Assembly: GCA_049510745.1 (NCBI GenBank)
Contig: JBEKYR010000010.1
Span: 1-64,000, forward strand
Direction of reading: 5' to 3'
From: Verrucomicrobiota bacterium
GTDB taxonomy: Bacteria > Verrucomicrobiota > Verrucomicrobiia > Limisphaerales > Palsa-1400
Length of the DNA stretch: 64,000 bases
The notes under the pieces were generated by a model, which was not told the origin of the DNA, did no database searches, and saw only the letters and a list, made by a program, of their open reading frames with translations. Made by a program: the position numbers and the translations under genes. The first letter of the stretch is position 1, and each line of letters opens with the position of its first letter. This document shows positions 1 through 64,000 of this stretch, piece by piece.

Positions 1-27
1 CTAACCATTACAGGAACTGCGAGTGGC

Positions 28-3000
28 GTGGTGAGCTTTTCGTTCACTGAAAACCTGACGAGTCCAAGCCGCACGGCCCATATCAGTTTACTCAGCCTGA
101 GTATTCCCGTGACACAGAGCGGTCCAACATTCTCGCTTGGCACTTCAGCTCTTGTTGAAGGGCCTGGATCTGGAAGCGATAGTGTGACAGTGGCGGTGAC
201 TCCAAATTTCGGCATCTGGACAGCTAGCACCAATGCCTTCTGGTTGCATCTTAGCCCATCAAATCAGAGCGGCACAGGCAGCACGAATATTATTTTCAGT
301 TTCGATGCGAATCCGGGGATGACGCGCGCCGCTACGCTCACCATCGCCGGTCAAAACGTCACTGTCACGCAGGCTGGTTCGAGCTATGTTTCGGCGGAAC
401 CGTTGACAGCACTGCTAACTTCCAATCTGTCTAACCCTACGGGGGTAGCGGTGGACGCGGAGGGGAATGTCTATTTCGCCGATACGGCTGATAATCGAGT
501 TGAGAAGTGGCAGATCTTGAGCAATACCGTGACGCCGTTGGTCTCGGGACTCGACAGCCCTATGGGCATCGCTGTGGATGCAGTGGGCGATGTTTACATT
601 GCCGACACCGGCAACAACGCGATCAAGGTGTTGTCAGGCGGCACCAGCAATCTGACCACATTGGTGTCGGGCCTCAACAGACCTTCTGCGGTAGCGGTGG
701 ATTCCGCGGGTAACGTTTACATCGCCGACACCGGCAACAATGCTATTGAGGAATTCTCCGCAGCGAGCAACAGTCTAAGGACTCTCGTGTCGGGATTGAA
801 TGCCCCTGCTGGTGTAGCAATAGATGTGGCGGGCAACCTTTACATTGCCGATAGTGGCGACAACATCATCAAGGAATGGTCGGCGGCGAGCAGGAATCTG
901 ACGACGCTGGTAACCGGATTGAGCCAACCGGCGGGAGTGGCCGTCAGTGGCGCGGGGGATGTCTATATTGCAGATACCGGCAATAACGCCATCAAGGAGT
1001 GGTCGGCGGCCAACAGTAGTGTCGTCTCGCTGCCAGCTTTGGGATTGGACGGACCCTCTGGCATAGCTGTGGATTCCACTGGAAATGTATATATCGCCGA
1101 TACGACGAACAATCTGATCCGGGAACTGCCGCACGCGTTCGTAAACCCGGCTGCGAAATCAGAAAATGCGAATGCAGGCAATGATACGTTGCCAACAGTA
1201 TTACCCAGCACGGAGAATCTCCTTGCCCCGTTCGCTCCCGCAAGCAGTCAGTCATGGTTGACTGTCACTGGAATCAACGGTGGGGTGGTGTTCTTTTCTT
1301 TCACCGCCAATACTGGATTATCCCGCTCGGCCCAAATATCATTGCTCGGGCAGGAGATCTCCATTACCCAGGCGGCGGCAAAAGTCAGCACGCCCGTGTT
1401 TGGCCCCCCGTCCGGGACAGGTCTCACCAACGGGTCGCTAATATCAATCAGCTGCGCGACGCCCGGAGCAGTAATCTATTATTCCACCAACGGATCCGTG
1501 AGCACCAACTCCACTGTTTACACGACGCCGATCGCCTTCACGGGACCAGGCCCTCTGACTATTAATGCGCTGGCGATTGCCAATGGATATACCGGAACCA
1601 GTACAGCCACCGCAACATACTCCTTTCCACAAGTGGCAGAGCCTGTTTTCATCCCGTCGTCGGGACCAATCACGAACGGCACCTCTGTCTCGATAGCTTG
1701 TGCCACCCCGGGCGCAACAATCTATTATACATTAGATGGAAGCACTCCGTCCACCAACTCCACCCAATACTTAACTGCCCTGGTGATAAACGGGGGTACC
1801 ACCTTAAACGCCTGTGCCGTCGCACCAAATTACATCGAGAGCGCCGTGATGAGCGTCACTTATACACTGGCCCAAACGGGGCTCCCGCAGTTTACACCCA
1901 TTCAGGGCCCGGTGCCCAATGGGACATTGATTTCGATCACCACTACGAACAGCAGCGCGACGATGTATTATACGATTGACGGATCCACGCCAACCACTAA
2001 CTCGCCAATTTATACTCAACCTATTCCATTCACAAATCAATTCACCTTACAGGCACAGGCTTTTGCCAACGGATTTGCACCAAGTCAAGTGGCGTCCGCA
2101 TTCTTTGGACTTTTGGATCTGGTATCCAATGTTGCCGTGACCACCTTCGCAGGCAGTCCAACTGCCGGTTTTACGGATGGAATAGGGACCGCTGCCGCAT
2201 TTTCGCTTCCAGAGGGCATTTGCATCGACTCCAACGGGAATTTTTTTGTCTCTGACACTGGAAATAACTCTATCCGCAAAATTTTGCCCTCTGGCCAAGT
2301 GATCACCTATGCCGGCAACGGAACGGTGCTCAACTCTCAAAGTCCCTCTGCCACCAACGCGTTTTTCAATGGACCAACTGGCATTTGCGTCGATGAGACA
2401 GGAAACGTTTACGTCGCGGACGGCGGCAACAATAACCGCATCTGCAAAATCGGCCCCAATGGGACTTTTTCCACATTTGCTGACCTTACACCATCCGGGA
2501 ATAACGCAGCCGGCTTGGGACAGCTTATCGAGGGGCCAGGGGGCAATCTATATGCTGGAGAGTGGGCAAAGGCAGTAAAGATTTTCACGAAGGGCTCATT
2601 CCAAACTTTGGCGGGGACCAGTTGCAATTGTGGAGGAGGGTGGGGAGTCAGTGTCAGCCTGGCGTTGGATTCGGCCACCAACCTTTACGCCGCCACGTCG
2701 GATAACGTCTGGCTGATTTCGCCGAACGATTCTGTCAGTTTGCTGGCCGGCGGAAGCAGTCAATTCTCCGATGGGCCTGCCTTACAGGCAGGATTTATAA
2801 GTTTGACAGGCGAAGCAATAGACGCTTCGAGCAATATTTATCTGGGTGACACCGTTTGCATCCGGAAAATTAGCCCATCCGGCTGGGTCAGCACTGTTGC
2901 CGGCACAGGCGTGGCAGGCTACGCGGACGGACCTGGCTTCGCCGCGCAATTTAACGGTGGCTACCCCTGGTATTTAGGGGCGATTTCGCAAATGGGAATC

Positions 3001-3300
3001 TGTATCGATTCCGTCGGAAATCTTTATGTTGCGGATATAGCTAATAACTGCATTCGCAAGATATCCTTTAACACTGTGGCGCTTCCCCGTTTGCAGGTTA
3101 CTAGCTCAACAAACCTAATAATATTAATGTGGCCAGCTTGGGCCAATAATTACATCCTGGAATCCAGCATGACACTATCGGAAGGTGGGTCGTGGTTGCC
3201 GGTGACCAACGGCGCCGTGACGTTGCAAGGCGGGACAAATTTTGGTTGGACGGGTCAGATCGGAAGGGGGGATCTGTTTTACAGACTCCACAGTCCGTGA
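28..3300 (+). CDS. Large secreted/surface protein with BACON-like Ig domains, NHL beta-propeller repeats and three chitobiase/Fn3-associated domains; probably 5'-truncated by the window edge
   Basis: Repeated P-x-G-V-A-V-D-x-x-G-N-V-Y-I-A-D-T-G-N-N NHL motifs; 'ATIYYTLDGSTPSTNS' repeats; WL...SFTANTGLSRSAQISL BACON-like segments; C-terminal ...FYRLHSP tail; the frame is open back to position 1. Confidence 0.85.
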   Translation: MVSFSFTENLTSPSRTAHISLLSLSIPVTQSGPTFSLGTSALVEGPGSGSDSVTVAVTPNFGIWTASTNAFWLHLSPSNQSGTGSTNIIFSFDANPGMTRAATLTIAGQNVTVTQAGSSYVSAEPLTALLTSNLSNPTGVAVDAEGNVYFADTADNRVEKWQILSNTVTPLVSGLDSPMGIAVDAVGDVYIADTGNNAIKVLSGGTSNLTTLVSGLNRPSAVAVDSAGNVYIADTGNNAIEEFSAASNSLRTLVSGLNAPAGVAIDVAGNLYIADSGDNIIKEWSAASRNLTTLVTGLSQPAGVAVSGAGDVYIADTGNNAIKEWSAANSSVVSLPALGLDGPSGIAVDSTGNVYIADTTNNLIRELPHAFVNPAAKSENANAGNDTLPTVLPSTENLLAPFAPASSQSWLTVTGINGGVVFFSFTANTGLSRSAQISLLGQEISITQAAAKVSTPVFGPPSGTGLTNGSLISISCATPGAVIYYSTNGSVSTNSTVYTTPIAFTGPGPLTINALAIANGYTGTSTATATYSFPQVAEPVFIPSSGPITNGTSVSIACATPGATIYYTLDGSTPSTNSTQYLTALVINGGTTLNACAVAPNYIESAVMSVTYTLAQTGLPQFTPIQGPVPNGTLISITTTNSSATMYYTIDGSTPTTNSPIYTQPIPFTNQFTLQAQAFANGFAPSQVASAFFGLLDLVSNVAVTTFAGSPTAGFTDGIGTAAAFSLPEGICIDSNGNFFVSDTGNNSIRKILPSGQVITYAGNGTVLNSQSPSATNAFFNGPTGICVDETGNVYVADGGNNNRICKIGPNGTFSTFADLTPSGNNAAGLGQLIEGPGGNLYAGEWAKAVKIFTKGSFQTLAGTSCNCGGGWGVSVSLALDSATNLYAATSDNVWLISPNDSVSLLAGGSSQFSDGPALQAGFISLTGEAIDASSNIYLGDTVCIRKISPSGWVSTVAGTGVAGYADGPGFAAQFNGGYPWYLGAISQMGICIDSVGNLYVADIANNCIRKISFNTVALPRLQVTSSTNLIILMWPAWANNYILESSMTLSEGGSWLPVTNGAVTLQGGTNFGWTGQIGRGDLFYRLHSP

Positions 3301-3371
3301 TGTTCTTAACCTCTCGGTCAGGACCCTCTGGCATGGCACTCTCAGAGGCGCAAAAACCGCATTGCCATCGC

Positions 3372-3505
3372 GGGTATTCAATTCTTTTGGTGTTTTCGCT
3401 TACGATGCCCTGTCCTTCGAGATAACGCAAACCTAGCACAAATTGTGCGCCGGCCATTCCTTGACCAGCTTTTTGATTCAAACTCTTCATAACTCTTTCA
3501 TCCAT
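3372..3505 (-). pseudogene. Isolated Sel1 repeat fragment
   Basis: Translation 'KAGQGMAGAQFVLGLRYLEGQGI' is one Sel1-like repeat with no intact gene context. Confidence 0.5.
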
Positions 3506-3630
3506 GCTCGGGAAATGCAATTGATCATGGGCAGATTTGATATTTGTCTTTGTTGATGGACTTGACGAAGGGGCCGAGTTCCGATCCGACAAAAATGCCA
3601 GGACGGTGATTCAGAGAACAAAATCCCATC

Positions 3631-3852
3631 TTGGCCGCTGATCACACATTCTTTTCCTCCACATCCAAGCATCAGAGAATCCGCGGGCCTGAGCTGCATG
3701 AACGCTCGGTCAGGGTGTTTGTGGAACAGGCTTTGGAACGTCAAGCTGGTGAAGTGTTAACGTTGACAGATGCCTACCTACATTTCTGTGAAGATCTGAA
3801 AAGCAAGAACATGCCGCCGGTTAATCGTAAGGTGTTCAAGATGTTGGTTTAG
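3631..3852 (+). pseudogene. Fragment resembling the C-terminal winged-helix of P4/D5-family primase-helicases
   Basis: 'SVRVFVEQALERQAGEVLTLTDAYLHFCEDLKSKNMPPVNRKVF' resembles the D5 C-terminal pattern; it ends abruptly at the convergent Sel1 gene. Confidence 0.4.
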
Positions 3853-5648
3853 CGCCCCAAATGGCCATTTTCTTGCTGATAATCAGGGTTTCTTTCCCAG
3901 TCTTTTACCATGGGATCTATAACGGGAACCGGAAGAGCGTTGAAGTGTTTCACCCGGCGATCTACCTCACTTTGCTCGACTGCCCCCAAACGTGACCACA
4001 CGTTGGAAAAATTTACTTTAGCGCGTTGCAGGGTCTTGGTATCAGTTGCTCCAGATTCCGCCAACCGACACCACATGGCAGCCTCCACCAAATTTGTTGT
4101 GCTCAAATCGCCATTCAGGATGGCAAATCCCAAATCATTTTGCGCTGAGGCATATCCATGTTCTGCCGCGCCACGCAACAATGTTTCGGCTTCCGTCTTG
4201 TCTTGTTTCATATCCGTCCCGCGAATCAGCATGACTGCCAAGACAGCTTGCGCTTGTAAATTATCGTGTTGCGCAGCGCGGCGAATCCATTTGATCGCTT
4301 CAGCCGAATCTTTGGGATACGATGGCCATCCCGGGCCTGGCGGAGCACCATTGAAATAGCATTGAAACAGGAAATATTCAGCTCGCCCCCAACCGTTTTC
4401 CGCCGCCTTAGCCAACCATTGCTTTCCACTTTCAAAATCCGGCGCCCCGACATCGCGCCGAAAGCAACTCATCGCGCACTGAAATTGGGCGTCGCGATGA
4501 CCTGCCTGTGCCGCCCGCAACATATAATCATTGGCCAATGCCATTGATGCCTGGTTGGTCTTATCGTCAAGGTAATGCAATGACAAATCATAAAATGCTC
4601 TGGGATCGTTCTTGGCGGCTGATTTGCGATACCACATCAGCGAGCTTTCAGCGTCCTTGGGCACGCCGTCACCGGTTCGATAAGCCGAGCCCATACTAAA
4701 CTCCGCCTCGGTAGAGCCCAAAGTCGCCGCTTTGAAGCGCCAATCGTGATAATTGTCGAGGTTGGACTCCACGCCCCATCCGTGATAATAGCAAACGGAC
4801 ATCCAATAAGATGCCAGTGGGTCGCCCAATTCAGCGCTTCGTTTGAACCATTGAAACGCTTCGGCCGTTGCGGCCGGCTGCGGAGATTTCATCCTGCATA
4901 ATACCCCCAAATTATACATGGCCCGAGGATTGCCACCTTCTTTTGCGGCCCGTGTGAACCAGTATTTGGCCGCGTCCAAATCCTTATCCAGCCCCATGCC
5001 CTCCATGAGGAAGTAGCCGAGGTCTTTCATCGCTGCATAATTCGTCTGTTCGGCTGCACGGCGATACCATTTGGCAGCCATAGCCAAATCCGGCGTCGTG
5101 CCCACACCGAAATGATAACACCCGGCCATATGGAGTTGGGCTTCGGAGTAACCCCTGTCCGCCGCCACGCTGAACCAGTGAAAAGCCTCCTTGGAATCAG
5201 CTTGGACAAATTTACCGTTCTCGTACAGCAATCCCAAATTGAACATGGCTGGAATATACCCCTTGTCTGCCGAGCTGCGTAACAACTCCAACCCCGTCTT
5301 TGCCTCCTGCGGAGAACGACTTTGAGTGAGCAGGGCAATTCCCCATAAGCCTTTCGCCGCGTTGTTGCCGCGCCGACTCTCTTGGCACAGTAAATTGGTC
5401 ATCTTTTGAAAACTTTCAATGCCATTTGCCAGATATTTGGCGGGCAGAGCCGCTTTGGCCATCACCAGCCAATTGGTTGACAGTATGCCATCAAACGCAT
5501 GAGCTGGCACCACATCATGGCTGATATTAGGCTCATGTGTGCGGCACGATGCCAGCAAAAGCAACGCAGGTATGAGAGGGAGAAGTTTTCGAAAAATGCG
5601 GTGCATGCTATAGAATTTAGTCAAGGAGGTCTCAAAGGGATCATGCAT
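3849..5648 (-). CDS. Sel1 repeat (tetratricopeptide-like) protein, probable lipoprotein
   Basis: Many A(M/Q)xxLGxxYxxGxGVxxDxxxAxxWxxxAA repeats; LLLASC lipobox after a hydrophobic stretch; true start may be MHRIF. Confidence 0.9.
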   Translation of the reverse strand: MHDPFETSLTKFYSMHRIFRKLLPLIPALLLLASCRTHEPNISHDVVPAHAFDGILSTNWLVMAKAALPAKYLANGIESFQKMTNLLCQESRRGNNAAKGLWGIALLTQSRSPQEAKTGLELLRSSADKGYIPAMFNLGLLYENGKFVQADSKEAFHWFSVAADRGYSEAQLHMAGCYHFGVGTTPDLAMAAKWYRRAAEQTNYAAMKDLGYFLMEGMGLDKDLDAAKYWFTRAAKEGGNPRAMYNLGVLCRMKSPQPAATAEAFQWFKRSAELGDPLASYWMSVCYYHGWGVESNLDNYHDWRFKAATLGSTEAEFSMGSAYRTGDGVPKDAESSLMWYRKSAAKNDPRAFYDLSLHYLDDKTNQASMALANDYMLRAAQAGHRDAQFQCAMSCFRRDVGAPDFESGKQWLAKAAENGWGRAEYFLFQCYFNGAPPGPGWPSYPKDSAEAIKWIRRAAQHDNLQAQAVLAVMLIRGTDMKQDKTEAETLLRGAAEHGYASAQNDLGFAILNGDLSTTNLVEAAMWCRLAESGATDTKTLQRAKVNFSNVWSRLGAVEQSEVDRRVKHFNALPVPVIDPMVKDWERNPDYQQENGHLGR

Positions 5649-6017
5649 TAGGGCGTTGTGTTGTTAACCGAGCTTTCCTGCTCTTGCTATCGGAAAGCCC
5701 ATATTGGGTGTTTCTCGTTCCTGCACAGGAAACGGTCTCTATGAGGGTGGCGTCTGATTCGCCAGCTTCCAGAGACGCCGCGTTCGCTCATATCAGAAGA
5801 CAATAACCCTGATGCTTGAAACTCCCGTGGGAGTGAATCAAAATCAGCCGTTCCCCATGACGCAGCCATCGCGGAAAGTTTTTTGAACTTTTTGCTTATT
5901 GGAAGCAAGGAAATAATGACAATATTGTACAGCAATCCCATAACCTGCTTTCCCATAAGATGATACACGGCATCTGATCCCCCAGTTCCAGCCTGTGCAG
6001 GGTCGAATCGTCCACCG

Positions 6018-6170
6018 TTAATGCTGTGCAGGGAAGATGTCCTGAACTGAACAATGGAGCCGGTCCATGATTAGCTGGAGCTTTTTCAGCGTAATGCTCT
6101 GCTGGCCATTATCCAATCTGAACTGGTTGGAGGGAGTCATTCCGAGCATTTTGGTCAATATTTGGTCAAT
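6018..6170 (-). pseudogene. Truncated XRE/Cro-type HTH regulator
   Basis: 'KMLGMTPSNQFRLDNGQQSITLKKLQLIMDRLHCSVQDIFP' is the C-terminal part of an XRE HTH; the N-terminal helix is missing. Confidence 0.55.
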
Positions 6171-6381
6171 ATAGTATAGAACGTTCCATCTCTGCCCTGA
6201 TGCAGAGGGCATTGATCCCAGGGTGGTGGCGGATTGGCAGGGACACCGGGACGCTACGCTCATTCTGCGGGTCTATGGCGCTTGGGTGAATCAGGACCAT
6301 GCTCGGAGGATGGCGGCGTTAATGGCCTGACCACCCAGCCCTGCCAAGCCCCAAACCAGCCAGCGTCGCAGAACGGTCACG

Positions 6382-7830
6382 TCACGGCGAGCGGAGGCGA
6401 TAGAAGCGACCGGGATAATTCGTCCACTGCGAGTCACTGAAATAAAACGGATCGCCCGTGAGAGTGTTGGTCTGAAGTGGCAGCCAAATGAAAGAAGTTA
6501 AATCAGTGCAAGCATCAACAACTACGACTTGATTGGAAATGCCTGTTACATCAAACCCAAAAGCATTGGATTGTATTCCGAAATTACCATCACTCATAAT
6601 TTGCGGCAACACTGTCAATCCCAAAACCACACCGCCGCCGCTGCTTCCGCCATCCACCGCCGTTCCGTAAAGTGTATTGCTGCTCAACACAAATTTCGAA
6701 TCGCATTGGTAGCCGATGCTCGCATTAAAATTTATCAGCGTTGTAAAATCCGTGCCGTTGGTCAGAATCATAAAAATGGTCCCATCGTTCGAGAGACCGC
6801 CCGCGCCGGTTGACCCATAGAGAGTGTTGCCATTGAGCAGCAGGGTATTGCGGGGAAAAGCGCCGTCATTATGCAGAAAATCATGTAGGTTCACAAAGCC
6901 AGTGCCATTGGTCGTTTATTTGAAGATATTCCCGCAAGCTCCGGCACCTCCGCCAACCGTAACTCCGTAGAGCATATCGCCGTTCAAAGTCAATCCTGCC
7001 ACCGGTGCCGCCCCATCGCTGTTGGTGCCAATGCCGCTGATACCTGAGAAATATTTCAGAACCGTATAATTGCTCCCATCCGTTTGCATGGCGAACACGA
7101 CTCCATTGGAAGTGCCGCCATGATACGTCGTGCCGTAGAGCGCGCTGCCGTCCAAAACCAAGCCGCCAGTTGGATGCGCGCCATCGGTGTTGGTTCCGGA
7201 AAGCAATGGATTTCCGCTGACGTTGTTTGTGCCAAGAAACGTGGCTGAAAATGATTTGATAACCGTAAATCCTGACCCATCAGTATTGATTTTGAAAATG
7301 GTACCGTTGCCATTCGCGCCGCCGTAATCAGCCGTTCCGTAAAGCGTGTTGCCATCCGTCACCAAATCCGCTTGTGGCCGGTTGCCATCGCTGTTGGTGC
7401 CCCAAATTGTCGGCACTGTCGCCGAAAAGCTATGCATCTCAAAGTAACCGCTACCGTCGGTATTTATTTTGAAAATGTTTCCATTGTTGGCCGACCCACC
7501 AGTGCAGGTCGTCCCATAAAGTGTGTTGCCAATTATAACCATTCCGCCTTCGGGACTGGGGCTGTTGGTCAAACTTCGGATAATGCCATACCCGCTGCCG
7601 TCGGTATTGATCTTGAAAATGGTGCCGTTGCCATTTGTGCCGCCGCTGGCAGTGGTTCCATAAAGCGTGTTGCCACCAAGGACCAAATCTGTCAGCGGAG
7701 CATAGCCATCTTGGTAAGTAGCTCCAAAATTATGCAGGATATTATAGGATTGCGCGAATAAGCTGGTGCCATTCAGGGTCAGCACCACACACGGCAGCCA
7801 GATTTGAAGCAGAGATCGTTTGGCTTTCAT
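6382..7830 (-). pseudogene. GloVer (Gloeobacter/Verrucomicrobia, TIGR03803-type) repeat secreted protein split by one in-frame TAA at 6916-6918
   Basis: Repeats 'GNTLYGTTxxGGxNGNGTIFKINTDGSG'; ORFs 6916..7830 and 6382..6894 are in the same frame (NIFK*TTNGTGFVNLHDF); C-terminal ...PGRFYRLRSP. Confidence 0.85.
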
Positions 7831-8202
7831 GAAATCTCACCTTTGATTTCGGGAACACGACCGGAAACAACCAGATGGACGTGCGAAACGTCTATTTCCT
7901 GGGAACTCCCGGTTTCTCCGGCACTGTTGGCCCGTGCAGACTCATTGACTTTGAACCTATCATAGCACGCTCATTCGTTCACAGTTTCCCAATTCTGTCA
8001 ATCCACACGTTTTGCTTATTGATTGGCAACATATGGTGACGTATTTGCCTCAACACCGGAGCGAGGTCTCATATTCACATGCAACGGGGCCATTGATCGT
8101 TGTCTTCCCGACCCCTCCCCCATCCAGAATCCCTCGTAAAATTGGGATAATAATTGGGTGACGATTTAGCTCGCAGCTTCTTCGACCACGTCACCCACGT
8201 CC

Positions 8203-8234
8203 AGCCCCGGTGCCTTAACCAGCATGGGGCTTTT
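8203..8234 (+). terminator. Intrinsic terminator-like hairpin upstream of the sigma-like gene
   Basis: AGCCCCGGTGC-cttaacca-GCATGGGGCT imperfect stem followed by a T run. Confidence 0.45.
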
Positions 8235-8268
8235 CGTTTCCATTAATCCCACACAAAAGGAATTTCAA

Positions 8269-8997
8269 ATGTCCCCAGAATCAGGATTTTTATTACAAGA
8301 TCAAATCGTCCCCCGCCTCGAATCCGCCATCCCACACAACGTCAATTTCGTCGGCAGTGAAGATGCCCAGGAATTGGTCCAAGACGCAACGTGTATCGCT
8401 GCGAAGATGATGCACAACGCTGAACTGGCAGGGAAGAAGGTGGTCCAGTCCGCAAGCAATCGAGGCAAAGCGGTCAAGCAGGTCAAAGAAGTCACAGCAG
8501 GCAACATCGCCTATTACACCATCGTCAAGCTCAGAAATGGACGGCGTTCAAATGGCTATGTCACGGCAGATGTCTATGGCGCTGGGACACAAATCAATGG
8601 CAGAACCCGCCTCACTTCACTGGATGAGGTCGTGGCCCAGGATGAGGAAACTGGCGGCGAGATCTTTCTGCTCCGTGACGTGCTGGCTGATGACCAAGAC
8701 GATCCAGCGACGAAAGCCACCCGCAAAATGGATTGGGAAATGTTCCTGGCTGGTCTGTCCGAGCGTGAGGTGCTCGCTATCCAATTCTTGGTGGAAGGCA
8801 AGACTCTCCGACACGCAGCTCATGTTTTGAGGACCAGCGATTCCTCGATGCAGGCCAGCAAACGAGATCTGAGAGCGAAGGTCCTCGAATTCATGGGCTT
8901 CGACATTCTGGCCCAAGTTCAACGCCGGCCTCAATGGAAGGACGGCCTGGATGCGACCAGGGAAAAGATGGCTGTGCGGTATGCTCGTTGCCATTGA
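8269..8997 (+). CDS. Sigma-factor-like / C-terminal HTH DNA-binding protein
   Basis: AAAGGA RBS before ATG 8269; 'EDAQELVQD' resembles sigma region 2; 'LSEREVLAIQFLVEGKTLRHAAHVL' is a sigma-4/LuxR-like HTH. Confidence 0.6.
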   Translation: MSPESGFLLQDQIVPRLESAIPHNVNFVGSEDAQELVQDATCIAAKMMHNAELAGKKVVQSASNRGKAVKQVKEVTAGNIAYYTIVKLRNGRRSNGYVTADVYGAGTQINGRTRLTSLDEVVAQDEETGGEIFLLRDVLADDQDDPATKATRKMDWEMFLAGLSEREVLAIQFLVEGKTLRHAAHVLRTSDSSMQASKRDLRAKVLEFMGFDILAQVQRRPQWKDGLDATREKMAVRYARCH

Positions 8998-9261
8998 CCA
9001 ACAACACTATGGCCAGGTTAATCCTCTGATTGATCGGGCTGCTTCTCATAATACCGCCCCGCCACCCACTTCTGTTACTCCTTGCTAAGGCTGAGTGATG
9101 GAGGCGGGTGGCGGGGCAGGTTGGAATCCAAAGCTTAGCTATGAGATTGTTTGATGCGGTAGCAACAACCACATCGGAGTTTTCGTGCCGGGTTGGTGCC
9201 GTTCGCACGCGCTGATCGCCGACGCCGTGGAATCCACCGCGGATATTTTCAGTTCCATCAG

Positions 9262-9404
9262 AGGTCAGCCGGGGGGGGCATAATAGCTGCCGCAGAAATT
9301 CCGCCCGGTTTCGATCAGCCCTTGAAGGATGCCGCGCCCCAGCATTAGCGATCCACCTCCCCGAGCACGATGTCGATGCTGCCCAGGATAATGACCACGT
9401 CCGT
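9262..9404 (-). pseudogene. nuoD: Fragment spanning the nuoD 3' end and a coupled nuoI-like 5' end
   Basis: Minus strand reads TDVVIILGSIDIVLGEVDR* (conserved NuoD C-terminus), overlapped via TAATG with MLGRGILQGLIETGRNFCGSYYAPP. Confidence 0.7.
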
Positions 9405-9589
9405 GGTTCACTCCCTTTCCGCTGCTGGTCTTTTCTCTCCGATATTTTCGTAAATTGCCGATGGCCCAAAGGTGTCTAAAGATGTCCCGTTATGGAATAG
9501 ACAAACAACACGCCCGCCACACAGTGAGATTAGGGAAATGGCTGTGACTATAGGAAATAATAACAAAAACTAATAACAAAAAGAATGCT

Positions 9590-9838
9590 ATGAAAAGAAT
9601 ATTTGAAACAGTGGCGAGTTATATTTTGTGCGTGAGTGCTTTCGGGTCGGTCTCCTACGATGCGCAAAATGGGCACTATTATGAAGTGGTTTCAGCTCCG
9701 GGGGTTGGTTGGATGAACGCCGAGCAGTATGCGCTGACTATGTATTATAACGGTTTAGAAGGCCATTTGGTGATCATCACTAGCGCCGATGAGAATGCCT
9801 CCGTTATGAATGTGGTCCAACGTGCTGGGTTATCATAA
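9590..9838 (+). pseudogene. Truncated secreted C-type lectin-like protein
   Basis: Signal peptide followed by 'NGHYYEVV...WMNAEQYA...GHLVIITSADEN'; stops before the WIG motif. Confidence 0.6.
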
Positions 9839-10194
9839 CGAATTCTTTTCGTCACACTACGAAACCCTAAATCTGCCTATCGAATATCGCACCGAAATAT
9901 CCGGGCAAAGCGCACCGGGCGCACCTCCAAAATCACGGTGATCGTGCCTTTCCGAGCGAAGATGAGTCGCGTTCGCCGGCCACCGCCCCCCAAAAAACGC
10001 CGCGCACACCCCCAAACCGCGGGCAATTTAATGAAAATCACGAGCGCAGATTTGCCAGAGATTTGCCAAATTTCCCACAAAATGACAGGAACGGAGAGAC
10101 AGGCGAATGCACCAAGATGCATACCGCAAAAACCGACAAACGCATAAAACCCTTTATTTACAGGCATTTTATGCGTATCCCCTTGAAAATGAAG

Positions 10195-10271
10195 TGGTGC
10201 CAGCGAGTGGAATCGAACCACTGACCTCGGGCTTATGAGTCCCACGCTCTAACCAACTGAGCTACGCTGGC
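10195..10271 (-). tRNA. tRNA with CAT anticodon, most likely elongator tRNA-Met (Ile2 not excluded)
   Basis: Reverse complement GCCAGCGTAGCTCAGTTGGTTAGAGCGTGGGACTCATAAGCCCGAGGTCAGTGGTTCGATTCCACTCGCTGGCACCA; G1-C72 paired, so not fMet; CCA encoded. Confidence 0.95.
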
Positions 10272-10318
10272 TGCGCGCCTTATACTTCGCGGAGAACCGC
10301 GCCCTTGTCAAACCGCAT

Positions 10319-11422
10319 TTACGGCCGGGCCGCCGTGCCCACCGCCTGGCGAAGTTCGCTGAAGCCCCCTTCGCGCAGCCGCTTTTCCAATCCGCGGACA
10401 ATGTCCTTCACGACCCCGGGACCGCGATAGACCAGCCCGGTGTAAATCTGCACCAACGACGCGCCGGCGGTGATTTTTTCCCAGGCATCGGCGGCGTCAA
10501 AAATTCCGCCCACGCCGATGATCGGGACGGCGCCGCGGCTCTGGCGGTAAAGATGCCGGATGACTTCCGTGCTGCGTTGGCGGAGAGGCCGTCCGCTCAA
10601 GCCGCCGGGCCGGGAGTAAATCTGTTGCATGAGCGGGTTCTTGGAATCCGGGCGGGTGATGGTGGTGTTGGTGGCGACGAGGCCGGCGAGTTTGGGGGGC
10701 GCGGCTAGGGCCAGGATTTCGTCCAGCGCCTCGAAGGAGAGGTCCGGCGCCACTTTCACGAGAATGGGAATGGGCACGGCGCCGGAATTGTTTTCCCGGA
10801 GCGCGGCCAGGATTTCAGCCAGGGCGGCTTTGTTTTGGAGCTGGCGGAGGTTGGGCGTGTTGGGCGAACTGACGTTGACCACGAAAAAATCGGCATGGGA
10901 ACGAAGGACGCGAAAGGAATTGGCGTAATCTTCGGGGGCGGCTTCGAGCGGGGTGACTTTGGATTTGCCGAGGTTGACGCCGACGGGATGATTGGGCCAG
11001 CGGCCTTCCTTTTTCCATCGGGCCAGGGCTTCGGCCACGGCGGGCGCGCCCGGATTGTTGAAACCCATGCTGTTGACGATCGCCTCTTCCGGGATGGCGC
11101 GAAAGACGCGCGGCAGCGGATTGCCCGGCTGGGCGTGCCAGGTCACGCCGCCCAATTCACTGAAACCAAAACCCAGCGCCTTCCACGCCGGCACGGCCGC
11201 CGCCGCTTTATCCATCCCCGCGGCGAGGCCGACGGGATTTGGAAAGCGCAAGCCGAAAAGATCGACGGGCAATTCGGGCGCGCCGTAAAGCGCCGCCGCC
11301 AGTTGGCCCAGGAACCGGTTGCGGCTGACGCAGGCGAGGGCGCGCAGAGTGCGGTCGTGAATTCTCTCCGCCTCCTGCGCAAAGAGGAGCGGACGAACGA
11401 GGCGGCGGTAAAGCCAACTCAC
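10319..11422 (-). CDS. pyrD: Quinone-dependent dihydroorotate dehydrogenase
   Basis: NPVGLAAGMDK, NSMGFNN, VNVSSPNTPNLR, LVKVAPDL, GGLSG, IIGVGGI motifs. Confidence 0.97.
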   Translation of the reverse strand: MSWLYRRLVRPLLFAQEAERIHDRTLRALACVSRNRFLGQLAAALYGAPELPVDLFGLRFPNPVGLAAGMDKAAAAVPAWKALGFGFSELGGVTWHAQPGNPLPRVFRAIPEEAIVNSMGFNNPGAPAVAEALARWKKEGRWPNHPVGVNLGKSKVTPLEAAPEDYANSFRVLRSHADFFVVNVSSPNTPNLRQLQNKAALAEILAALRENNSGAVPIPILVKVAPDLSFEALDEILALAAPPKLAGLVATNTTITRPDSKNPLMQQIYSRPGGLSGRPLRQRSTEVIRHLYRQSRGAVPIIGVGGIFDAADAWEKITAGASLVQIYTGLVYRGPGVVKDIVRGLEKRLREGGFSELRQAVGTAARP

Positions 11423-11440
11423 GCGGGAAGGGCCGGCGCT

Positions 11441-13528
11441 TCAGCGCGGCGGGGTGGCGGCGCTGGCGGCGCTGGCGGCCGGACGGCCCGCTTGTTGGAA
11501 CGCGGCGCGGGGCAACAGATTGCGATAGGTGGCCAGGGCCAGCAACGGCCAACTGTTGCGATACATGTCGTATTTCAAATAAAACACGCGCGGGAAACCC
11601 GTCCCGGTCGTTTCCGCTTCGCTCCAGGAACCGTCGGCGTTTTGCGTGCGGACAAGATACTCGATGCCGTTCTGGATGCTGGGCCGGTGGGGGTCGTCGA
11701 AGGCGCAAAGGCCCATGACGGCCCAGGCGGTTTGGGAGGCGGTGCTGGCGCCCTGGCCCTTGAAAACGGGGTCGTCGTAAGTGTCGCAGCGTTCGCCCCA
11801 GCCGCCGTCCTCGCGCTGGACGCTTTCCAGCCAGTCGCGCGCCTTGAGGAGCCAGGGCTGGCGCATGTCCAGGCCGAGGGCGCGGAGGCCGCGGAGGACC
11901 TGCCAGGTCCCATAAATATAATTGACGCCCCAGCGGCCGTACCACGACCCGTCCTCCTCCTGGTGTTCGCGGATGAATTTCAGCGCCTCGCGCACCCGGG
12001 GATGTTCCTGGCTGAAATTCTCGTAGCCGAGCAATTCCAAAATGCGCGCGGTGATGTCGGCGCATTCGGGGTCGAGCATGGCGTTGTGGTCGGCGAAGGG
12101 CACCTTCTCCAGGACGCTCTTGGTGCAGTCCTTGTCAAAAGAAGCCCAGCCGCCGTCTTTGCATTGAAAGGTGAGCATCCAGTTGAGGCCGCGCTCGAAG
12201 GAGGCGTCGCGGCGGCGGGGATTGGCCGTCGGAATTTTGCGCAAAGCCAGCAGCACCATGGCCGTGTCATCCACGTCGGGGTTCCACTGGTTGTTGAATT
12301 CAAAGACCCAGCCGCTCGGCTCGACCTCCGCGGAGTTCTTGTAATGCCAGTCGCCGCGAAAGCGGACTTCGCGGTCGAGGAGCCAGTCGCAACATTTGAC
12401 CAGGGCGGGATGGTCGCTGGACAGGCCGGATTCGTGCAAGGCGATGGCGACAATGGCGGAGTCCCAAACCGGCGACAGGCACGGTTCCATGCGAATGCTG
12501 TGCTCGGTTTCGTGTTCGAGCTTCTTCAAGGCCTCTTCGGTCCGCGTGACCAGCGGATGATCGGCCGGGTACCCCAGGGCCTTGAGGGCGATGAGGGAAT
12601 TGAGGATGGCGGGAAAAATCGCCGCCAAACCATCGCTGCCCTCGAAGCGCTCAGTCATCCATGCCTCGGCCGTTTTGAGCGCGCGCGTGCGGAAGGGGTG
12701 GATGTTGTGGCGTGCAAAAAGCTCGGCGAACTTGTGCAGCCGGTCCAGCCAGTAAAAGAAATTTCGCCACGTAAACCGTTGGGGGTCGCGGGCCAGCATC
12801 AGGTCGCGCTCGTGAAAACCGAGGGGATAAAGTTCCTGCAAGGAGGCCCCGGGGCCGAGGCTGCGGGTCGGCTTGAAATGATTGATGATCGAGAGCGGGA
12901 CGAGCATCGAGCGGCTCCAGGAACTCATTTCATAGAAAGGCACGCAGAACCAGTTGCCGAGCAGGAGCACTTCGCAGGGAATGGTGGGCACGTACTCCCA
13001 CGGGAAAAGGCCGAGCAACGCGAGGTAGAGCTTGGAAAAGGTGTTCAGGCGCGGCACGCCGCCCAGGCTCAAGGCGGTCTGGCGGGCGCGCAACATGCGC
13101 GGATCGGTCACGGGGAGGCCCGCCAGCTTGAGGGCCAGGTAGGCCTTGACGGTGGCGTTGACTTCCGCCGGGCCGTTGAGATAAATGCTCCAGCCGCCGG
13201 CGGGCAGTTGCAGGGATAGAATATGGTTGACAGCTTTGCGCTGCCATTTCTCGTCCACCTGGCCGTCCCAATGGCGGAAGGCGATCATATCGGCCATGAG
13301 GGTGGCATCGACCATCAATTCGCCCACCCAATAGCCTTCGGGCTTCTGCTCGCGCAAAAGAAAATCCTGCGACCGCCCGAGGGCGGCTTCCAACTCCGGC
13401 AGGGTGAAAGAATCGAAATCGGAGGCCTTGGGCGGCGCGATCACCTGTCCGTTTTCAAAGAGATGCACAGACACGCTTCCTAATGTGCCCGCGAATTGCG
13501 GGGTGTAAAGGAATTTTCTTTCGGGCAC
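11441..13528 (-). CDS. shc: Squalene-hopene cyclase
   Basis: PDVDDTA (DxDD) catalytic motif; QW repeats (QxxDGGW, QxxDGSW); GRWGVNYIYGT. Confidence 0.97.
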   Translation of the reverse strand: MPERKFLYTPQFAGTLGSVSVHLFENGQVIAPPKASDFDSFTLPELEAALGRSQDFLLREQKPEGYWVGELMVDATLMADMIAFRHWDGQVDEKWQRKAVNHILSLQLPAGGWSIYLNGPAEVNATVKAYLALKLAGLPVTDPRMLRARQTALSLGGVPRLNTFSKLYLALLGLFPWEYVPTIPCEVLLLGNWFCVPFYEMSSWSRSMLVPLSIINHFKPTRSLGPGASLQELYPLGFHERDLMLARDPQRFTWRNFFYWLDRLHKFAELFARHNIHPFRTRALKTAEAWMTERFEGSDGLAAIFPAILNSLIALKALGYPADHPLVTRTEEALKKLEHETEHSIRMEPCLSPVWDSAIVAIALHESGLSSDHPALVKCCDWLLDREVRFRGDWHYKNSAEVEPSGWVFEFNNQWNPDVDDTAMVLLALRKIPTANPRRRDASFERGLNWMLTFQCKDGGWASFDKDCTKSVLEKVPFADHNAMLDPECADITARILELLGYENFSQEHPRVREALKFIREHQEEDGSWYGRWGVNYIYGTWQVLRGLRALGLDMRQPWLLKARDWLESVQREDGGWGERCDTYDDPVFKGQGASTASQTAWAVMGLCAFDDPHRPSIQNGIEYLVRTQNADGSWSEAETTGTGFPRVFYLKYDMYRNSWPLLALATYRNLLPRAAFQQAGRPAASAASAATPPR

Positions 13529-13549
13529 ATCTCCCTTTTGGGGCAGCCG

Positions 13550-13662
13550 CTCCTAATCTTGCTCTTAATCGTAATCGTAATCCCCGTCTTGCCCTTCCGC
13601 CTTCGCCGAGTTTGGGGCGGACAGGCCGGGAGGAGGATTAAGATTATGAGCAGGATTAGGAG
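13550..13662. repeat. REP-like inverted repeat built from hexamer units
   Basis: CTCCTAATCTTGCTCTTAATCGTAATC (13550-13576) pairs with GATTAAGATTATGAGCAGGATTAGGAG (13636-13662), 3 mismatches in 27. Confidence 0.8.
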
Positions 13663-13723
13663 GATTGCGAGTGGTTTTGATTGACATTGGTGGGCAATCG
13701 GCGCAAGAGAATGGGAGCGGCAG

Positions 13724-14503
13724 ATGAACAGAAATCATACACTGTTTTGGTTTGCCATCCTCTCGATGCTGCTCGGCGCTTGGGGACCTCTGGGGCTGAA
13801 GGCGCAGGATTTCCAGTACATCCCCAACCCGGCAAACACTCCCCGCTGGCCCCCGACGCCTAAGCCGGAACTGAATCCCTTCCCATTCGCCCTCCCGGCA
13901 CCAGGCCCCAAACTACCAAGCCCCAAACTTTTAGCCCAAGACCTAAAGCTGGAGCCGACGGCTATCGTGCTGGCGGTGCATGGGAAGGTCGAGTACTTCC
14001 AAGAGAATCAATGGCTCAACGTGAAGCCGAACATCCAGCTTGCGCACGGCACCACGCTTCGCACCGGCCCTGATTCGTACGTGGACGTGTTCGTCAATGG
14101 AATCTCGATTATTCGCGTAACAGAGCAGACGACGATGCAACTCCAAAAAATGACGCGCACCAGCGCTGAACGAGGCGCCGATACCGAAACGATTCTGAAT
14201 CTCGAACGCGGGACCATCCTTGGCAACGTCAGGAAATTGTCGGCCAATTCCCGCTATGAAATCGCAACGCCCCATGGAGTTGCGCGCATTCGCGGCACAG
14301 ACTTTCAAGTCTCCGTTTCTCCGCAAACAAATGGCGCGCCCGTCGTTACCTTCACCAGTGCGATGGGGGAATTGGTCTGTTCGGCGGTGGTGGATGGCAA
14401 ATCGGTGGTCAAGGTTCTCCGTAGCGGAGAGTCCTGGACGGTGGGTGACAAGGATATCAAGCCCGTTCCGGTGGTCATCCGGTGGTCATCTTCGGCTTAT
14501 TAA
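13724..14503 (+). CDS. FecR domain-containing exported protein
   Basis: Signal peptide, Pro-rich linker, 'LRTGPDSYVDV', 'YEIATPHGVARIRGTDF'. Confidence 0.85.
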   Translation: MNRNHTLFWFAILSMLLGAWGPLGLKAQDFQYIPNPANTPRWPPTPKPELNPFPFALPAPGPKLPSPKLLAQDLKLEPTAIVLAVHGKVEYFQENQWLNVKPNIQLAHGTTLRTGPDSYVDVFVNGISIIRVTEQTTMQLQKMTRTSAERGADTETILNLERGTILGNVRKLSANSRYEIATPHGVARIRGTDFQVSVSPQTNGAPVVTFTSAMGELVCSAVVDGKSVVKVLRSGESWTVGDKDIKPVPVVIRWSSSAY

Positions 14504-14667
14504 ATGCAGCCCAAGCGTGTCGTTTTGGTTTTCCGAGGAATTTCGCGGTTGACATCCCGGCCCCCGCGTGGCTCAGTTCGTCCGGGGACAGCGACCTATG
14601 AAACCGATTTTATGCTCTTCCTCAAACGTCTCGGAACTCCCCGTGTTTTGTTCATTATTCATGTTTT

Positions 14668-14895
14668 ATGATGTCGTTTTATTCGTTTAATTTCGTGTTG
14701 CTGGTCGTATTCGCCGTTTTCTTTTATCGGGCCGGCGTGCTGGAGAATGCCTCAGGGTTATTGTGGGCAGGTTTATCGGTATTGGTCTCACTTCTGGTTT
14801 GGCAGTGGCTCGGGTGGGGTCTGCTGGCCATGATTCTCAGTCAGGTCGGTCTGTTTGTCGGCATCGGTGTTGTTCGGGTTATCCACAAGTCATGA
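14668..14895 (+). CDS. Small membrane protein
   Basis: 75 aa with three hydrophobic segments; ATGA-coupled to the next gene. Confidence 0.6.
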   Translation: MMSFYSFNFVLLVVFAVFFYRAGVLENASGLLWAGLSVLVSLLVWQWLGWGLLAMILSQVGLFVGIGVVRVIHKS

Positions 14896-15338
14896 GGCGC
14901 AAGCCATTCAAGACGCCGATGGAAAGGAAGATGCCCGCCAAGGTGAAGCCTCCAACTGACCCGGAACTGAAGGCCGTTCTCGGTTCCGCCGGCGTCTTGT
15001 GGTCTGGAATTGTCCGCGCCGTCGAGGAAACGTTCGTTCCGCTGGACCAGCAGTGGAAGCCGTCCAAAGCCGGGTTTGGGCGTGTGTGCCTGCTCCAGCA
15101 CAAGAAGAGAACGCTGCTCTATCTGACGCCTGACAAGGAGAAGGTTTGGATCGCCATAATTCTTGGCGGGCGCGCCTACGACCTCGCGATGGCCAGTTCG
15201 ATCCCCGCTGCGATCAAGAAGATGTTTTCGGAAGCGCGGCCGTATGCCGAGGGCCGGGGGATTCGTTTCCCGGCAAGCTCACTGGGCGACATTCCGATGA
15301 TTACGAAGTTAGTGGAGATCAAGACCACGCCCAAATGA
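14892..15338 (+). CDS. DUF3788-like protein
   Basis: 'KKRTLLYLTP', 'ARPYAEGRGIRF', 'LVEIK' pattern; start taken at the ATGA overlap. Confidence 0.7.
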   Translation: MRRKPFKTPMERKMPAKVKPPTDPELKAVLGSAGVLWSGIVRAVEETFVPLDQQWKPSKAGFGRVCLLQHKKRTLLYLTPDKEKVWIAIILGGRAYDLAMASSIPAAIKKMFSEARPYAEGRGIRFPASSLGDIPMITKLVEIKTTPK

Positions 15339-15451
15339 AAAAGCCCGACCGGCGCCCTGGGCGGAAAGAGGACAACTTTGCTTTTCGCCTGATCTGTGTT
15401 GCGCGGTCCAGTTTCCCGCCCGCCCGTAATTGAGTTTATTTCACTTTCTTT

Positions 15452-15477
15452 GAACTTTTCACCGGGCGCGGACGACT
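15452..15477 (+). promoter_or_regulatory. Putative ECF-type autoregulatory promoter
   Basis: GAACTT...CGAC elements just upstream of the ECF sigma gene. Confidence 0.45.
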
Positions 15478-15494
15478 TATCCTAATGAAAACAG

Positions 15495-15995
15495 GTGAGC
15501 ATAACCGATGACATCGGCGGTCGCGCCCAGGACCTGGATCGGATTTACCAGGAAGCCCGGCCGGAATTGCTCGGGTACTTCCGGCGGCGCCACGGCAGCC
15601 CGGAAACGGCCGAGGATTTGTTGCAGGAAACTTTTGCCGCGGTGCTGCGCCATCCGCAACGGTTGCTCCAGGCCGATTCCCCGCGCGCCTACCTTTTCGG
15701 CGTGGCGCGCAATATCAGCGCGGATGCGCTCCGCCGGGCGCGCCCGGCCGAGGTGCCGTTGGAGGAGGCCGCCGCCGCGGAGGAGGAGCCGGACCCGCGT
15801 TTGGAGACGATGCGCGAGGCCATTGGCCGGCTCAACCCCGCCTTGCGCCAGGTGCTCGAGCTGCGGCTGCGCCAGGAGCTGGCCTACGAGGAAATCGCCG
15901 GGCTTCTTAACATCCCTGTCGGCACGGTCCGGTCGCGGCTGCACCATGCTGTCAAGAATCTCCGCGGGGCCTTGCAGGCCGCGCACAGCTTATGA
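15495..15995 (+). CDS. ECF RNA polymerase sigma factor
   Basis: 'AEDLLQETF', 'AYLFGVARN', 'YEEIAGLLNIPVGTVRSRLHHA'. Confidence 0.95.
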   Translation: MSITDDIGGRAQDLDRIYQEARPELLGYFRRRHGSPETAEDLLQETFAAVLRHPQRLLQADSPRAYLFGVARNISADALRRARPAEVPLEEAAAAEEEPDPRLETMREAIGRLNPALRQVLELRLRQELAYEEIAGLLNIPVGTVRSRLHHAVKNLRGALQAAHSL

Positions 15996-16441
15996 ATCAA
16001 GAAATCGTGGAAAGACTGGTCATCGACAAGGCGTCGGGCGAATTGACGCCGGACGCGGCGGCGTTGCTGGAGGCCTGGCTGGAGCGCGAGCCGGGTGCGA
16101 AAGCCGGGGCCGCGGAAATCGACGAGACGTTGCGCCTGGCCAAACGCGCTTTGGGCGGGGCGGAGGAACACGCCGTTCTCCGTCCGAAGTTCCGCAGCCC
16201 CGCCTGGCCCCGGTGGGCCGCCGGCATGGCCGCCTGTTTTCTCGCCGGACTCGGCCTGGGGTTGCTGCCTCTCCGCCAGCCAACGGTCGCGCCGCCCGCG
16301 GAAAATTTTGCGACGGTCAATGACGCCGGTTTTTGGTCGGCGCGCCGGTTGCACGTGTCAAGTTCAACGTCTAAAGTTCAAGGGTCCAGGTTGATCTGGA
16401 AATCTCCGGTCACAAAACCTCAATTGGAAGCGTCCTCATAA
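15992..16441 (+). CDS. Putative single-TM anti-sigma factor
   Basis: ATGA-coupled to the sigma gene; N-terminal 'GELTPDAAALLEAWL' anti-sigma-like segment and one TM helix. Confidence 0.7.
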   Translation: MNQEIVERLVIDKASGELTPDAAALLEAWLEREPGAKAGAAEIDETLRLAKRALGGAEEHAVLRPKFRSPAWPRWAAGMAACFLAGLGLGLLPLRQPTVAPPAENFATVNDAGFWSARRLHVSSSTSKVQGSRLIWKSPVTKPQLEASS

Positions 16442-16455
16442 TCATTCCACACTAT

Positions 16456-17802
16456 ATGAAAACAATTCACGGTTGGTTCGTTGTCGCGGTTGCGGGTCTA
16501 TTGTTTCTCACCTCGGGCTGCGGGGTGCAGCGCGTCGTCTGGTCGCCCGACGGCACGCGGGCGGCGGTCCTGGGCGAGCAGGGGTTGTACTTTTCCGACG
16601 CGGAAGGAAAGGTGTCCGGCCTGCTGGTGTCCAACGTGGCGATGGCCGAGTGGTTTCCCGATTCGCACAAGCTGGCGCTGGTTCGCAGCGACAAGACCCA
16701 GTCGTGGGCCGACCTCCAGACGCATCTGCGCGCCGAGGACCGCGACCCGATCATCCAGGAGGGGCAAACGGTCCTGAAGGAGTTGAACGCCGGACACGAC
16801 TGGAAGGCGGCGCTCAAGGCCGTCGATCATGCCGACGCCGTCGCTCTCTATTTGAAGGGCGCCGAAGGCGTCAAGGAGAAGGCGGGGGCGGATTGGGCGG
16901 AGTTGGACCGGAAAGAAATCTCCGTTTATGAACTCTACGTTGGAACCATCAGCGGCGATCAGGTCACCCTTGGCGCGGCGCTGGTTCAGACGCTGCAGCA
17001 ACCCTTGCCCCTGGGCCTGCGCGTTTCGCCCGCCGGAACCGCCATCGCCATGACCACCGACGCCGGCAAACGGCACGGCGCCCGGCTGATCGTCGTTCCG
17101 GCCGATGGCTCGGCCCCGGAGAAAATCGTCTCCGAGGATGCCTGCGGCCATCCGGATTGGACCAAAGACGGGCGTGCCCTGGTCTATATCAACGCCGTCG
17201 GCGCGATGACCAGCGACGACGATCTGCGGTTGGGCGCGTTGACGCGGCGCCAGGTGATCAATGCCGCCGGCGCCGTTGAAATTCAAACCAACCACGACGA
17301 TTTGGCCGGCATGCTCTTTGACTCCAACCTCGGCGCGCGCTCTCTGAGCGATGGGCGCATCCTCTTCCTCGCCCTGGATTTGCAGTTGCCCGTCACCGCG
17401 CCGGACATGCCGGAACGACCGCAGATTTTCGCCCTCGACCCGCGCCACCAGGCGACTCTCACCCGGTTGATTCCTCGCAGCGTCATGCAGAATCTCTCGC
17501 AAGGAGTCGGATTCTGGGAAGTCAGCCCCGACGAAAAGAAGGTGCTCATGGCCGCCGACAAGGGCGCCGTCATGGTCCTGTCGCTGGCCGACGGAACTCT
17601 GGCCACCGTGCAAGCTGCTGGCGGCGACGATCCCCCGTCCTTCCCCTCCTGGCGCGGCAGCGACGAAGTGTGTTACCTGTCGGCCAGTCCGACCAATTCC
17701 GCGGGACACGCCTGGGAAGTGGCGCTCTGGAAAGACGGCACCAACCGGGTGATCAGCGCCGGCTGGCCCGCCGACCTCAGAAAGGGATTTCTGGATAAGT
17801 AA
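16456..17802 (+). CDS. Lipoprotein with TolB/WD40-like beta-propeller
   Basis: LTSGC lipobox; WSPDG, WFPDS, PDWTKDG, VSPDEK, PSW blade motifs. Confidence 0.75.
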   Translation: MKTIHGWFVVAVAGLLFLTSGCGVQRVVWSPDGTRAAVLGEQGLYFSDAEGKVSGLLVSNVAMAEWFPDSHKLALVRSDKTQSWADLQTHLRAEDRDPIIQEGQTVLKELNAGHDWKAALKAVDHADAVALYLKGAEGVKEKAGADWAELDRKEISVYELYVGTISGDQVTLGAALVQTLQQPLPLGLRVSPAGTAIAMTTDAGKRHGARLIVVPADGSAPEKIVSEDACGHPDWTKDGRALVYINAVGAMTSDDDLRLGALTRRQVINAAGAVEIQTNHDDLAGMLFDSNLGARSLSDGRILFLALDLQLPVTAPDMPERPQIFALDPRHQATLTRLIPRSVMQNLSQGVGFWEVSPDEKKVLMAADKGAVMVLSLADGTLATVQAAGGDDPPSFPSWRGSDEVCYLSASPTNSAGHAWEVALWKDGTNRVISAGWPADLRKGFLDK

Positions 17803-17805
17803 CCG

Positions 17806-18351
17806 TTACGCCGGCATTGGGTCGGTCTTGAGCAGACCATAAATGGCGTGATCGACAAAATGGTCGTAAAGCCACTCCGCCCCGCGGGCGATGCCCTCGA
17901 AGCCGAACCCCAGTCGTTCAGGAATAGCGCGGCTGGGGCGGTTCTCAACGGCGCAACGGATGCTGATCCGGTGCAAACCCAGCGCGCCAAACCCGTGTGC
18001 GATCACCGCCCGGCAACTGGCGGTCATAAGGCCCTTGCCTTGATGCGACGCCGCCAGCCAGTATTCGAGAGAGGAGGCGCGGTGCGGCCAATCTATCCCG
18101 TGCCAGTTAATCATTCCGCACAGCTTTCCTTCCTCCCAAATGCCGGCGTGGAACCCCTGGTTGAGCGCAAATTGTCTCAAACTCAGAGTAATGTAACTCG
18201 ACGTCTCGGCCAGCGTCCGCCGATGATCCAGCCAATTGAGCCACTGCCGCAAATAGGCGCGGTTGGCCTCGATCAGATTGAACAATTCCTGCGCATGGCG
18301 CTGCTCGATGAGCGCCAACTCCACTCCATCTCTCACTTGCCACCGAAACAT
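17806..18351 (-). CDS. RimJ/RimL-family GNAT N-acetyltransferase
   Basis: 'LEYWLAASHQGKGLMT', 'NRPSRAIPERLGF', 'EWLYDHFVDH'. Confidence 0.92.
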   Translation of the reverse strand: MFRWQVRDGVELALIEQRHAQELFNLIEANRAYLRQWLNWLDHRRTLAETSSYITLSLRQFALNQGFHAGIWEEGKLCGMINWHGIDWPHRASSLEYWLAASHQGKGLMTASCRAVIAHGFGALGLHRISIRCAVENRPSRAIPERLGFGFEGIARGAEWLYDHFVDHAIYGLLKTDPMPA

Positions 18352-18391
18352 GGCGCCATGCTACACGCCCGACGCGCCAAGTGAAAGGTTT

Positions 18392-19720
18392 TCAACCGCC
18401 GAGCGTGCTCGGATCATTCACGTCGCCCTTGTTGAAATCCACATACGCTTCCGTCAAGTCGGCGGCATAGACCAGCGCCTCGGCGCGGCCGAGATTCAAA
18501 TGGATGTGCAGATCAAACGCGCCGGCCGCCGTGATCGCGCACAGCGCCCGGAACGGCACGGCGGTGGGCCGTCCGCGTTTCAAGGAATGCAAAATCTTCC
18601 GTTCGCCGGGCAGGCTGTAGCCGACATCGATCCTGTCCTCCTTGATCTGCGCCGCGGAATATCCCAGCGCGCAGAGAATGCGGCCCCAGTTGGGATCGCC
18701 CCCGCACCAACTGGTCTTGACCAGCGCGCTGTTGGCCACCGCCCGCGCCGCCGCCTCCGCCCCGGCGGCGGTCCTGGCCCCGCGCACCCGCACCGTGACA
18801 AAACGCGACACGCCCTCGCCGTCCAGCACAATCTTTTTCGCCAACTCCAGCGTCACATGGTCCAGGGCCGATTGAAACACGGCCAGGTCGCGCGACCGCG
18901 CTGCCAGCGGCGGGTGACCCGCCCGGCCGTTGGCCAGCAGGAGCACGGTGTCGTTGGTGCTCATGTCGCCGTCCACCGTGATGCGGTTGAAGCTCCGGGC
19001 CACCGCCGCGCCCAAGGCGGCCTGCAACGTTCCGGCTTCCACGGCGGCGTCGGTCGTAAGGAAACAGAGCATCGTGGCGTGCAAGGCGGGCCGCGCGCCC
19101 GATGCGCTCATCCCCGGCTGGATCATGCCGGCGCCTTTGCACATCCCGCCCAGGCGGACGGTCCGCCCGCCGAGTTGGAAGGCAACGGCGATTTCCTTCG
19201 GGCGCGTGTCGCTGGTCATGATGGCTTCGACCGCCTGCCGCGCGCTCTGGCGCGAGGAATCGAGCAGGGTGGCGGCCCGCAGAATTCCCTTCTTGACGTT
19301 GCCCATCGGCAGCGGAACGCCGATCCGTCCCGTGGACGCGACCAGCACCTCCGCCGCGGAAATGTTGTGTCCGGCCAGCGCCGCCGCGGTAATTTTGGCC
19401 ATGGCTTCGGCGTCGCGCCGGCCCTGGCGGCCGGTGCAGGCATTGGCGTTGCCGGAATTGATGACCACGGCCCGCGCCAGGCCGCGCCGGACGCGTTCGA
19501 TGCACAGCTTGACCGGCGCGGCGCAGACCTGGTTGGTGGTAAACGTGCCGGCGACGGTGGCGGGGGCGTCTGACACCAGCAGGGCGAGATCGCGTTTGAC
19601 GCCCTTGTTCGAGCCTTTGCCCGTGCCGAGCCGTTTAATGTCGCAGAACACGCCCGCGGCCAGGAACCCTTGCGGCGCGGTGGCCGACCCGTCAATCGTT
19701 TGGAAATGGGATTTTTTCAC
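18392..19720 (-). CDS. argJ: Bifunctional ornithine acetyltransferase / N-acetylglutamate synthase
   Basis: NSGNANACTG, KGAGMI, ATML autoprocessing site, DGDMSTND, DGEG, DPNWGR. Confidence 0.97.
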   Translation of the reverse strand: MKKSHFQTIDGSATAPQGFLAAGVFCDIKRLGTGKGSNKGVKRDLALLVSDAPATVAGTFTTNQVCAAPVKLCIERVRRGLARAVVINSGNANACTGRQGRRDAEAMAKITAAALAGHNISAAEVLVASTGRIGVPLPMGNVKKGILRAATLLDSSRQSARQAVEAIMTSDTRPKEIAVAFQLGGRTVRLGGMCKGAGMIQPGMSASGARPALHATMLCFLTTDAAVEAGTLQAALGAAVARSFNRITVDGDMSTNDTVLLLANGRAGHPPLAARSRDLAVFQSALDHVTLELAKKIVLDGEGVSRFVTVRVRGARTAAGAEAAARAVANSALVKTSWCGGDPNWGRILCALGYSAAQIKEDRIDVGYSLPGERKILHSLKRGRPTAVPFRALCAITAAGAFDLHIHLNLGRAEALVYAADLTEAYVDFNKGDVNDPSTLGG

Positions 19721-19747
19721 CGATTATGAGTAAGATGAGGAACGGCT

Positions 19748-20632
19748 TCACTGCCGGATGAACGCGTCGAGCGGATAGCCCTGGCCGCATTCCAGGCAGC
19801 GGGTGCCGTTGTAGATCATGCCGCAAGTCGGGCAGACCCCGTGCGTCGCAAACATGTCAAAGGGACGGTGGCAATGGCCGCAAACCCAGAAGTCGCCCAC
19901 CGGCGGCGGGCTTTGGCAACTCGGACACGCCAGGCCCTCCCGGTGCGGCGCGGCCTCGACGCGCGCCAGCACGCGCGCCTGTTGCAGGCCGCTCCAGCAT
20001 TGGAGCAGGGCGAACACGGCGATGATTCCCAGCCACGGCTCCCGGATCGTGAACACCAGCAGCAGTGCCACCGTAATCAGGCCAATCGTGCTGGCGATCA
20101 TCAAGCTGCGGGCGCGCCCGACCATAAACCACAGTATCGAGCGAAGAATCTGGCCGCCGTCCAGCGGATAGATCGGCAGCATGTTGAAGACGAACAAACC
20201 CACGTTGATCACCCAAACGGTGAAGATGAACTTCGTCAGCGCCGGATCCCAGTGCCCCGCCCCCGCCAGCAGATAAATCCCGCTCAAGACGGGAAAGAGC
20301 AGCGCGTTGACCAGCGGTCCGGCGGCGATGCTCCAGAGTGTTGCCCCGGGACGCTGCGGCGGGTCCACGTAGGCCACCCCGCCCAAAGGCCAGAGCAGAA
20401 TTTGATCCGCCCGCCCGCCCACGCTCCGGCAGGCCAGCGAATGGCCAAACTCATGCATCAGCACGATCAGGAACAGTGCCAGGTATTCGAGGACGCACCA
20501 GAGAGCGGAACTGTATTGCGTCGTGCGGTAGCTGATTTGATAGACGGCCACCAGAAACCACGACCAATGCAGGAAGACATTGATTCCCGCGAACTGAAAC
20601 AGGTGAATGGACCCTTTGTGACTCGGCAGCAT
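19748..20632 (-). CDS. Site-2 protease (M50) with C-terminal zinc-ribbon region
   Basis: HEFGH, AGP, FNMLPIYPLDGG; four CxxC pairs at the C-terminus. Confidence 0.92.
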   Translation of the reverse strand: MLPSHKGSIHLFQFAGINVFLHWSWFLVAVYQISYRTTQYSSALWCVLEYLALFLIVLMHEFGHSLACRSVGGRADQILLWPLGGVAYVDPPQRPGATLWSIAAGPLVNALLFPVLSGIYLLAGAGHWDPALTKFIFTVWVINVGLFVFNMLPIYPLDGGQILRSILWFMVGRARSLMIASTIGLITVALLLVFTIREPWLGIIAVFALLQCWSGLQQARVLARVEAAPHREGLACPSCQSPPPVGDFWVCGHCHRPFDMFATHGVCPTCGMIYNGTRCLECGQGYPLDAFIRQ

Positions 20633-20694
20633 ATTTAAAAATCAAAGTGTCGGCGGGAAAGGCGCACTCGTCAAGGGCGCAACGGCCCAATCAC

Positions 20695-20863
20695 GTAATG
20701 CCTCAGTGATGGGAAGGAAATGCGAAATTGAGCATACCCGCATTGAAAGCCGCAATGCGGGTATGCTAGGGTCGATTCTCTCTATTTGTCAAGGAAGATG
20801 TGCGGACGGCGAAATGAGAATTTTTTTAGGCTCCGCTTTTTCCCGCCGTCACTGAGGCATTAC
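20695..20863. mobile_element. MITE copy 1 (169 bp; 15-bp TIR GTAATGCCTCAGTGA)
   Basis: Perfect terminal inverted repeats; flanks CCAATCAC/CCAATTAC; near-identical inverted copy at 55741-55908. Confidence 0.9.
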
Positions 20864-20867
20864 CCAA

Positions 20868-22550
20868 TTACCAGGCCAGCGCCACCCCGCCGGCCCGCTT
20901 ATCGGCGGCGCCCAGAAACGCCTGGCCATCGGGCGCCAGGCCGACCGCCTGCGCCGCTCCCAGCATTTTGACCGTGCGCAATCGGTGGCCGCGCCGGGCA
21001 AGCTCCACCCCCAATTCGGGAGGCAATTCTTGTTCCATCAACACTTCGTCCGGCTTCCATTGGTGATGAAACTTGGGCTGGTCGATGGCCGTTTGCGCGT
21101 CCATTCCCAAATCCACCACGTTGACGATGTTCAACAGTGTCTGGCTGATGATGGCCGGACCGCCGGAGGCCCCGACCGCCAGGATAGGCCGGCCATTCTT
21201 GAGCACGATGGCCGGACTCATGCTCGAGAGGGGACGCTTGCCGGGCGCGATGGCGTTGGCTTCCGCGCCGACCAGCCCGAAATAGTTGGTCGCGCCGGGT
21301 TGCGCCGAGAAATCGTCCATTTCGTTGTTCATCACCACACCCGTGCCGGGGATGACCACCTTGGACCCAAAATGCGTGTTGATCGTCGCGGTCAACGCGA
21401 CCCAGTTGCCCTCCGCGTCGGCGGCCGAGAGGTGGGTGGTGTGTTTGGGAAAGATGTCGCTCGCGGCGTCCGGCGGCGCGCCGTGCGCGGCGCCGGCCGC
21501 GGCGCGAGTCAAGTCTATCTTTTCCGCGAGCGCGCGGCCGTAGTCCTTGCCGATGAGCGCCCGCGGCACGCCGGCGAAGTCCGGGTCGCCCAGCCAATAG
21601 GCGCGGTCGGCAAAGCCCAGCTTGAGGGATTCGATGATGAAATGAGCGCGGTCGAAGGCGGTGAAGCGCCGGTCGGAAAAATCGCGCGTCTGGAGGATGT
21701 TGAGTATTTCCAGCAGAAGCACGCCGCCGGAACTGGGCGGCGGAAACGAAACGACCGTGTCTTCCCGGTACTCGGTGGAAATCGGCTGGCGCAGAACGGC
21801 GCGATAGGCCCTGAAATCAGCCGCCGTCATCAGGCCGCCGTTCTCCCGCATCCATTTTTCGACCGCCTCCGCGAAAGGGCCGCCGTAAAACCAACCCGGG
21901 CCGTTCTGCGCGATGGCGCGCAGGGTTTGGGCGAGATCAGGTTGCCGGAGCAGTTCATTTTCAGAAAAAGGCGCGCCTTGCGCCTTGAGGAAAAGCGCGG
22001 CGCTGGCAGGGAATTTCGTCAAAGCGCCGGCCTCGTCGCGCAGGACGGCGGCGTAATGTTTGTCGAGTCGAAATCCGTCCTCCGCCAGGCGGGTGGCCGC
22101 CAGCAGATGGACGGGCAGGGGAAGTTTGCCGGCGGATTTGAGCGCCAGATCGTAGGCCGCCAGCGCCCCCGGCGTTGCGCTGGCCAGCGCTCCCAACTGG
22201 CTCAATGCCGCCTCCGCCTTGCCGCCCCGCACAAACATGTCCGCCCTCGCGGCCAGCGGCGCCGCCTCCCGCCCGTCGATGCAGAGGAACTGGCCGTTGG
22301 CCCGGCGGATGAGGATGAAACAGCCGCCGCCGATGCCGGAATTGTAACCGTTGACCACCCCGAGCGTGAGGGCCGCCGCCACCGCCGCATCGACCGCGTT
22401 GCCCCCGTTTTTCATCGCGTCGATCCCGGCCTGGCTGGCGAGGCGGTCCACCGTCGCGACCGCGCCGTGGTTGCCGATGGCCGATTGCGGCAGGGCGGGC
22501 CTGGCGGTGAAAACAAACAGGGCGGCCAGCAGGCCGGCAAGCGGGCGCAT
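20868..22550 (-). CDS. ggt: Gamma-glutamyltransferase
   Basis: GGNAVDAA, SGIGGG, IDGREAAP, PPPSSGG, HTTH autoprocessing site, KRPLSSMSP; signal peptide from ATG 22550. Confidence 0.95.
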   Translation of the reverse strand: MRPLAGLLAALFVFTARPALPQSAIGNHGAVATVDRLASQAGIDAMKNGGNAVDAAVAAALTLGVVNGYNSGIGGGCFILIRRANGQFLCIDGREAAPLAARADMFVRGGKAEAALSQLGALASATPGALAAYDLALKSAGKLPLPVHLLAATRLAEDGFRLDKHYAAVLRDEAGALTKFPASAALFLKAQGAPFSENELLRQPDLAQTLRAIAQNGPGWFYGGPFAEAVEKWMRENGGLMTAADFRAYRAVLRQPISTEYREDTVVSFPPPSSGGVLLLEILNILQTRDFSDRRFTAFDRAHFIIESLKLGFADRAYWLGDPDFAGVPRALIGKDYGRALAEKIDLTRAAAGAAHGAPPDAASDIFPKHTTHLSAADAEGNWVALTATINTHFGSKVVIPGTGVVMNNEMDDFSAQPGATNYFGLVGAEANAIAPGKRPLSSMSPAIVLKNGRPILAVGASGGPAIISQTLLNIVNVVDLGMDAQTAIDQPKFHHQWKPDEVLMEQELPPELGVELARRGHRLRTVKMLGAAQAVGLAPDGQAFLGAADKRAGGVALAW

Positions 22551-22557
22551 GGCCGGG

Positions 22558-24114
22558 TCACTCCTTGTCCCGGCGCGGGAACAACGGAAAGACCTCGCCG
22601 ATGGCATGGCCTTCGGCAAGGAGCGCGGGCGGCTGGGCCAAATTGGTATTGACGTTTTGGAATCCGAGCTGCCGCTGGAGCCTTTCCGCCGCGCCGGGAA
22701 TCACCGGCCAGAGGAGAATTCCCAGCGCGCGGCAGACTTCGGCCAGGGTGTGAAGGATGTCGTTCAGTTCGCCCGCCCGCGCCGGATCTTTGGCGATTTT
22801 AAACGGGCTGGTCTGGTCGATGTACTGGTTGGCGCGGGTCACGAGCGCGCCGGCGTGTTGCAGCGCTTCTTGCAGCGAGTTGGAGCGATAGGCGGCGACG
22901 GCCCGCGTCCACGTCTCGGCGGTTTCCCGCGCCAATTGGTGGACGCCGCCCGGCACCCGGCCGTTGCGATAGCGCTGGATCATCGAGAGGGAGCGGTTGA
23001 CCAGGTTGCCCAAGCCGTTGGCCAACTCCGCCTGGTAACGCGCGCGGAAACCGGCATCGGTCCAATTGCCGTCCGGCCCGATGTCCAATTCCCGCACGAC
23101 ATAATAGCGAAAGGCGTCCAGGCCCCATTGGTCGATGACGGCGACGGGATCGACGACGTTGCCGGTGCTTTTGCTCAGTTTTTGGCCGTCCTTCTGCCAC
23201 CAGCCGTGGACCAGGATTTGTCGGGGAAGCGGCACGCCCATCGCCTTGAGCATGATGGGCCAATAAACGGTGTGAAACTTCAGAATGTCCTTGCCGATGA
23301 TGTGCAGATCGGCCGGCCACGCCGAAAAGGCGGGCGAAACAGGGGGCGCGGCGGGCGCGAGCGCCTGACGCACCACCGGGTCGCCGAGCGCGAAGGGGAC
23401 GCTGATATAGTTGACAAGCGCGTCGAACCAGACCCAGGTGACGAAGCCGGCGTCGAACGGAAGCGGGATGCCCCACTTGAGGCGCGCGGCGGGCCGGGTG
23501 ATACAGAGGTCCTCCAGCGGCTCGTTTTTGAGGAAGCCGAGCACCTCGTTGCGCCGGTAATCCGGGGCGATGAACTCCGGATTGCTTTCGATGTGCCCGA
23601 TCATCCAGTCCTGGTGGGGGCGCAGCTTGAAGTAGTAATTCTCCTCCTCCAACTCGACGACTTTGCCCCAGGACGGATCGAAGCTGCCGTCCGGCAGCCG
23701 GTCCTTGTCTGTCAAAAATGTTTCCGCCGTCGGCGAATAAAACCCCCGGTAAGTGGCCTTGTAGAATTGGCCCTCGCCGTGCAATTTGGAGAGGATCGCC
23801 TGCACCACTTCCTTGTGCCGCGCCTGGGTTGTCCGCACGAAATCGTCATTGGACAAGCCGAGTTTGCGCGCGAAATCCTGCCAGCTTGCCGCCAGGGCGT
23901 CGCAATAGGCCTGCGGGTCCTTGCCTTCCGCGAGCGCCGCCTGCTGCACCTTCTGCCCGTGCTCATCGAGGCCCGTCAGAAAAAAAACCTCCTCGCCCAG
24001 CGCGCGCCGGGCGCGGGCGATGACATCGGCCACGACCTTCTCATAGGCATGGCCCAAATGGGGCTGCCCGTTGACGTAGTCAATGGCGGTGGTCACGTAA
24101 AAACGTTTGCTCAT
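22558..24114 (-). CDS. metG: Methionyl-tRNA synthetase, short form
   Basis: YVTTAIDYVNGQPHLGH, LTGLDEHGQK, VWFDAL, IGKDI, KLSKS; start taken at 24114. Confidence 0.97.
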   Translation of the reverse strand: MSKRFYVTTAIDYVNGQPHLGHAYEKVVADVIARARRALGEEVFFLTGLDEHGQKVQQAALAEGKDPQAYCDALAASWQDFARKLGLSNDDFVRTTQARHKEVVQAILSKLHGEGQFYKATYRGFYSPTAETFLTDKDRLPDGSFDPSWGKVVELEEENYYFKLRPHQDWMIGHIESNPEFIAPDYRRNEVLGFLKNEPLEDLCITRPAARLKWGIPLPFDAGFVTWVWFDALVNYISVPFALGDPVVRQALAPAAPPVSPAFSAWPADLHIIGKDILKFHTVYWPIMLKAMGVPLPRQILVHGWWQKDGQKLSKSTGNVVDPVAVIDQWGLDAFRYYVVRELDIGPDGNWTDAGFRARYQAELANGLGNLVNRSLSMIQRYRNGRVPGGVHQLARETAETWTRAVAAYRSNSLQEALQHAGALVTRANQYIDQTSPFKIAKDPARAGELNDILHTLAEVCRALGILLWPVIPGAAERLQRQLGFQNVNTNLAQPPALLAEGHAIGEVFPLFPRRDKE

Positions 24115-24356
24115 CGCCCCAAGAGTGGCGCGAGCGCGGCCAAAATCCAAGCGCCAATCCTCTGTGGGCCGCGGTTGGGGCGAATCGCAAGCTTTGGAGC
24201 TTTTGGACGCTTGCCCAAGCCCTCTCCGCCTTATACCCTTCCCAAACCGAAGAAAAGCGCTGGATTGATGGCGTGCTGGCGCGGAGGAAGGGATGGGGAT
24301 TTTGACGGGGCGTTTGAAATGGCCGGAGCGGACGATGTGACAGAAAGGCATAATTT

Positions 24357-25466
24357 ATGGTGAAACGACTTTATGTGGACAATTTTCGGTGCCTTGTGAA
24401 CTTCGAGTTGAAGTTGGGCCGGGTGAACCTGCTGTTGGGCGGTAATGGCACCGGCAAAACGACCGTCTTCGAGGTCCTGTATCGGCTTCAGCAGTTCCTG
24501 GGCGGCAACGCCAAGGTGCTGGCGGTGTTCCCCAGCGCGGACCTGACGCGCTGGCAGCCCACCAACCTCACGCAACGATTCGAATTGGAGTTGCAGGCTG
24601 ATGAGGCGAGCTATGACTATGCACTGGTCATCGAACACGATGAAGATCGCCGGAAGGCCAAGATCAAGAGCGAGACCCTGACACTGGAGGGCAAGAACCT
24701 GTTCCATTTCCAGGAGGGCAACGCTGAACTTTACCACGATGATTTCACACCCGGACCGAAGTATCCATTTGACTGGACCCAGTCTGGCGTCGGCGTGCTG
24801 CAACCGCGCGCTGACAACAAGAAGCTCACGCGGTTTCGGAAGGAATTGCAGAAAATTATCGTCGCCACTCCTCATCCGATGAGGATGTCCTCCGAGAGTC
24901 GGGATGAAGAGAGCGTGTTGTCGCGCAACATGGAGAATTTCGTCTCGTGGTATCGGTTCCTTTCACAGGAGCATCAAGGCGCAATGCTGGCGATTTTTCA
25001 GGAACTCAAACGCGTCATCCCGGGATTCAACTCGTTCAGCCTCAAAGAAGCCGGGGAGGCCAGAGTGCTCAAAGTCCTGTTGGACCGATCCGGTGGGAAC
25101 GGGCGGCCACTGACCTACGATTTCGGTGAACTTTCGGACGGCCAGCGAGTCCTGGTTGCTTTATATACCCTCCTGTTTGGGCTCAAGGATGAAGGGGTCA
25201 GCCTGTTTCTCGATGAGCCCGATAATTTTGTGGAGTTGCGCGAAATCCAGCCCTGGCTGACGGCATTGACAGATTCCTGTGGCGAAGGAGTTGAGCAGGC
25301 GGTTCTCATCTCACACCACCCCGAGATCATCGACCATCTAGCCTCGTCCTCTGGGCGGTGGTTCGACCGCGACAGCAATGCCCCTGCGCGTGTCACTGAC
25401 AAACCAAAAGCTCAGGTCGATGGTCTCAAGCCGTCCGAAATCATGGCGCGAGGGTGGGAGTCATGA
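24357..25466 (+). CDS. ABC-type (AAA_21/AAA_15-like) ATPase
   Basis: Walker A GGNGTGKT, signature LSDGQR, Walker B LFLDEPD, H-loop ISHH; no TM partner nearby. Confidence 0.9.
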   Translation: MVKRLYVDNFRCLVNFELKLGRVNLLLGGNGTGKTTVFEVLYRLQQFLGGNAKVLAVFPSADLTRWQPTNLTQRFELELQADEASYDYALVIEHDEDRRKAKIKSETLTLEGKNLFHFQEGNAELYHDDFTPGPKYPFDWTQSGVGVLQPRADNKKLTRFRKELQKIIVATPHPMRMSSESRDEESVLSRNMENFVSWYRFLSQEHQGAMLAIFQELKRVIPGFNSFSLKEAGEARVLKVLLDRSGGNGRPLTYDFGELSDGQRVLVALYTLLFGLKDEGVSLFLDEPDNFVELREIQPWLTALTDSCGEGVEQAVLISHHPEIIDHLASSSGRWFDRDSNAPARVTDKPKAQVDGLKPSEIMARGWES

Positions 25467-26011
25467 GCCAGGATGCGGTCCTCGCGGTGATGCTTTGCGA
25501 AGATACCCAGACAGAGTGCTTCATCCGCCGCTTCCTCGTGAAACAAAATTGGGATCGACGGCAGATTCGCGCCGAAACGCTGCCGGCTGGCAAAGGGTCC
25601 GGATTGGTTTGGGTGCGAGAGAAGTTCGTGAACGAGATCAAAGCTTATCGCAGCCGAAGCGCACACGCGGCGACCTGCTTGATCGTAGCCTCGGACGCGG
25701 ACGACAAGACGGTGGAAGAGCGCATCCAAACCTTCAAGGATGCCTGCGCTGAAGCCAACGTGCCGTTTCGAAAGGAAGGGGAGCGCATCATATTCGTAAT
25801 TCCACGTCGCAACATCGAGACGTGGCTCGCCTATCTCAGGGGGCAGCCGGTGAATGAAGCGGATGCCTACCCGAAATACGACAACGAAAGCGACTGCCGG
25901 GGACAGGTGGCAAAACTCGACGATTTGTGTCGCCGCCAGAAGCTTGAGCCTGATCCGCCGCCACCATCGCTCGCTGCCGCTTGTTTTGAATTCAAGCGTA
26001 TCGCGAACTAA
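25463..26011 (+). CDS. TOPRIM-like protein (DUF4276/RloB-like) coupled to the ATPase
   Basis: ATGA overlap; 'VMLCED' conserved Glu, 'LIVASDAD' DxD motif, 'IETWL'. Confidence 0.7.
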   Translation: MSQDAVLAVMLCEDTQTECFIRRFLVKQNWDRRQIRAETLPAGKGSGLVWVREKFVNEIKAYRSRSAHAATCLIVASDADDKTVEERIQTFKDACAEANVPFRKEGERIIFVIPRRNIETWLAYLRGQPVNEADAYPKYDNESDCRGQVAKLDDLCRRQKLEPDPPPPSLAAACFEFKRIAN

Positions 26012-26082
26012 TTCTCCGCCGTGCCCTTCAGACTTGAGATTAGGACTAGAACCCGCCGCGCCCGCCGTATATCTTGCGGCCC

Positions 26083-26946
26083 ATGACTAAATATCGGATT
26101 GGCTTGATCGGCGGCAGCGGGCTTTATCACATCGAAGGCTTCACCCGCCAAAAATGGGTCAAGATGAAAACGCCCTTCGGCGCCCCTTCGGACGATTTTC
26201 TCACCGGCGAATTGGCCGGACGCGAGGTGGTGTTTCTCCCCCGCCACGCCCGCGGACACCGCCTGCTTCCCAGTGAGTTGAACCATCGCGCCAACCTCTA
26301 CGGCATGAAGAAGCTGGGGGTCGAGTGGATCATCAGCGTCAGCGCCGTCGGGTCGCTCCAGGAAAAGTACCAACCGTGCGACATCGTCCTGCCGGACCAG
26401 TTTCTGGACCGGACGAAGCGGTCGTTCGAGCACACGTTTTTCGGGCGCGGCATCGTGGCGCACATCGCGTTCGCCGAGCCGATTTGCCCGGAACTGCGGC
26501 AGTTGTTGCTCCGCGGCGCCCGGGCCGAAGGCGCGCGCGTCCACAACGGCGGCACTTACGTGAATATGGAGGGGCCGGCCTTCAGCACGCGGGCCGAGTC
26601 GCTGACCCATCACCAGCTCGGTTACGACGTCATCGGCATGACCAATCTGGGCGAGGCCAAATGCGCCCGCGAGGCCGAGATCGCCTACGCCACGATGGCC
26701 ATGGTCACCGACTACGATTGCTGGAAAGCCGGCGAAGCCCACGTCACGGTGGAAATGATCGTGGCCAACCTGATGAGAAACGCCAGCCAGGCCAAGGCCA
26801 TCATCACGCGCGTCATTCCGCAAATACCGCCGGAGCCGGCCTGGCCCTGCCACGACGCCCTCAAAAACGCCATCATGACCGACAAAAAACTGTGGCCGGC
26901 AAAGACCAGGGCGCAATTGAAGCCGCTGCTGAAGAAATATCTCTAA
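26083..26946 (+). CDS. mtnP: S-methyl-5'-thioadenosine phosphorylase
   Basis: IGGSG, FLPRH, SAVGSL, EGPAFSTRAES, IGMT, VTDYDCW. Confidence 0.96.
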   Translation: MTKYRIGLIGGSGLYHIEGFTRQKWVKMKTPFGAPSDDFLTGELAGREVVFLPRHARGHRLLPSELNHRANLYGMKKLGVEWIISVSAVGSLQEKYQPCDIVLPDQFLDRTKRSFEHTFFGRGIVAHIAFAEPICPELRQLLLRGARAEGARVHNGGTYVNMEGPAFSTRAESLTHHQLGYDVIGMTNLGEAKCAREAEIAYATMAMVTDYDCWKAGEAHVTVEMIVANLMRNASQAKAIITRVIPQIPPEPAWPCHDALKNAIMTDKKLWPAKTRAQLKPLLKKYL

Positions 26947-26947
26947 G

Positions 26948-27868
26948 TCATGGTTGACGCATCAGGTTGGACACGTAGTTCCAGGTGCCCATCTGCAACC
27001 GCTGCGCCACCCATTGCAAGCCCGCCGTCGTCTCGCCCCGCACCCGCCGCGCTATCTTGACTTTCTCCTCGTCGCCTTTGTGACGCCGGCGCAAGTCGGT
27101 TTTCGTCCATCCCCGCCGCCGCAACTCTTCGCGGACGATCCGTTCCGCTTTCCGTTCCTCGATTTCCTGGCATTCGGCCCCGAAGTGTTTGGAGCGGGTC
27201 AGTTGCCGGACTCTGGCCCGCAATTGCCGCCGGAACGCCGCGCTGCCTAGACACCAACCCCGCCGTATCCCCCGATAATCCGCCTCGTCCTCGTCGGCCC
27301 TTTGCCGCTCGATTTGCCGCGCGAATTCCCGCCGGCCGGCCGCGCTGTCGGCCCGAATGCCCCTCTTGCCCAGCAACCGCTCCACCCGCAGCCAGGGGGG
27401 ACGGGCTTTGGCCGGCTGGAGAAAGGCCGCGTAACTGCTCCAGCGAAAACTTTCCAGGGGCGCTCCCGGCCGGATGATCCCGGCCCGCGCCGGGTTCAAA
27501 TGCACGTAATCGCAAACCGTGCGCAGGTAGTCCCCGCCGCGGCCGTCCACCAGCAGCGCCTTGTAACGTCCGGCAAAGAGATGTCCGCGGCAGCAGTGGC
27601 GGGCGTTGAAACATTGGGTGTACACCCCCAGCAGCCATTTCATCCCGGGCACAAGGTTGGGCTGCGGCGTTTCGAGCACGAGATGAAAATGATCGCGCAT
27701 CAGGCAATAAGCCAGCACCCGCCACTCCGTCTTCTGGCAGGACTCGCCCAGGAGGGAAAGGAATAGTTTGCGGTCCTGGGCGTCGCGGAAGATGTCCTTC
27801 CGCGGCTTCCCGCGGCTCATCACGTGATAGATCGCTCCGGCGTACTCAATGCGCAAAGGTCGTGGCAT
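26948..27868 (-). mobile_element. REP-associated tyrosine transposase (RAYT, Y1 HUH) with C-terminal extension
   Basis: MPRPLRIEYAGAIYHVMSRG, YCLMRDHFHL (HUH), YVHLNPARAG, WSSY. Confidence 0.9.
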
Positions 27869-27993
27869 GAAGGCATCATGCCAGCCACTCCAGAAAGTGT
27901 CAATAGGGGGAACTGGCGCTTGCGGATGCGTCCCCGTCTTGGCAACCCCGTTGGCAATGTGGGATTATGGCCGGCCGCAGACAGGCCCGCAAG

Positions 27994-28118
27994 AATGACG
28001 AATGACGAAGCCCGAATGACGAAGTAATGACGAAGCCCGAATGACGAAGTTTTCGTCATTGAGTCATTTGCCCCGAAAGCATTCGGGGTTAGACATTCGG
28101 GTTTCGTCATTCGTCATT
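27994..28118. repeat. AATGACGAA(G) tandem/inverted repeat cluster (REP-like)
   Basis: Five forward AATGACGAA units followed by reverse TTCGTCATT units, foldable into a long hairpin. Confidence 0.85.
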
Positions 28119-28252
28119 TTCCGCGGTGGATCGAGGCGCGGCCTCCCGAAGCCGTGGCGAGTGTCCAAAATGAGAGAGGCGCCCTGTTGTCACGAGCGAC
28201 GAATTCTTGCTTGCCTCAGCGCGTCTCTTCATGGCTTGCTGGAGTATTGTTC

Positions 28253-29638
28253 ATGAACGAAAAAGACAACTTGCCGGAGTCCAATCGCCGGGACTTTCTC
28301 AAAAACACCTCGCTCGCCACCTTGATGGCCATGATGGGAGGGGTCGAATTGCAGGCGCAGGATGCCCCCAAACCCGCCACCAATGCCGACTCGACTCTCA
28401 CCCCCATACCGCCGCCGCCGCCGGTCAGCTATGGCGTCGTCGGCCTGGGCGATCGGGGCCGCGAAATCCTGCACACCCTCTCCATTCTGCCCAGCTCCCC
28501 GGTGGTTGCCATTTGCGACAATTACGCCCGCTCCATGCGCCGCGCCGGCGAGGAGGCGCCCAAGGCCAAACAGTACCCAGACTACAAGCAACTCCTGGCG
28601 GATCCCAGTGTCCAAGCCGTGGTCGTCGCCACACCGACCGGCCTGCACCGCGACATCGTCGTGGACGCCCTGGCCGCCGGCAAACACGTCTATTGCGAAG
28701 CGCCCCTGGGCGGGACGATCGAGGACGCCAAGGCCATCGCCAAAGCAGCGCGCGACGCGGTCAAGGTGGTTTTTCAAGCGGGCTTGCAGGAACGATCGCA
28801 TCCGCAGCGCAATTTTCTGGTGCCGTTCATCCGGTCCGGGGCCATCGGCGCCAATGTCATGGGGCGCGCGCAGTGGCACAAGAAGGACAGTTGGGCGCGC
28901 ACGGCGGCCAATCCCGACCGTGAGAAGGCGCTCAATTGGCGGCTCGATCAGAACACCAGCCCCGGCTTGCTCGGCGAGGTGGGCATCCACCAGATTGACG
29001 CCGCCGCCTGGTTCCTGAAAAACCGCCCGCTGGCCGTGACCGGTTTCAGTTCCACCATCCTGTGGAAGGGCGATCATGGGCGGGACGTGCCGGACACTGT
29101 CCAGGCCGTTTTTGAATTTCCCGAAGGCGCCAACTTCCTCTACGACGCCACCCTCTGCAACTCTTTCGACGGGCAACTGGAAGTGTATTGCGGCGCCTCC
29201 GCCGCCGTCATGGTGCGCGACTGCAAGGCCTGGCTCTTCAAGGAAGTCGATGCCGACCTGCTCGGCTGGGAGGTGTACGCCCGCAAGGATGTCTTTTACA
29301 AGGAGACGGGCATCGCCCTCATCGCCAACGGCAGCAAGCAGACCGCCCTGGGCGGCGACGCCGTCTCGCTCAACCCGTATCCGCACCCCCCGCTCTACTA
29401 CGCCCTGGAAGCGTTCACCGCCAACGCCGGCCAGATCGGCGGCGCCGTCAAGGATTACATCGACCTTTACGGAGAGAGCGACCTGGGCGCGCTGGCCGAG
29501 AAAATTAAAGCGCTCAAGACCTTCCCGGCCGCCAATTGGCGGGACGGCCTCGAGGCGACCGTCGTGGCCCTCAAAGCCAACGAAGCCGCTGTCAAGAAAG
29601 AAAGAATCGTCTTCCAGAACGAATGGTTCGATCTATGA
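28253..29638 (+). CDS. Tat-exported Gfo/Idh/MocA oxidoreductase
   Basis: SNRRDFLK twin-arginine signal; GVVGLGDRG; AGKHVYCEAP; GIHQID. Confidence 0.92.
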   Translation: MNEKDNLPESNRRDFLKNTSLATLMAMMGGVELQAQDAPKPATNADSTLTPIPPPPPVSYGVVGLGDRGREILHTLSILPSSPVVAICDNYARSMRRAGEEAPKAKQYPDYKQLLADPSVQAVVVATPTGLHRDIVVDALAAGKHVYCEAPLGGTIEDAKAIAKAARDAVKVVFQAGLQERSHPQRNFLVPFIRSGAIGANVMGRAQWHKKDSWARTAANPDREKALNWRLDQNTSPGLLGEVGIHQIDAAAWFLKNRPLAVTGFSSTILWKGDHGRDVPDTVQAVFEFPEGANFLYDATLCNSFDGQLEVYCGASAAVMVRDCKAWLFKEVDADLLGWEVYARKDVFYKETGIALIANGSKQTALGGDAVSLNPYPHPPLYYALEAFTANAGQIGGAVKDYIDLYGESDLGALAEKIKALKTFPAANWRDGLEATVVALKANEAAVKKERIVFQNEWFDL

Positions 29639-30324
29639 AAATGCCCCCCCTGCTCCTCCCGTGCAATCTCCCCTGGTCCGCCGGGCTGCTCGCCCTGGCC
29701 CTCTGCCTTGGCCCCGCCGCCCTGACCCACGCTCAAACCCGCTACGGCGCCCAGCCCCGCGGCACCTCCGTCAAAGTCGATGGCACTTCCAGCCTGCACG
29801 ACTGGGAAATGGAAGGCACCATGATTGGCGGCTTCATCGAGTTTGGGCTCGGCGTCAAACTGGACCCGGCGCAGGCCGCCGTCGCTGGAATTCAGGACAA
29901 CAAAGTCCCCGCCAAGGCACACTCCGTCATCCCGGTCGCGTCCATCCACAGCAAAGCCGACCATCTGCCCGAAGTCATGGACCACCTCATGCAGGAAGCG
30001 ATGAAATTCGAGCAGTTCAAGACCATCAACTACACCCTGACCGACCTGACCTTCAAAGGGCCGCACGCCGCCGGCAAACCCTTTGAGTTCGACAGCAAAG
30101 GCGAGTTGGTCATCGCCGGCGTCACCAACAAAGTCAGTTTCCCGATCACGATCGAATGCTTGGACGCGGCCAAAATCAAGGTGTCCGGCACCGCCCCGGT
30201 GAAGATGACTGACTACGGCATCACGCCCCCGGCCCCGAACTTCGGCCTCGGCATGATGAAATGCGGGGACGGCGTCAAAATCATTTTTGAGTGGACGCTG
30301 GAGAAAAAGGTGGAGAAAAAGTGA
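29635..30324 (+). CDS. YceI-family periplasmic protein
   Basis: Signal peptide; 'VDGTSSLHDW', 'GELVIAGVT', 'MTDYGITPP'; ATGA overlap. Confidence 0.88.
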   Translation: MKMPPLLLPCNLPWSAGLLALALCLGPAALTHAQTRYGAQPRGTSVKVDGTSSLHDWEMEGTMIGGFIEFGLGVKLDPAQAAVAGIQDNKVPAKAHSVIPVASIHSKADHLPEVMDHLMQEAMKFEQFKTINYTLTDLTFKGPHAAGKPFEFDSKGELVIAGVTNKVSFPITIECLDAAKIKVSGTAPVKMTDYGITPPAPNFGLGMMKCGDGVKIIFEWTLEKKVEKK

Positions 30325-30325
30325 G

Positions 30326-30841
30326 TCAATGGCGGCGGGCCAGGAAGAAAAAGATGCCGAAGAGGACGGCGACTAGAACAACGGTCAGGGCCAGAAAACG
30401 ATTGCGGGCGACCCGCTTCTCGTAGCGCAAGGGACGCAACCCCTGGACGTTGCCCGCCGCCAGGTAGTTGATGAGTTTTGGATTGGCCGGCGGAGCAGCC
30501 TTGAAATACTTGGCGACACGCTTGAACAGGGCGGCCAGGTCGTACTTGGGCGCGCCCAACTCGTTGAAATGCGCCGCCGTGGAAAGGGAATCAGGGGCGC
30601 TCGTGAGCGGATTCTGGTCCACCTTCTCGAAGACTGGCTCGGTTCGCGGCGCCTGGCCGGAGGGCCGGGCGAGGACCGGGGCGCCTTGCGGATAGGCGGT
30701 CGAGCGAAAGCGGGGCCGCTCCTCCGGCTCGCTTTTTTCGTTGAGCCTTTTGATCTTCGCTTCCAATTCGGCGATCTTCGCCGTCAACTCGCGCGAGCGT
30801 TCGGAGATGGGATCGGCATCTTTTTTTTTGAACAGGAGCAT
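30326..30841 (-). CDS. Hypothetical protein with N-terminal coiled coil and C-terminal TM anchor
   Basis: High-GC codon usage; 8 bp from the upstream gene; hydrophobic C-terminus. Confidence 0.7.
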   Translation of the reverse strand: MLLFKKKDADPISERSRELTAKIAELEAKIKRLNEKSEPEERPRFRSTAYPQGAPVLARPSGQAPRTEPVFEKVDQNPLTSAPDSLSTAAHFNELGAPKYDLAALFKRVAKYFKAAPPANPKLINYLAAGNVQGLRPLRYEKRVARNRFLALTVVLVAVLFGIFFFLARRH

Positions 30842-30849
30842 GCCAGCCG

Positions 30850-31533
30850 CTAATGTCGCAGTAACAACACCAGGAAAATGGCGCCGCCCAGAAGCACCAG
30901 CGGCCAGGTGAACGCCAGGCCGATTCTGCAGAGTTGGGCCAAATCCGCCGCCGCCAGGCTCGGGACGGGGGATTTCTCCGGCGCGGCGTCGGACGGGATG
31001 GGCGGAGCGCCCGCCAGCAGCGGGAATTTCAAGCGCGCCCCGTTCCATTCCAGGCGGGCGTTCTCGATGGTGGTCAAGGCGCGGGTCAATTCGACGCTGA
31101 AATTCTCCTGGGTCCAGGCCTGCTCGTTGACGGCCTGGACCTTGGCGGCGGTGTCGCGGAACTCCGCCAGCACGCCGGCCATTTGCTCGGCGTCGCGCCG
31201 GGCGTTGAGTTCGGCTTCCTCCAGCAGGCCGATGCCGCGGGTCAGGTGCTGGAGCATCTCGGCGCGGCCGGTTTGAAACTCGGCCTGGCGCCGCCGCAAT
31301 TCCTCCAGCCCGGCCCGTTCCCGCTCCAATTCCTCCTGGGCGCGCTTCAATTCCGCCAGCTTGATTTGTTTCTCGCTGACCAGCGCCTCGATTTCCTCGC
31401 GGGTGGGCGGGCGGTTGGGCGCGGCCGCATCCGGCTTGGCGTCCGCCGGCGGCGCGCCGAGGCCGTTCTGTTGTGCCGATTGAAAATCGCTGTCAACAAA
31501 TTCTCCTGTGTCGTAATGCGCGGCCATAATCAA
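30850..31533 (-). CDS. Hypothetical coiled-coil protein with C-terminal TM anchor
   Basis: Heptad-rich E/R/L region; hydrophobic C-terminus; directly downstream of smc. Confidence 0.75.
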   Translation of the reverse strand: MIMAAHYDTGEFVDSDFQSAQQNGLGAPPADAKPDAAAPNRPPTREEIEALVSEKQIKLAELKRAQEELERERAGLEELRRRQAEFQTGRAEMLQHLTRGIGLLEEAELNARRDAEQMAGVLAEFRDTAAKVQAVNEQAWTQENFSVELTRALTTIENARLEWNGARLKFPLLAGAPPIPSDAAPEKSPVPSLAAADLAQLCRIGLAFTWPLVLLGGAIFLVLLLRH

Positions 31534-31577
31534 TCACCTCCGTCATCGGTTCACGCCGGCGGGGACGCTCCCGGCGC

Positions 31578-34500
31578 CTATTTTGCCATGACCATGCTCT
31601 CCTCGCTCCGCCGCGCCTGGCCGTCCCCGGCCTGGAGCGAACGGTTTGGCGGCGGCTCTTCCAGCGCGGGCTGGCCGTTGCCAGCCTCGCCGGCCTGGTG
31701 AAACTTGACGCTGACCAGTTTGCTCACCCCCGCCTCCTGCATCGTCACCCCGTAAAGCACGTCGGCCATGCCGATGGTGCGCTGGTTGTGGGTGATGATG
31801 ACAAACTGGGAATGCACCAGGAACCGCTGCAAAACCCGCACGAAGCGGTTGATGTTCGATTCGTCCAGCGCCGCGTCCAATTCGTCCAGCACGCAGAACG
31901 GGCTGGGCCTGACCTGGTAAATGGAAAAGAGCAGTGCCACCGCCACCATCGTCTGCTCGCCGCCCGACAGCAGCGAGATGCTCTGCAACTGCTTGCCCGG
32001 CGGCCGGGCCACGATGTCGATGCCGCATTCCAGCACATCGCCCTCGTCGGAGAGGATCAAATCGGCTCGCCCGCCGCCGAAAATCTCGACAAACAGGGCG
32101 CGGAAATTGTCGCGGATTTGCTCGAACGTTTCGATGAACATCTGCCGCGTTTGGCTGTTGATGCGGTTGATGACTTCGAGCAACTGCGCTTTCGCCTGCA
32201 CCAGGTCGTCGTTTTGCTTCGTCAAGAATTGATACCGCTGCTCGGTTTCCTCGTACTCGGCTATGGCCACCAGGTTGACCGGCCCCATCTCGTCCAGGCG
32301 CGTCTGCAAGGCCGTCACCTGCCGCCCCGCTTCCTCCCAGTCGGTGGCGGCGCCGCTTTGCGCCATTTCTTCGGGCGTCAGGGTGTGGACCTTGGCCGGC
32401 CCTTCCTCGGCCAGGGTGATCGTGATGCACTCGCTGAGAATGTCGTCCAGGTTGCGCTGGTACTTCTCGCGGATGCGGTCGCGCAGGTTCTGCACCGCCA
32501 TGTTTTTCTGCGCCAACTCGACTTCAATCGAACCGCGCTGCTCCTGCCGCTCGTTCAAGCAGCGCCGTTGCTCGCGCAACCCCTCGTCGGCGGCGCCGAT
32601 TTGCGCTTCCAGCGCCTCCTGCTGCGCCAGCAGTTGCGTGGCTTGAAGGTTGACCTGTTCGCGCTCGTGCTGGAGGGCGTCGATTTTTTGTCGTGACTCG
32701 GCGATCTCGGTGTCGGCCTGGTGCTTGCGCTCCAAAAAGGTATGAATCTCCGCCCGGCGCTGCGCGGCCAGATTGGCCAATTCGGCGACACGCTGTTCGA
32801 GGGGCCGCTTCTGGCTGGCGTAGGAATTGCACAACTGGTCCTCGGTGGCCAGCGCCACCTTGGTTTCCGTCAGGGTGGCGTTGGCGGCGTCGCGCTGCTG
32901 GCGCAATCCGTCCAGGGCGGCGGTCAGCCGGGCGACGGCGGCCTGCGATTCCTGCTCGCGGGATTCGAGCGCGACGGCCTGGGCGGCCAACGCCTGGCGT
33001 TTGCGCGCGCCTTCCGCCTCCTGCGCCGCCAGGCTGTTGATCTCATAAACGACGGTCTCGATTTTCTGGGCCAGCACGCGGGCGGAATTCTCCAGCGCCT
33101 TGAACTCGCCCTGGCGTGTGGCGATGGCCACCTCCTGGGTGCGCAGTTCGGTTTGCGCCTCCTGCAATCCGGCCTGAAGCTGCGTCTGCTCGCTCAAGAG
33201 CGCGCCCTTTTGCCGGCTGATTTCGCCGACGCTCTCCTGCAACGCGGCCGACGCCCCGCGCAAATCGGCGATCTGGTTCTGCCGTCCGAGAATCGACGCG
33301 GCCGCCTGGCCGGAGCCATTCCCGTTCAAATAGCCGCCCGTAAAAACTCCGTGCCGGTTGAGCAGATCGCCCGCGGGTGTAACGAAGTCAAAAGCCCCGT
33401 TGGCCGCCCGCCAGGCCTCCGTCGCGGCGGCCAGGTCGGGCGCGATCAACGTCTGGCCCAGCAGCCGGTTCAAAAGCGGCCCCATCGACGGCTCCGCCGT
33501 GATGACACTGACCGCGCTCACGGCGTCGGCAGGGGCGGGTGAAGAATTATGCTCGACAGCCGCCAGACGCAGCGACGCCACGCTGGCCCGTCCGGTCTTG
33601 TTGGCCCGCAAATCCTCGACGATCTGCCGGGCCGTTTCCGGTTCTTCGGTCAGGACCAGTTGCAAATTGTGGCCCAGCGCGGTTTCGATGGCCACGACGT
33701 AGGGGTCAGGGACGCGGATTTTGTCCGCCAGCGAGCCGAGAACGTTGCCGGCGGTTTTGAGCGCGGTCAAGGCGCCCGCGCCAAAGCCTTCGTGCCCGGC
33801 CTGCAATTGTTCGAGCACGTTGAGGCGCGAGCGTTGCTCGGCCTGGCGCCGCAGCAGTTCGTCGAGTTGCTGGGTGGTTTCGTTCAACTGCGACTGAATG
33901 GCGCGCAAACGCTGCTGCCGGTCCTCCACCGTGCCGCGATGCGTCTGCGCGCTTATCAGTCCAGCCTCGACTGTGGCTGAAAATTGGCCCAACCGCGTCT
34001 CCAAGCCCGCCCGCTCCTCCTCAAGCTGGATTTTTTCCGCCGAAAGTTTCTCCAGCCGGACGGCATTGCCCTCCTTCTGCAAATCCAGCGCCGTGATTTC
34101 ATTGCGGGCGCGGCTCAGTTGCTGGGCGGCCTCAAAGGCCCCGGCCTGCGCCTGGCGCAACGCCTCCTGGCTGCCGCGCAGTTCATTCTCCACGTTTTGC
34201 AGGGCCTGGCGCTTGCTTTCCAAAGCTTGCTGCTGTTCCCGCAACGCCGCCGCCGAGGCCTGGAGCCGTCCCAGCACGTTGGCCAGTTCCTGCTCCGCCG
34301 CCAGCTTGCGTTCCTCCGCTTGGGCGATGTCGCTGGTGGCGCGGGCGTTCTGCGCTTCGAGATCGCGCAACTTGTCTTCGTTGAAATGAATCCGGCCGTC
34401 GTGGCCGTCGATTTGTCCCTTCAATTCGAGGCCCTGCTGCTGCCACTGGTTGATCTGCGCCCCTTGCTCGGAAAGCTGTTCGCGCAACAGGCTGATTTCG

Positions 34501-35318
34501 CTTTCCACGCGCGAAACGGTGCCCGAAATCGTTTCAATTTCGGCCCGCGATTTTTCCAATTGCTCCGCGCGGGCCTGGATGTCCGTTTGCAACACGTCAA
34601 ACTGGTGGCGGGCCAGTTGGGTGTCCAAGTGCTGGAGTTCGGCGCTCAACTGTTTGTAACGCCGCGCTTTGCCGGCCTGGCGCTGCAGCGAGCCGATCTG
34701 CCGCTTGACTTCGCGGATCAAGTCGGCCACGCGCAACAGATTCTGCTCGGTCGCCTCGAGTTTGCGCAGCGCCTCCTTCTTCTGCGTCTTGAACTTGGTG
34801 ATGCCGGCCGCTTCCTCAAAAACCATCCGCCGGTCTTCCGGTTTGCTCGACAGGATTTGCGTGATGTTCCCCTGCGCCAGGATGCTGTAACTGGTCCGGC
34901 CCACTCCCGTTCCCATGAACAACTGCTGAATGTCCTTGAGCCGGCAGGGAGTTTTGTTGAGAAAGTATTCGCTCGACCCGTCTCGAAACACCCGCCGCGT
35001 CAACGTCACTTCGTTGTAAGCGATCTCGACCCCCGCCGCCGTCAGATGCTCGCCATCGACGCCGCCGATGGTCAGCGACACCTCGGCCATGCTCAAGGGT
35101 TTGCGGGAATCGGTGCCGTTGAAAATCACGTCCGCCATCTCGCCGCCGCGCAGCGCCTTGGCCGATTGCTCCCCCAGAACCCACCGGATGGCGTCGGAAA
35201 CATTGGACTTGCCGCAGCCATTCGGCCCGACAATCGCCGTCACACCCGGCTGAAAGTTGAGGGACATCTTGTCTGCGAACGACTTAAATCCCAGAACCGT
35301 TATGTTCTTCAGATACAT
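31578..35318 (-). CDS. smc: Chromosome segregation protein SMC
   Basis: [14 protein letters not shown], long coiled coils with hinge, [19 protein letters not shown]; start taken at ATG 35318. Confidence 0.98.
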
Positions 35319-35615
35319 TCTGGAGTCGAAGAAAACCAAAAAACAGGGGGGATGTAAAGAAAAAAACCACCATATAATGGGGTTCCCGCCAAAAAAAGCC
35401 CCTCTAATGGGGTTTTCCACGGTTTTTCCGGCAGTTTTCGGGCAATTTCGCCCCCGGAAGCCATTACAAACACCCGACTTGCGTCCGAATCGAGGCGCCA
35501 TGCATGGCCTGAACAGGCATCCCAGAAGCCCAGAATTGGCGATCCAATCCAACCCCCAGTCCTGAGCCACCGCAATTCTGAGCGACGTCTCATCCTGTTG
35601 CCCGCCCAACGAATG

Positions 35616-35635
35616 ATACTGTCATATGACAGTAT
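35616..35635. promoter_or_regulatory. Perfect 20-bp palindrome, candidate operator
   Basis: ATACTGTCATATGACAGTAT is its own reverse complement. Confidence 0.5.
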
Positions 35636-35644
35636 GAAAACCGG

Positions 35645-36087
35645 TCCACCATCATGACCAGCAACCGGCCATTGGAGGAGTGGGGCAGACTCTTGGGCGA
35701 CGTGCCCACAGCCGGCGCGATTTTGGATCGTTTCCTGCACCACGCCCAGACCACTGCCGTTGCCGGGAGGATTTATCCTAAATCCGGCAGTTGGATTTTA
35801 AGAAAAAAAAGGAAACCACAGATGGACACGGATAAACACAGATTTTTTTTGAAAAGAGCCGTCCCTCGTTGGGTGACTCCTGTTTTTTCGCAACTCCTTC
35901 TGATCTGTGTCTATCTGTGTTCATCTGTGGCTGTAACTGCTTTTTTAAGGGTTATCGGCTTAAAGACCACGCCACCATCGCCGGAAAAGAGGACAAAACC
36001 AGAAAGATCGAATCCAAGCCCAACGACCCAGGCTGTGCCGGAGGCTTCGCCGAGGCGAGACCTTCGACCGCAGAACCGGCGAGCTGA
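35645..36087 (+). pseudogene. istB: IS21-family IstB C-terminal remnant interrupted by a MITE
   Basis: 'STIMTSNRPLEEWGRLLGDVPTAGAILDRFLHHA...GR(I)YRLK'; frame is restored when the insertion at 35774-35954 is removed, keeping one TA. Confidence 0.85.
35774..35954. mobile_element. TA-flanked MITE with internal CACAGAT-type inverted repeat
   Basis: Imperfect TIRs TATCCTAAATCCGGCAGTT / AACTGCTTTTTTAAGGGTTA; internal 28-bp IR at 35816-35843 and 35903-35930. Confidence 0.75.
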
Positions 36088-36293
36088 ACGGCTCGCTTTC
36101 CGGTTCTGCTCGTTTTGACTCGTTGCGTACGATTATGGAAAATGCTCGATCTTCGCCGCGAATCGGCTATACTGGCCGCCTCGTGTCAGGGTGGTGTGAA
36201 TATGCAGATGGATTGGACCGCTTGGAGGGGCTGGCTTTTGCATTTCAATATATGAACCGACCGTCGTATAATAAAGGTTCAAGAAGGTAGAGA

Positions 36294-36764
36294 ATGAGGT
36301 TTGGACTGATAGACCTTTTGTTTGAGATCTTTTCGATGGCAATTGGCGTTGCAATTGTCAGATGGGCATTCCCGTCGTGCCCTTTGTTTATCGCCGCGGT
36401 AATCGGTGGAACCTTTGTGTTTCTGGCAGTCTTCCCACCAATTTATCGTAGGTTTCGGCTTTTCCCAATGATCCTGCCCCGATGTCCGTGCTGCATGAAG
36501 TTCCAGAACGGATTTCATTTCACTCATAGTTGGCCCCGTGTGACCTACCGATGTCCTACGTGCAATGGTGAGTTCGTGATTTGGTGCAACGGAAAAGTCG
36601 GTCATACGGAAATATGGGACAGGCCAGTCCTGGTTTTGAAATGGCCGTATGCATTTGGACCTTACAAGAGGGTGGAAACGCCCGAACCAAGTGCTACACC
36701 GAATGCCGGCCCCCCGACAGCAAGTGGCCACTCAGGAGTCAAGGGGCCGCCATCGGTAAGCTGA
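36294..36764 (+). CDS. Hypothetical membrane protein with two CxxC pairs; cassette-like passenger gene
   Basis: Two N-terminal TM segments; CPCC and CPTC; AT-richer than neighbours; stop codon lies inside an attC-like site. Confidence 0.65.
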   Translation: MRFGLIDLLFEIFSMAIGVAIVRWAFPSCPLFIAAVIGGTFVFLAVFPPIYRRFRLFPMILPRCPCCMKFQNGFHFTHSWPRVTYRCPTCNGEFVIWCNGKVGHTEIWDRPVLVLKWPYAFGPYKRVETPEPSATPNAGPPTASGHSGVKGPPSVS

Positions 36765-36774
36765 AAAGCTCGAC
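36681..36774 (+). other. Integron attC-like recombination site, degenerate
   Basis: CCCGAAC R''-like box; GCTACACCGAATGCCGGCCCC pairs with GGGGCCGCCATCGGTAAGC with extrahelical bases; R' eroded to GCTCGAC. Confidence 0.65.
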
Positions 36775-36839
36775 GTATGAAATAATTGAAACGTCCCTTG
36801 CGTGCATCAAGAAACCCGGTATGAATAAAGCACCTCAGA

Positions 36840-36891
36840 GTGGCCGATTTGAAGTGCCCGCGAGTGGCTGGTTTTCAACCGCCCGGTGACA
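36840..36891. mobile_element. IS21-family right end
   Basis: Two tandem GTGGC(C/T)G(A/G)TTT...GCCCG units ending in TGACA, downstream of istB. Confidence 0.75.
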
Positions 36892-36954
36892 ACGATTTAG
36901 GATCCGTGATCGACAAAGACTTGCGAACAACAAGAGCCGCTGGGGATCCGGGTT

Positions 36955-37230
36955 CCAATCCCAAAGGGATTGCCTCATCATCCCAACGGGATGAAATCTC
37001 TCAGCCCAGGGTTGGCCGATTCCGAGAGGCCTACCCTGGGTGGTTGCATTCGAGTGACACAACCCTGAAAGGGTTGAATATCAAAGGCTTGGGAAACAGA
37101 GTCAACCCTTGCAGGGTTGTGATTCTTCTCTGATCTTACCCAGGGTAGCTCGTGCCCCCGCCTTCGCTGCGCTACGGCGCGGCAACTCGCAACCCTGGGC
37201 TGCAACATTCAATCCCGTTGGGATTGGCAA
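36955..37230. repeat. REP-like palindrome cluster left of the Y1 transposase
   Basis: Hairpins AATCCC-AAA-GGGATT, ATCCC-AAC-GGGAT, CAACCC-TGAAA-GGGTTG and CCCAGGGT...ACCCTGGG. Confidence 0.85.
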
Positions 37231-37319
37231 AACCAATCATGACCCTCCAAACGTCGCTGTTCATTCCACTGGAATCGTCGAGGAACCGAAAGGGTTGAAT
37301 CAAATGGCCAAACATTCGC

Positions 37320-37775
37320 TCAGTCCCAAACATACCGTTCGTCGAATTCGATCTCATAGCGTTTCAATAGTTGCCGGAACTCCTCCTGGAATGAAACCTT
37401 CCGATGATGATTCTCTTGTTCCGCGATATACCTCCGGACAGCCTCGATTTGCGAGAAGCCGATGGAGAAAATCCCGTAGCCGTTCTGCCACGCGAAATCC
37501 CGCAAGTCCGCGCTCTTGGTTTTAATCCACAGTGACGAGCCGCGCTTCACCTCTTTGACCATCCCCGCCGCTTGGCAGGTGCGCGACAGAGCGGAGAGAA
37601 TGTGAACGTGGTCTTCCACACCGCCGACGATGATGGGCTGGCAGTCCTGGTTGGCCAGAATACCGCCCAGGTAACGATGCAATTCGGCGCGAATTGATGG
37701 GTCGCGCAGAAGGGGGCGGCGATCTTTGGTTGAGAAAACGGTGTGAACCAGAATTTTGGCGAGCGACTGTGACAT
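37320..37775 (-). mobile_element. tnpA: IS200/IS605-like Y1 transposase (TnpA/RAYT type)
   Basis: HTVFSTKDR, EDHVHIL (HUH), FAWQNGYG, RRYIAEQ. Confidence 0.92.
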
Positions 37776-37805
37776 GAGGTTCAGAATGTCCGATTACCCG
37801 ATTTG

Positions 37806-37931
37806 ATTCAACCCTTTCAGGGTTGATGGGTTCGTCCCAGTGACCCAGGGTAGCTCGTGTCCCCGCCTTCGCTGCGCTACGGCGCGGCAACTCGCAACCC
37901 TGGGCTGAGAGATTTCATCCCGTTGGGATGA
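37806..37931. repeat. REP-like palindrome cluster right of the Y1 transposase
   Basis: 65-bp direct repeat 37843-37907 = 37138-37202 (1 mismatch); 37895-37931 is a perfect inverted copy of 36978-37014. Confidence 0.9.
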
Positions 37932-38436
37932 ACTGAACCCTGCTTCTCTGTCAAATCCGGGGGTAAAGCATCGCGCAGGCCCATCCCCCCTCTGAGGGCA
38001 AGTGGGCGATAACGATTGTTTCGGACGGGTTTGCCCCCCTTTGCCGCGCGTCTCCGTCCGTCTTCCTTTTCAAAAGCTAAAAAATGAAAAAAGTAACAAA
38101 AATGCTTGCACATACATAAATCCGTGTCATATTCACGACCTGTGAGCACTTGCTCCTTTGACATAAAGTGGAGTCGCCGGGGAATAAACCTGCCCGCCCG
38201 CCGCGGGACGGACCGCACGGCGAAGCGGTCATCCCGGCAATTTGTTCTGGTCTGCAGGCCGCCAGCAATGGCGTCAGGCTCCCGCGGGCCAACCAATGAC
38301 GTTGACGACCACCCCGCCACGGGGGGCAGCCTATCCGCATGGAAGCTTGACGCAAAAACTCAAACGTGCCCCGGTCCAGACGCAGACGCCATGCATCGCC
38401 AGCACCGGGAACTACCCCTGGAGGCGGCAAAAAATG

Positions 38437-38558
38437 CCGGATTCAAACCGGAAAACGAATCCAAAAACCCGGACAAATCCGGAAAAATCCGGAAAAATCC
38501 GGGTGAATCCGGCTAAATCGGGCCAAAAAATGAAAAATCAAAAAATACCCGGATCCGG
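38437..38558. repeat. Degenerate AAATCCGG tandem repeat
   Basis: ...CCGGACAAATCCGGAAAAATCCGGAAAAATCCGGGTGAATCCGGCTAAATCGG... Confidence 0.6.
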
Positions 38559-38639
38559 CGACAGCGACCGGTGACGAAAAACCTCACAATTCATCCTTTC
38601 AAACCGGCGGGAAGCCCGGTATTGCTCTGTTTTGCCCGC

Positions 38640-40172
38640 ATGTTGAAGCAGACTATTCTTTCGCCAGCCATCGGGTGCGCGTGCGCCTGGCTGGGGGTGG
38701 GCGCCGCTTTGCCCGCTTCGTCGGCTGCGGCGCCCGACGCCGAATCCCCGCCGCCAGTCCAACGCGAATTTCGCGGTCTCTGGGTCGCCACCGTCGATAA
38801 CATCGACTGGCCCTCCAAACGCGGCTTGTCCACCCGCCAGCAGCAGGACGAATTGATCGCCTTGCTCGACTGCGCCGCCGCCCTGCATCTCAACGCCATC
38901 ATTCTCCAGGTGCGCCCCAGTTGCGATGCCTTTTACGACTCGAAAATCGAGCCTTGGTCCGAATACCTCACGGGCAAGATGGGTCAGGCGCCCTCGCCCT
39001 ATTATGATCCTCTGGAATTCGCCGTCACCGAAGCCCACAAGCGCGCCTTGGAGTTGCACGCCTGGTTCAATCCGTATCGCGTCCGTATTCGCGGCCTCAA
39101 CACCCCGGCCGCCAGCCGGCACGTCAGCGTCCGGCGCCCGGAATTGGTCCGCGCCTACGGCAAGTATCTCTGGCTCGACCCGGCCGAGGAAGGAACACGC
39201 CAGTATTCATTGGACGTCATTCTCGACGTGGTGCGGCGCTATGACATCGACGGGGTTCACTTTGACGATTACTTCTATCCCTACCCGGAAAAAGCGGACA
39301 AAAGCGAGGAGAGCAAGGAGATGGAATTTCCGGACGACGCTTCCTGGCAGCGCTACCAGGGGGAAGGGGGAAAGTTGTCGCGGGGGGATTGGCGGCGGGA
39401 AAACGTCAACCAATTTGTCGAGTCGGTTTACCGGGCCATCAAAAGAGAAAAGCCGTGGGTCAAATTTGGCATCAGCCCTTTTGGCATCTGGCGCCCGGGC
39501 AATCCGCCGCAAATCAGCGGCTTCGACGCCTACGACAAACTCTTCGCCGATTCGCGCAAATGGCTGGCCGAAGGCTGGGTCGATTATCTGGCGCCGCAAC
39601 TTTACTGGCCGATCAGCCCGAAGGCGCAAAGCTTCCCGGCGCTGTTGCAGTGGTGGGCCGCGCAGAACACGCGGGGCCGGAACCTTTGGCCCGGCATGAA
39701 GGTCAACGGCTGGAAGGGAGTCGAGGACGCCGCGAAGGAGGCCGCGGAAGAAATAGAATTGACACGCGGACAGGCGGGAGCGCCGGGACAATGCCTGTGG
39801 CACGCCAAGCCGCTGCAGCGCGGCCAGGATGGCGTGGCGGACGCGCTGCGCGGCGGGGTCTATGGCGCCCCGGCGCTCGTGCCGGCCTGTCCGTGGTTGA
39901 GCGCGGACCACCCCGCCCCGCCCTCCTTGCGGGCCAGCCAGAGCCGCGGCCAACTGCAATTGAATTGGGAACCCGTCAACGGCCCGGTCTGGCAATGGGT
40001 CTTGCAGAAAAAGGAGGGCGGCCAATGGACGACTGAAATCCTCCCCGCGCAGACAACCTCCGAAAGCCTCAAAGCCGCCGCCGCCACGAACCTCCCCTCC
40101 ATGATCGCCCTCTCTGCCGTCAACCGCTACGGGAGTCTCAGCCCCGCCACGATGATCAATTGCCGGCCCTGA
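38640..40172 (+). CDS. Glycosyl hydrolase-like 10 (YddW/DigH, DUF187) family protein
   Basis: REFRGLWVATVDNIDWP, ELHAWFNPYR, YDIDGVHFDDYFYPY, DYLAPQLYW; signal peptide. Confidence 0.92.
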   Translation: MLKQTILSPAIGCACAWLGVGAALPASSAAAPDAESPPPVQREFRGLWVATVDNIDWPSKRGLSTRQQQDELIALLDCAAALHLNAIILQVRPSCDAFYDSKIEPWSEYLTGKMGQAPSPYYDPLEFAVTEAHKRALELHAWFNPYRVRIRGLNTPAASRHVSVRRPELVRAYGKYLWLDPAEEGTRQYSLDVILDVVRRYDIDGVHFDDYFYPYPEKADKSEESKEMEFPDDASWQRYQGEGGKLSRGDWRRENVNQFVESVYRAIKREKPWVKFGISPFGIWRPGNPPQISGFDAYDKLFADSRKWLAEGWVDYLAPQLYWPISPKAQSFPALLQWWAAQNTRGRNLWPGMKVNGWKGVEDAAKEAAEEIELTRGQAGAPGQCLWHAKPLQRGQDGVADALRGGVYGAPALVPACPWLSADHPAPPSLRASQSRGQLQLNWEPVNGPVWQWVLQKKEGGQWTTEILPAQTTSESLKAAAATNLPSMIALSAVNRYGSLSPATMINCRP

Positions 40173-40386
40173 GTTGGACAGGTCAAATCAAGCAATTGCG
40201 CATGAAGCCGCTCCGGCGCCCACGATTTTTCTTTCCTCGCGCCGCCTCTCCATTTACTAACAATCCATGCCGAGCGTGAATCTCAAGCCACTGCGGAAGG
40301 TCGAGTGCGCCTATTATGATTCGCCCGGCGAATTCGCCGAATTCGGCCTCAACCACGAACTTTAAGCGAAGGCATGGAATTGGCGC

Positions 40387-41760
40387 ATGGCTTTAGTTAC
40401 GAAATACCCAGAACCGAGGGAAGACGACGGCGTGCTCCGGCGACTGCGTGAGGATTACGAGCAAGCTGTCCTCGACTTGTTCGACGCAGACGCCGGTGCG
40501 GGTGAAGTCCGGCCACAACTTGAGGTTGTCGGCCACACGTCCAACTTTCTCAACAACATGCGGCTGCCGGTTCACCGGTGGTTTCGTTACAGCGCGGGCT
40601 TTTCCGCGGAGTGGGTGAAATGGTTGCTGGCCGAAAGAGATGGCAGCGACCTCCGGGTGCTGGACCCGTTTGTCGGCTCAGGAACGACTTGTCTGGCGTG
40701 CGATGAAATGGGCATCCCTTCCTACGGCATCGAAGCGCATCCCTTCGTGTACCGGGTGGCTCAGGCCAAGTTGAGTTACGCCACCGAGCCGGGACGGTTC
40801 ATTTCCAAGGCGGAGAGAGCATTCAGGTTCGCCCGGAACGCGGCGGCGCAGACAGAGCGGTACCCGGAGATCATCGGAAGGTGTTACGGGCTTGAAACGC
40901 TGAATTATCTGGACCGTTTCCGTCAAGCCGTCGAGGTCGAGCAGGACGCTTCACCCGAGGCTGGACTCCTCTGGATGGCGCTGGTGTCATCGCTGCGCGC
41001 TGTTTCCGAAGCCGGCACAGCGCCGTGGCAATATGTGTTGCCGGGCCGGCGCAAGACGGTGCCGCCGTCACCCGAAGTGACGTTGCGCAAAGCGGTGCAG
41101 ATGATTGCCGCCGACATTCATTTCATGGCGCGGAGAGCCAAACCGCTGGCGAAGCTGCGCGTGGATGACGCGCGCAAGTGTGTGACTGTGCCGGACGCCT
41201 GGGCCACCCTCGTTATTACATCGCCGCCTTACGCAAACAATTACGATTACGCCGACGCCACGCGCTTGGAGATGGCATTCATGGGCGAGATTCGCGGCTG
41301 GGGCGACCTTCAGGAAACGGTCAGGCGTCATTTGGTTCGCGCCTGCTCCCAACACGTCCCGCCCAATTCCGTGAAGCTTGAAGAAATTCTGGCGGCGCCG
41401 GAACTGGCTCCCATCCGTGACGCGATTGTGCCGGTGTGCCGGGAGCTTTCGTCTGTCCGGCTGGAACGTGGCGGCAAGAAGACTTACAACAACATGATCG
41501 CTTGCTACTTCCTCGACATGGCGCAGACGTGGCAGGCGCTGCGGAGAGTTTGCGCATCGCCGTCGGAGGTCTGCTTTGTCATAGGCGATTCCGCGCCGTA
41601 TGGCGTTTATGTGCCGGTCATCGAATGGCTTGGGAAACTGGCGCTGGCGGCTGGTTTTGAATCCCGGAGGTTCGAGAAACTCCGCGACCGAAATATCAAA
41701 TGGAAAAACAGAAAACACCGCGTTCCCCTGTGTGAAGGTCATCTCTGGGTCCGTGGGTAA
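40387..41760 (+). CDS. DNA methyltransferase, probably N4-cytosine, alpha motif order
   Basis: SAM-binding DPFVGSGTT precedes catalytic ITSPPY; N-terminal PVHRWFRYSAGFS. Confidence 0.92.
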   Translation: MALVTKYPEPREDDGVLRRLREDYEQAVLDLFDADAGAGEVRPQLEVVGHTSNFLNNMRLPVHRWFRYSAGFSAEWVKWLLAERDGSDLRVLDPFVGSGTTCLACDEMGIPSYGIEAHPFVYRVAQAKLSYATEPGRFISKAERAFRFARNAAAQTERYPEIIGRCYGLETLNYLDRFRQAVEVEQDASPEAGLLWMALVSSLRAVSEAGTAPWQYVLPGRRKTVPPSPEVTLRKAVQMIAADIHFMARRAKPLAKLRVDDARKCVTVPDAWATLVITSPPYANNYDYADATRLEMAFMGEIRGWGDLQETVRRHLVRACSQHVPPNSVKLEEILAAPELAPIRDAIVPVCRELSSVRLERGGKKTYNNMIACYFLDMAQTWQALRRVCASPSEVCFVIGDSAPYGVYVPVIEWLGKLALAAGFESRRFEKLRDRNIKWKNRKHRVPLCEGHLWVRG

Positions 41761-41774
41761 GGTGAGGAACTGTC

Positions 41775-42662
41775 ATGGCTGAATCGCTCGCGCATCGCTG
41801 GGGACAAATCATCGGGGATGGTTTCGAGATGTTCGTACGCAACATTCTGGGCGAAGTTGCGCGGCGGCATGGACTCTACCTCGATTTCAAGCGACCGCGC
41901 GGGGCGCGAGGCGGCCAGGGCAAAGTGACGTGGCAGGATGGCTACGGCAACAAACACGACCTCGACTATGTTTTGGAGCGCGGCGGAACGGAGGAGACGC
42001 TTGGCGTGCCAATCGCTTTCGTCGAGTCGGCGTGGCGGCGCTACACCAAGCACTCGAAGAACAAGGTGCAGGAGATCGAAGCGGCAGTGATGCCGATTGC
42101 CTTGACGTTTTCGCGTCATCAACCGTTCTGCGGCGCCGTGCTTGCGGGTGAATTTACGCGGAATGCGCTGCATCAGTTGGAGTCGAAAGGCTTCGCCGTC
42201 CTGCACATTTCTTACGACTCCATTCTGGCTGCTTTCAGGGAACTCGGCATTGACGCCTCATCGGAAGACGGCGTAGGTGGCACAACCGAGGAGCAATTTC
42301 GGCAGAAGATTGCGCAATGGGAATCCCTGCCACAGCCGCAAGGGACTGACCGTCTGCTGGCGAAACTTCACGCGCTTCACCAGCGCGAGATCGCGGATTT
42401 CAAGCAGCGTCTTGAGGCCGCGCTCACCCGCCAGGTGGCTTCGGTTCGGCTGACGGTGCTTCGCGGCCATTCTGTCGAGTGTTCAGACGTTGACAGCGCG
42501 ATTGCCTATTTGATTGAGGAAGAGCGGAGCTACCGATTGCGCGAAGGCGGCGAACAGCGCGAGGCATTTGAGGTTCAGATTCGATTCAACACCGGTGCGA
42601 AAATCGAAGCAACCTTCCCAAAGCGCGCCGAGGCCATTGCGTTTCTCCGCACTTTCGCCTGA
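41775..42662 (+). CDS. Putative type II restriction endonuclease
   Basis: 14 bp after the MTase; 'DLDYVLE...FVESAWRRYTKHSKNK' PD-(D/E)xK-like core. Confidence 0.7.
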   Translation: MAESLAHRWGQIIGDGFEMFVRNILGEVARRHGLYLDFKRPRGARGGQGKVTWQDGYGNKHDLDYVLERGGTEETLGVPIAFVESAWRRYTKHSKNKVQEIEAAVMPIALTFSRHQPFCGAVLAGEFTRNALHQLESKGFAVLHISYDSILAAFRELGIDASSEDGVGGTTEEQFRQKIAQWESLPQPQGTDRLLAKLHALHQREIADFKQRLEAALTRQVASVRLTVLRGHSVECSDVDSAIAYLIEEERSYRLREGGEQREAFEVQIRFNTGAKIEATFPKRAEAIAFLRTFA

Positions 42663-42701
42663 GACATTCACGACACCAAGCCCAACCACCGCCCCAAATC
42701 T

Positions 42702-44225
42702 TCATCGGGTACGCCTCGCCGCGGGCAGGCGGCCGATCCATACGTCGCCGGTCGCGTGCTTCCATTCCAATGGGGCCAGGACCGGCTCAGCCGGCGCTTC
42801 CACTGCCAGCCGGTCCTCTGGACGCATCTTCTTGACCCAAGGCTCGAAGGCTTCGACGGCGCCGCCGTTGCGCTGGATGTCGCGATAGATCTTCAAGTCG
42901 TCTGCGGGCATCAGGGCGGGTTCGAAGCCCACGATGTAGCGCCAGCCGGCTTGCGGGTTTTTGAAAAATGTGTTGTAGAAAAATCGCATGTTGCCGGCGT
43001 AGAAAATGCCGTTCTTGCCCGGCATCCAGCCTTGCAGTTTCGGGTCGGCGCCGTTGACGAATGGTTCCATCAGGCAGGAAGTGTAGCGGCGTCCAAAATC
43101 GTTGGTTGCGTCCAGGTAAAGCGGGAGAATAATCAGGCCGCAGACGATGACTCGCGTGACCGCCACACCCTCCCATAATGCGCGCAGGCTGTCCGCACAT
43201 TCCGTCGTTCTTCCTTCTTCCTTCATCCTTCTGCCTTCCCACAACGCGGGCAGGCTGTCGTCAAATTGCGCCGCCATCCAGACGAGCGCCGAGGGCAGCC
43301 CCCAATCGGCCCAAAAGCGGTCCGCCATAAAGCCCAGAATCCAGTTCAGCAAAATCATCCAGAAAACCGGCTGCGAGGCCAGGGGCGGGGAACGTCTGCC
43401 TTGCTGGCGGCACCAGACATAGACGACGGCCAGGAGAACGAGCGTGGCGAATTCGCCGGCGCTGGGTTGAAATTCTCCGACCAGCATCCACTTGGGCAGA
43501 TGTTCCTGATAGACGCACCCCGCCATGAACAGCGCTCCTTTGAGAAAGGCCCACGGCTGGCCCGTGAGGAGCGCGCCGGCGACGGTTCCCACCAGCCAGC
43601 AGCCTGCCAGCCACAACGCGGCGCGCCATCGTTGCGCCAAAAAAAAGGCCGCCACCACCAGGAGCCAGAGATACCACGCCCCGTGCATCCAGACGGAAAG
43701 AGTGAATCCAACGCACGTCGCCGCCACTTTCCACCAGGGCGGATTCCGCTCCGGCTCCTTTGACCACGAAAAGAGCAACCCAATCAGGATGGCCTCGGAC
43801 AACAGATAGGGACGGCCTTGCGTCCAGCGGGTCATCAATTCCGGGATGGCGATCATTTGGGCCAGCACAGCCGCCAGCCAGGCCTCGGGATGCCGCAGCC
43901 AGATCAAGGGAAAGCACAGAACCGCCAGGAGCATGCTCATGACCGAAAAGCTGGCCAAGGCGTCCTCATCCCACCCGCAAACGCGGTTCAGCCGGTCCAG
44001 CAACCATTCCCAGCCGGGGCTGTGATCGACCACGTATTCCGGGCGCATCACGACAATCTCGGAATACGGCTTGTGCGCGAAGGGCTTGGCGACATGCCGG
44101 CGGGCGTCTCCGGCCGGCAGGAAGCCGTAGCCGAGGATTTTCAGGCAGATGAAAAGAGCCGTCAGCACCGCGGCCATCCAGCAGACCAGAGGCACATAAC
44201 GCTCAACTGCGGCGCCATTCTTCAT
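42702..44225 (-). CDS. Polytopic membrane protein, possibly GT-C-fold glycosyltransferase-like
   Basis: About 10 hydrophobic segments; N-terminal loop 'GDARRH'; soluble C-terminal domain. Confidence 0.6.
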   Translation of the reverse strand: MKNGAAVERYVPLVCWMAAVLTALFICLKILGYGFLPAGDARRHVAKPFAHKPYSEIVVMRPEYVVDHSPGWEWLLDRLNRVCGWDEDALASFSVMSMLLAVLCFPLIWLRHPEAWLAAVLAQMIAIPELMTRWTQGRPYLLSEAILIGLLFSWSKEPERNPPWWKVAATCVGFTLSVWMHGAWYLWLLVVAAFFLAQRWRAALWLAGCWLVGTVAGALLTGQPWAFLKGALFMAGCVYQEHLPKWMLVGEFQPSAGEFATLVLLAVVYVWCRQQGRRSPPLASQPVFWMILLNWILGFMADRFWADWGLPSALVWMAAQFDDSLPALWEGRRMKEEGRTTECADSLRALWEGVAVTRVIVCGLIILPLYLDATNDFGRRYTSCLMEPFVNGADPKLQGWMPGKNGIFYAGNMRFFYNTFFKNPQAGWRYIVGFEPALMPADDLKIYRDIQRNGGAVEAFEPWVKKMRPEDRLAVEAPAEPVLAPLEWKHATGDVWIGRLPAARRTR

Positions 44226-44304
44226 GAATTGGTGCCGGCAATGACGCCGGAAGAGGGCCAGGTTGGCAAGCTATTTCTCCGCGGCGGCAAACGGCCTGCG
44301 CCGC

Positions 44305-46266
44305 TCAAGGAACGGAATTGTTCATGGCGCTTGCGGGGCGCGAAATGTCGTTGATTTTCCAATACACCGCATAACGCTCATGATGCAGTTGGTAGAATGG
44401 AACCAGTCGAATTTCCCGGCCCTCCGCAGTTTTCAATTGAAACGTGAGAGGCTTGCCTTTCACTGCCTTGGCACGGGCCAGCGCCGCATCCGGTGTGCCG
44501 GACAAAACCGGCGCTTCGGGCAGCGGCAATCTGGCGAAGTCCAATTGATCCCGCGCCTGTTGTCCCTGCGGCGGAAGGCCCTCGACGCCCAACTCGCCCG
44601 CCAGCACCACCGGGCCGTAGAGAAAGGCGATGTGTCTCGCGTCGCCGGGCAACGTTTCCAGACGCAAACGCATGGGCAGGCGCACCTCGACTTTGTCATG
44701 CTGGCCCCAAACGCGCTCGATGGTGAGATACGACTCCGGCCCGCTGGCGAGCTTTTGTTTCCGGCCATTGACCCGCACCATTATTTCCCCGGCCCACGCG
44801 GGGCGGCGGATGTGGAGCGCAAACTTCGCGGGCGAAGCGCAGTCAAAGGTCAGCGTTGTCATTTCCTGTTCGGGAAATCTCGTTTCCTGCCGGACCGTCA
44901 CCCCTTTTTCAGCCCAATGAAGTTCGGACGGGATGAACAGGTTTACGTAAAGCGCGTCCGCGCCGTGAAAATAAATGGTGTCGCCGTACTTGGCGTGGTT
45001 CTCCATGCCGGTGCCGACGCAGCACCAGAACGATTGCAGGGGGGTCGAGTAAGTTTTGAAACGTCCCGTTTGCAGCGGCACGAAATAAGTCATCATGCCG
45101 CTCTCCGGGTCTTGCGAGGCGAGGATCTGGTTGTAAAGCCCGCGTTCGTAGAAATCCATCAGCGTGGCGGACGATTCCCACTCAAACAAATGCCGCGTCA
45201 GCTTGAGCATGTTGTAGGTATTGCACGTCTCCGCGGTTGCCGGTGAAAGGTGTCTGGAGAAATCGTTGGTGGGGAAGAAATGCTCCCGGTCGCTGTCCCC
45301 GCCGATGACGTAAGAGCGGCTCGAGGCGACGCGTTGCCAGAAGAATTCGGCGATGTCATGAAACCGTTTGTCGCCGGTCAGCTCATATTGGCGCGCGGCG
45401 CCGGTGATCTTCGGGATCTGGGTGTTGGCGTGCAGTCCGTCCAGCTTGTCCTCGCCGGCGGCCAGCGGGGCGAACACCTTCTCGTGGTTGAAGGCCTGGG
45501 CCAGCTTGAGATGATCGGGATTGCCGGTGACCGCGTATAGGTTGGCGAGCACTTCGTTCATGCCGCCGTGTTCGTTGCCCAGGGCGCGCTGCATCTCTTC
45601 GGCGGAGAGCCGGTCAACGCGGAACTTGAGCCAGTCCGCCATGCGCGTGAGCACGTCGAGCGCCTGCGAGTTGCCGCAGTACTGATGCGTGTCCAGCAGG
45701 CCCGCCATGATTTTGTGCAGCGTATAATAGGGCGCCCAGACCCTTTGCGCTCGGTCCACCCGGTCAAAGAGAGATTCCGGATAGGCGGAAAGGAAACCTT
45801 TGTTAAAACCTTGCGCGGGCATGGCTTCCTGGCATTTGGCCAGTTCGGCGACGATATAGCCGGTCCGCTTTTTCAACTCCGCGTCGCCGGTGCTGGCGTA
45901 CATGAGGGCGCAGGCCGAAAGATAATGGCCCACGCTATGCCCGCGCAGTTCACAATTCGTTTGCTCCCAGCCGCCGAGCGGCTCGGCGGACGAGGGCAGG
46001 CCGGCCGTGACGCGAAAATTGTGCAGCAACCGGTCCGCATCCAGGCTCAACAAATAAGTCTTGTCGCTCAGCATGGCGTCGCGGAACGGGCCGTCGAGCA
46101 AGCGCACGTCTGCCAACGGGAACGGTTCCGCCTTCAACGCGATGACCGGAGAAATTTTTTCAATCGGCGCGGCGGCGGACGCCCTCTCGGGCGAACCCGC
46201 GAAAAGAACGAGGGCGGTGGAAACCAGAAAGGGCGAGGGAGGAAAAGGAAAACAGAATCGCTTCAT
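44305..46266 (-). CDS. GH127/GH146 beta-L-arabinofuranosidase-family hydrolase
   Basis: LRGHSVGHYLSA, EHGGMNE, HANTQIPK, AETCNTYNMLKL, FWCCVGTG. Confidence 0.93.
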   Translation of the reverse strand: MKRFCFPFPPSPFLVSTALVLFAGSPERASAAAPIEKISPVIALKAEPFPLADVRLLDGPFRDAMLSDKTYLLSLDADRLLHNFRVTAGLPSSAEPLGGWEQTNCELRGHSVGHYLSACALMYASTGDAELKKRTGYIVAELAKCQEAMPAQGFNKGFLSAYPESLFDRVDRAQRVWAPYYTLHKIMAGLLDTHQYCGNSQALDVLTRMADWLKFRVDRLSAEEMQRALGNEHGGMNEVLANLYAVTGNPDHLKLAQAFNHEKVFAPLAAGEDKLDGLHANTQIPKITGAARQYELTGDKRFHDIAEFFWQRVASSRSYVIGGDSDREHFFPTNDFSRHLSPATAETCNTYNMLKLTRHLFEWESSATLMDFYERGLYNQILASQDPESGMMTYFVPLQTGRFKTYSTPLQSFWCCVGTGMENHAKYGDTIYFHGADALYVNLFIPSELHWAEKGVTVRQETRFPEQEMTTLTFDCASPAKFALHIRRPAWAGEIMVRVNGRKQKLASGPESYLTIERVWGQHDKVEVRLPMRLRLETLPGDARHIAFLYGPVVLAGELGVEGLPPQGQQARDQLDFARLPLPEAPVLSGTPDAALARAKAVKGKPLTFQLKTAEGREIRLVPFYQLHHERYAVYWKINDISRPASAMNNSVP

Positions 46267-46272
46267 GGCGGC

Positions 46273-46301
46273 AGCATAATCCCCGGCCAAAACGCCGTCA
46301 A
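46273..46301 (-). promoter_or_regulatory. Sigma70-like promoter giving a leaderless GH127 mRNA
   Basis: TTGACG-17 bp-TATGCT-6 nt-ATG. Confidence 0.65.
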
Positions 46302-46357
46302 CGCCCGCGCAACCTGATCGCGAAAAGCATGGCTGCCTTCTGCCGCGTCGCAGACTG

Positions 46358-47500
46358 TCAGCGGCGGGCGGCGGCGACGACGGCGTCGAAGGCGGGCTTG
46401 GGCTGGCATTGCCGGTCGAAGAGCAGCGGGTAACTGGTCCGCCCGCGGACGGGCCAATTGTTGAGCCAGGAATGCGCGTCGCTCACTCCCCAGAATGTCA
46501 CCCGCGAAATCTGGGCGCGATGCCGGATGAATTCGCTGAAGAGATCGGCGTAGCGGGCGGCCAAAGCTTGTTGCACGGAATCGGGCAGGCCGTTGGTGTA
46601 AGGGTTCAGTTCCGCGCGCAATTGAAAACTCTCGGCCACGTCGGCGGCGACCGAGCGCGAGGCCGCCGGCAGCACGTCCACGTCCAATTCCGTGATCATG
46701 ACCTTGATGCCCAACTGCGAGAAGGCATCGATGGTCTCGCCCAGCGTCTGGCGGGTCGGCCAGTCCATTCTGTAATGACCCTGGATTCCAGCCGCCGCAA
46801 TCGGAATGCTGGCGGCTTGGAGCCGTTTGATCAGCGCAATCGCCCCGGCGCGTTTGGGGGCGAACTCAATCGAGTATTCGTTGTAATACAACTGGGCGTC
46901 CGGATCGGCTTCGCGGGCGAATTGATAGGCCTTGACCAGGTAATCGTCGCCGATGATTTTCAGCCAGCGGCTTTGGCGCAACGAACCGTCGTCGTCCACC
47001 GCTTCGTTGACCACGTCCCAGCCGTTGATCTTTCCTTTGTAGCGGCCGACGACGGTGAGAATATGCTCGCGCATGCGTTGGAGCAGCGTGTCCCGGTCCA
47101 CCTCTTTGCCATTCTCATCTTCAAAGACCCAGCGCGGCGTCTGATTGTGCCAGACCAGAGTGTGGCCGATGATAAACATGTGGTTCCGCCGGCCAAGGGC
47201 GACATAGCGGTCGGCCGGCTCGAAGTCGTAGCGGTTTGGTTCCGGGTGGATGTCACCCCATTTCAACGCGTTTTCGGGCGTGATGCTGTTGAAATGCTTT
47301 TGGATCAGCTTCCCCTCGCAATTTTCGTTGTCGGAGGCGGACAACTGTGTCGAGCCAAGGGCCGCGCCGATGAGGAAATCTCCCTTGAAGACCTCTTTCA
47401 AAGCGGGTTCATCGGTCGCGTTTGTCATGGGCAAATGGCAGCCTGTCACGAGGACGGTCAAAACGGGGGCAAGGTATTGCCTCAAAAGGCTTCGGGTCAC
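46358..47500 (-). CDS. GH10 endo-1,4-beta-xylanase, probable lipoprotein
   Basis: ENALKW, GHTLVWH, WDVVNEA (acid/base), ITELD (nucleophile); VTGC lipobox. Confidence 0.96.
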   Translation of the reverse strand: MTRSLLRQYLAPVLTVLVTGCHLPMTNATDEPALKEVFKGDFLIGAALGSTQLSASDNENCEGKLIQKHFNSITPENALKWGDIHPEPNRYDFEPADRYVALGRRNHMFIIGHTLVWHNQTPRWVFEDENGKEVDRDTLLQRMREHILTVVGRYKGKINGWDVVNEAVDDDGSLRQSRWLKIIGDDYLVKAYQFAREADPDAQLYYNEYSIEFAPKRAGAIALIKRLQAASIPIAAAGIQGHYRMDWPTRQTLGETIDAFSQLGIKVMITELDVDVLPAASRSVAADVAESFQLRAELNPYTNGLPDSVQQALAARYADLFSEFIRHRAQISRVTFWGVSDAHSWLNNWPVRGRTSYPLLFDRQCQPKPAFDAVVAAARR

Positions 47501-48993
47501 GGGGTCTGCGGCGCGAATTTTTTCCTTCGTTCGACCAGTTCATCCTGGATTTGCAGATTGAGCTTTTTGTCAATTCCGTAAAAGAACGCCAAGGCGACGA
47601 CGCCGACAAAAAATGTGATTGCCGGAACGACGCTGGCCGTGATGCGAATGCCGAGCAGCGAGTGGCCGGTTTGAACCGCGTTGGGCACGTAACCGAAACA
47701 GCCGATCAGCCAGCCGCAGATCGCGCCGCCCAGGCCCAGGCCGGCTTTCAGCGCGAACACGATGCCGGAGAACACCACCCCGGTGGCCCGGCGGCTGGTT
47801 TTCCATTCGGCGTAGTCCGCCACGTCCCCCATCATCGCCCACAGCAGCGGAATGGTGGGCGCATAAGACAGCGCGAGCAAAATGTTGAGCAAAAACATGA
47901 GCTTGACCGCGCCGGGCGGCAGGACGATGAACAGCGCGGCAAAAACGGAAGTTAAAAACAGGCCGGTGACGTACACGCCTTTTTTGCCGAAACGCGACGA
48001 GAGCATTGTGGAACACAGCACGCCGATGATGGTCAGCACTTGGGCGGACATGTTGAAAAACCCGAAGCCGACGGAAACGACATTTTTCTGATCGTCCGTT
48101 GCGATCAGTCCAAACGCATTGAGAATTCCGTGCCACCAACCGCCGGTGTTCAAAGCGGTCGTCACCATCCCGCACGATCGCAGCAGGTCAAACAGCCGCG
48201 TTTTGTCCACGTAATAGGTGAAATAATAAAACAGCGCCGTGCCGCGCAGCGCCAGTGTGGTGAACAAAAACAGCGTCAGCACGAACATCGCCTTCCACGG
48301 GCCGTTTTTCAGAAGATCGGCGAAGTCCTGCTTGAAGGACGGTTTTTGGGCCGGATCGGGATGAACGCGTTCCCGGGCGCTGAGAAATGTGATGACGAAA
48401 AAAACAATCGCGAGAATTGAAAATAATCCAATCGTCAGCGACCAGCCTTTGGCGTTGTCGCCGTGTCCGAATTTGTTGACGAGCGACAACGTCAATCCCT
48501 GCACGACGAACGTCGCGGCCATCGCAAAGAAAAAGCGGTAGGAAGACAGCCTGGTGCGTTCGTTCACGTCGCTCGTCATCACGCCGTTGAGCGCCGAATA
48601 CGGCAGATTGTTGACCGAATAAATGGTCATCAGCAGAAAATAAGTGACGTAGGCGTAAATGAGTTTTCCCGTCGCGCCACAATGCGGCGTCGTGAAAGTC
48701 AGCGTGAATAAAATGGCAAACGGCACCGCCGACCACAAAACCCACGGACGAAATTTCCCCCATCTCGTGTTGGTGCGGTCCGCCACCACCCCCATGAACG
48801 GATCGAAAAAGGCGTCCCAAAACCGCCCGAGCAGCAAAAGTGTTCCGGCGGCCGCGGCGCTGATTCCGAAGGTGTCGGTGTAAAAACCCAGTTGAAACAT
48901 CAGCATCGTTTGGAAAACAAAGTTGGCGCCGGCGTCTCCGAAGCTGTAGCCCACTTTCTCCCAAAACGAAATTTTTTGTCGCGGATCAATCAT
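47497..48993 (-). CDS. GPH-family (MFS_2) glycoside:cation symporter, XynT-like
   Basis: EKVGYSFGD, DRTNTRWGKFRPW, DVADYAEWK; overlaps the GH10 start. Confidence 0.93.
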   Translation of the reverse strand: MIDPRQKISFWEKVGYSFGDAGANFVFQTMLMFQLGFYTDTFGISAAAAGTLLLLGRFWDAFFDPFMGVVADRTNTRWGKFRPWVLWSAVPFAILFTLTFTTPHCGATGKLIYAYVTYFLLMTIYSVNNLPYSALNGVMTSDVNERTRLSSYRFFFAMAATFVVQGLTLSLVNKFGHGDNAKGWSLTIGLFSILAIVFFVITFLSARERVHPDPAQKPSFKQDFADLLKNGPWKAMFVLTLFLFTTLALRGTALFYYFTYYVDKTRLFDLLRSCGMVTTALNTGGWWHGILNAFGLIATDDQKNVVSVGFGFFNMSAQVLTIIGVLCSTMLSSRFGKKGVYVTGLFLTSVFAALFIVLPPGAVKLMFLLNILLALSYAPTIPLLWAMMGDVADYAEWKTSRRATGVVFSGIVFALKAGLGLGGAICGWLIGCFGYVPNAVQTGHSLLGIRITASVVPAITFFVGVVALAFFYGIDKKLNLQIQDELVERRKKFAPQTP

Positions 48994-49037
48994 AAGTTTA
49001 TAATGATATTGTGTTATAGTGTGCGCGGGACGCGCCG

Positions 49038-49925
49038 CTACGAGGAATGCTTTTCCTTCAATCTCTTGGCGACATCCTCCATCGTTCCCTTGAAAGGTCC
49101 GGGTGTTTCCATCTTTATCGAAACCAGCGCGGCCGCGAATTTCAAGGATTCTTCCGCGTCATGATCCAGCCGGCGGGACAGGTAGGCCGCGAAGGTCGTA
49201 TCCCCGCGGCCGGTCCGGCCCGCCATGCTGTTGTTGGAGAACTTCTCATAGAGCGTCCGGCCGTTGACCCGCGCCAGCACGCCCTGGGCGTGCGTGATCA
49301 TGATTTCCGGGCAGCCCCAGGATTCGACAATGATTGCGGCCTTTTCCAGGTCCTCCGTTCCGGTCAGAATACGGGCTTCCACCACGTCCAGCTTGAGTTT
49401 GTCCATCATGCCCGCAATGTCTTTTTTATTTGAGACGTCGCTGAACTCTATGTCATGGGTCACCAGGGTGACGTGGCGGACGAAGCTCTGCATGTCGGCC
49501 GACAGGCTGTACCCCCGGGCCTTCAAACCCTTCATCAGAACCATGTCGAACTCGGTGTCGGAAATCCCGGCCAGATGAACGCACGTGGAGTTGAGCTTCG
49601 GCACGTCGCCAATCGCTATCAAGCCGGCGGTTTTGACCAGGGTCAACTTGCGCTCGTCCACGTTCGCGGATTCGTGCAGCACCCTCGAATAGGTCGTCTC
49701 CGCGCTCGGGATGACGTAGGTGTCCACACCCGCGTCCTTCATGGGCTGAAGGATGTTTTCATCCTTCTTCGCCATTTTGACGACGGCGGCAACTTTTTTC
49801 CCCACTCGCGCCGCCACCATGGCGCCGCACAGAACGGCGCTCCCCGGGGCGACGACCGGTCTGCCGCCGAAGGGAATGATCTCGTCGTAGCACATGTGCC
49901 CGACGAAGGTGATGTCGTAATTCAT
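49038..49925 (-). CDS. PfkB/ribokinase-family sugar kinase
   Basis: APGSA N-terminal motif; C-terminal 'GRTGRGDTT' anion-hole motif. Confidence 0.88.
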   Translation of the reverse strand: MNYDITFVGHMCYDEIIPFGGRPVVAPGSAVLCGAMVAARVGKKVAAVVKMAKKDENILQPMKDAGVDTYVIPSAETTYSRVLHESANVDERKLTLVKTAGLIAIGDVPKLNSTCVHLAGISDTEFDMVLMKGLKARGYSLSADMQSFVRHVTLVTHDIEFSDVSNKKDIAGMMDKLKLDVVEARILTGTEDLEKAAIIVESWGCPEIMITHAQGVLARVNGRTLYEKFSNNSMAGRTGRGDTTFAAYLSRRLDHDAEESLKFAAALVSIKMETPGPFKGTMEDVAKRLKEKHSS

Positions 49926-49932
49926 AAACGCG

Positions 49933-52473
49933 TCAATCCTCTTTTATCAGCCCGGACAGGAATGACATCAAGGACTCTGAAACAATGATGGTCGCGCCCT
50001 TTTGCGCTTGCCTCTCTTTGATATGCTGCAGGACCAGGTGCGTCCAGACGGCGCCTGGCCGGGGATAGGCGGCGACGATGTAATGGGGTCCGGGGGCGGA
50101 TTCTCCCGCTTCCTTTTCCAACTCAGCCCGGAGGTTGTCCGGGGTGATCATGGAATTGCCGTAATCGAACACCACCCTGTCCATGTGCTTATAGACGTCC
50201 TTACTCTCTTTTACCATGCCGTAGTAATCCAAAAGCTGGGCGAAGACGTAATTGGAAGTGGTGTAAACGTCCTTGCCCTGGTCCGATTCCACCGGCTGGC
50301 CGTCCTCCGTGCGGGCCATGGCCCAGCCCATGAAGGTGCGGTTGTTCTGGTAGATCGTCTTCAGAATCTTCCTGGCACGATCCTCCGGAATGAAGGACTC
50401 TTCGCCGATGGCAATCAAGTACCAGAGGGCGTCCAGTTGGTTGGTCCACACATCCGTGTTGGTTTTCCCCGTGGCCGGATCGAAACAGGTGACGTAATAC
50501 TGGAGCGGGTCGCCCTTTTTATTTTTTCCGTCCCGCCATAGCTTCTCGAAGCTCGCCCGGGCCTTGTCGAACGCAGTCTGAATCCGCGCCCTGGCGGGTT
50601 GGTCGTTCAACATTTCCGCCATGGTAACCATGGCCTGGCACCCGGCCAGGAAGGTCGTGGCGTCATAGGCGTCCGCTCCGAAGAGCACCAGGTTGTCGAA
50701 GGTGTTCTTCACCTCGTCTGGATAGCCCTCGGGCACCCCGTCGCCGTCATAGTCCTGCTTGAGCAGGAATTCCAGCCCGAATTTGAGCGTCTCCCAATTC
50801 TTCTTGAGAAACTCGGTGTCTCCCGTGAACTTCACATTGCGCAGCACGCGCATCGCCAGCTTGGGGAAAAGGTCCACCCAGTAGTTGTTGTTGTACCAGG
50901 CATAATCGCTGACGTTGCGCAGGGCATGGCCCTTGGGCAGGGCGCCGACGTCGTGCGCCACGCTGCCCTTGACCTTGAAGGCGTCCCGGATTTGGGTCAT
51001 CGACGTGCCCTCGTATTCCTCCGGATGCTCTTGGAAATGCTTTCTGGCTTCCACGAACGAGGAGTGGAAGTGGTAGAAGCGCGGGGTGGGGTCCTCGGCC
51101 TGAATGGAGTCGATGAATCTCTGGCAAAGCTCCTTTTCCACGCGCGGGAACAGGATCAGAAGCACCATGGAATACCAATCCACATCCGATGGATTGATGT
51201 ACGCGTAGTCGAAGCATTCAAGGAACCGTGCCCGCTCATTGCCCTGGTCGTCTTCAACCCAGACGGCGCCGTTTGACAATGGGAAATGGAACTCGTTGAG
51301 CATCAGGCGGGTCAGGCGCAGGGCGCCGGCCCTGTCCTCCTTGTAGGAGGGGCTTGCCTGGATGAAATCCAAAATCCGTTTCTGAAATTTCACCGTCCGG
51401 TCCCACCAGTGCGGATATCTCTCCAGGGCCAGCTTCGCCATGTCGATGACCCGCTCCTCCTTGTCCGCGAAGCTCCTGACGTATTTGCGCTCGAACTTCG
51501 CCCCGTCAACGAAGACCTGTTCCGGGAAGTCCAGGACAACGGCCACGGGAATTCTTTTCGTCGCGCCCGGCTCCAGCGTGAAGGTCAGGCTGAGCGCCGC
51601 TCCGTAATCGCTCTTGGGAAGCGGCTGCCGTTTTTCGTAGAAGCTGCCGTCCGCATTCAAAAGGAGATCCTGGCTGCACCGGTTCAGGCAGAAATAGGGC
51701 TGGATGTCCACCGCAACGCCGGGCGTTTCGGCGACTGCCAGCGCCATCCGGTTCAGGCTTTCCGTGCTTGCCATCACTACTCCCCGCGCATTCGCGGACC
51801 GAAACTCTTTATGCGCATGGCCGTGGACAGGGGCCGAACAGATATAGACGCTGTCCTGGTCAGTCGGTTTAAGCTCCTTTTCCTGGAGGTTGACCAGGGA
51901 CGGCCTGGGCACCACGAGCGTGATCTCCTGGGCCTTGTCCGCGGCGTTTTCCACCTCGAACTCTTCAACGCCCAGTGGCATCGACGTCTCGGCTCCACCC
52001 GACAGGAAGGGGGAAACCAGTCTTCTGGTTACTTTCACCTTCCCCAGCTTATAGGCAATCTCCAGCGATGGCGTGGCGATGGTGAGGGAAACGTTTCTTT
52101 CCGCAATCGGGGGATGGTAGTAGTTCTCAATGGCCGGGATGTCGTCGGGAGCCTCGGGGCTTTGCGGCTTTCTTTGCGTGAGCATGGTGAACTTGCCGCC
52201 GATGCGCACGAAGGGCGCGGAGGCGAATTGGATCGCCTTTTGGTTCAGCAGGATGAGCCGGCCCGCGTCGTTCAGGCGGTTGTACAGACCGTAGGGGGAA
52301 ATGCCGACCGAGCAGGTGGGCGCCCCTTGCAGGGCCACCGTTTGCGGGAACTGCAGGGTCTTGGACATGCCCTGGAAGTGGACCGTCATTTTGTTTTGTT
52401 CGTAAATGGCGGCGATTCTGGCTCCCGCGATGGTGTAAATATCGCGCACGTCGAATGCAGCGGATTTCGGCAT
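49933..52473 (-). CDS. Divergent GH116-family glycoside hydrolase, cytoplasmic
   Basis: FLECFDY (nucleophile Glu), HDVG, WVDL, NTFD (acid/base Asp), YPRP; no signal peptide. Confidence 0.8.
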   Translation of the reverse strand: MPKSAAFDVRDIYTIAGARIAAIYEQNKMTVHFQGMSKTLQFPQTVALQGAPTCSVGISPYGLYNRLNDAGRLILLNQKAIQFASAPFVRIGGKFTMLTQRKPQSPEAPDDIPAIENYYHPPIAERNVSLTIATPSLEIAYKLGKVKVTRRLVSPFLSGGAETSMPLGVEEFEVENAADKAQEITLVVPRPSLVNLQEKELKPTDQDSVYICSAPVHGHAHKEFRSANARGVVMASTESLNRMALAVAETPGVAVDIQPYFCLNRCSQDLLLNADGSFYEKRQPLPKSDYGAALSLTFTLEPGATKRIPVAVVLDFPEQVFVDGAKFERKYVRSFADKEERVIDMAKLALERYPHWWDRTVKFQKRILDFIQASPSYKEDRAGALRLTRLMLNEFHFPLSNGAVWVEDDQGNERARFLECFDYAYINPSDVDWYSMVLLILFPRVEKELCQRFIDSIQAEDPTPRFYHFHSSFVEARKHFQEHPEEYEGTSMTQIRDAFKVKGSVAHDVGALPKGHALRNVSDYAWYNNNYWVDLFPKLAMRVLRNVKFTGDTEFLKKNWETLKFGLEFLLKQDYDGDGVPEGYPDEVKNTFDNLVLFGADAYDATTFLAGCQAMVTMAEMLNDQPARARIQTAFDKARASFEKLWRDGKNKKGDPLQYYVTCFDPATGKTNTDVWTNQLDALWYLIAIGEESFIPEDRARKILKTIYQNNRTFMGWAMARTEDGQPVESDQGKDVYTTSNYVFAQLLDYYGMVKESKDVYKHMDRVVFDYGNSMITPDNLRAELEKEAGESAPGPHYIVAAYPRPGAVWTHLVLQHIKERQAQKGATIIVSESLMSFLSGLIKED

Positions 52474-52506
52474 CTTTTCCCCCTCTCGGTTATCAGGCCT
52501 GATCGT

Positions 52507-54354
52507 TCAGCACTTGCCTCCGAAGGCGAAGCCTTTTTTCCGCGCCGGTTTTTCCGCGGTCTTCTTCGCGGGCGCCGCGGTTTCAGCGCCGGCCAGTGCC
52601 TTTTCCTTGCTCAGGTCGATCGGCATCTTCGTTGACGGATAAGCCTTGACAGCCCCGAAGAGCAGGTCCGCGGCGACCCGGATCGAATCGGGGGAGCCTG
52701 AGAAATTGCAGACCACCGCATCGGCCTCTAGGGTCGTGCCTTTGAGATAAGGGAAGTTCGTCACCACAACCACGGTGTGTCCGGCGTCTTTCAACGCCTT
52801 CACCAAGCCTTGGTTGTTGCCTCTCTTTTCGATGCGGGCGTAGTAGTTGGTCATGACGACCATCTCCGCTTCCTTCGCCAGCTCGAGTGCTTGTGCCACG
52901 TCCTCGTCGCTGGCGTGGAACCCCGTGTCGGCCAGGATGAGGTTGATGGAGTGTTTGGCCATCTGTTCGCAGAACATGTGGGGATGACTGTAGAGGTCCT
53001 TTCCCAGGAAGGGATACGGAATGAGCTGCTCGATGACCAGGATCTTCTTGTCCTTGCTCAACGGCAGCAGTTTCTTGTCGTCGCGCACCACCAGAAGGGC
53101 TTTATGGGCCACTTCCCGGGAGAAATCCATCACTTCCTTGCTCCTGACGATGGCCTTGGTCTTCTCCGGATCCATTTTCCCGGCTTTTTTGAACAGACCC
53201 TGGTCGTACTTCATGCACAGAAGCCGCCGGACCGCGTCGTTGAGCCGCTCTTCGGAAAGCTCTCCGCGCTCGATGGCGCTCTTGATGCCGAAGAGGCACT
53301 GCGAGCGGGATTCGTCGTCCGCCTTGAGCAGGATGGTGTCCACGCCCGCCTTGATCGCCAGGGCGCACGCCTGGGGGAGCGGCCACTTTTTCAGGATGGC
53401 CGCCATGCCGATGGCGTCCGAGACGATAACGCCTTTGAACCCCATTTCTCCCCTGAGAAGATCAGTGAGGATTTTGGATGACAGGGTGGCGGGGAACTCT
53501 TTGTCGAAGGGCGGGAAGATCGTATGGGCCGTCATGAGGGCCTTCGCGCCCGCGTTGATGCCGGCCTGGAAGGTCACCAGCTCCACTTCGCGCATGCGCT
53601 TGAGATCCGCCCGGCAGACGTCCAGCACGTCGTGCGCGTCGGTCGCCGAATCGCCGCGGCCCGCGAAGTGTTTGACCGTGGCGACAATGCCGGCATCCTG
53701 ATACCCGCGCACCGTCGCCTCCACGTACTTCGCGCAGACCTTCGGATCATCGCCGAAGGAGCGCACGCCGATTTCGGGGTTCAACGGGTTGATATTGACG
53801 TCGCAGACCGGGTGATAGAACTGCGTTACTCCGATGGCGGCCATCTGCCGGCCCAGCGTATTGGCCACTTTATAGGCAAGATCGACGTCTCCAATGGCGG
53901 TCATTCCCATGGGCGGCGGGAACTGTATGACGTGACCGGAGGTGTAGTCGTTTTTGAAATCGCCTTCCATGTCGATGGTGATGTGCAGGGGGATGCCGGA
54001 GGGCCGGCTCATGGCGATTTCCTGCAGCTTGTTGAGGGCGGCCGTCAACTCTTCCGGAGACACGCTCACGCCGTAGTTATGATCGTCGAAATAGGTGTGC
54101 GCGATGTCGAAATAGTCCTTGGGCTTCTTGAAGTTGGGGTCCACCTGCGAACGCCCCCAATACAGGTTCTTGCATGTTTCCAGCGCGTACGGCTCCAGGC
54201 AAAGGCCGCCGGCGTGCAGTTTGGTGACCTGTTCGACCCCCGAGGGCGTCAGGTAAGCCCCGCGCCAGGTGAAGGTCAAAACCTGGCCGCATTTTTCCGC
54301 CAGGGTCATTTTCGCCACCTTCGCTGAAACAAAATCGTCTCTTTCCTTCGACAT
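52507..54354 (-). CDS. GH3 two-domain NagZ-like glycosidase, cytoplasmic
   Basis: IDMEG, IGVRSFG, KHFAGRGDSATDAH, MTAH, IVSDAIGM; no signal peptide. Confidence 0.92.
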   Translation of the reverse strand: MSKERDDFVSAKVAKMTLAEKCGQVLTFTWRGAYLTPSGVEQVTKLHAGGLCLEPYALETCKNLYWGRSQVDPNFKKPKDYFDIAHTYFDDHNYGVSVSPEELTAALNKLQEIAMSRPSGIPLHITIDMEGDFKNDYTSGHVIQFPPPMGMTAIGDVDLAYKVANTLGRQMAAIGVTQFYHPVCDVNINPLNPEIGVRSFGDDPKVCAKYVEATVRGYQDAGIVATVKHFAGRGDSATDAHDVLDVCRADLKRMREVELVTFQAGINAGAKALMTAHTIFPPFDKEFPATLSSKILTDLLRGEMGFKGVIVSDAIGMAAILKKWPLPQACALAIKAGVDTILLKADDESRSQCLFGIKSAIERGELSEERLNDAVRRLLCMKYDQGLFKKAGKMDPEKTKAIVRSKEVMDFSREVAHKALLVVRDDKKLLPLSKDKKILVIEQLIPYPFLGKDLYSHPHMFCEQMAKHSINLILADTGFHASDEDVAQALELAKEAEMVVMTNYYARIEKRGNNQGLVKALKDAGHTVVVVTNFPYLKGTTLEADAVVCNFSGSPDSIRVAADLLFGAVKAYPSTKMPIDLSKEKALAGAETAAPAKKTAEKPARKKGFAFGGKC

Positions 54355-54581
54355 AATGTATCAATTCAATAATTGTTTTATGACTTTGCCCTGTTCGCAC
54401 CGATCGCGGTCGCCAGGTCCGACGCGGAGCTTGCGCAAAACGACATGGGCCTTGACGACTCCCGCGCCTCGAAAGTCTCCGATTCGGTTCTTATTCCCGC
54501 AACTTTGGGGTTTGGAATGTCGGCACGTCAAGCGATATTATTGAGCCAACAGCGACGCGCCGCCGGGCAGTTTTAGACCGC

Positions 54582-55631
54582 TCATTTTGCCGGCGAATTA
54601 AACGCCGCCAGCGCTTCCAACATGGCCAGGATGTTCTGCCGCGGCATGCCCGGACTGACGCCCCCGCCGAGCGACAGGATGAGGCCTTGGCCCCCGCTTT
54701 TTTCCAGGACATCGAGCGTGGCCCGGCGCACTTCCTGGGGCGTGCCACGGACGCCCACCTCCAGCGGGTTGACGTTGCCCATGAGGCACATTCGATGACC
54801 GACCCGCGCCTTGACTTCCGCGATGTCCGTTTGCTTGCCCCAGTTCAGCACGTTAAACCCGCAGTCCGGAAGATGCTCCAGGCACACGGCGATGGAAGCG
54901 TCGTTATGATAAATCTTGACCCAATCCTTCGGAAACGCGTCGCAGATTCTTTTCAGGAACGGGTGGGCGAATTCCTGGTAATGCTCCTCGCTGATAAAGC
55001 CGACAATATCGTCGAGGATGAAAATGCCCTCGACGGTGGGGCCGATGATTTTCGCCTGCGCCTTCAGCCAGTCAATAACAAGACGCGCGCAAAGGTCGAT
55101 CAATTTGCGCGCCCACTCCGGCTCCTCCACCAGGTCCATCATGAAATCGGTCGTGCCGCGGACGAACGCGGCCGTGCAAAGCGGCCCGCGGGAGGTGACC
55201 AGCGGCAGAATCTCCCCCTGGTCGAGGATGCGCTGTTTCTGCATCTTAATGCGGTGCAGCGTCAGCCCCATAAAGGCGTCGCTCTCCACCTCATATGGGG
55301 GGAACTTCTCCAGGTCTTCGATGCGGCAGAGGGTGTGGTCGGCGCCGGGGGTGTTGTTCGGCCAGAATTTGATCCTGGCCCCCAGCGCCGAAGGCTCGGC
55401 CGCCATGCCGTATTCCATCCACCACGAGGGAACGAAGATGATCCCGGGAAACTCCCGATGAATCTTCAGGTTCGACTGGAACCAAAGCTCCGGGTCCAGA
55501 TAATAATCCAGGTGGTTCAACCCGAGGTAACCGGGAATCCACGGGCTGTCAATAATCAGCGCCAGGGGGATTTTCTCCAGCTTTTCCAGGCGGGCCGCTT
55601 TCTTGAATATCTCCCACTGTTCAGGTCTCAT
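54582..55631 (-). CDS. Uroporphyrinogen decarboxylase-fold protein (MtaA/CmuA methyltransferase-like)
   Basis: AEPSALG, GPLCTA, HND, CLMGNVNP, ILSLGGG; lacks the HemE W(F/L)MRQAGR motif. Confidence 0.85.
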   Translation of the reverse strand: MRPEQWEIFKKAARLEKLEKIPLALIIDSPWIPGYLGLNHLDYYLDPELWFQSNLKIHREFPGIIFVPSWWMEYGMAAEPSALGARIKFWPNNTPGADHTLCRIEDLEKFPPYEVESDAFMGLTLHRIKMQKQRILDQGEILPLVTSRGPLCTAAFVRGTTDFMMDLVEEPEWARKLIDLCARLVIDWLKAQAKIIGPTVEGIFILDDIVGFISEEHYQEFAHPFLKRICDAFPKDWVKIYHNDASIAVCLEHLPDCGFNVLNWGKQTDIAEVKARVGHRMCLMGNVNPLEVGVRGTPQEVRRATLDVLEKSGGQGLILSLGGGVSPGMPRQNILAMLEALAAFNSPAK

Positions 55632-55740
55632 GTGTTGGGGCGGGGCGGCGGAAGTGGCGTTTGAGGTTCATGGTTCGGCTCTTTAGAGGGCTGATTTTCC
55701 CTTCCAGTTTGGAGATTGCAAGTGGAAAAAGCGCCGGCAG

Positions 55741-55908
55741 GTAATGCCTCAGTGACGGCGGGAAGAAGCGGAGCCTAAAAAAACTCTCATTTCGCCGTCT
55801 GCACATCTTCCTTGACAAATAGAGAGAATCGACCCTAGCATACCCGCATTGCGGCTTTCAATGCGGGTATGCTCAATTTCGCATTTCCCCCCATCACTGA
55901 GGCATTAC
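55741..55908. mobile_element. MITE copy 2 (168 bp), inverted relative to copy 1
   Basis: Same TIR GTAATGCCTCAGTGA; flanks GCCGGCAG/GCTGGCAG. Confidence 0.9.
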
Positions 55909-56081
55909 GCTGGCAGACGAGGCTCCGAGGCTCCGGGAAATCGAGAAAATCCATTGACACACGGCGGGGTCTGCGGCGATACAATTCGAGACATGAACAA
56001 TTCCCCTTCTGGCCCATCCGCCTGTCGCAACCGTTGGGCCGGTTGCCGGCGGGAGACTGCGGCGGGAGAGGCCGCCGGGAA

Positions 56082-58955
56082 ATGAAAAGTCTTTCTGCCG
56101 CCGTTTGGCTGACGCTTCCGCTCTGCCTGGGCCTGCGCCCGGCCCTGGCAATCGGAGAAGCCCCGTACGTCTCCACCCATTCCAGCGCCGGTTCCTTTGC
56201 CCTGGCCGCCGGCGGTTCTGTTCCCTCCATTTATGTTGACACAAATGAGTTCTGGGGCGTGGCCCGCGCCGCGGGGGATTTGCAGGCGGACCTTCAGCGT
56301 GTCACCGGCGTCACACCGGCCCTGACCCACGACGAAAAACTCGCGGGCGCCAACGTCATCCTCATCGGCGCCCTTGGCCAAAGCCGCCTGATCGATCAAT
56401 TGGCGCGCGAGGGCGCCATTGATTCAGCCCGGATTGCCGGCAAATGGGAATCGTTTCTCGTCCAAGTCGTGCCGCATCCGCTGCCGGGCGTGAAGAAGGC
56501 GCTGGTCATTGCCGGGAGCGACAAACGCGGAACCATTTACGGCATTTACGATCTGTCACAGCAGATGGGCGTCTCCCCGTGGTCGTGGTGGACGGATGTT
56601 CCGGTCCGGCATCACGACGCCCTGTTTGTCAAGGCCGGGGCGTTCGTTCAAGGCCCCCCGGCGGTCAAGTATCGCGGCATCTTCTTGAATGACGAAGCGC
56701 CCGACCTCACCGGGTGGGCGCATGAAAAATTCGGCGGTTACAACCATGCCTTCTACACCAACATCTTCCAACTGCTGCTGCGCCTGAAGGCCAATTACCT
56801 TTGGCCCGCCATGTGGGACAATTGCTTCAGCGAGGACGATCCGTTGAATCCCAAGCTGGCCAACGACTACGGCATCGTCATGGGCACTTCCCACGTCGAA
56901 CCGATGATGCGGGCGGACAAAGAATGGAACCGGAAAGGGTACACGGCGGCGCAATGGAATTACGACAAAAACCCCTCGGAACTGCGCGCCTTTTGGAGGG
57001 AGGGCATCCAACGGAACAAGCCTTACGAAAACATCATCACCATTGCCATGCGCGGCAAGATCGACACCCCGATGAGTCAGAGCGCCAACATCGCCTTGCT
57101 GGAAAAAATCGTCGGCGTCGAGCGGGACATCATCCGCGATGTCCTGGAAACCAACGCGGCGTCCGTGCCCCAGCTTTGGGCGCTCTACAAGGAGGTGCAG
57201 GAGTATTACGAGAAAGGGATGCGGGTGCCCGACGACGTGACGCTGCTGTGGTGCGATGACAATTGGGGCAATATCCGCCGGCTGCCCACCCCGGAGGAGC
57301 GCGGCCGCGCCGGCGGCGCCGGCATTTACTACCACTTGGACTACGTCGGCGGGCCGCGAAATTACAAATGGCTCAACTCGACACCGATTACAAAAGTGTG
57401 GGAGCAGATGAACCTGGCCCTCAATTACGGCGCGGACCGCATCTGGATCGTCAACGTCGGCCACCTTCACCATGTCACCTTTCCGGCGGAATTCTTTCTG
57501 ACCCTGGCCTGGGACCCGGCGCGATGGCCCAAGGAACGGATTTCCGAATTCACCCGGCTCTGGGCGGAACGAGAATTTGGCCCCGCCCACGCCCCGGAAA
57601 TTGCGCAAATCATGGCCCAATACACCAGATTTAACGGCCGCCGCAAACCGGAACTGCTGGACCAATCCACCTTCAGCCTCATCGATTACCAGGAGGCTGA
57701 CAGTGTGCTGGCGGACTGGAAATCCCTCGCCACGCAAGCCGAAGGCCTTGAGCGCGAACTGCCGCAAGAGGCCCGCGACGCCTTCTACGAGCTGGTGCTG
57801 CACCCCGTCAAGGCCTGCGCCGTGGTCAATGAACTTTACATCGCGGCGGCCAAAAGCCGTTTGTATGCCAGCCAGGGCCGCGCCAGCGCCAACGACTGCG
57901 CCGCGCAGGCCCGCGCGCTGTTCCAGGCCGACGCCGATTTGTCCTCCTATTTCAATCACACCCTCGCCCACGGCAAATGGGACCACATGATGGACCAGAC
58001 GCACATCGGTTACACCTATTGGCAGGAGCCGCCGTCGAATTCGATGCCGAAGGTTGCCGAGATCAAAATTCCGCGCGAGGCCGCGCTGGGGGTGGCGGTG
58101 GAAGGTTCCACCAATGCCTGGCCCGGCTCGCCGGAGCCGGCGGCGCTGCCGCCCTTCGATGCGTTCAGCCGGGGGCGGCATTACCTGGATGTTTTCAACC
58201 GCGGCCAGACGCCCTTTGCGTTCACGGCCAGCGCCGGCGCTCCGTGGATCCGCCTGAGCGCGACCCACGGCACGGTCGCGCGCGAGCAACGCATTTGGGT
58301 GGACATCGATTGGAGCCGCGCGCCCAAGGGCCGGGCTGAGGGCGGCGTTGAGATTCAGAGCGCGGGCGCGGGGCCTGTGACTGTCCACATCTATGCCTTC
58401 CAGCCCCGCGAGCCGTCGCGCGGCTCGCTGCGGGGGTTTGTCGAAGCCGGCGGTTGCGTGTCGATCGAAGCCGGGCACTACACCCGCAAGGTGGACACGG
58501 CGGGGGCGCGCTGGGAAGAAATTGACGAGTACGGCCGCACCCTTTCCGCGATGGCCATTTTCCCGCCCACGGCTGCGAGCCTTCTGCCGCCCGCCGGCGC
58601 GCCGTGCCTGGAATATCGCATGTACCTTTTTGACACCGGCAAGGTCAAGGTCGAGTCGATCCTTGCGCCGACGTTGAGTTTTGTTCCGGGCCGCGGCCTG
58701 CGTTATGCCATCTCGTTCGACGACCAGCCGCCCCAGGTGGTGGACGCCCTGGCGCACAACACGCTCAGAGACTGGGAAACGAGCGTCAAAGACAGCGTCC
58801 GGAAAGTGGCCTCCGATCACACCATCAGCCAGCCCGGCTACCATACCTTGAAGTTCCGGATGATCGATCCGGGAATTGTCCTGGAAAAGCTGGTGGTGGA
58901 TTTTGGGGGAGCCAGGCCGAGTTATCTGGGGCCGCCTGAAACTTACCATCGGTAA
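56082..58955 (+). CDS. GH115 xylan alpha-(4-O-methyl)glucuronidase
   Basis: [38 protein letters not shown]; signal peptide from ATG 56082. Confidence 0.95.
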
Positions 58956-58972
58956 AATCGGCGCAAAAACGG

Positions 58973-59001
58973 TTGACATGCCGCTCTCGGGGGGATATTG
59001 T
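58973..59001 (+). promoter_or_regulatory. Sigma70-like promoter giving a leaderless prepilin mRNA
   Basis: TTGACA-17 bp-TATTGT-7 nt-ATG. Confidence 0.65.
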
Positions 59002-59008
59002 TCAAGGC

Positions 59009-59821
59009 ATGAACAAAGCCCGCTACAACCAATCGGCTTTTACCCTTATTGAGTTGCTCGTCGTCATTGCCATCATCGCGATTCTGGCGGCGATGCTGTT
59101 GCCGGCGCTGGCCGCCGCCAAGGAACGCTCCCAGCGCGCCAAGTGCATGAACAATTTGCGCCAACTTGGCGTCGGCATGACGATGTACGCGGGAGACAAC
59201 ATGGATACGCTGGCGCCCGCCAAGCCCACCAGCGACGACAATCCACCCACTGCGCCGTTCGTGCAATTCGCCATCTGGGCGCTGAACACCAACGCGATCA
59301 AAGGGGCTGGGATCCCGCTCACGACCAATCTGAACAGTGTTTGGTCCTGTCCCAACATTCTAGGGCTGCCGTGCCCTGACCCGGGCAACGTGCAATGGGT
59401 CATCGGCTATCAGTACTTCGGCGGCTTCTCAAGCTGGACGCCTCCCTCCGTCACAATCCCGGGGACACACAGTCCGGTCAAGCTCACCAAGTCCATGCCG
59501 TTTTGGTGCATGGCGGCGGATCTGATTATGAAAGTCGATGGTGCTTGGGGCAATCCCGACACGGATCTTCCTCTGCCCGCCCAGGCCGCCTGCAAGTTCA
59601 TACCGCAGCATCGCGAAGGGAGTCATCCGTATCCCGAGGGAGGCGAAGAAGTGTTCGTGGATTGTTCGACAAGGTTTTGCAAGGTCGAATCCATGTACCA
59701 GTTCACGACTTGGAGTCCAGGGACTCGCGAGCTTTGGTTTTATCAAAACCTGGCCGACATTACGGACCCGGCCGTGCTGCAGAGGATCAGTACTCTGAAA
59801 TGGAAAATTACTGATCGCTGA
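59009..59821 (+). CDS. Prepilin-type N-terminal cleavage/methylation protein (DUF1559-like)
   Basis: [34 protein letters not shown]; divergent C-terminal H...DC motif. Confidence 0.92.
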
Positions 59822-59923
59822 GAGCCGCTGTCCTGAGGCTTTTGGTCTTGCCGGGCATCGGTTTCGTCCTGCCCGCGGGAAAGTTCCCGCTCCGCCCAAG
59901 AGATTCCGCCGAGCCGCGGCGGG

Positions 59924-60766
59924 TCAGTAGAAGGTTCCGGTGATCACCACCGTGCTTTGGGAACAGAGCCACGGATAGTCCGGGTAGTGCGCAGTCGGCG
60001 TAGGGCCTGTGCCGGTGCTTGGGTTTTCAGTATTATTGTTCAGGACCAAGGGGTCGGTCCACTTGTGAATGACGGCGTGGCCATCGCAATAGAGAATGCC
60101 ATTGGCCTTATTGTGGTAGGTGGCGGGCCAATCGATCCATTCGTTCACGGTCGGATTGCACTCAAAAAACCCGTCATTAATGCTATAAGGATTCTCATCC
60201 AGCAAGAGCCAGAGATTGGCGGCGCCGCCGTGGTTCAAATCCGTTTCTTTGAAATACATGCGGCAATGAGTGGCGTTCAGTATGTCCCCCTGGCTGGGCG
60301 GCGCGGGACTCATCCAGCAGTTCATGGACATGCTGCGGGTCTTGGGCGTATGCGACTGATAGACCATGGTATGATCGGCCGGACATACATAGACAGCGAC
60401 ATTCTTGACATACGGGTAAAGAAGTCCCGCCATGATAAAAACATTGCTGGAAAGCAACACTTCGTCTTCCCGGCCCGGACACCACTGCGGATTAACATTG
60501 GGGGCGGAAATACTCGACGGTTGAAAGGATTCATCGCCGTTGGGCATCATATAGCCCCTGTTGTCAGCAGTGTACATGCCAATGGCTCCGGTGCCCAATT
60601 GCCTGAGGTTGCTGCGGCACTGGGTTCCCGTGGCCTGTTCCTTGGACTTGGCCAGCGCGGGCAGCAACATCGCCGCCAGGATCGCAATAATGGCGATGAC
60701 CACCAGCAGTTCAATTAGGGTAAATGCGTTTCGGACGGCGCGTTTGGGATGACAAACCGTGTTCAT
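59924..60766 (-). CDS. Prepilin-type protein with H-X9-DG motif
   Basis: [38 protein letters not shown]. Confidence 0.93.
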
Positions 60767-60895
60767 GGATGTTTTGTTTTCGACTTGAACTATATCACAC
60801 CGGAACCATATGTCCAGAGGTTTTTTTAAAAAAATTTACCCCCCCCCAAACTGGCCGACGAGAACTTCGCGCTCTGGTTTAATGGACCCGGCCCC

Positions 60896-60927
60896 AAAAA
60901 AGAAGGCGCCGGCTTCCCGGCGCCTTC
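60896..60927 (-). terminator. Intrinsic terminator-like hairpin
   Basis: GAAGGCGCCGG-cttc-CCGGCGCCTTC with an A run on the + strand (U tract on the - strand). Confidence 0.6.
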
Positions 60928-60939
60928 CTGAAACCCTTC

Positions 60940-61153
60940 AGCCCGAAGATCGCGTTGAGCAGTTCCCGGTAGCTGTGCTCTCGAGGTCGCCGGGTCTTGC
61001 AAGGCTCGGGAAAACAGTAGTCGATGAGTTGCCATTCGGCGTCCGTCAGATCAGAAGTGTATCGCATCCGCAGGGTACTGCGGGAATATGTTCACATTGT
61101 ACATACAAAAATGCGGTTTCATTGAGGTTTCCGCAGTTTTCAAACACGCTCTA
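60940..61153 (-). mobile_element. IS5-family transposase 5' remnant with left end
   Basis: 'YTSDLTDAEWQLI...RPREHSYRELLNAIF'; end sequence TA-GAGCGTGTTTGAAAA. Confidence 0.85.
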
Positions 61154-61389
61154 AGCGAGAATTGATGCCCCGCAAAAGTTGCGACCACTGCCCGCACGGC
61201 CTCGCGGACTCCGCGCAACTGAGGGGCCGCAACCGGCGCGGCGTCGCCAGCCAGGAAATTGTCCAGAGCCTCCATGCGGTTGGCCCTTTTGCCGCTCACT
61301 CATACAATCTGTAGGCGTGTCGGGACATCTGCAACTTTTTGTCCCGGTCGGCAGTTTTTTTGTCTTTAGCACAGTATTCGGGCAAGTAC

Positions 61390-61500
61390 CACGGACCATT
61401 CAGGCGGCTCGCAGTCTCCAGCGCAAATCCGGAGTCCCCCAGGGTGTTCCACTTGACCCAGTAATGGGCATTGGTGGGCACCAAGATGCTTCACGTGCAG
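61390..61500 (-). pseudogene. C-terminal fragment of a paralog of the 794-aa secreted protein
   Basis: 'VPTNAHYWVKWNTLGDSGFALETASRLNGPW' resembles 'VTTNDTPGGWWIEWSQPAANFTLASSTNL...W'. Confidence 0.45.
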
Positions 61501-61532
61501 GGTGGGATCAATTCCGTCTGTGATTTTTCCAT

Positions 61533-61562
61533 AAAAAACGGCGCCGGTTGCCCGGCGCCGTT
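61533..61562 (-). terminator. Intrinsic terminator of the 794-aa gene
   Basis: AACGGCGCCGG-ttgc-CCGGCGCCGTT plus U tract on the - strand. Confidence 0.7.
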
Positions 61563-61598
61563 GTGAGATTTCAAGCCGTTATCCCCGGCGCATGATGG

Positions 61599-63983
61599 TT
61601 ACGGGGACACCACGTTGGTAGAGAGCAGGAAGAACGCCGTGGGCGCCGGCGGACCGGCGGCTGGCGGAGCCGGGTTCTGCAGCCCATTCGCCGTCGGCAC
61701 ATCGTCCTTGGGCAACAAGACCCAGAAATTCTGGCCGAAAGGTGTCGCGAGGGGCATGATCCTGGGCGCATTGGTGTCACTGTAGCCACTGTACCACCCC
61801 GGATTGATCCAATTTGCCGACATCAAATTGGTGCTCGAGGCCAGGGTGAAATTGGCCGCCGGCTGCGACCACTCGATCCACCAGCCACCAGGGGTATCGT
61901 TGGTCGTTACAATGATCGTACTGGCGGTCATCGCGGAGGCACTGTTGTTGAACTCGCCCGAAGGGGTTAAGTTTGCGCTAATGTCGCTGCCTTCCGCGGT
62001 GAAGTCTTCGAACTCATTGACGCCGGCGACACCAGTGACCTTGATCATCCCGTAATCTATATACGCTCCTTCCCCCGCCACCGAGTTGGGCTGGTGCCCG
62101 AAAACGCAGTACATAGGATCGGCGAAGTCGGCCATCAGATTCGTGTCGGTGATCGTAAAGTTCGTCGGGCCAAGGATGACTTGGCCTGGCGGGATGACGT
62201 AGCCGGTGTTGGTACTGGTGAACACCAGCGTCCACGTGCCAACGGCAGTGGAGTTGGTGAAGGACAACGCGTTACCGTACGGATTCCCCGTACCGCCCGG
62301 ATTCGAACCCGACGCATTGGTCTTCCACTGGACGTTGCACACGACCTGGCCGGCGGCCGGCCCCGGATTCAGTTGCATCCAAAGCATGTTAAGCGCATTC
62401 CAATCGGAATATTGACTGCCCGAACTGCCGGGTATCAGTTCGAGGTGTATTTGTCCGATGTTGGAGTTGTAATTCTGGAGCGAGTATGAGTATTCGACTG
62501 GGTAAGTCACACTCGGGTCCACCCAGGACTGCGATGAGTCAGTGGTGTACAACTCCTCGCGATCATAAGTATTGGCGGTCGATCCGGCGAAAATCCGCAA
62601 CCCCGGTTTTGCCGGCTGCGGAACCGCCAGCGTCGGCGGGGGTATTATCTGAGTAGCCAGCGGTCCGGTGAATTTGACGTTATCCACGTACAGAATCTGA
62701 TTGCCGGTTAGACCACCGCCACCAACGTAGGCGGTCACGTCTTCGCCAATTAACACACCGCCAATATCGGTGAAGGCGGCGTTGTTGTTGGGAAACTGCG
62801 CGGTTATATGGTGCCAGTTGGTGTCGCTGATGGTCGTGTAGCTGGAGTTTATCCAGTCCTGACCTCCGGAGACGGGCCGGATGCCCAGCCGTATGACGCC
62901 GAGAACGCCGTTGGCGTTCGTTGTCCCGGCCGAGCTGGGGTCAAACATCACGTCGCACTCCAGATTCGTGTACTGTGGGTAGCCGATGCCGACCGTTCCC
63001 CCCGGGACATACAGTGTTCCGAACCCCTGTTGATAGACGACAAACTGCTGATATCCATCGCTGGCCGCGTCCCAAGTCATGTTGATTGCCATCGCTCCGT
63101 TTGCATTCGTATCGCCGCTGACGTTCACATTGGGATCAAAGGAAACAGTGACTCTGGTGCCAAACCACTCGCCCCAGACGCTTGTAATATTTCCAGCGGC
63201 GTAGCTTTCGGCGGAGGGATAATAATCGTAATTGGTCGGGTTGCTAGAATTCACGCCGTTGGTGGAAAAGTCGTCCACAATGTAGTCGATCTCCGTTGGC
63301 GGCGTGCCCAAGGTGACGTTGTTCATGTAAATATTGGTTAATTCGCCACCGCTGCTTTGGAAGACCCAAACAAATTGCGCGTAGGTAGCGCCTGCAAAAT
63401 TCACACCCGCAGTCTTATAATTCCAAGTAACCACCTGCTGACGCGCCGGAGAGGTCGTACTATAGTAGAAAATAGGCTGTCCGTTCGAGTCATTGTTCGT
63501 ATCACCGGTTTCTGACCAACCATGTGCCGTTGCCGGAGTGCCATTATGCCACCCGCTAGGGTCGGAATTATATTGGAAATCAACCTGCTGAAGGTATCCG
63601 CTGGGAGTGCCGGCGTCACCAGGAGGTACTGATAATGTGAAGCTCAGTTGGGAACTGTTGGTGAGCGCGGCGATCTGGGCAGGCGTAAGACTGATATAAA
63701 GCCGAACGTTGCCGTATCCAGTTTCGTGGATAACAAGGCTTTGGGCGTAGCCGGCTGCCACACCTGCATACACATCGAATGCGCTCGGGGAGTTTGCGGC
63801 GGAAAAAATTGAACCATTTGGTCCGAATCCGCCCTGACCACGGTCCCACCCCTCATCATTTGCCGGGGTGGGGGGAATTGAGGCGCTTAACCAACTCCCG
63901 ATCCGCAGCCCTTGTGCTTGTGCCGCGAAGGCCAAGCCGCTCAGTAAACCCACAACTGCCGCTATTTTATGCAATGTTTTCAT
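61599..63983 (-). CDS. Large secreted protein with probable beta-sandwich/CBM-like domains
   Basis: Signal peptide (AFAAQA); rich in T/N/G/S and aromatics; 'IYMNNVTL' and 'LYVDNVKF' CBM-like domain ends. Confidence 0.75.
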   Translation of the reverse strand: MKTLHKIAAVVGLLSGLAFAAQAQGLRIGSWLSASIPPTPANDEGWDRGQGGFGPNGSIFSAANSPSAFDVYAGVAAGYAQSLVIHETGYGNVRLYISLTPAQIAALTNSSQLSFTLSVPPGDAGTPSGYLQQVDFQYNSDPSGWHNGTPATAHGWSETGDTNNDSNGQPIFYYSTTSPARQQVVTWNYKTAGVNFAGATYAQFVWVFQSSGGELTNIYMNNVTLGTPPTEIDYIVDDFSTNGVNSSNPTNYDYYPSAESYAAGNITSVWGEWFGTRVTVSFDPNVNVSGDTNANGAMAINMTWDAASDGYQQFVVYQQGFGTLYVPGGTVGIGYPQYTNLECDVMFDPSSAGTTNANGVLGVIRLGIRPVSGGQDWINSSYTTISDTNWHHITAQFPNNNAAFTDIGGVLIGEDVTAYVGGGGLTGNQILYVDNVKFTGPLATQIIPPPTLAVPQPAKPGLRIFAGSTANTYDREELYTTDSSQSWVDPSVTYPVEYSYSLQNYNSNIGQIHLELIPGSSGSQYSDWNALNMLWMQLNPGPAAGQVVCNVQWKTNASGSNPGGTGNPYGNALSFTNSTAVGTWTLVFTSTNTGYVIPPGQVILGPTNFTITDTNLMADFADPMYCVFGHQPNSVAGEGAYIDYGMIKVTGVAGVNEFEDFTAEGSDISANLTPSGEFNNSASAMTASTIIVTTNDTPGGWWIEWSQPAANFTLASSTNLMSANWINPGWYSGYSDTNAPRIMPLATPFGQNFWVLLPKDDVPTANGLQNPAPPAAGPPAPTAFFLLSTNVVSP

Positions 63984-64000
63984 GATTGATTTTGGCTGAA

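Follow-up and report, generated by a model that had tools for sequence, protein, structure and literature searches.

A URO-D-fold, MtaA-like protein encoded divergently from a GH115 alpha-glucuronidase is a candidate corrinoid-dependent demethylase for xylan-derived methylated uronic acids

The 64,000-nucleotide stretch of verrucomicrobial DNA analyzed here (hereafter called the window) carries a gene for a URO-D-fold protein that is transcribed divergently from a GH115 alpha-glucuronidase gene and that heads a minus-strand run of GH3, GH116, PfkB-type kinase, GPH symporter, GH10, and GH127 genes (Table 1). This is the arrangement reported in the first-pass annotation, which had placed the URO-D gene head-to-head with the listed GH115 reading frame and upstream of glycosidases, a sugar kinase, a transporter, and GH10. 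No terminator-like site that would separate the URO-D gene from the GH3 gene was found on either side of the former. The kinase, for which the PDB provides clear matches, has no Pfam match even at an E value of 1. All glycan genes in the window are of the xylan type (GH115, GH10, GH3, and GH127), and no pectin or aromatic-catabolism genes are present there.

Table 1. Genes and other features of the URO-D/GH115 locus, with positions in the window.
Feature	Coordinates	Strand	Basis or remarks
GH127 beta-L-arabinofuranosidase family protein	44305..46290	-	PF07944, 460.7 bits
GH10 xylanase, lipoprotein-like signal	46358..47500	-	PF00331, 329.7 bits
GPH (glycoside-pentoside-hexuronide:cation)/MFS_2 symporter	47497..48993	-	PF13347, 304 bits; TIGR00792, 390.3 bits (cutoff 231)
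PfkB-type sugar or sugar-acid kinase, TM0415-like	49038..49925	-	PDB 7e4l, 1vk4, 5ysp; E 8e-36 to 3e-34
GH116-family glycosidase	49933..52473	-	PF04685, 164.6 bits; PF12215, 68.8 bits
GH3 glycosidase	52507..54354	-	PF00933, 238.4 bits; without signal peptide; 227 bp downstream of URO-D gene
URO-D-fold, MtaA-like methyltransferase	54582..55631	-	349 aa; PF01208, 150.8 bits
Intergenic region, URO-D gene/GH115	55632..56081		~450 bp between the two genes
~170-bp repeated element, terminal inverted repeats, MITE-like	55740..55908		Genome copies and metagenome depth
GH115 alpha-glucuronidase with signal peptide	56082..58955 (listed ORF 55869-58955)	+	PF15979 (Glyco_hydro_115), 501.9 bits; PF17829 (GH115_C), 198.9 bits

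The region between the two divergent genes contains a MITE-like element with 14 further copies in the genome (161-200 bp, 76-97% identity). In four peat metagenomes, the depth of this element is 4 to 10 times higher, with many loose ends at both borders. A promoter-like TTGACA-18-TAGCAT sequence at 55812-55841 lies within the element and is directed at GH115. The real GH115 start is probably 56082 rather than 55869, because a signal-peptide-like N terminus begins there, relatives align only from 56109, and 55869 is located inside the repeat.

The adjacency of the URO-D and GH115 genes exceeds what is expected by chance. This GH115 gene is the only one in the 5.6-Mb genome, and in a sample of 201 genomes from the phylum, GH115 is found within 22 kb of the URO-D gene in all four URO-D-positive genomes, compared with an occurrence of 29 in 201 overall. 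Note that this comparison involves only three genomes besides the source, all from one family in which 11 of 15 genomes carry GH115 anyway.

The first-pass annotation described the URO-D protein as lacking the HemE motif, and this is borne out by its score of 62.3 bits against the hemE equivalog model TIGR01464 (cutoff 302.95) and by the presence of a true hemE gene (327.9 bits with the same model) on contig C36. Alignments to UROD structures in the PDB span no more than residues 78-341, with E values of 1e-12 or worse. MtaA/CmuA-type NCBIfam models outscore hemE (95.8 bits for PRK06252 and 90.5 bits for TIGR01463), although each score falls below its own cutoff (244 and 235.4, respectively). 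With the AF2 model of the protein (pLDDT 96.5), the top-ranked Foldseek match is MtaA (4ay7_A, E 7e-19, TM 0.82/0.84, 19% identity), and human UROD ranks behind it (TM 0.79).

The H-x-C...C residues of MtaA constitute its zinc- and thiol-binding site, and the corresponding motifs (H-I-C and G-C) of a paralogue encoded on contig C14 align residue for residue with those of MtaA 4AY7. In the window protein, H242-N243-D244 aligns with H-I-C of this paralogue and G323 aligns with its Cys, which agrees with the earlier reading of HND...GGG in place of the usual zinc ligands. The replacement of one Cys by Asp244 and of the other by Gly323 implies that the thiol-binding site is absent. Nevertheless, H242, N243, D244, D207, G285, N286, and G322-324 are all kept, as is every residue around H242, D207, G285-N286, and G323 that is shared by 80% or more of 58 distant relatives.

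The protein is a member of a single, very tight family and shares 77-84% identity with the products of 80 related loci from at least seven phyla, and both the window and every related locus carry a single URO-D gene. The first-pass annotation had proposed a neighborhood check for corrinoid and activase genes, and the outcome is clear: a corrinoid protein is encoded in 77 of the 80 loci (as the next gene downstream of URO-D in 74 of the 79 that leave room for one) and a RACo activase in 57. A homocysteine S-methyltransferase gene is present in 48 loci and a pterin-binding methyltransferase gene in 29, the latter accompanied by an MTHFR-like gene. The cassette also includes a 431-aa accessory protein that matches "methionine synthase activation region" clusters in the ESM Atlas (score 0.96). 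This nearly invariable coupling to corrinoid protein, activase, and methyl acceptor genes upholds the earlier assignment as an MtaA/CmuA-like methyltransferase rather than HemE, and the decarboxylation alternative offered alongside it finds no support.

The composition of the cassette also bears on the direction of methyl transfer. In 33 related loci, the homocysteine methyltransferase is the only second methyltransferase, which leaves the URO-D protein as the only candidate loader. Fourteen loci have the pterin-binding enzyme and MTHFR-like gene but no homocysteine methyltransferase, and there the use of methyl-folate as the donor for the URO-D protein would create a futile loop. Full-length MetH is also encoded in four of five genomes with a minimal module, indicating that the module is not a housekeeping methionine synthase. 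Some related loci lie next to genes of histidine or aspartate pathways, the latter including those for aspartate kinase and aspartate-semialdehyde dehydrogenase.

At least one of four uronate markers (GH67, GH115, CE15, or UxuA) is encoded within 10 kb in 34 of the 80 related loci, and none is found within this distance in the other 46. The resulting enrichment is ~20-fold relative to an expectation of about 1.9% of 21-kb windows, a value derived from the source genome's own five such genes. The first-pass annotation had declared that its idea should be abandoned if the family did not co-occur with glucuronidases, and the idea survives this comparison. GH67 or GH115 is present in 13 loci, CE15 glucuronoyl esterase in 17, and GH28 in 11 (median gap 602 bp), such that CE15 and GH28 are the most frequent and closest CAZyme neighbors. 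Because these two are at least as frequent as the alpha-glucuronidases, uronic-acid methyl esters or lignin esters fit the neighborhoods as well. Genes for GH43, GH10, GH3, a GntP permease, a xylonate-dehydratase-family protein, polysaccharide lyase, GDSL esterase, and BD-FAE-type esterase also recur, and all five genomes whose module does not adjoin CAZymes encode both GH67 and GH115.

The window copy falls within a small verrucomicrobial clade in which the adjacent carrier was lost. No corrinoid protein gene lies in the window, as had been noted at the outset, and the only B12-binding match on the contig (C10:144226-144339) is 88 kb away. A search of the 94%-complete assembly recovered neither the cognate corrinoid protein nor the cognate RACo, and the 431-aa and 108-aa accessory proteins were likewise not recovered. 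However, the genome encodes at least two MtaC-like corrinoid proteins on other contigs, a RACo on C14 (PF14574, 228 bits), and an orthologue (70% identical) of the stand-alone homocysteine S-methyltransferase on C28, and thus has both an activase and a methyl acceptor enzyme. MetH is encoded on C45, and an MtaB homologue on C50 (PF12176, 491 bits) adjoins an MtaC-like corrinoid protein; the genome has no stand-alone pterin-binding methyltransferase. The best corrinoid proteins available are 43-53% identical, whereas family members average 82%. Given these values and the missing cognate partners, we can only infer that the window enzyme would have to rely on corrinoid proteins encoded elsewhere in the genome.

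Judged from its substitutions, the window copy evolves faster than carrier-linked copies, yet under purifying selection. Branch lengths in the carrier-less clade are 0.21-0.38 versus a median of 0.057, and its members have 7-10 changes at otherwise invariant columns, whereas linked copies have at most 6 (median 0). In the window copy itself, 10 changes fall at columns where 76 or all 77 of the carrier-linked sequences agree. The dN/dS value relative to the nearest orphan is 0.13 (range 0.05-0.13), and this value together with the retained residues listed above indicates that the window copy is still functional.

A reading as corrinoid-dependent demethylation tied to glucuronoxylan is thus well supported by context, namely by the corrinoid protein genes that accompany the orthologues and by the uronate genes nearby. 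The O-demethylation idea of the first-pass annotation fares well insofar as it called for a corrinoid-coupled methyltransferase and for enrichment beside GH67, GH115, CE15, and UxuA, but its caveat concerning the carrier is real for the source genome. We tentatively propose, with somewhat less than even confidence, that the protein is a cytoplasmic, zinc-site-less MtaA-like methyltransferase that transfers methyl from a methylated uronic acid derived from xylan to corrinoid cobalt, with 4-O-methyl-D-glucuronate liberated by GH115 as the most likely donor. The enzyme would act as a loading (donor-side, MT I) methyltransferase on 4-O-methyl-glucuronate freed by the neighboring GH115, and its carrier in the source genome would be an MtaC-like corrinoid protein from another contig that is kept active by the C14 RACo-type activase. 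The methyl group could then pass to homocysteine via the C28 enzyme to yield methionine, and the demethylated glucuronate would enter uronate catabolism.

The window gene has been stripped of the whole hub, but it still lies ~450 bp from the sole GH115 gene and is the first gene of a xylan operon that also encodes a hexuronide-family symporter and a sugar-acid-type kinase. That the methyltransferase gene stays with the alpha-glucuronidase while the cassette falls apart argues for a xylan side-chain substrate rather than for methionine metabolism. Among donors, 4-O-methyl-glucuronate appears to be the best candidate, with uronic acid methyl esters, other methylated sugars, and lignin methoxy groups as alternatives. 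For attack by Co(I), a sugar methyl ether offers a poor leaving group, which counts against the proposal, and the carboxylate of a methyl ester is a far better one. The characterized UroD-fold MT I enzymes named in the available portion of a report on CdmB act on aryl methyl ethers or methyl halides, and CdmB itself offers a precedent for a zinc-free loader of this fold (PMC13222342).

These chemical considerations favor the same corrinoid-loading role with another cell-wall methyl donor, such as galacturonic or glucuronic acid methyl esters, other O-methylated sugars, or methoxylated aromatics freed from lignin-carbohydrate esters, and so do the frequency and proximity of CE15 and GH28 and the recurrent lyase and esterase genes. 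We nonetheless consider this rather unlikely, since the window is xylan-only, GH67, GH115, and UxuA point to a free uronic acid over aromatics, and a single tight family cluster suggests one conserved substrate. Quite improbable is a role as the methyl-donor module of a disassembled methionine synthase that acts on a central metabolite such as methyl-tetrahydrofolate, with an incidental xylan link. The hub does resemble MetH in pieces (homocysteine domain protein, corrinoid protein, and 431-aa protein), and aspartate-pathway genes adjoin some loci, but this reading leaves the uronate-gene enrichment unexplained and accounts poorly for the extra pterin-binding methyltransferase, for the full-length MetH in minimal-module genomes, and for a source genome that has MetH yet keeps the URO-D gene alone beside GH115.

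Less probable again is that the protein unloads the carrier (MT II) to a non-thiol acceptor, for instance with methyl captured from methanol by the C50 MtaB-like/MtaC-like pair. MtaA, the closest match of known structure, is itself an unloading enzyme, and the C50 gene pair and the lack of a stand-alone pterin-binding methyltransferase are in keeping with such a role; against it, the thiol-activating site is gone, the 33 loci described above would be left without any loading enzyme, and no acceptor suggests itself. An orphan that moved past corrinoid chemistry after carrier loss, whether it is decaying or now converts a uronic acid or xylo-oligosaccharide without a cofactor, would fit the long branches, the changes at invariant columns, and the missing cognate partners. 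We place it slightly lower still, as the frame is intact, dN/dS is low, the conserved residues are kept, and the genome retains corrinoid protein genes, RACo, and the homocysteine methyltransferase orthologue. That the protein is a second uroporphyrinogen decarboxylase, as its Pfam domain and its database name "uroporphyrinogen decarboxylase" would have it, seems negligible in view of its TIGR01464 score, the partial UROD alignments, the C36 hemE gene, and the operonic association of orthologues with corrinoid proteins.

4-O-Methyl-glucuronic acid caps a large share of hardwood xylan side chains. In the literature searched, we found neither an enzyme that demethylates it, nor a corrinoid sugar demethylase of this type, nor an account of the bacterial removal of its methyl ether, in particular under anoxic conditions. 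With less confidence than we attach to the donor-side proposal, we consider it possible that the family as a whole is an O2-independent, B12-dependent 4-O-methyl-glucuronic acid O-demethylase that supplies the missing step for the acidic side chains of hardwood xylan and feeds the methyl group into methionine or the folate pool rather than wasting it, and that the peat verrucomicrobial clade was rewired to an MtaC-type carrier held in common with a methanol-activating MtaB homologue. If so, the corrinoid route would be the first to demethylate a sugar non-oxidatively, would account for a nearly invariant B12 cassette accompanying xylan loci across soil and peat bacteria from many phyla, and would connect the breakdown of plant cell walls with methionine supply, B12 demand, and the peat methyl pool. 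The rewiring, if true, would couple the decay of hemicellulose to methyl cycling in methane-producing peat.

Among known systems, MtaA of Methanosarcina (methylcobamide:coenzyme M methyltransferase, 4AY7/4AY8) shares the URO-D TIM-barrel fold and length of the window protein, with H242 at the position of the His in H-x-C, and orthologues of the window protein likewise sit beside a corrinoid protein. It differs by its low sequence identity, by its Cys residues at the positions of Asp244 and Gly323, and by unloading a carrier that the window family is predicted to load; to our knowledge, bacteria of the source organism's kind have no coenzyme M. HemE has the same Pfam domain and fold, but differs in the features weighed above. 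The UroD-fold MT I of corrinoid O-demethylases and CdmB of Acetobacterium dehalogenans (9RUI) belong to the same superfamily and, as far as the available text describes them, resemble the window family in the predicted transfer from substrate to corrinoid protein as part of a system with four components, namely MT I, carrier, MT II, and activase (PMC13222342). However, the sequence match is weak (9rui, E 7e-8, residues 154-341), CdmB has 429 aa with extensions and a hydrophobic channel compared with 349 aa, and the substrates given in that text are methyl halides and aryl methyl ethers, not sugars (PMC13222342). Moreover, the acceptor modules of the window family instead comprise a pterin-binding enzyme with an MTHFR-like gene, a homocysteine methyltransferase, or both.

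The MtgBCD hub of Ruegeria pomeroyi, as outlined in the accessible sections of its description, serves glycine betaine demethylation and methionine synthesis, occurs outside strict anaerobes, and likewise has one corrinoid protein common to a substrate-specific loader and to modules with folate or homocysteine as the methyl acceptor (PMC12478193). Its loader is an MttB-superfamily protein acting on glycine betaine (PMC12478193), whereas the window family has the URO-D fold and resides in polysaccharide loci, and the source genome has no hub next to the URO-D gene. Type 1 mlp clusters (Kountz and Balskus, PMC10418091) also combine bacterial MtaA-like URO-D proteins with a corrinoid protein plus an activase of the Ram/RACE type, many without a folate methyltransferase according to the part of that study at hand. 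By definition, a cluster of this type has Mlp2 and Mlp3 paralogues at a minimum, along with Ram/RACE and a corrinoid protein; these clusters have two or three Mlp paralogues, are 73% from Firmicutes, and have methyl-sulfur or methyl-selenium compounds as their proposed substrates (PMC10418091, same part). The window and its 80 relatives fall outside this definition with one URO-D gene per locus, and differ in their accessory genes and their carbohydrate setting. Marine bacteria have P450 sugar demethylases that act on 6-O-methyl-galactose; these serve the same purpose of removing a methyl ether that blocks sugar catabolism, but from the text available they are oxygen-dependent monooxygenases of unrelated fold that release formaldehyde (PMC6292453). 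In contrast, the proposed corrinoid route would need no oxygen and would conserve the methyl group.

The first-pass annotation had described the URO-D gene as divergent from a GH115 gene, with glycosidase, sugar kinase, transporter and GH10 genes downstream, and this layout was recovered in full (see the table below). It had also held that the encoded protein lacks the HemE motif, and a HemE identity is indeed ruled out: the protein scores 62.3 bits against the hemE equivalog model (cut-off 302.95), and a separate, true hemE of the same genome lies on contig C36 (327.9 bits). Models of the MtaA/CmuA type outscore hemE on this protein (95.8 and 90.5 bits), yet remain far under their own cut-offs. 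For an AlphaFold2 model built from 65 input sequences (pLDDT 96.5), the best PDB fold match is MtaA of Methanosarcina mazei (4AY7; TM 0.82/0.84), with human UROD behind at 0.79. When the protein is aligned with its relatives, H242-N243-D244 falls on the H-I-C of a paralogue encoded on contig C14 and G323 falls on a Cys, which confirms the earlier reading of HND...GGG in place of the usual ligands. The C14 paralogue and 4AY7 share aligned H-x-C...C motifs, whose residues in MtaA bind zinc and the thiol. H242 is unchanged in all 65 aligned sequences, and the H-N-D/E and G-G-G pattern is also found in relatives at only 26-43% identity.

Features of the URO-D/GH115 locus and of corrinoid-protein loci in the same genome (window coordinates unless a contig is named)
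Feature	Position	Strand	Evidence or remark
URO-D protein, 349 aa	54582-55631	-	Full-length Pfam URO-D match, 150.8 bits
GH115 alpha-glucuronidase	divergent from URO-D gene	+	PF15979 501.9 bits; GH115_C 198.9 bits
GH3	downstream of URO-D gene, 1st	-	
GH116	downstream, 2nd	-	
PfkB-type kinase	downstream, 3rd; 49038-49925	-	Only PDB relatives of TM0415 (Thermotoga), E about 1e-34
Glycoside-pentoside-hexuronide (GPH) symporter	downstream, 4th	-	
GH10	downstream, 5th	-	
GH127	downstream, 6th	-	
MITE-like element	55740-55908		170-bp repeat with terminal inverted repeats and internal stem-loop
MITE-like element, second window copy	20694-20864		
Contig ends inside corrinoid-protein genes	C10 143945-144344; C14 1-400; C50 36009-36408		Identical 122 bp at all three ends
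MtaA-like paralogue locus (L096)	C14:1-5870		Ends in corrinoid protein cut by contig start
MtaB homologue locus (L097)	C50:33122-36408		Corrinoid protein cut by contig end

A word-indexed search returned 2398 relatives, of which the best 120 are 79-84% identical and have stated sources that include KSB1, Bacteroidota and Clostridia. In a library clustered at 50%, the family amounts in essence to one cluster, whose full-length representative is 75% identical; the next full-length sequences reach at most 43%, and relatives at 35-43% bear nothing but generic names in the protein collection. At least 553 genomic relatives emerged when one genome per species was scanned. The best 80 loci, which by record titles come from Verrucomicrobiota, Ignavibacteriota, Bacteroidota, Acidobacteriota, Planctomycetota, Gemmatimonadota, Chloroflexota and KSB1, were fetched and served as the denominator for neighborhood counts made by ORF clustering, annotation of cluster representatives and a tblastn recount.

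Corrinoid and activation genes, which the first-pass annotation had proposed to look for around such genes, are prominent in these neighborhoods. A 219-aa corrinoid protein (B12-binding_2 plus B12-binding), hereafter the carrier, occurs in 77 of the 80 loci and immediately follows the URO-D gene in 74 of the 79 where the sequence leaves space for it; its mean pairwise identity of 82% puts its conservation on par with that of the methyltransferase. An RACo-type activase is present in 57 of the 80. Nearly always found together with RACo are the genes for two accessory proteins, one of 431 aa (59/80; e.g. L005:8344-9639) and one of 108 aa (63/80; e.g. L021:13282-13608), neither of which has a sequence match in Pfam, NCBIfam or the PDB. 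The ESM Atlas groups the 431-aa protein with 'methionine synthase activation region' clusters (0.96); its N-terminal half resembles the MetH activation domain, and its C-terminal half is Cys-rich. Acceptor genes recur as well, with a homocysteine S-methyltransferase in 48 loci and an MTHFR-like gene and a pterin-binding methyltransferase in 29 each.

The URO-D protein and the carrier form a constant pair and the acceptor modules vary (homocysteine enzyme alone in 33 loci, pterin-binding enzyme alone in 14, both in 15 and neither in 18; n=80), and on this ground the probable loader is the URO-D protein, i.e. the MT I that moves a methyl group from substrate to carrier cobalt. Where the homocysteine enzyme is the sole acceptor, no other protein would be able to load the carrier, and at loci whose acceptor side consists of the pterin-binding enzyme and MTHFR alone, a methyl group drawn from folate by the URO-D protein would merely travel in a circle. 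An unloading role like that of MtaA is made less likely by the missing thiol site. Service as a housekeeping methionine synthase was also considered and rejected, in that four of five minimal-module genomes also have a full-length MetH, the fifth giving fragmented matches; MetE is absent from all five. CdmB provides a precedent for a zinc-free loader of the UroD fold (PMC13222342).

The window locus is an incomplete example of this family, and it is informative because the methyltransferase remains with GH115 once the hub (carrier, RACo, accessory and acceptor genes) is lost. Neither the cognate carrier nor the 431-aa and 108-aa proteins were found in this 94%-complete genome, so that the earlier caveat of a missing corrinoid protein holds for the cognate carrier even genome-wide, and tblastn of the whole genome with the family carrier (E 1e-5) revealed no carrier remnant in the 227 bp that separate the URO-D gene from GH3. 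The sole RACo shares 29% identity with that of the family, and contig C28 carries, by itself, an orthologue of the family homocysteine methyltransferase at 70% identity. The genome carries at least two MtaC-like carrier genes. Two N-terminal halves of carrier genes at the truncated contig ends share 89% DNA identity, which, together with the identical sequence at those ends, indicates that the assembly broke at two or more carrier paralogues, with one C-terminal half either collapsed or left unassembled. The copy on C10 is preceded by a 916-aa protein of no assigned family. On C14, the MtaA-like paralogue that keeps H-x-C...C is followed by DUF1638, a GH120-like beta-helix protein and RACo. 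The truncated corrinoid gene on C50 adjoins an MtaB homologue (PF12176, 491 bits) in the company of a weak URO-D-like 387-aa protein, a NagB/6-phosphogluconolactonase-like gene and an MFS transporter; the locus is a methanol-type methyltransferase set within a verrucomicrobial sugar operon. A near-identical carrier-MtaB pair (93% and 91% identity) is found in the genome of one relative (L072).

Three of the 80 relatives likewise have no carrier within 10 kb, and the carriers in their genomes match the family carrier at no more than 44-48% identity. A quick maximum-likelihood tree, with SH-aLRT support only, places the window copy with two of these, both from Verrucomicrobiota (SH-aLRT 98), on end branches of 0.21-0.38 versus a median of 0.057; the third, from the cultured Opitutaceae bacterium EW11 (L058), in which the gene has GH115 and UxuA as neighbors, represents an independent loss (branch 0.26). 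At the 177 columns where no more than one of the 77 carrier-linked sequences deviates, the four orphans have 7-10 changes, compared with a linked median of 0 and maximum of 6. Y98 and V321, the latter adjoining the G-G-G site, are changed in both independent orphan lineages. Selection on the orphan copy is still purifying (dN/dS of 0.13 between the window copy and L072, versus 0.05 between two carrier-linked sequences of comparable dS). Taken together, these features suggest a working enzyme that has presumably adapted to another carrier.

Misassembly of a single sample does not account for the arrangement: between 58 and 94% of sampled words of the stretch are present in peat metagenomes from several studies, and short contigs tile the junctions. 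No RNA data set turned up for window 54300-58955. The metagenome contigs here are short, up to about 1 kb, and no single one spans the URO-D/GH3 junction; it is tiled in three peat metagenomes (X5, X6 and X9) by contigs 54269-54490 and 54462-55428, which overlap by 29-30 bases and contain no extra sequence. One contig each in X5 and X6 follows the window as far as 54499, past GH3 but short of the stop codon of the URO-D gene, and then diverges, so that a second flank also occurs in those samples: a related strain or organism has a different neighbor there. On the GH115 side, the ORF is listed from 55869, and the true start is most likely 56082, where a signal-peptide-like N-terminus begins; the spurious upstream ATG is supplied by the MITE-like element, which also holds a promoter-like TTGACA-18-TAGCAT pointing toward GH115. 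The genome has 14 further copies of this element (161-200 bp, 76-97% identity) besides shorter partial matches. The G+C content is 51-55% in window 1-10000 versus about 58-66% beyond.

Association with glucuronidases, which the first-pass annotation had expected, is borne out by proximity: GH67 or GH115 lies within 10 kb in 13 of the 80 loci, and GH67, GH115, CE15 or UxuA in 34, against a rough, single-genome background in which the five such genes of this genome fall in about 1.9% of random 21-kb windows. Also recurrent nearby are GH43 beta-xylosidase, GH10, GH3, GntP permease, a YjhG/YagF-type xylonate dehydratase, GH28 and esterases. In the first of two tests able to fail, all five genomes with the module away from CAZymes nonetheless encode GH67 and GH115. 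In the second, on a phylum sample, the gene is present in 4 of 201 genomes, each with GH115 within 22 kb, and GH115 in 29 of 201 overall; the three other positives (among 200) come from one family with GH115 in 11 of 15 genomes and are too small and too closely related a set to support a co-occurrence statistic, so that physical proximity alone counts. Against a xylan reading stand the 46 loci with none of the four markers and the histidine or aspartate-pathway genes that adjoin some loci.

Were 4-O-methyl-glucuronate, our tentative candidate, the donor, GH10 and GH115, both with signal sequences, would be at work beyond the cytoplasm, with glycosides or the uronic acid imported by the GPH symporter. 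The PfkB-type kinase has no Pfam match even at E 1; TM0415 is a keto-sugar-acid kinase of an inositol pathway. The cytoplasmic methyltransferase would bind 4-O-methyl-glucuronate on its barrel face, where H242 and D244 may serve the leaving oxygen as an acid or metal site, and the methyl group would pass to Co(I) of the docked carrier. The methyl-carrier would pass its methyl group to homocysteine, RACo would repair the oxidised carrier, and glucuronate would then enter the uronate pathway. Chemically this scheme has a weak point, as aliphatic methyl ethers leave poorly, and a methyl-ester donor is for that reason a serious rival. CE15 and GH28 are at least as common near the family as alpha-glucuronidases, so that esters of uronic acids and methoxy groups of lignin are further possible donors.

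In the full-text literature outside subscription journals, we found neither a corrinoid-dependent sugar demethylase nor a paper on the fate of the 4-O-methyl-glucuronate methyl group, and the only sugar demethylase to surface in the literature searched is an oxygen-dependent P450 (PMC6292453). As far as the accessible portions of the cited papers go, none of the nearest known systems has this family's gene set or carbohydrate context. By fold, the closest is MtaA; by role, the UroD-fold MT I enzymes of O-demethylases and CdmB (PMC13222342); and by architecture, the MtgBCD hub of Ruegeria pomeroyi (PMC12478193), with the type 1 mlp clusters, in which bacterial MtaA-like genes accompany a carrier and an activase, likewise close (PMC10418091).
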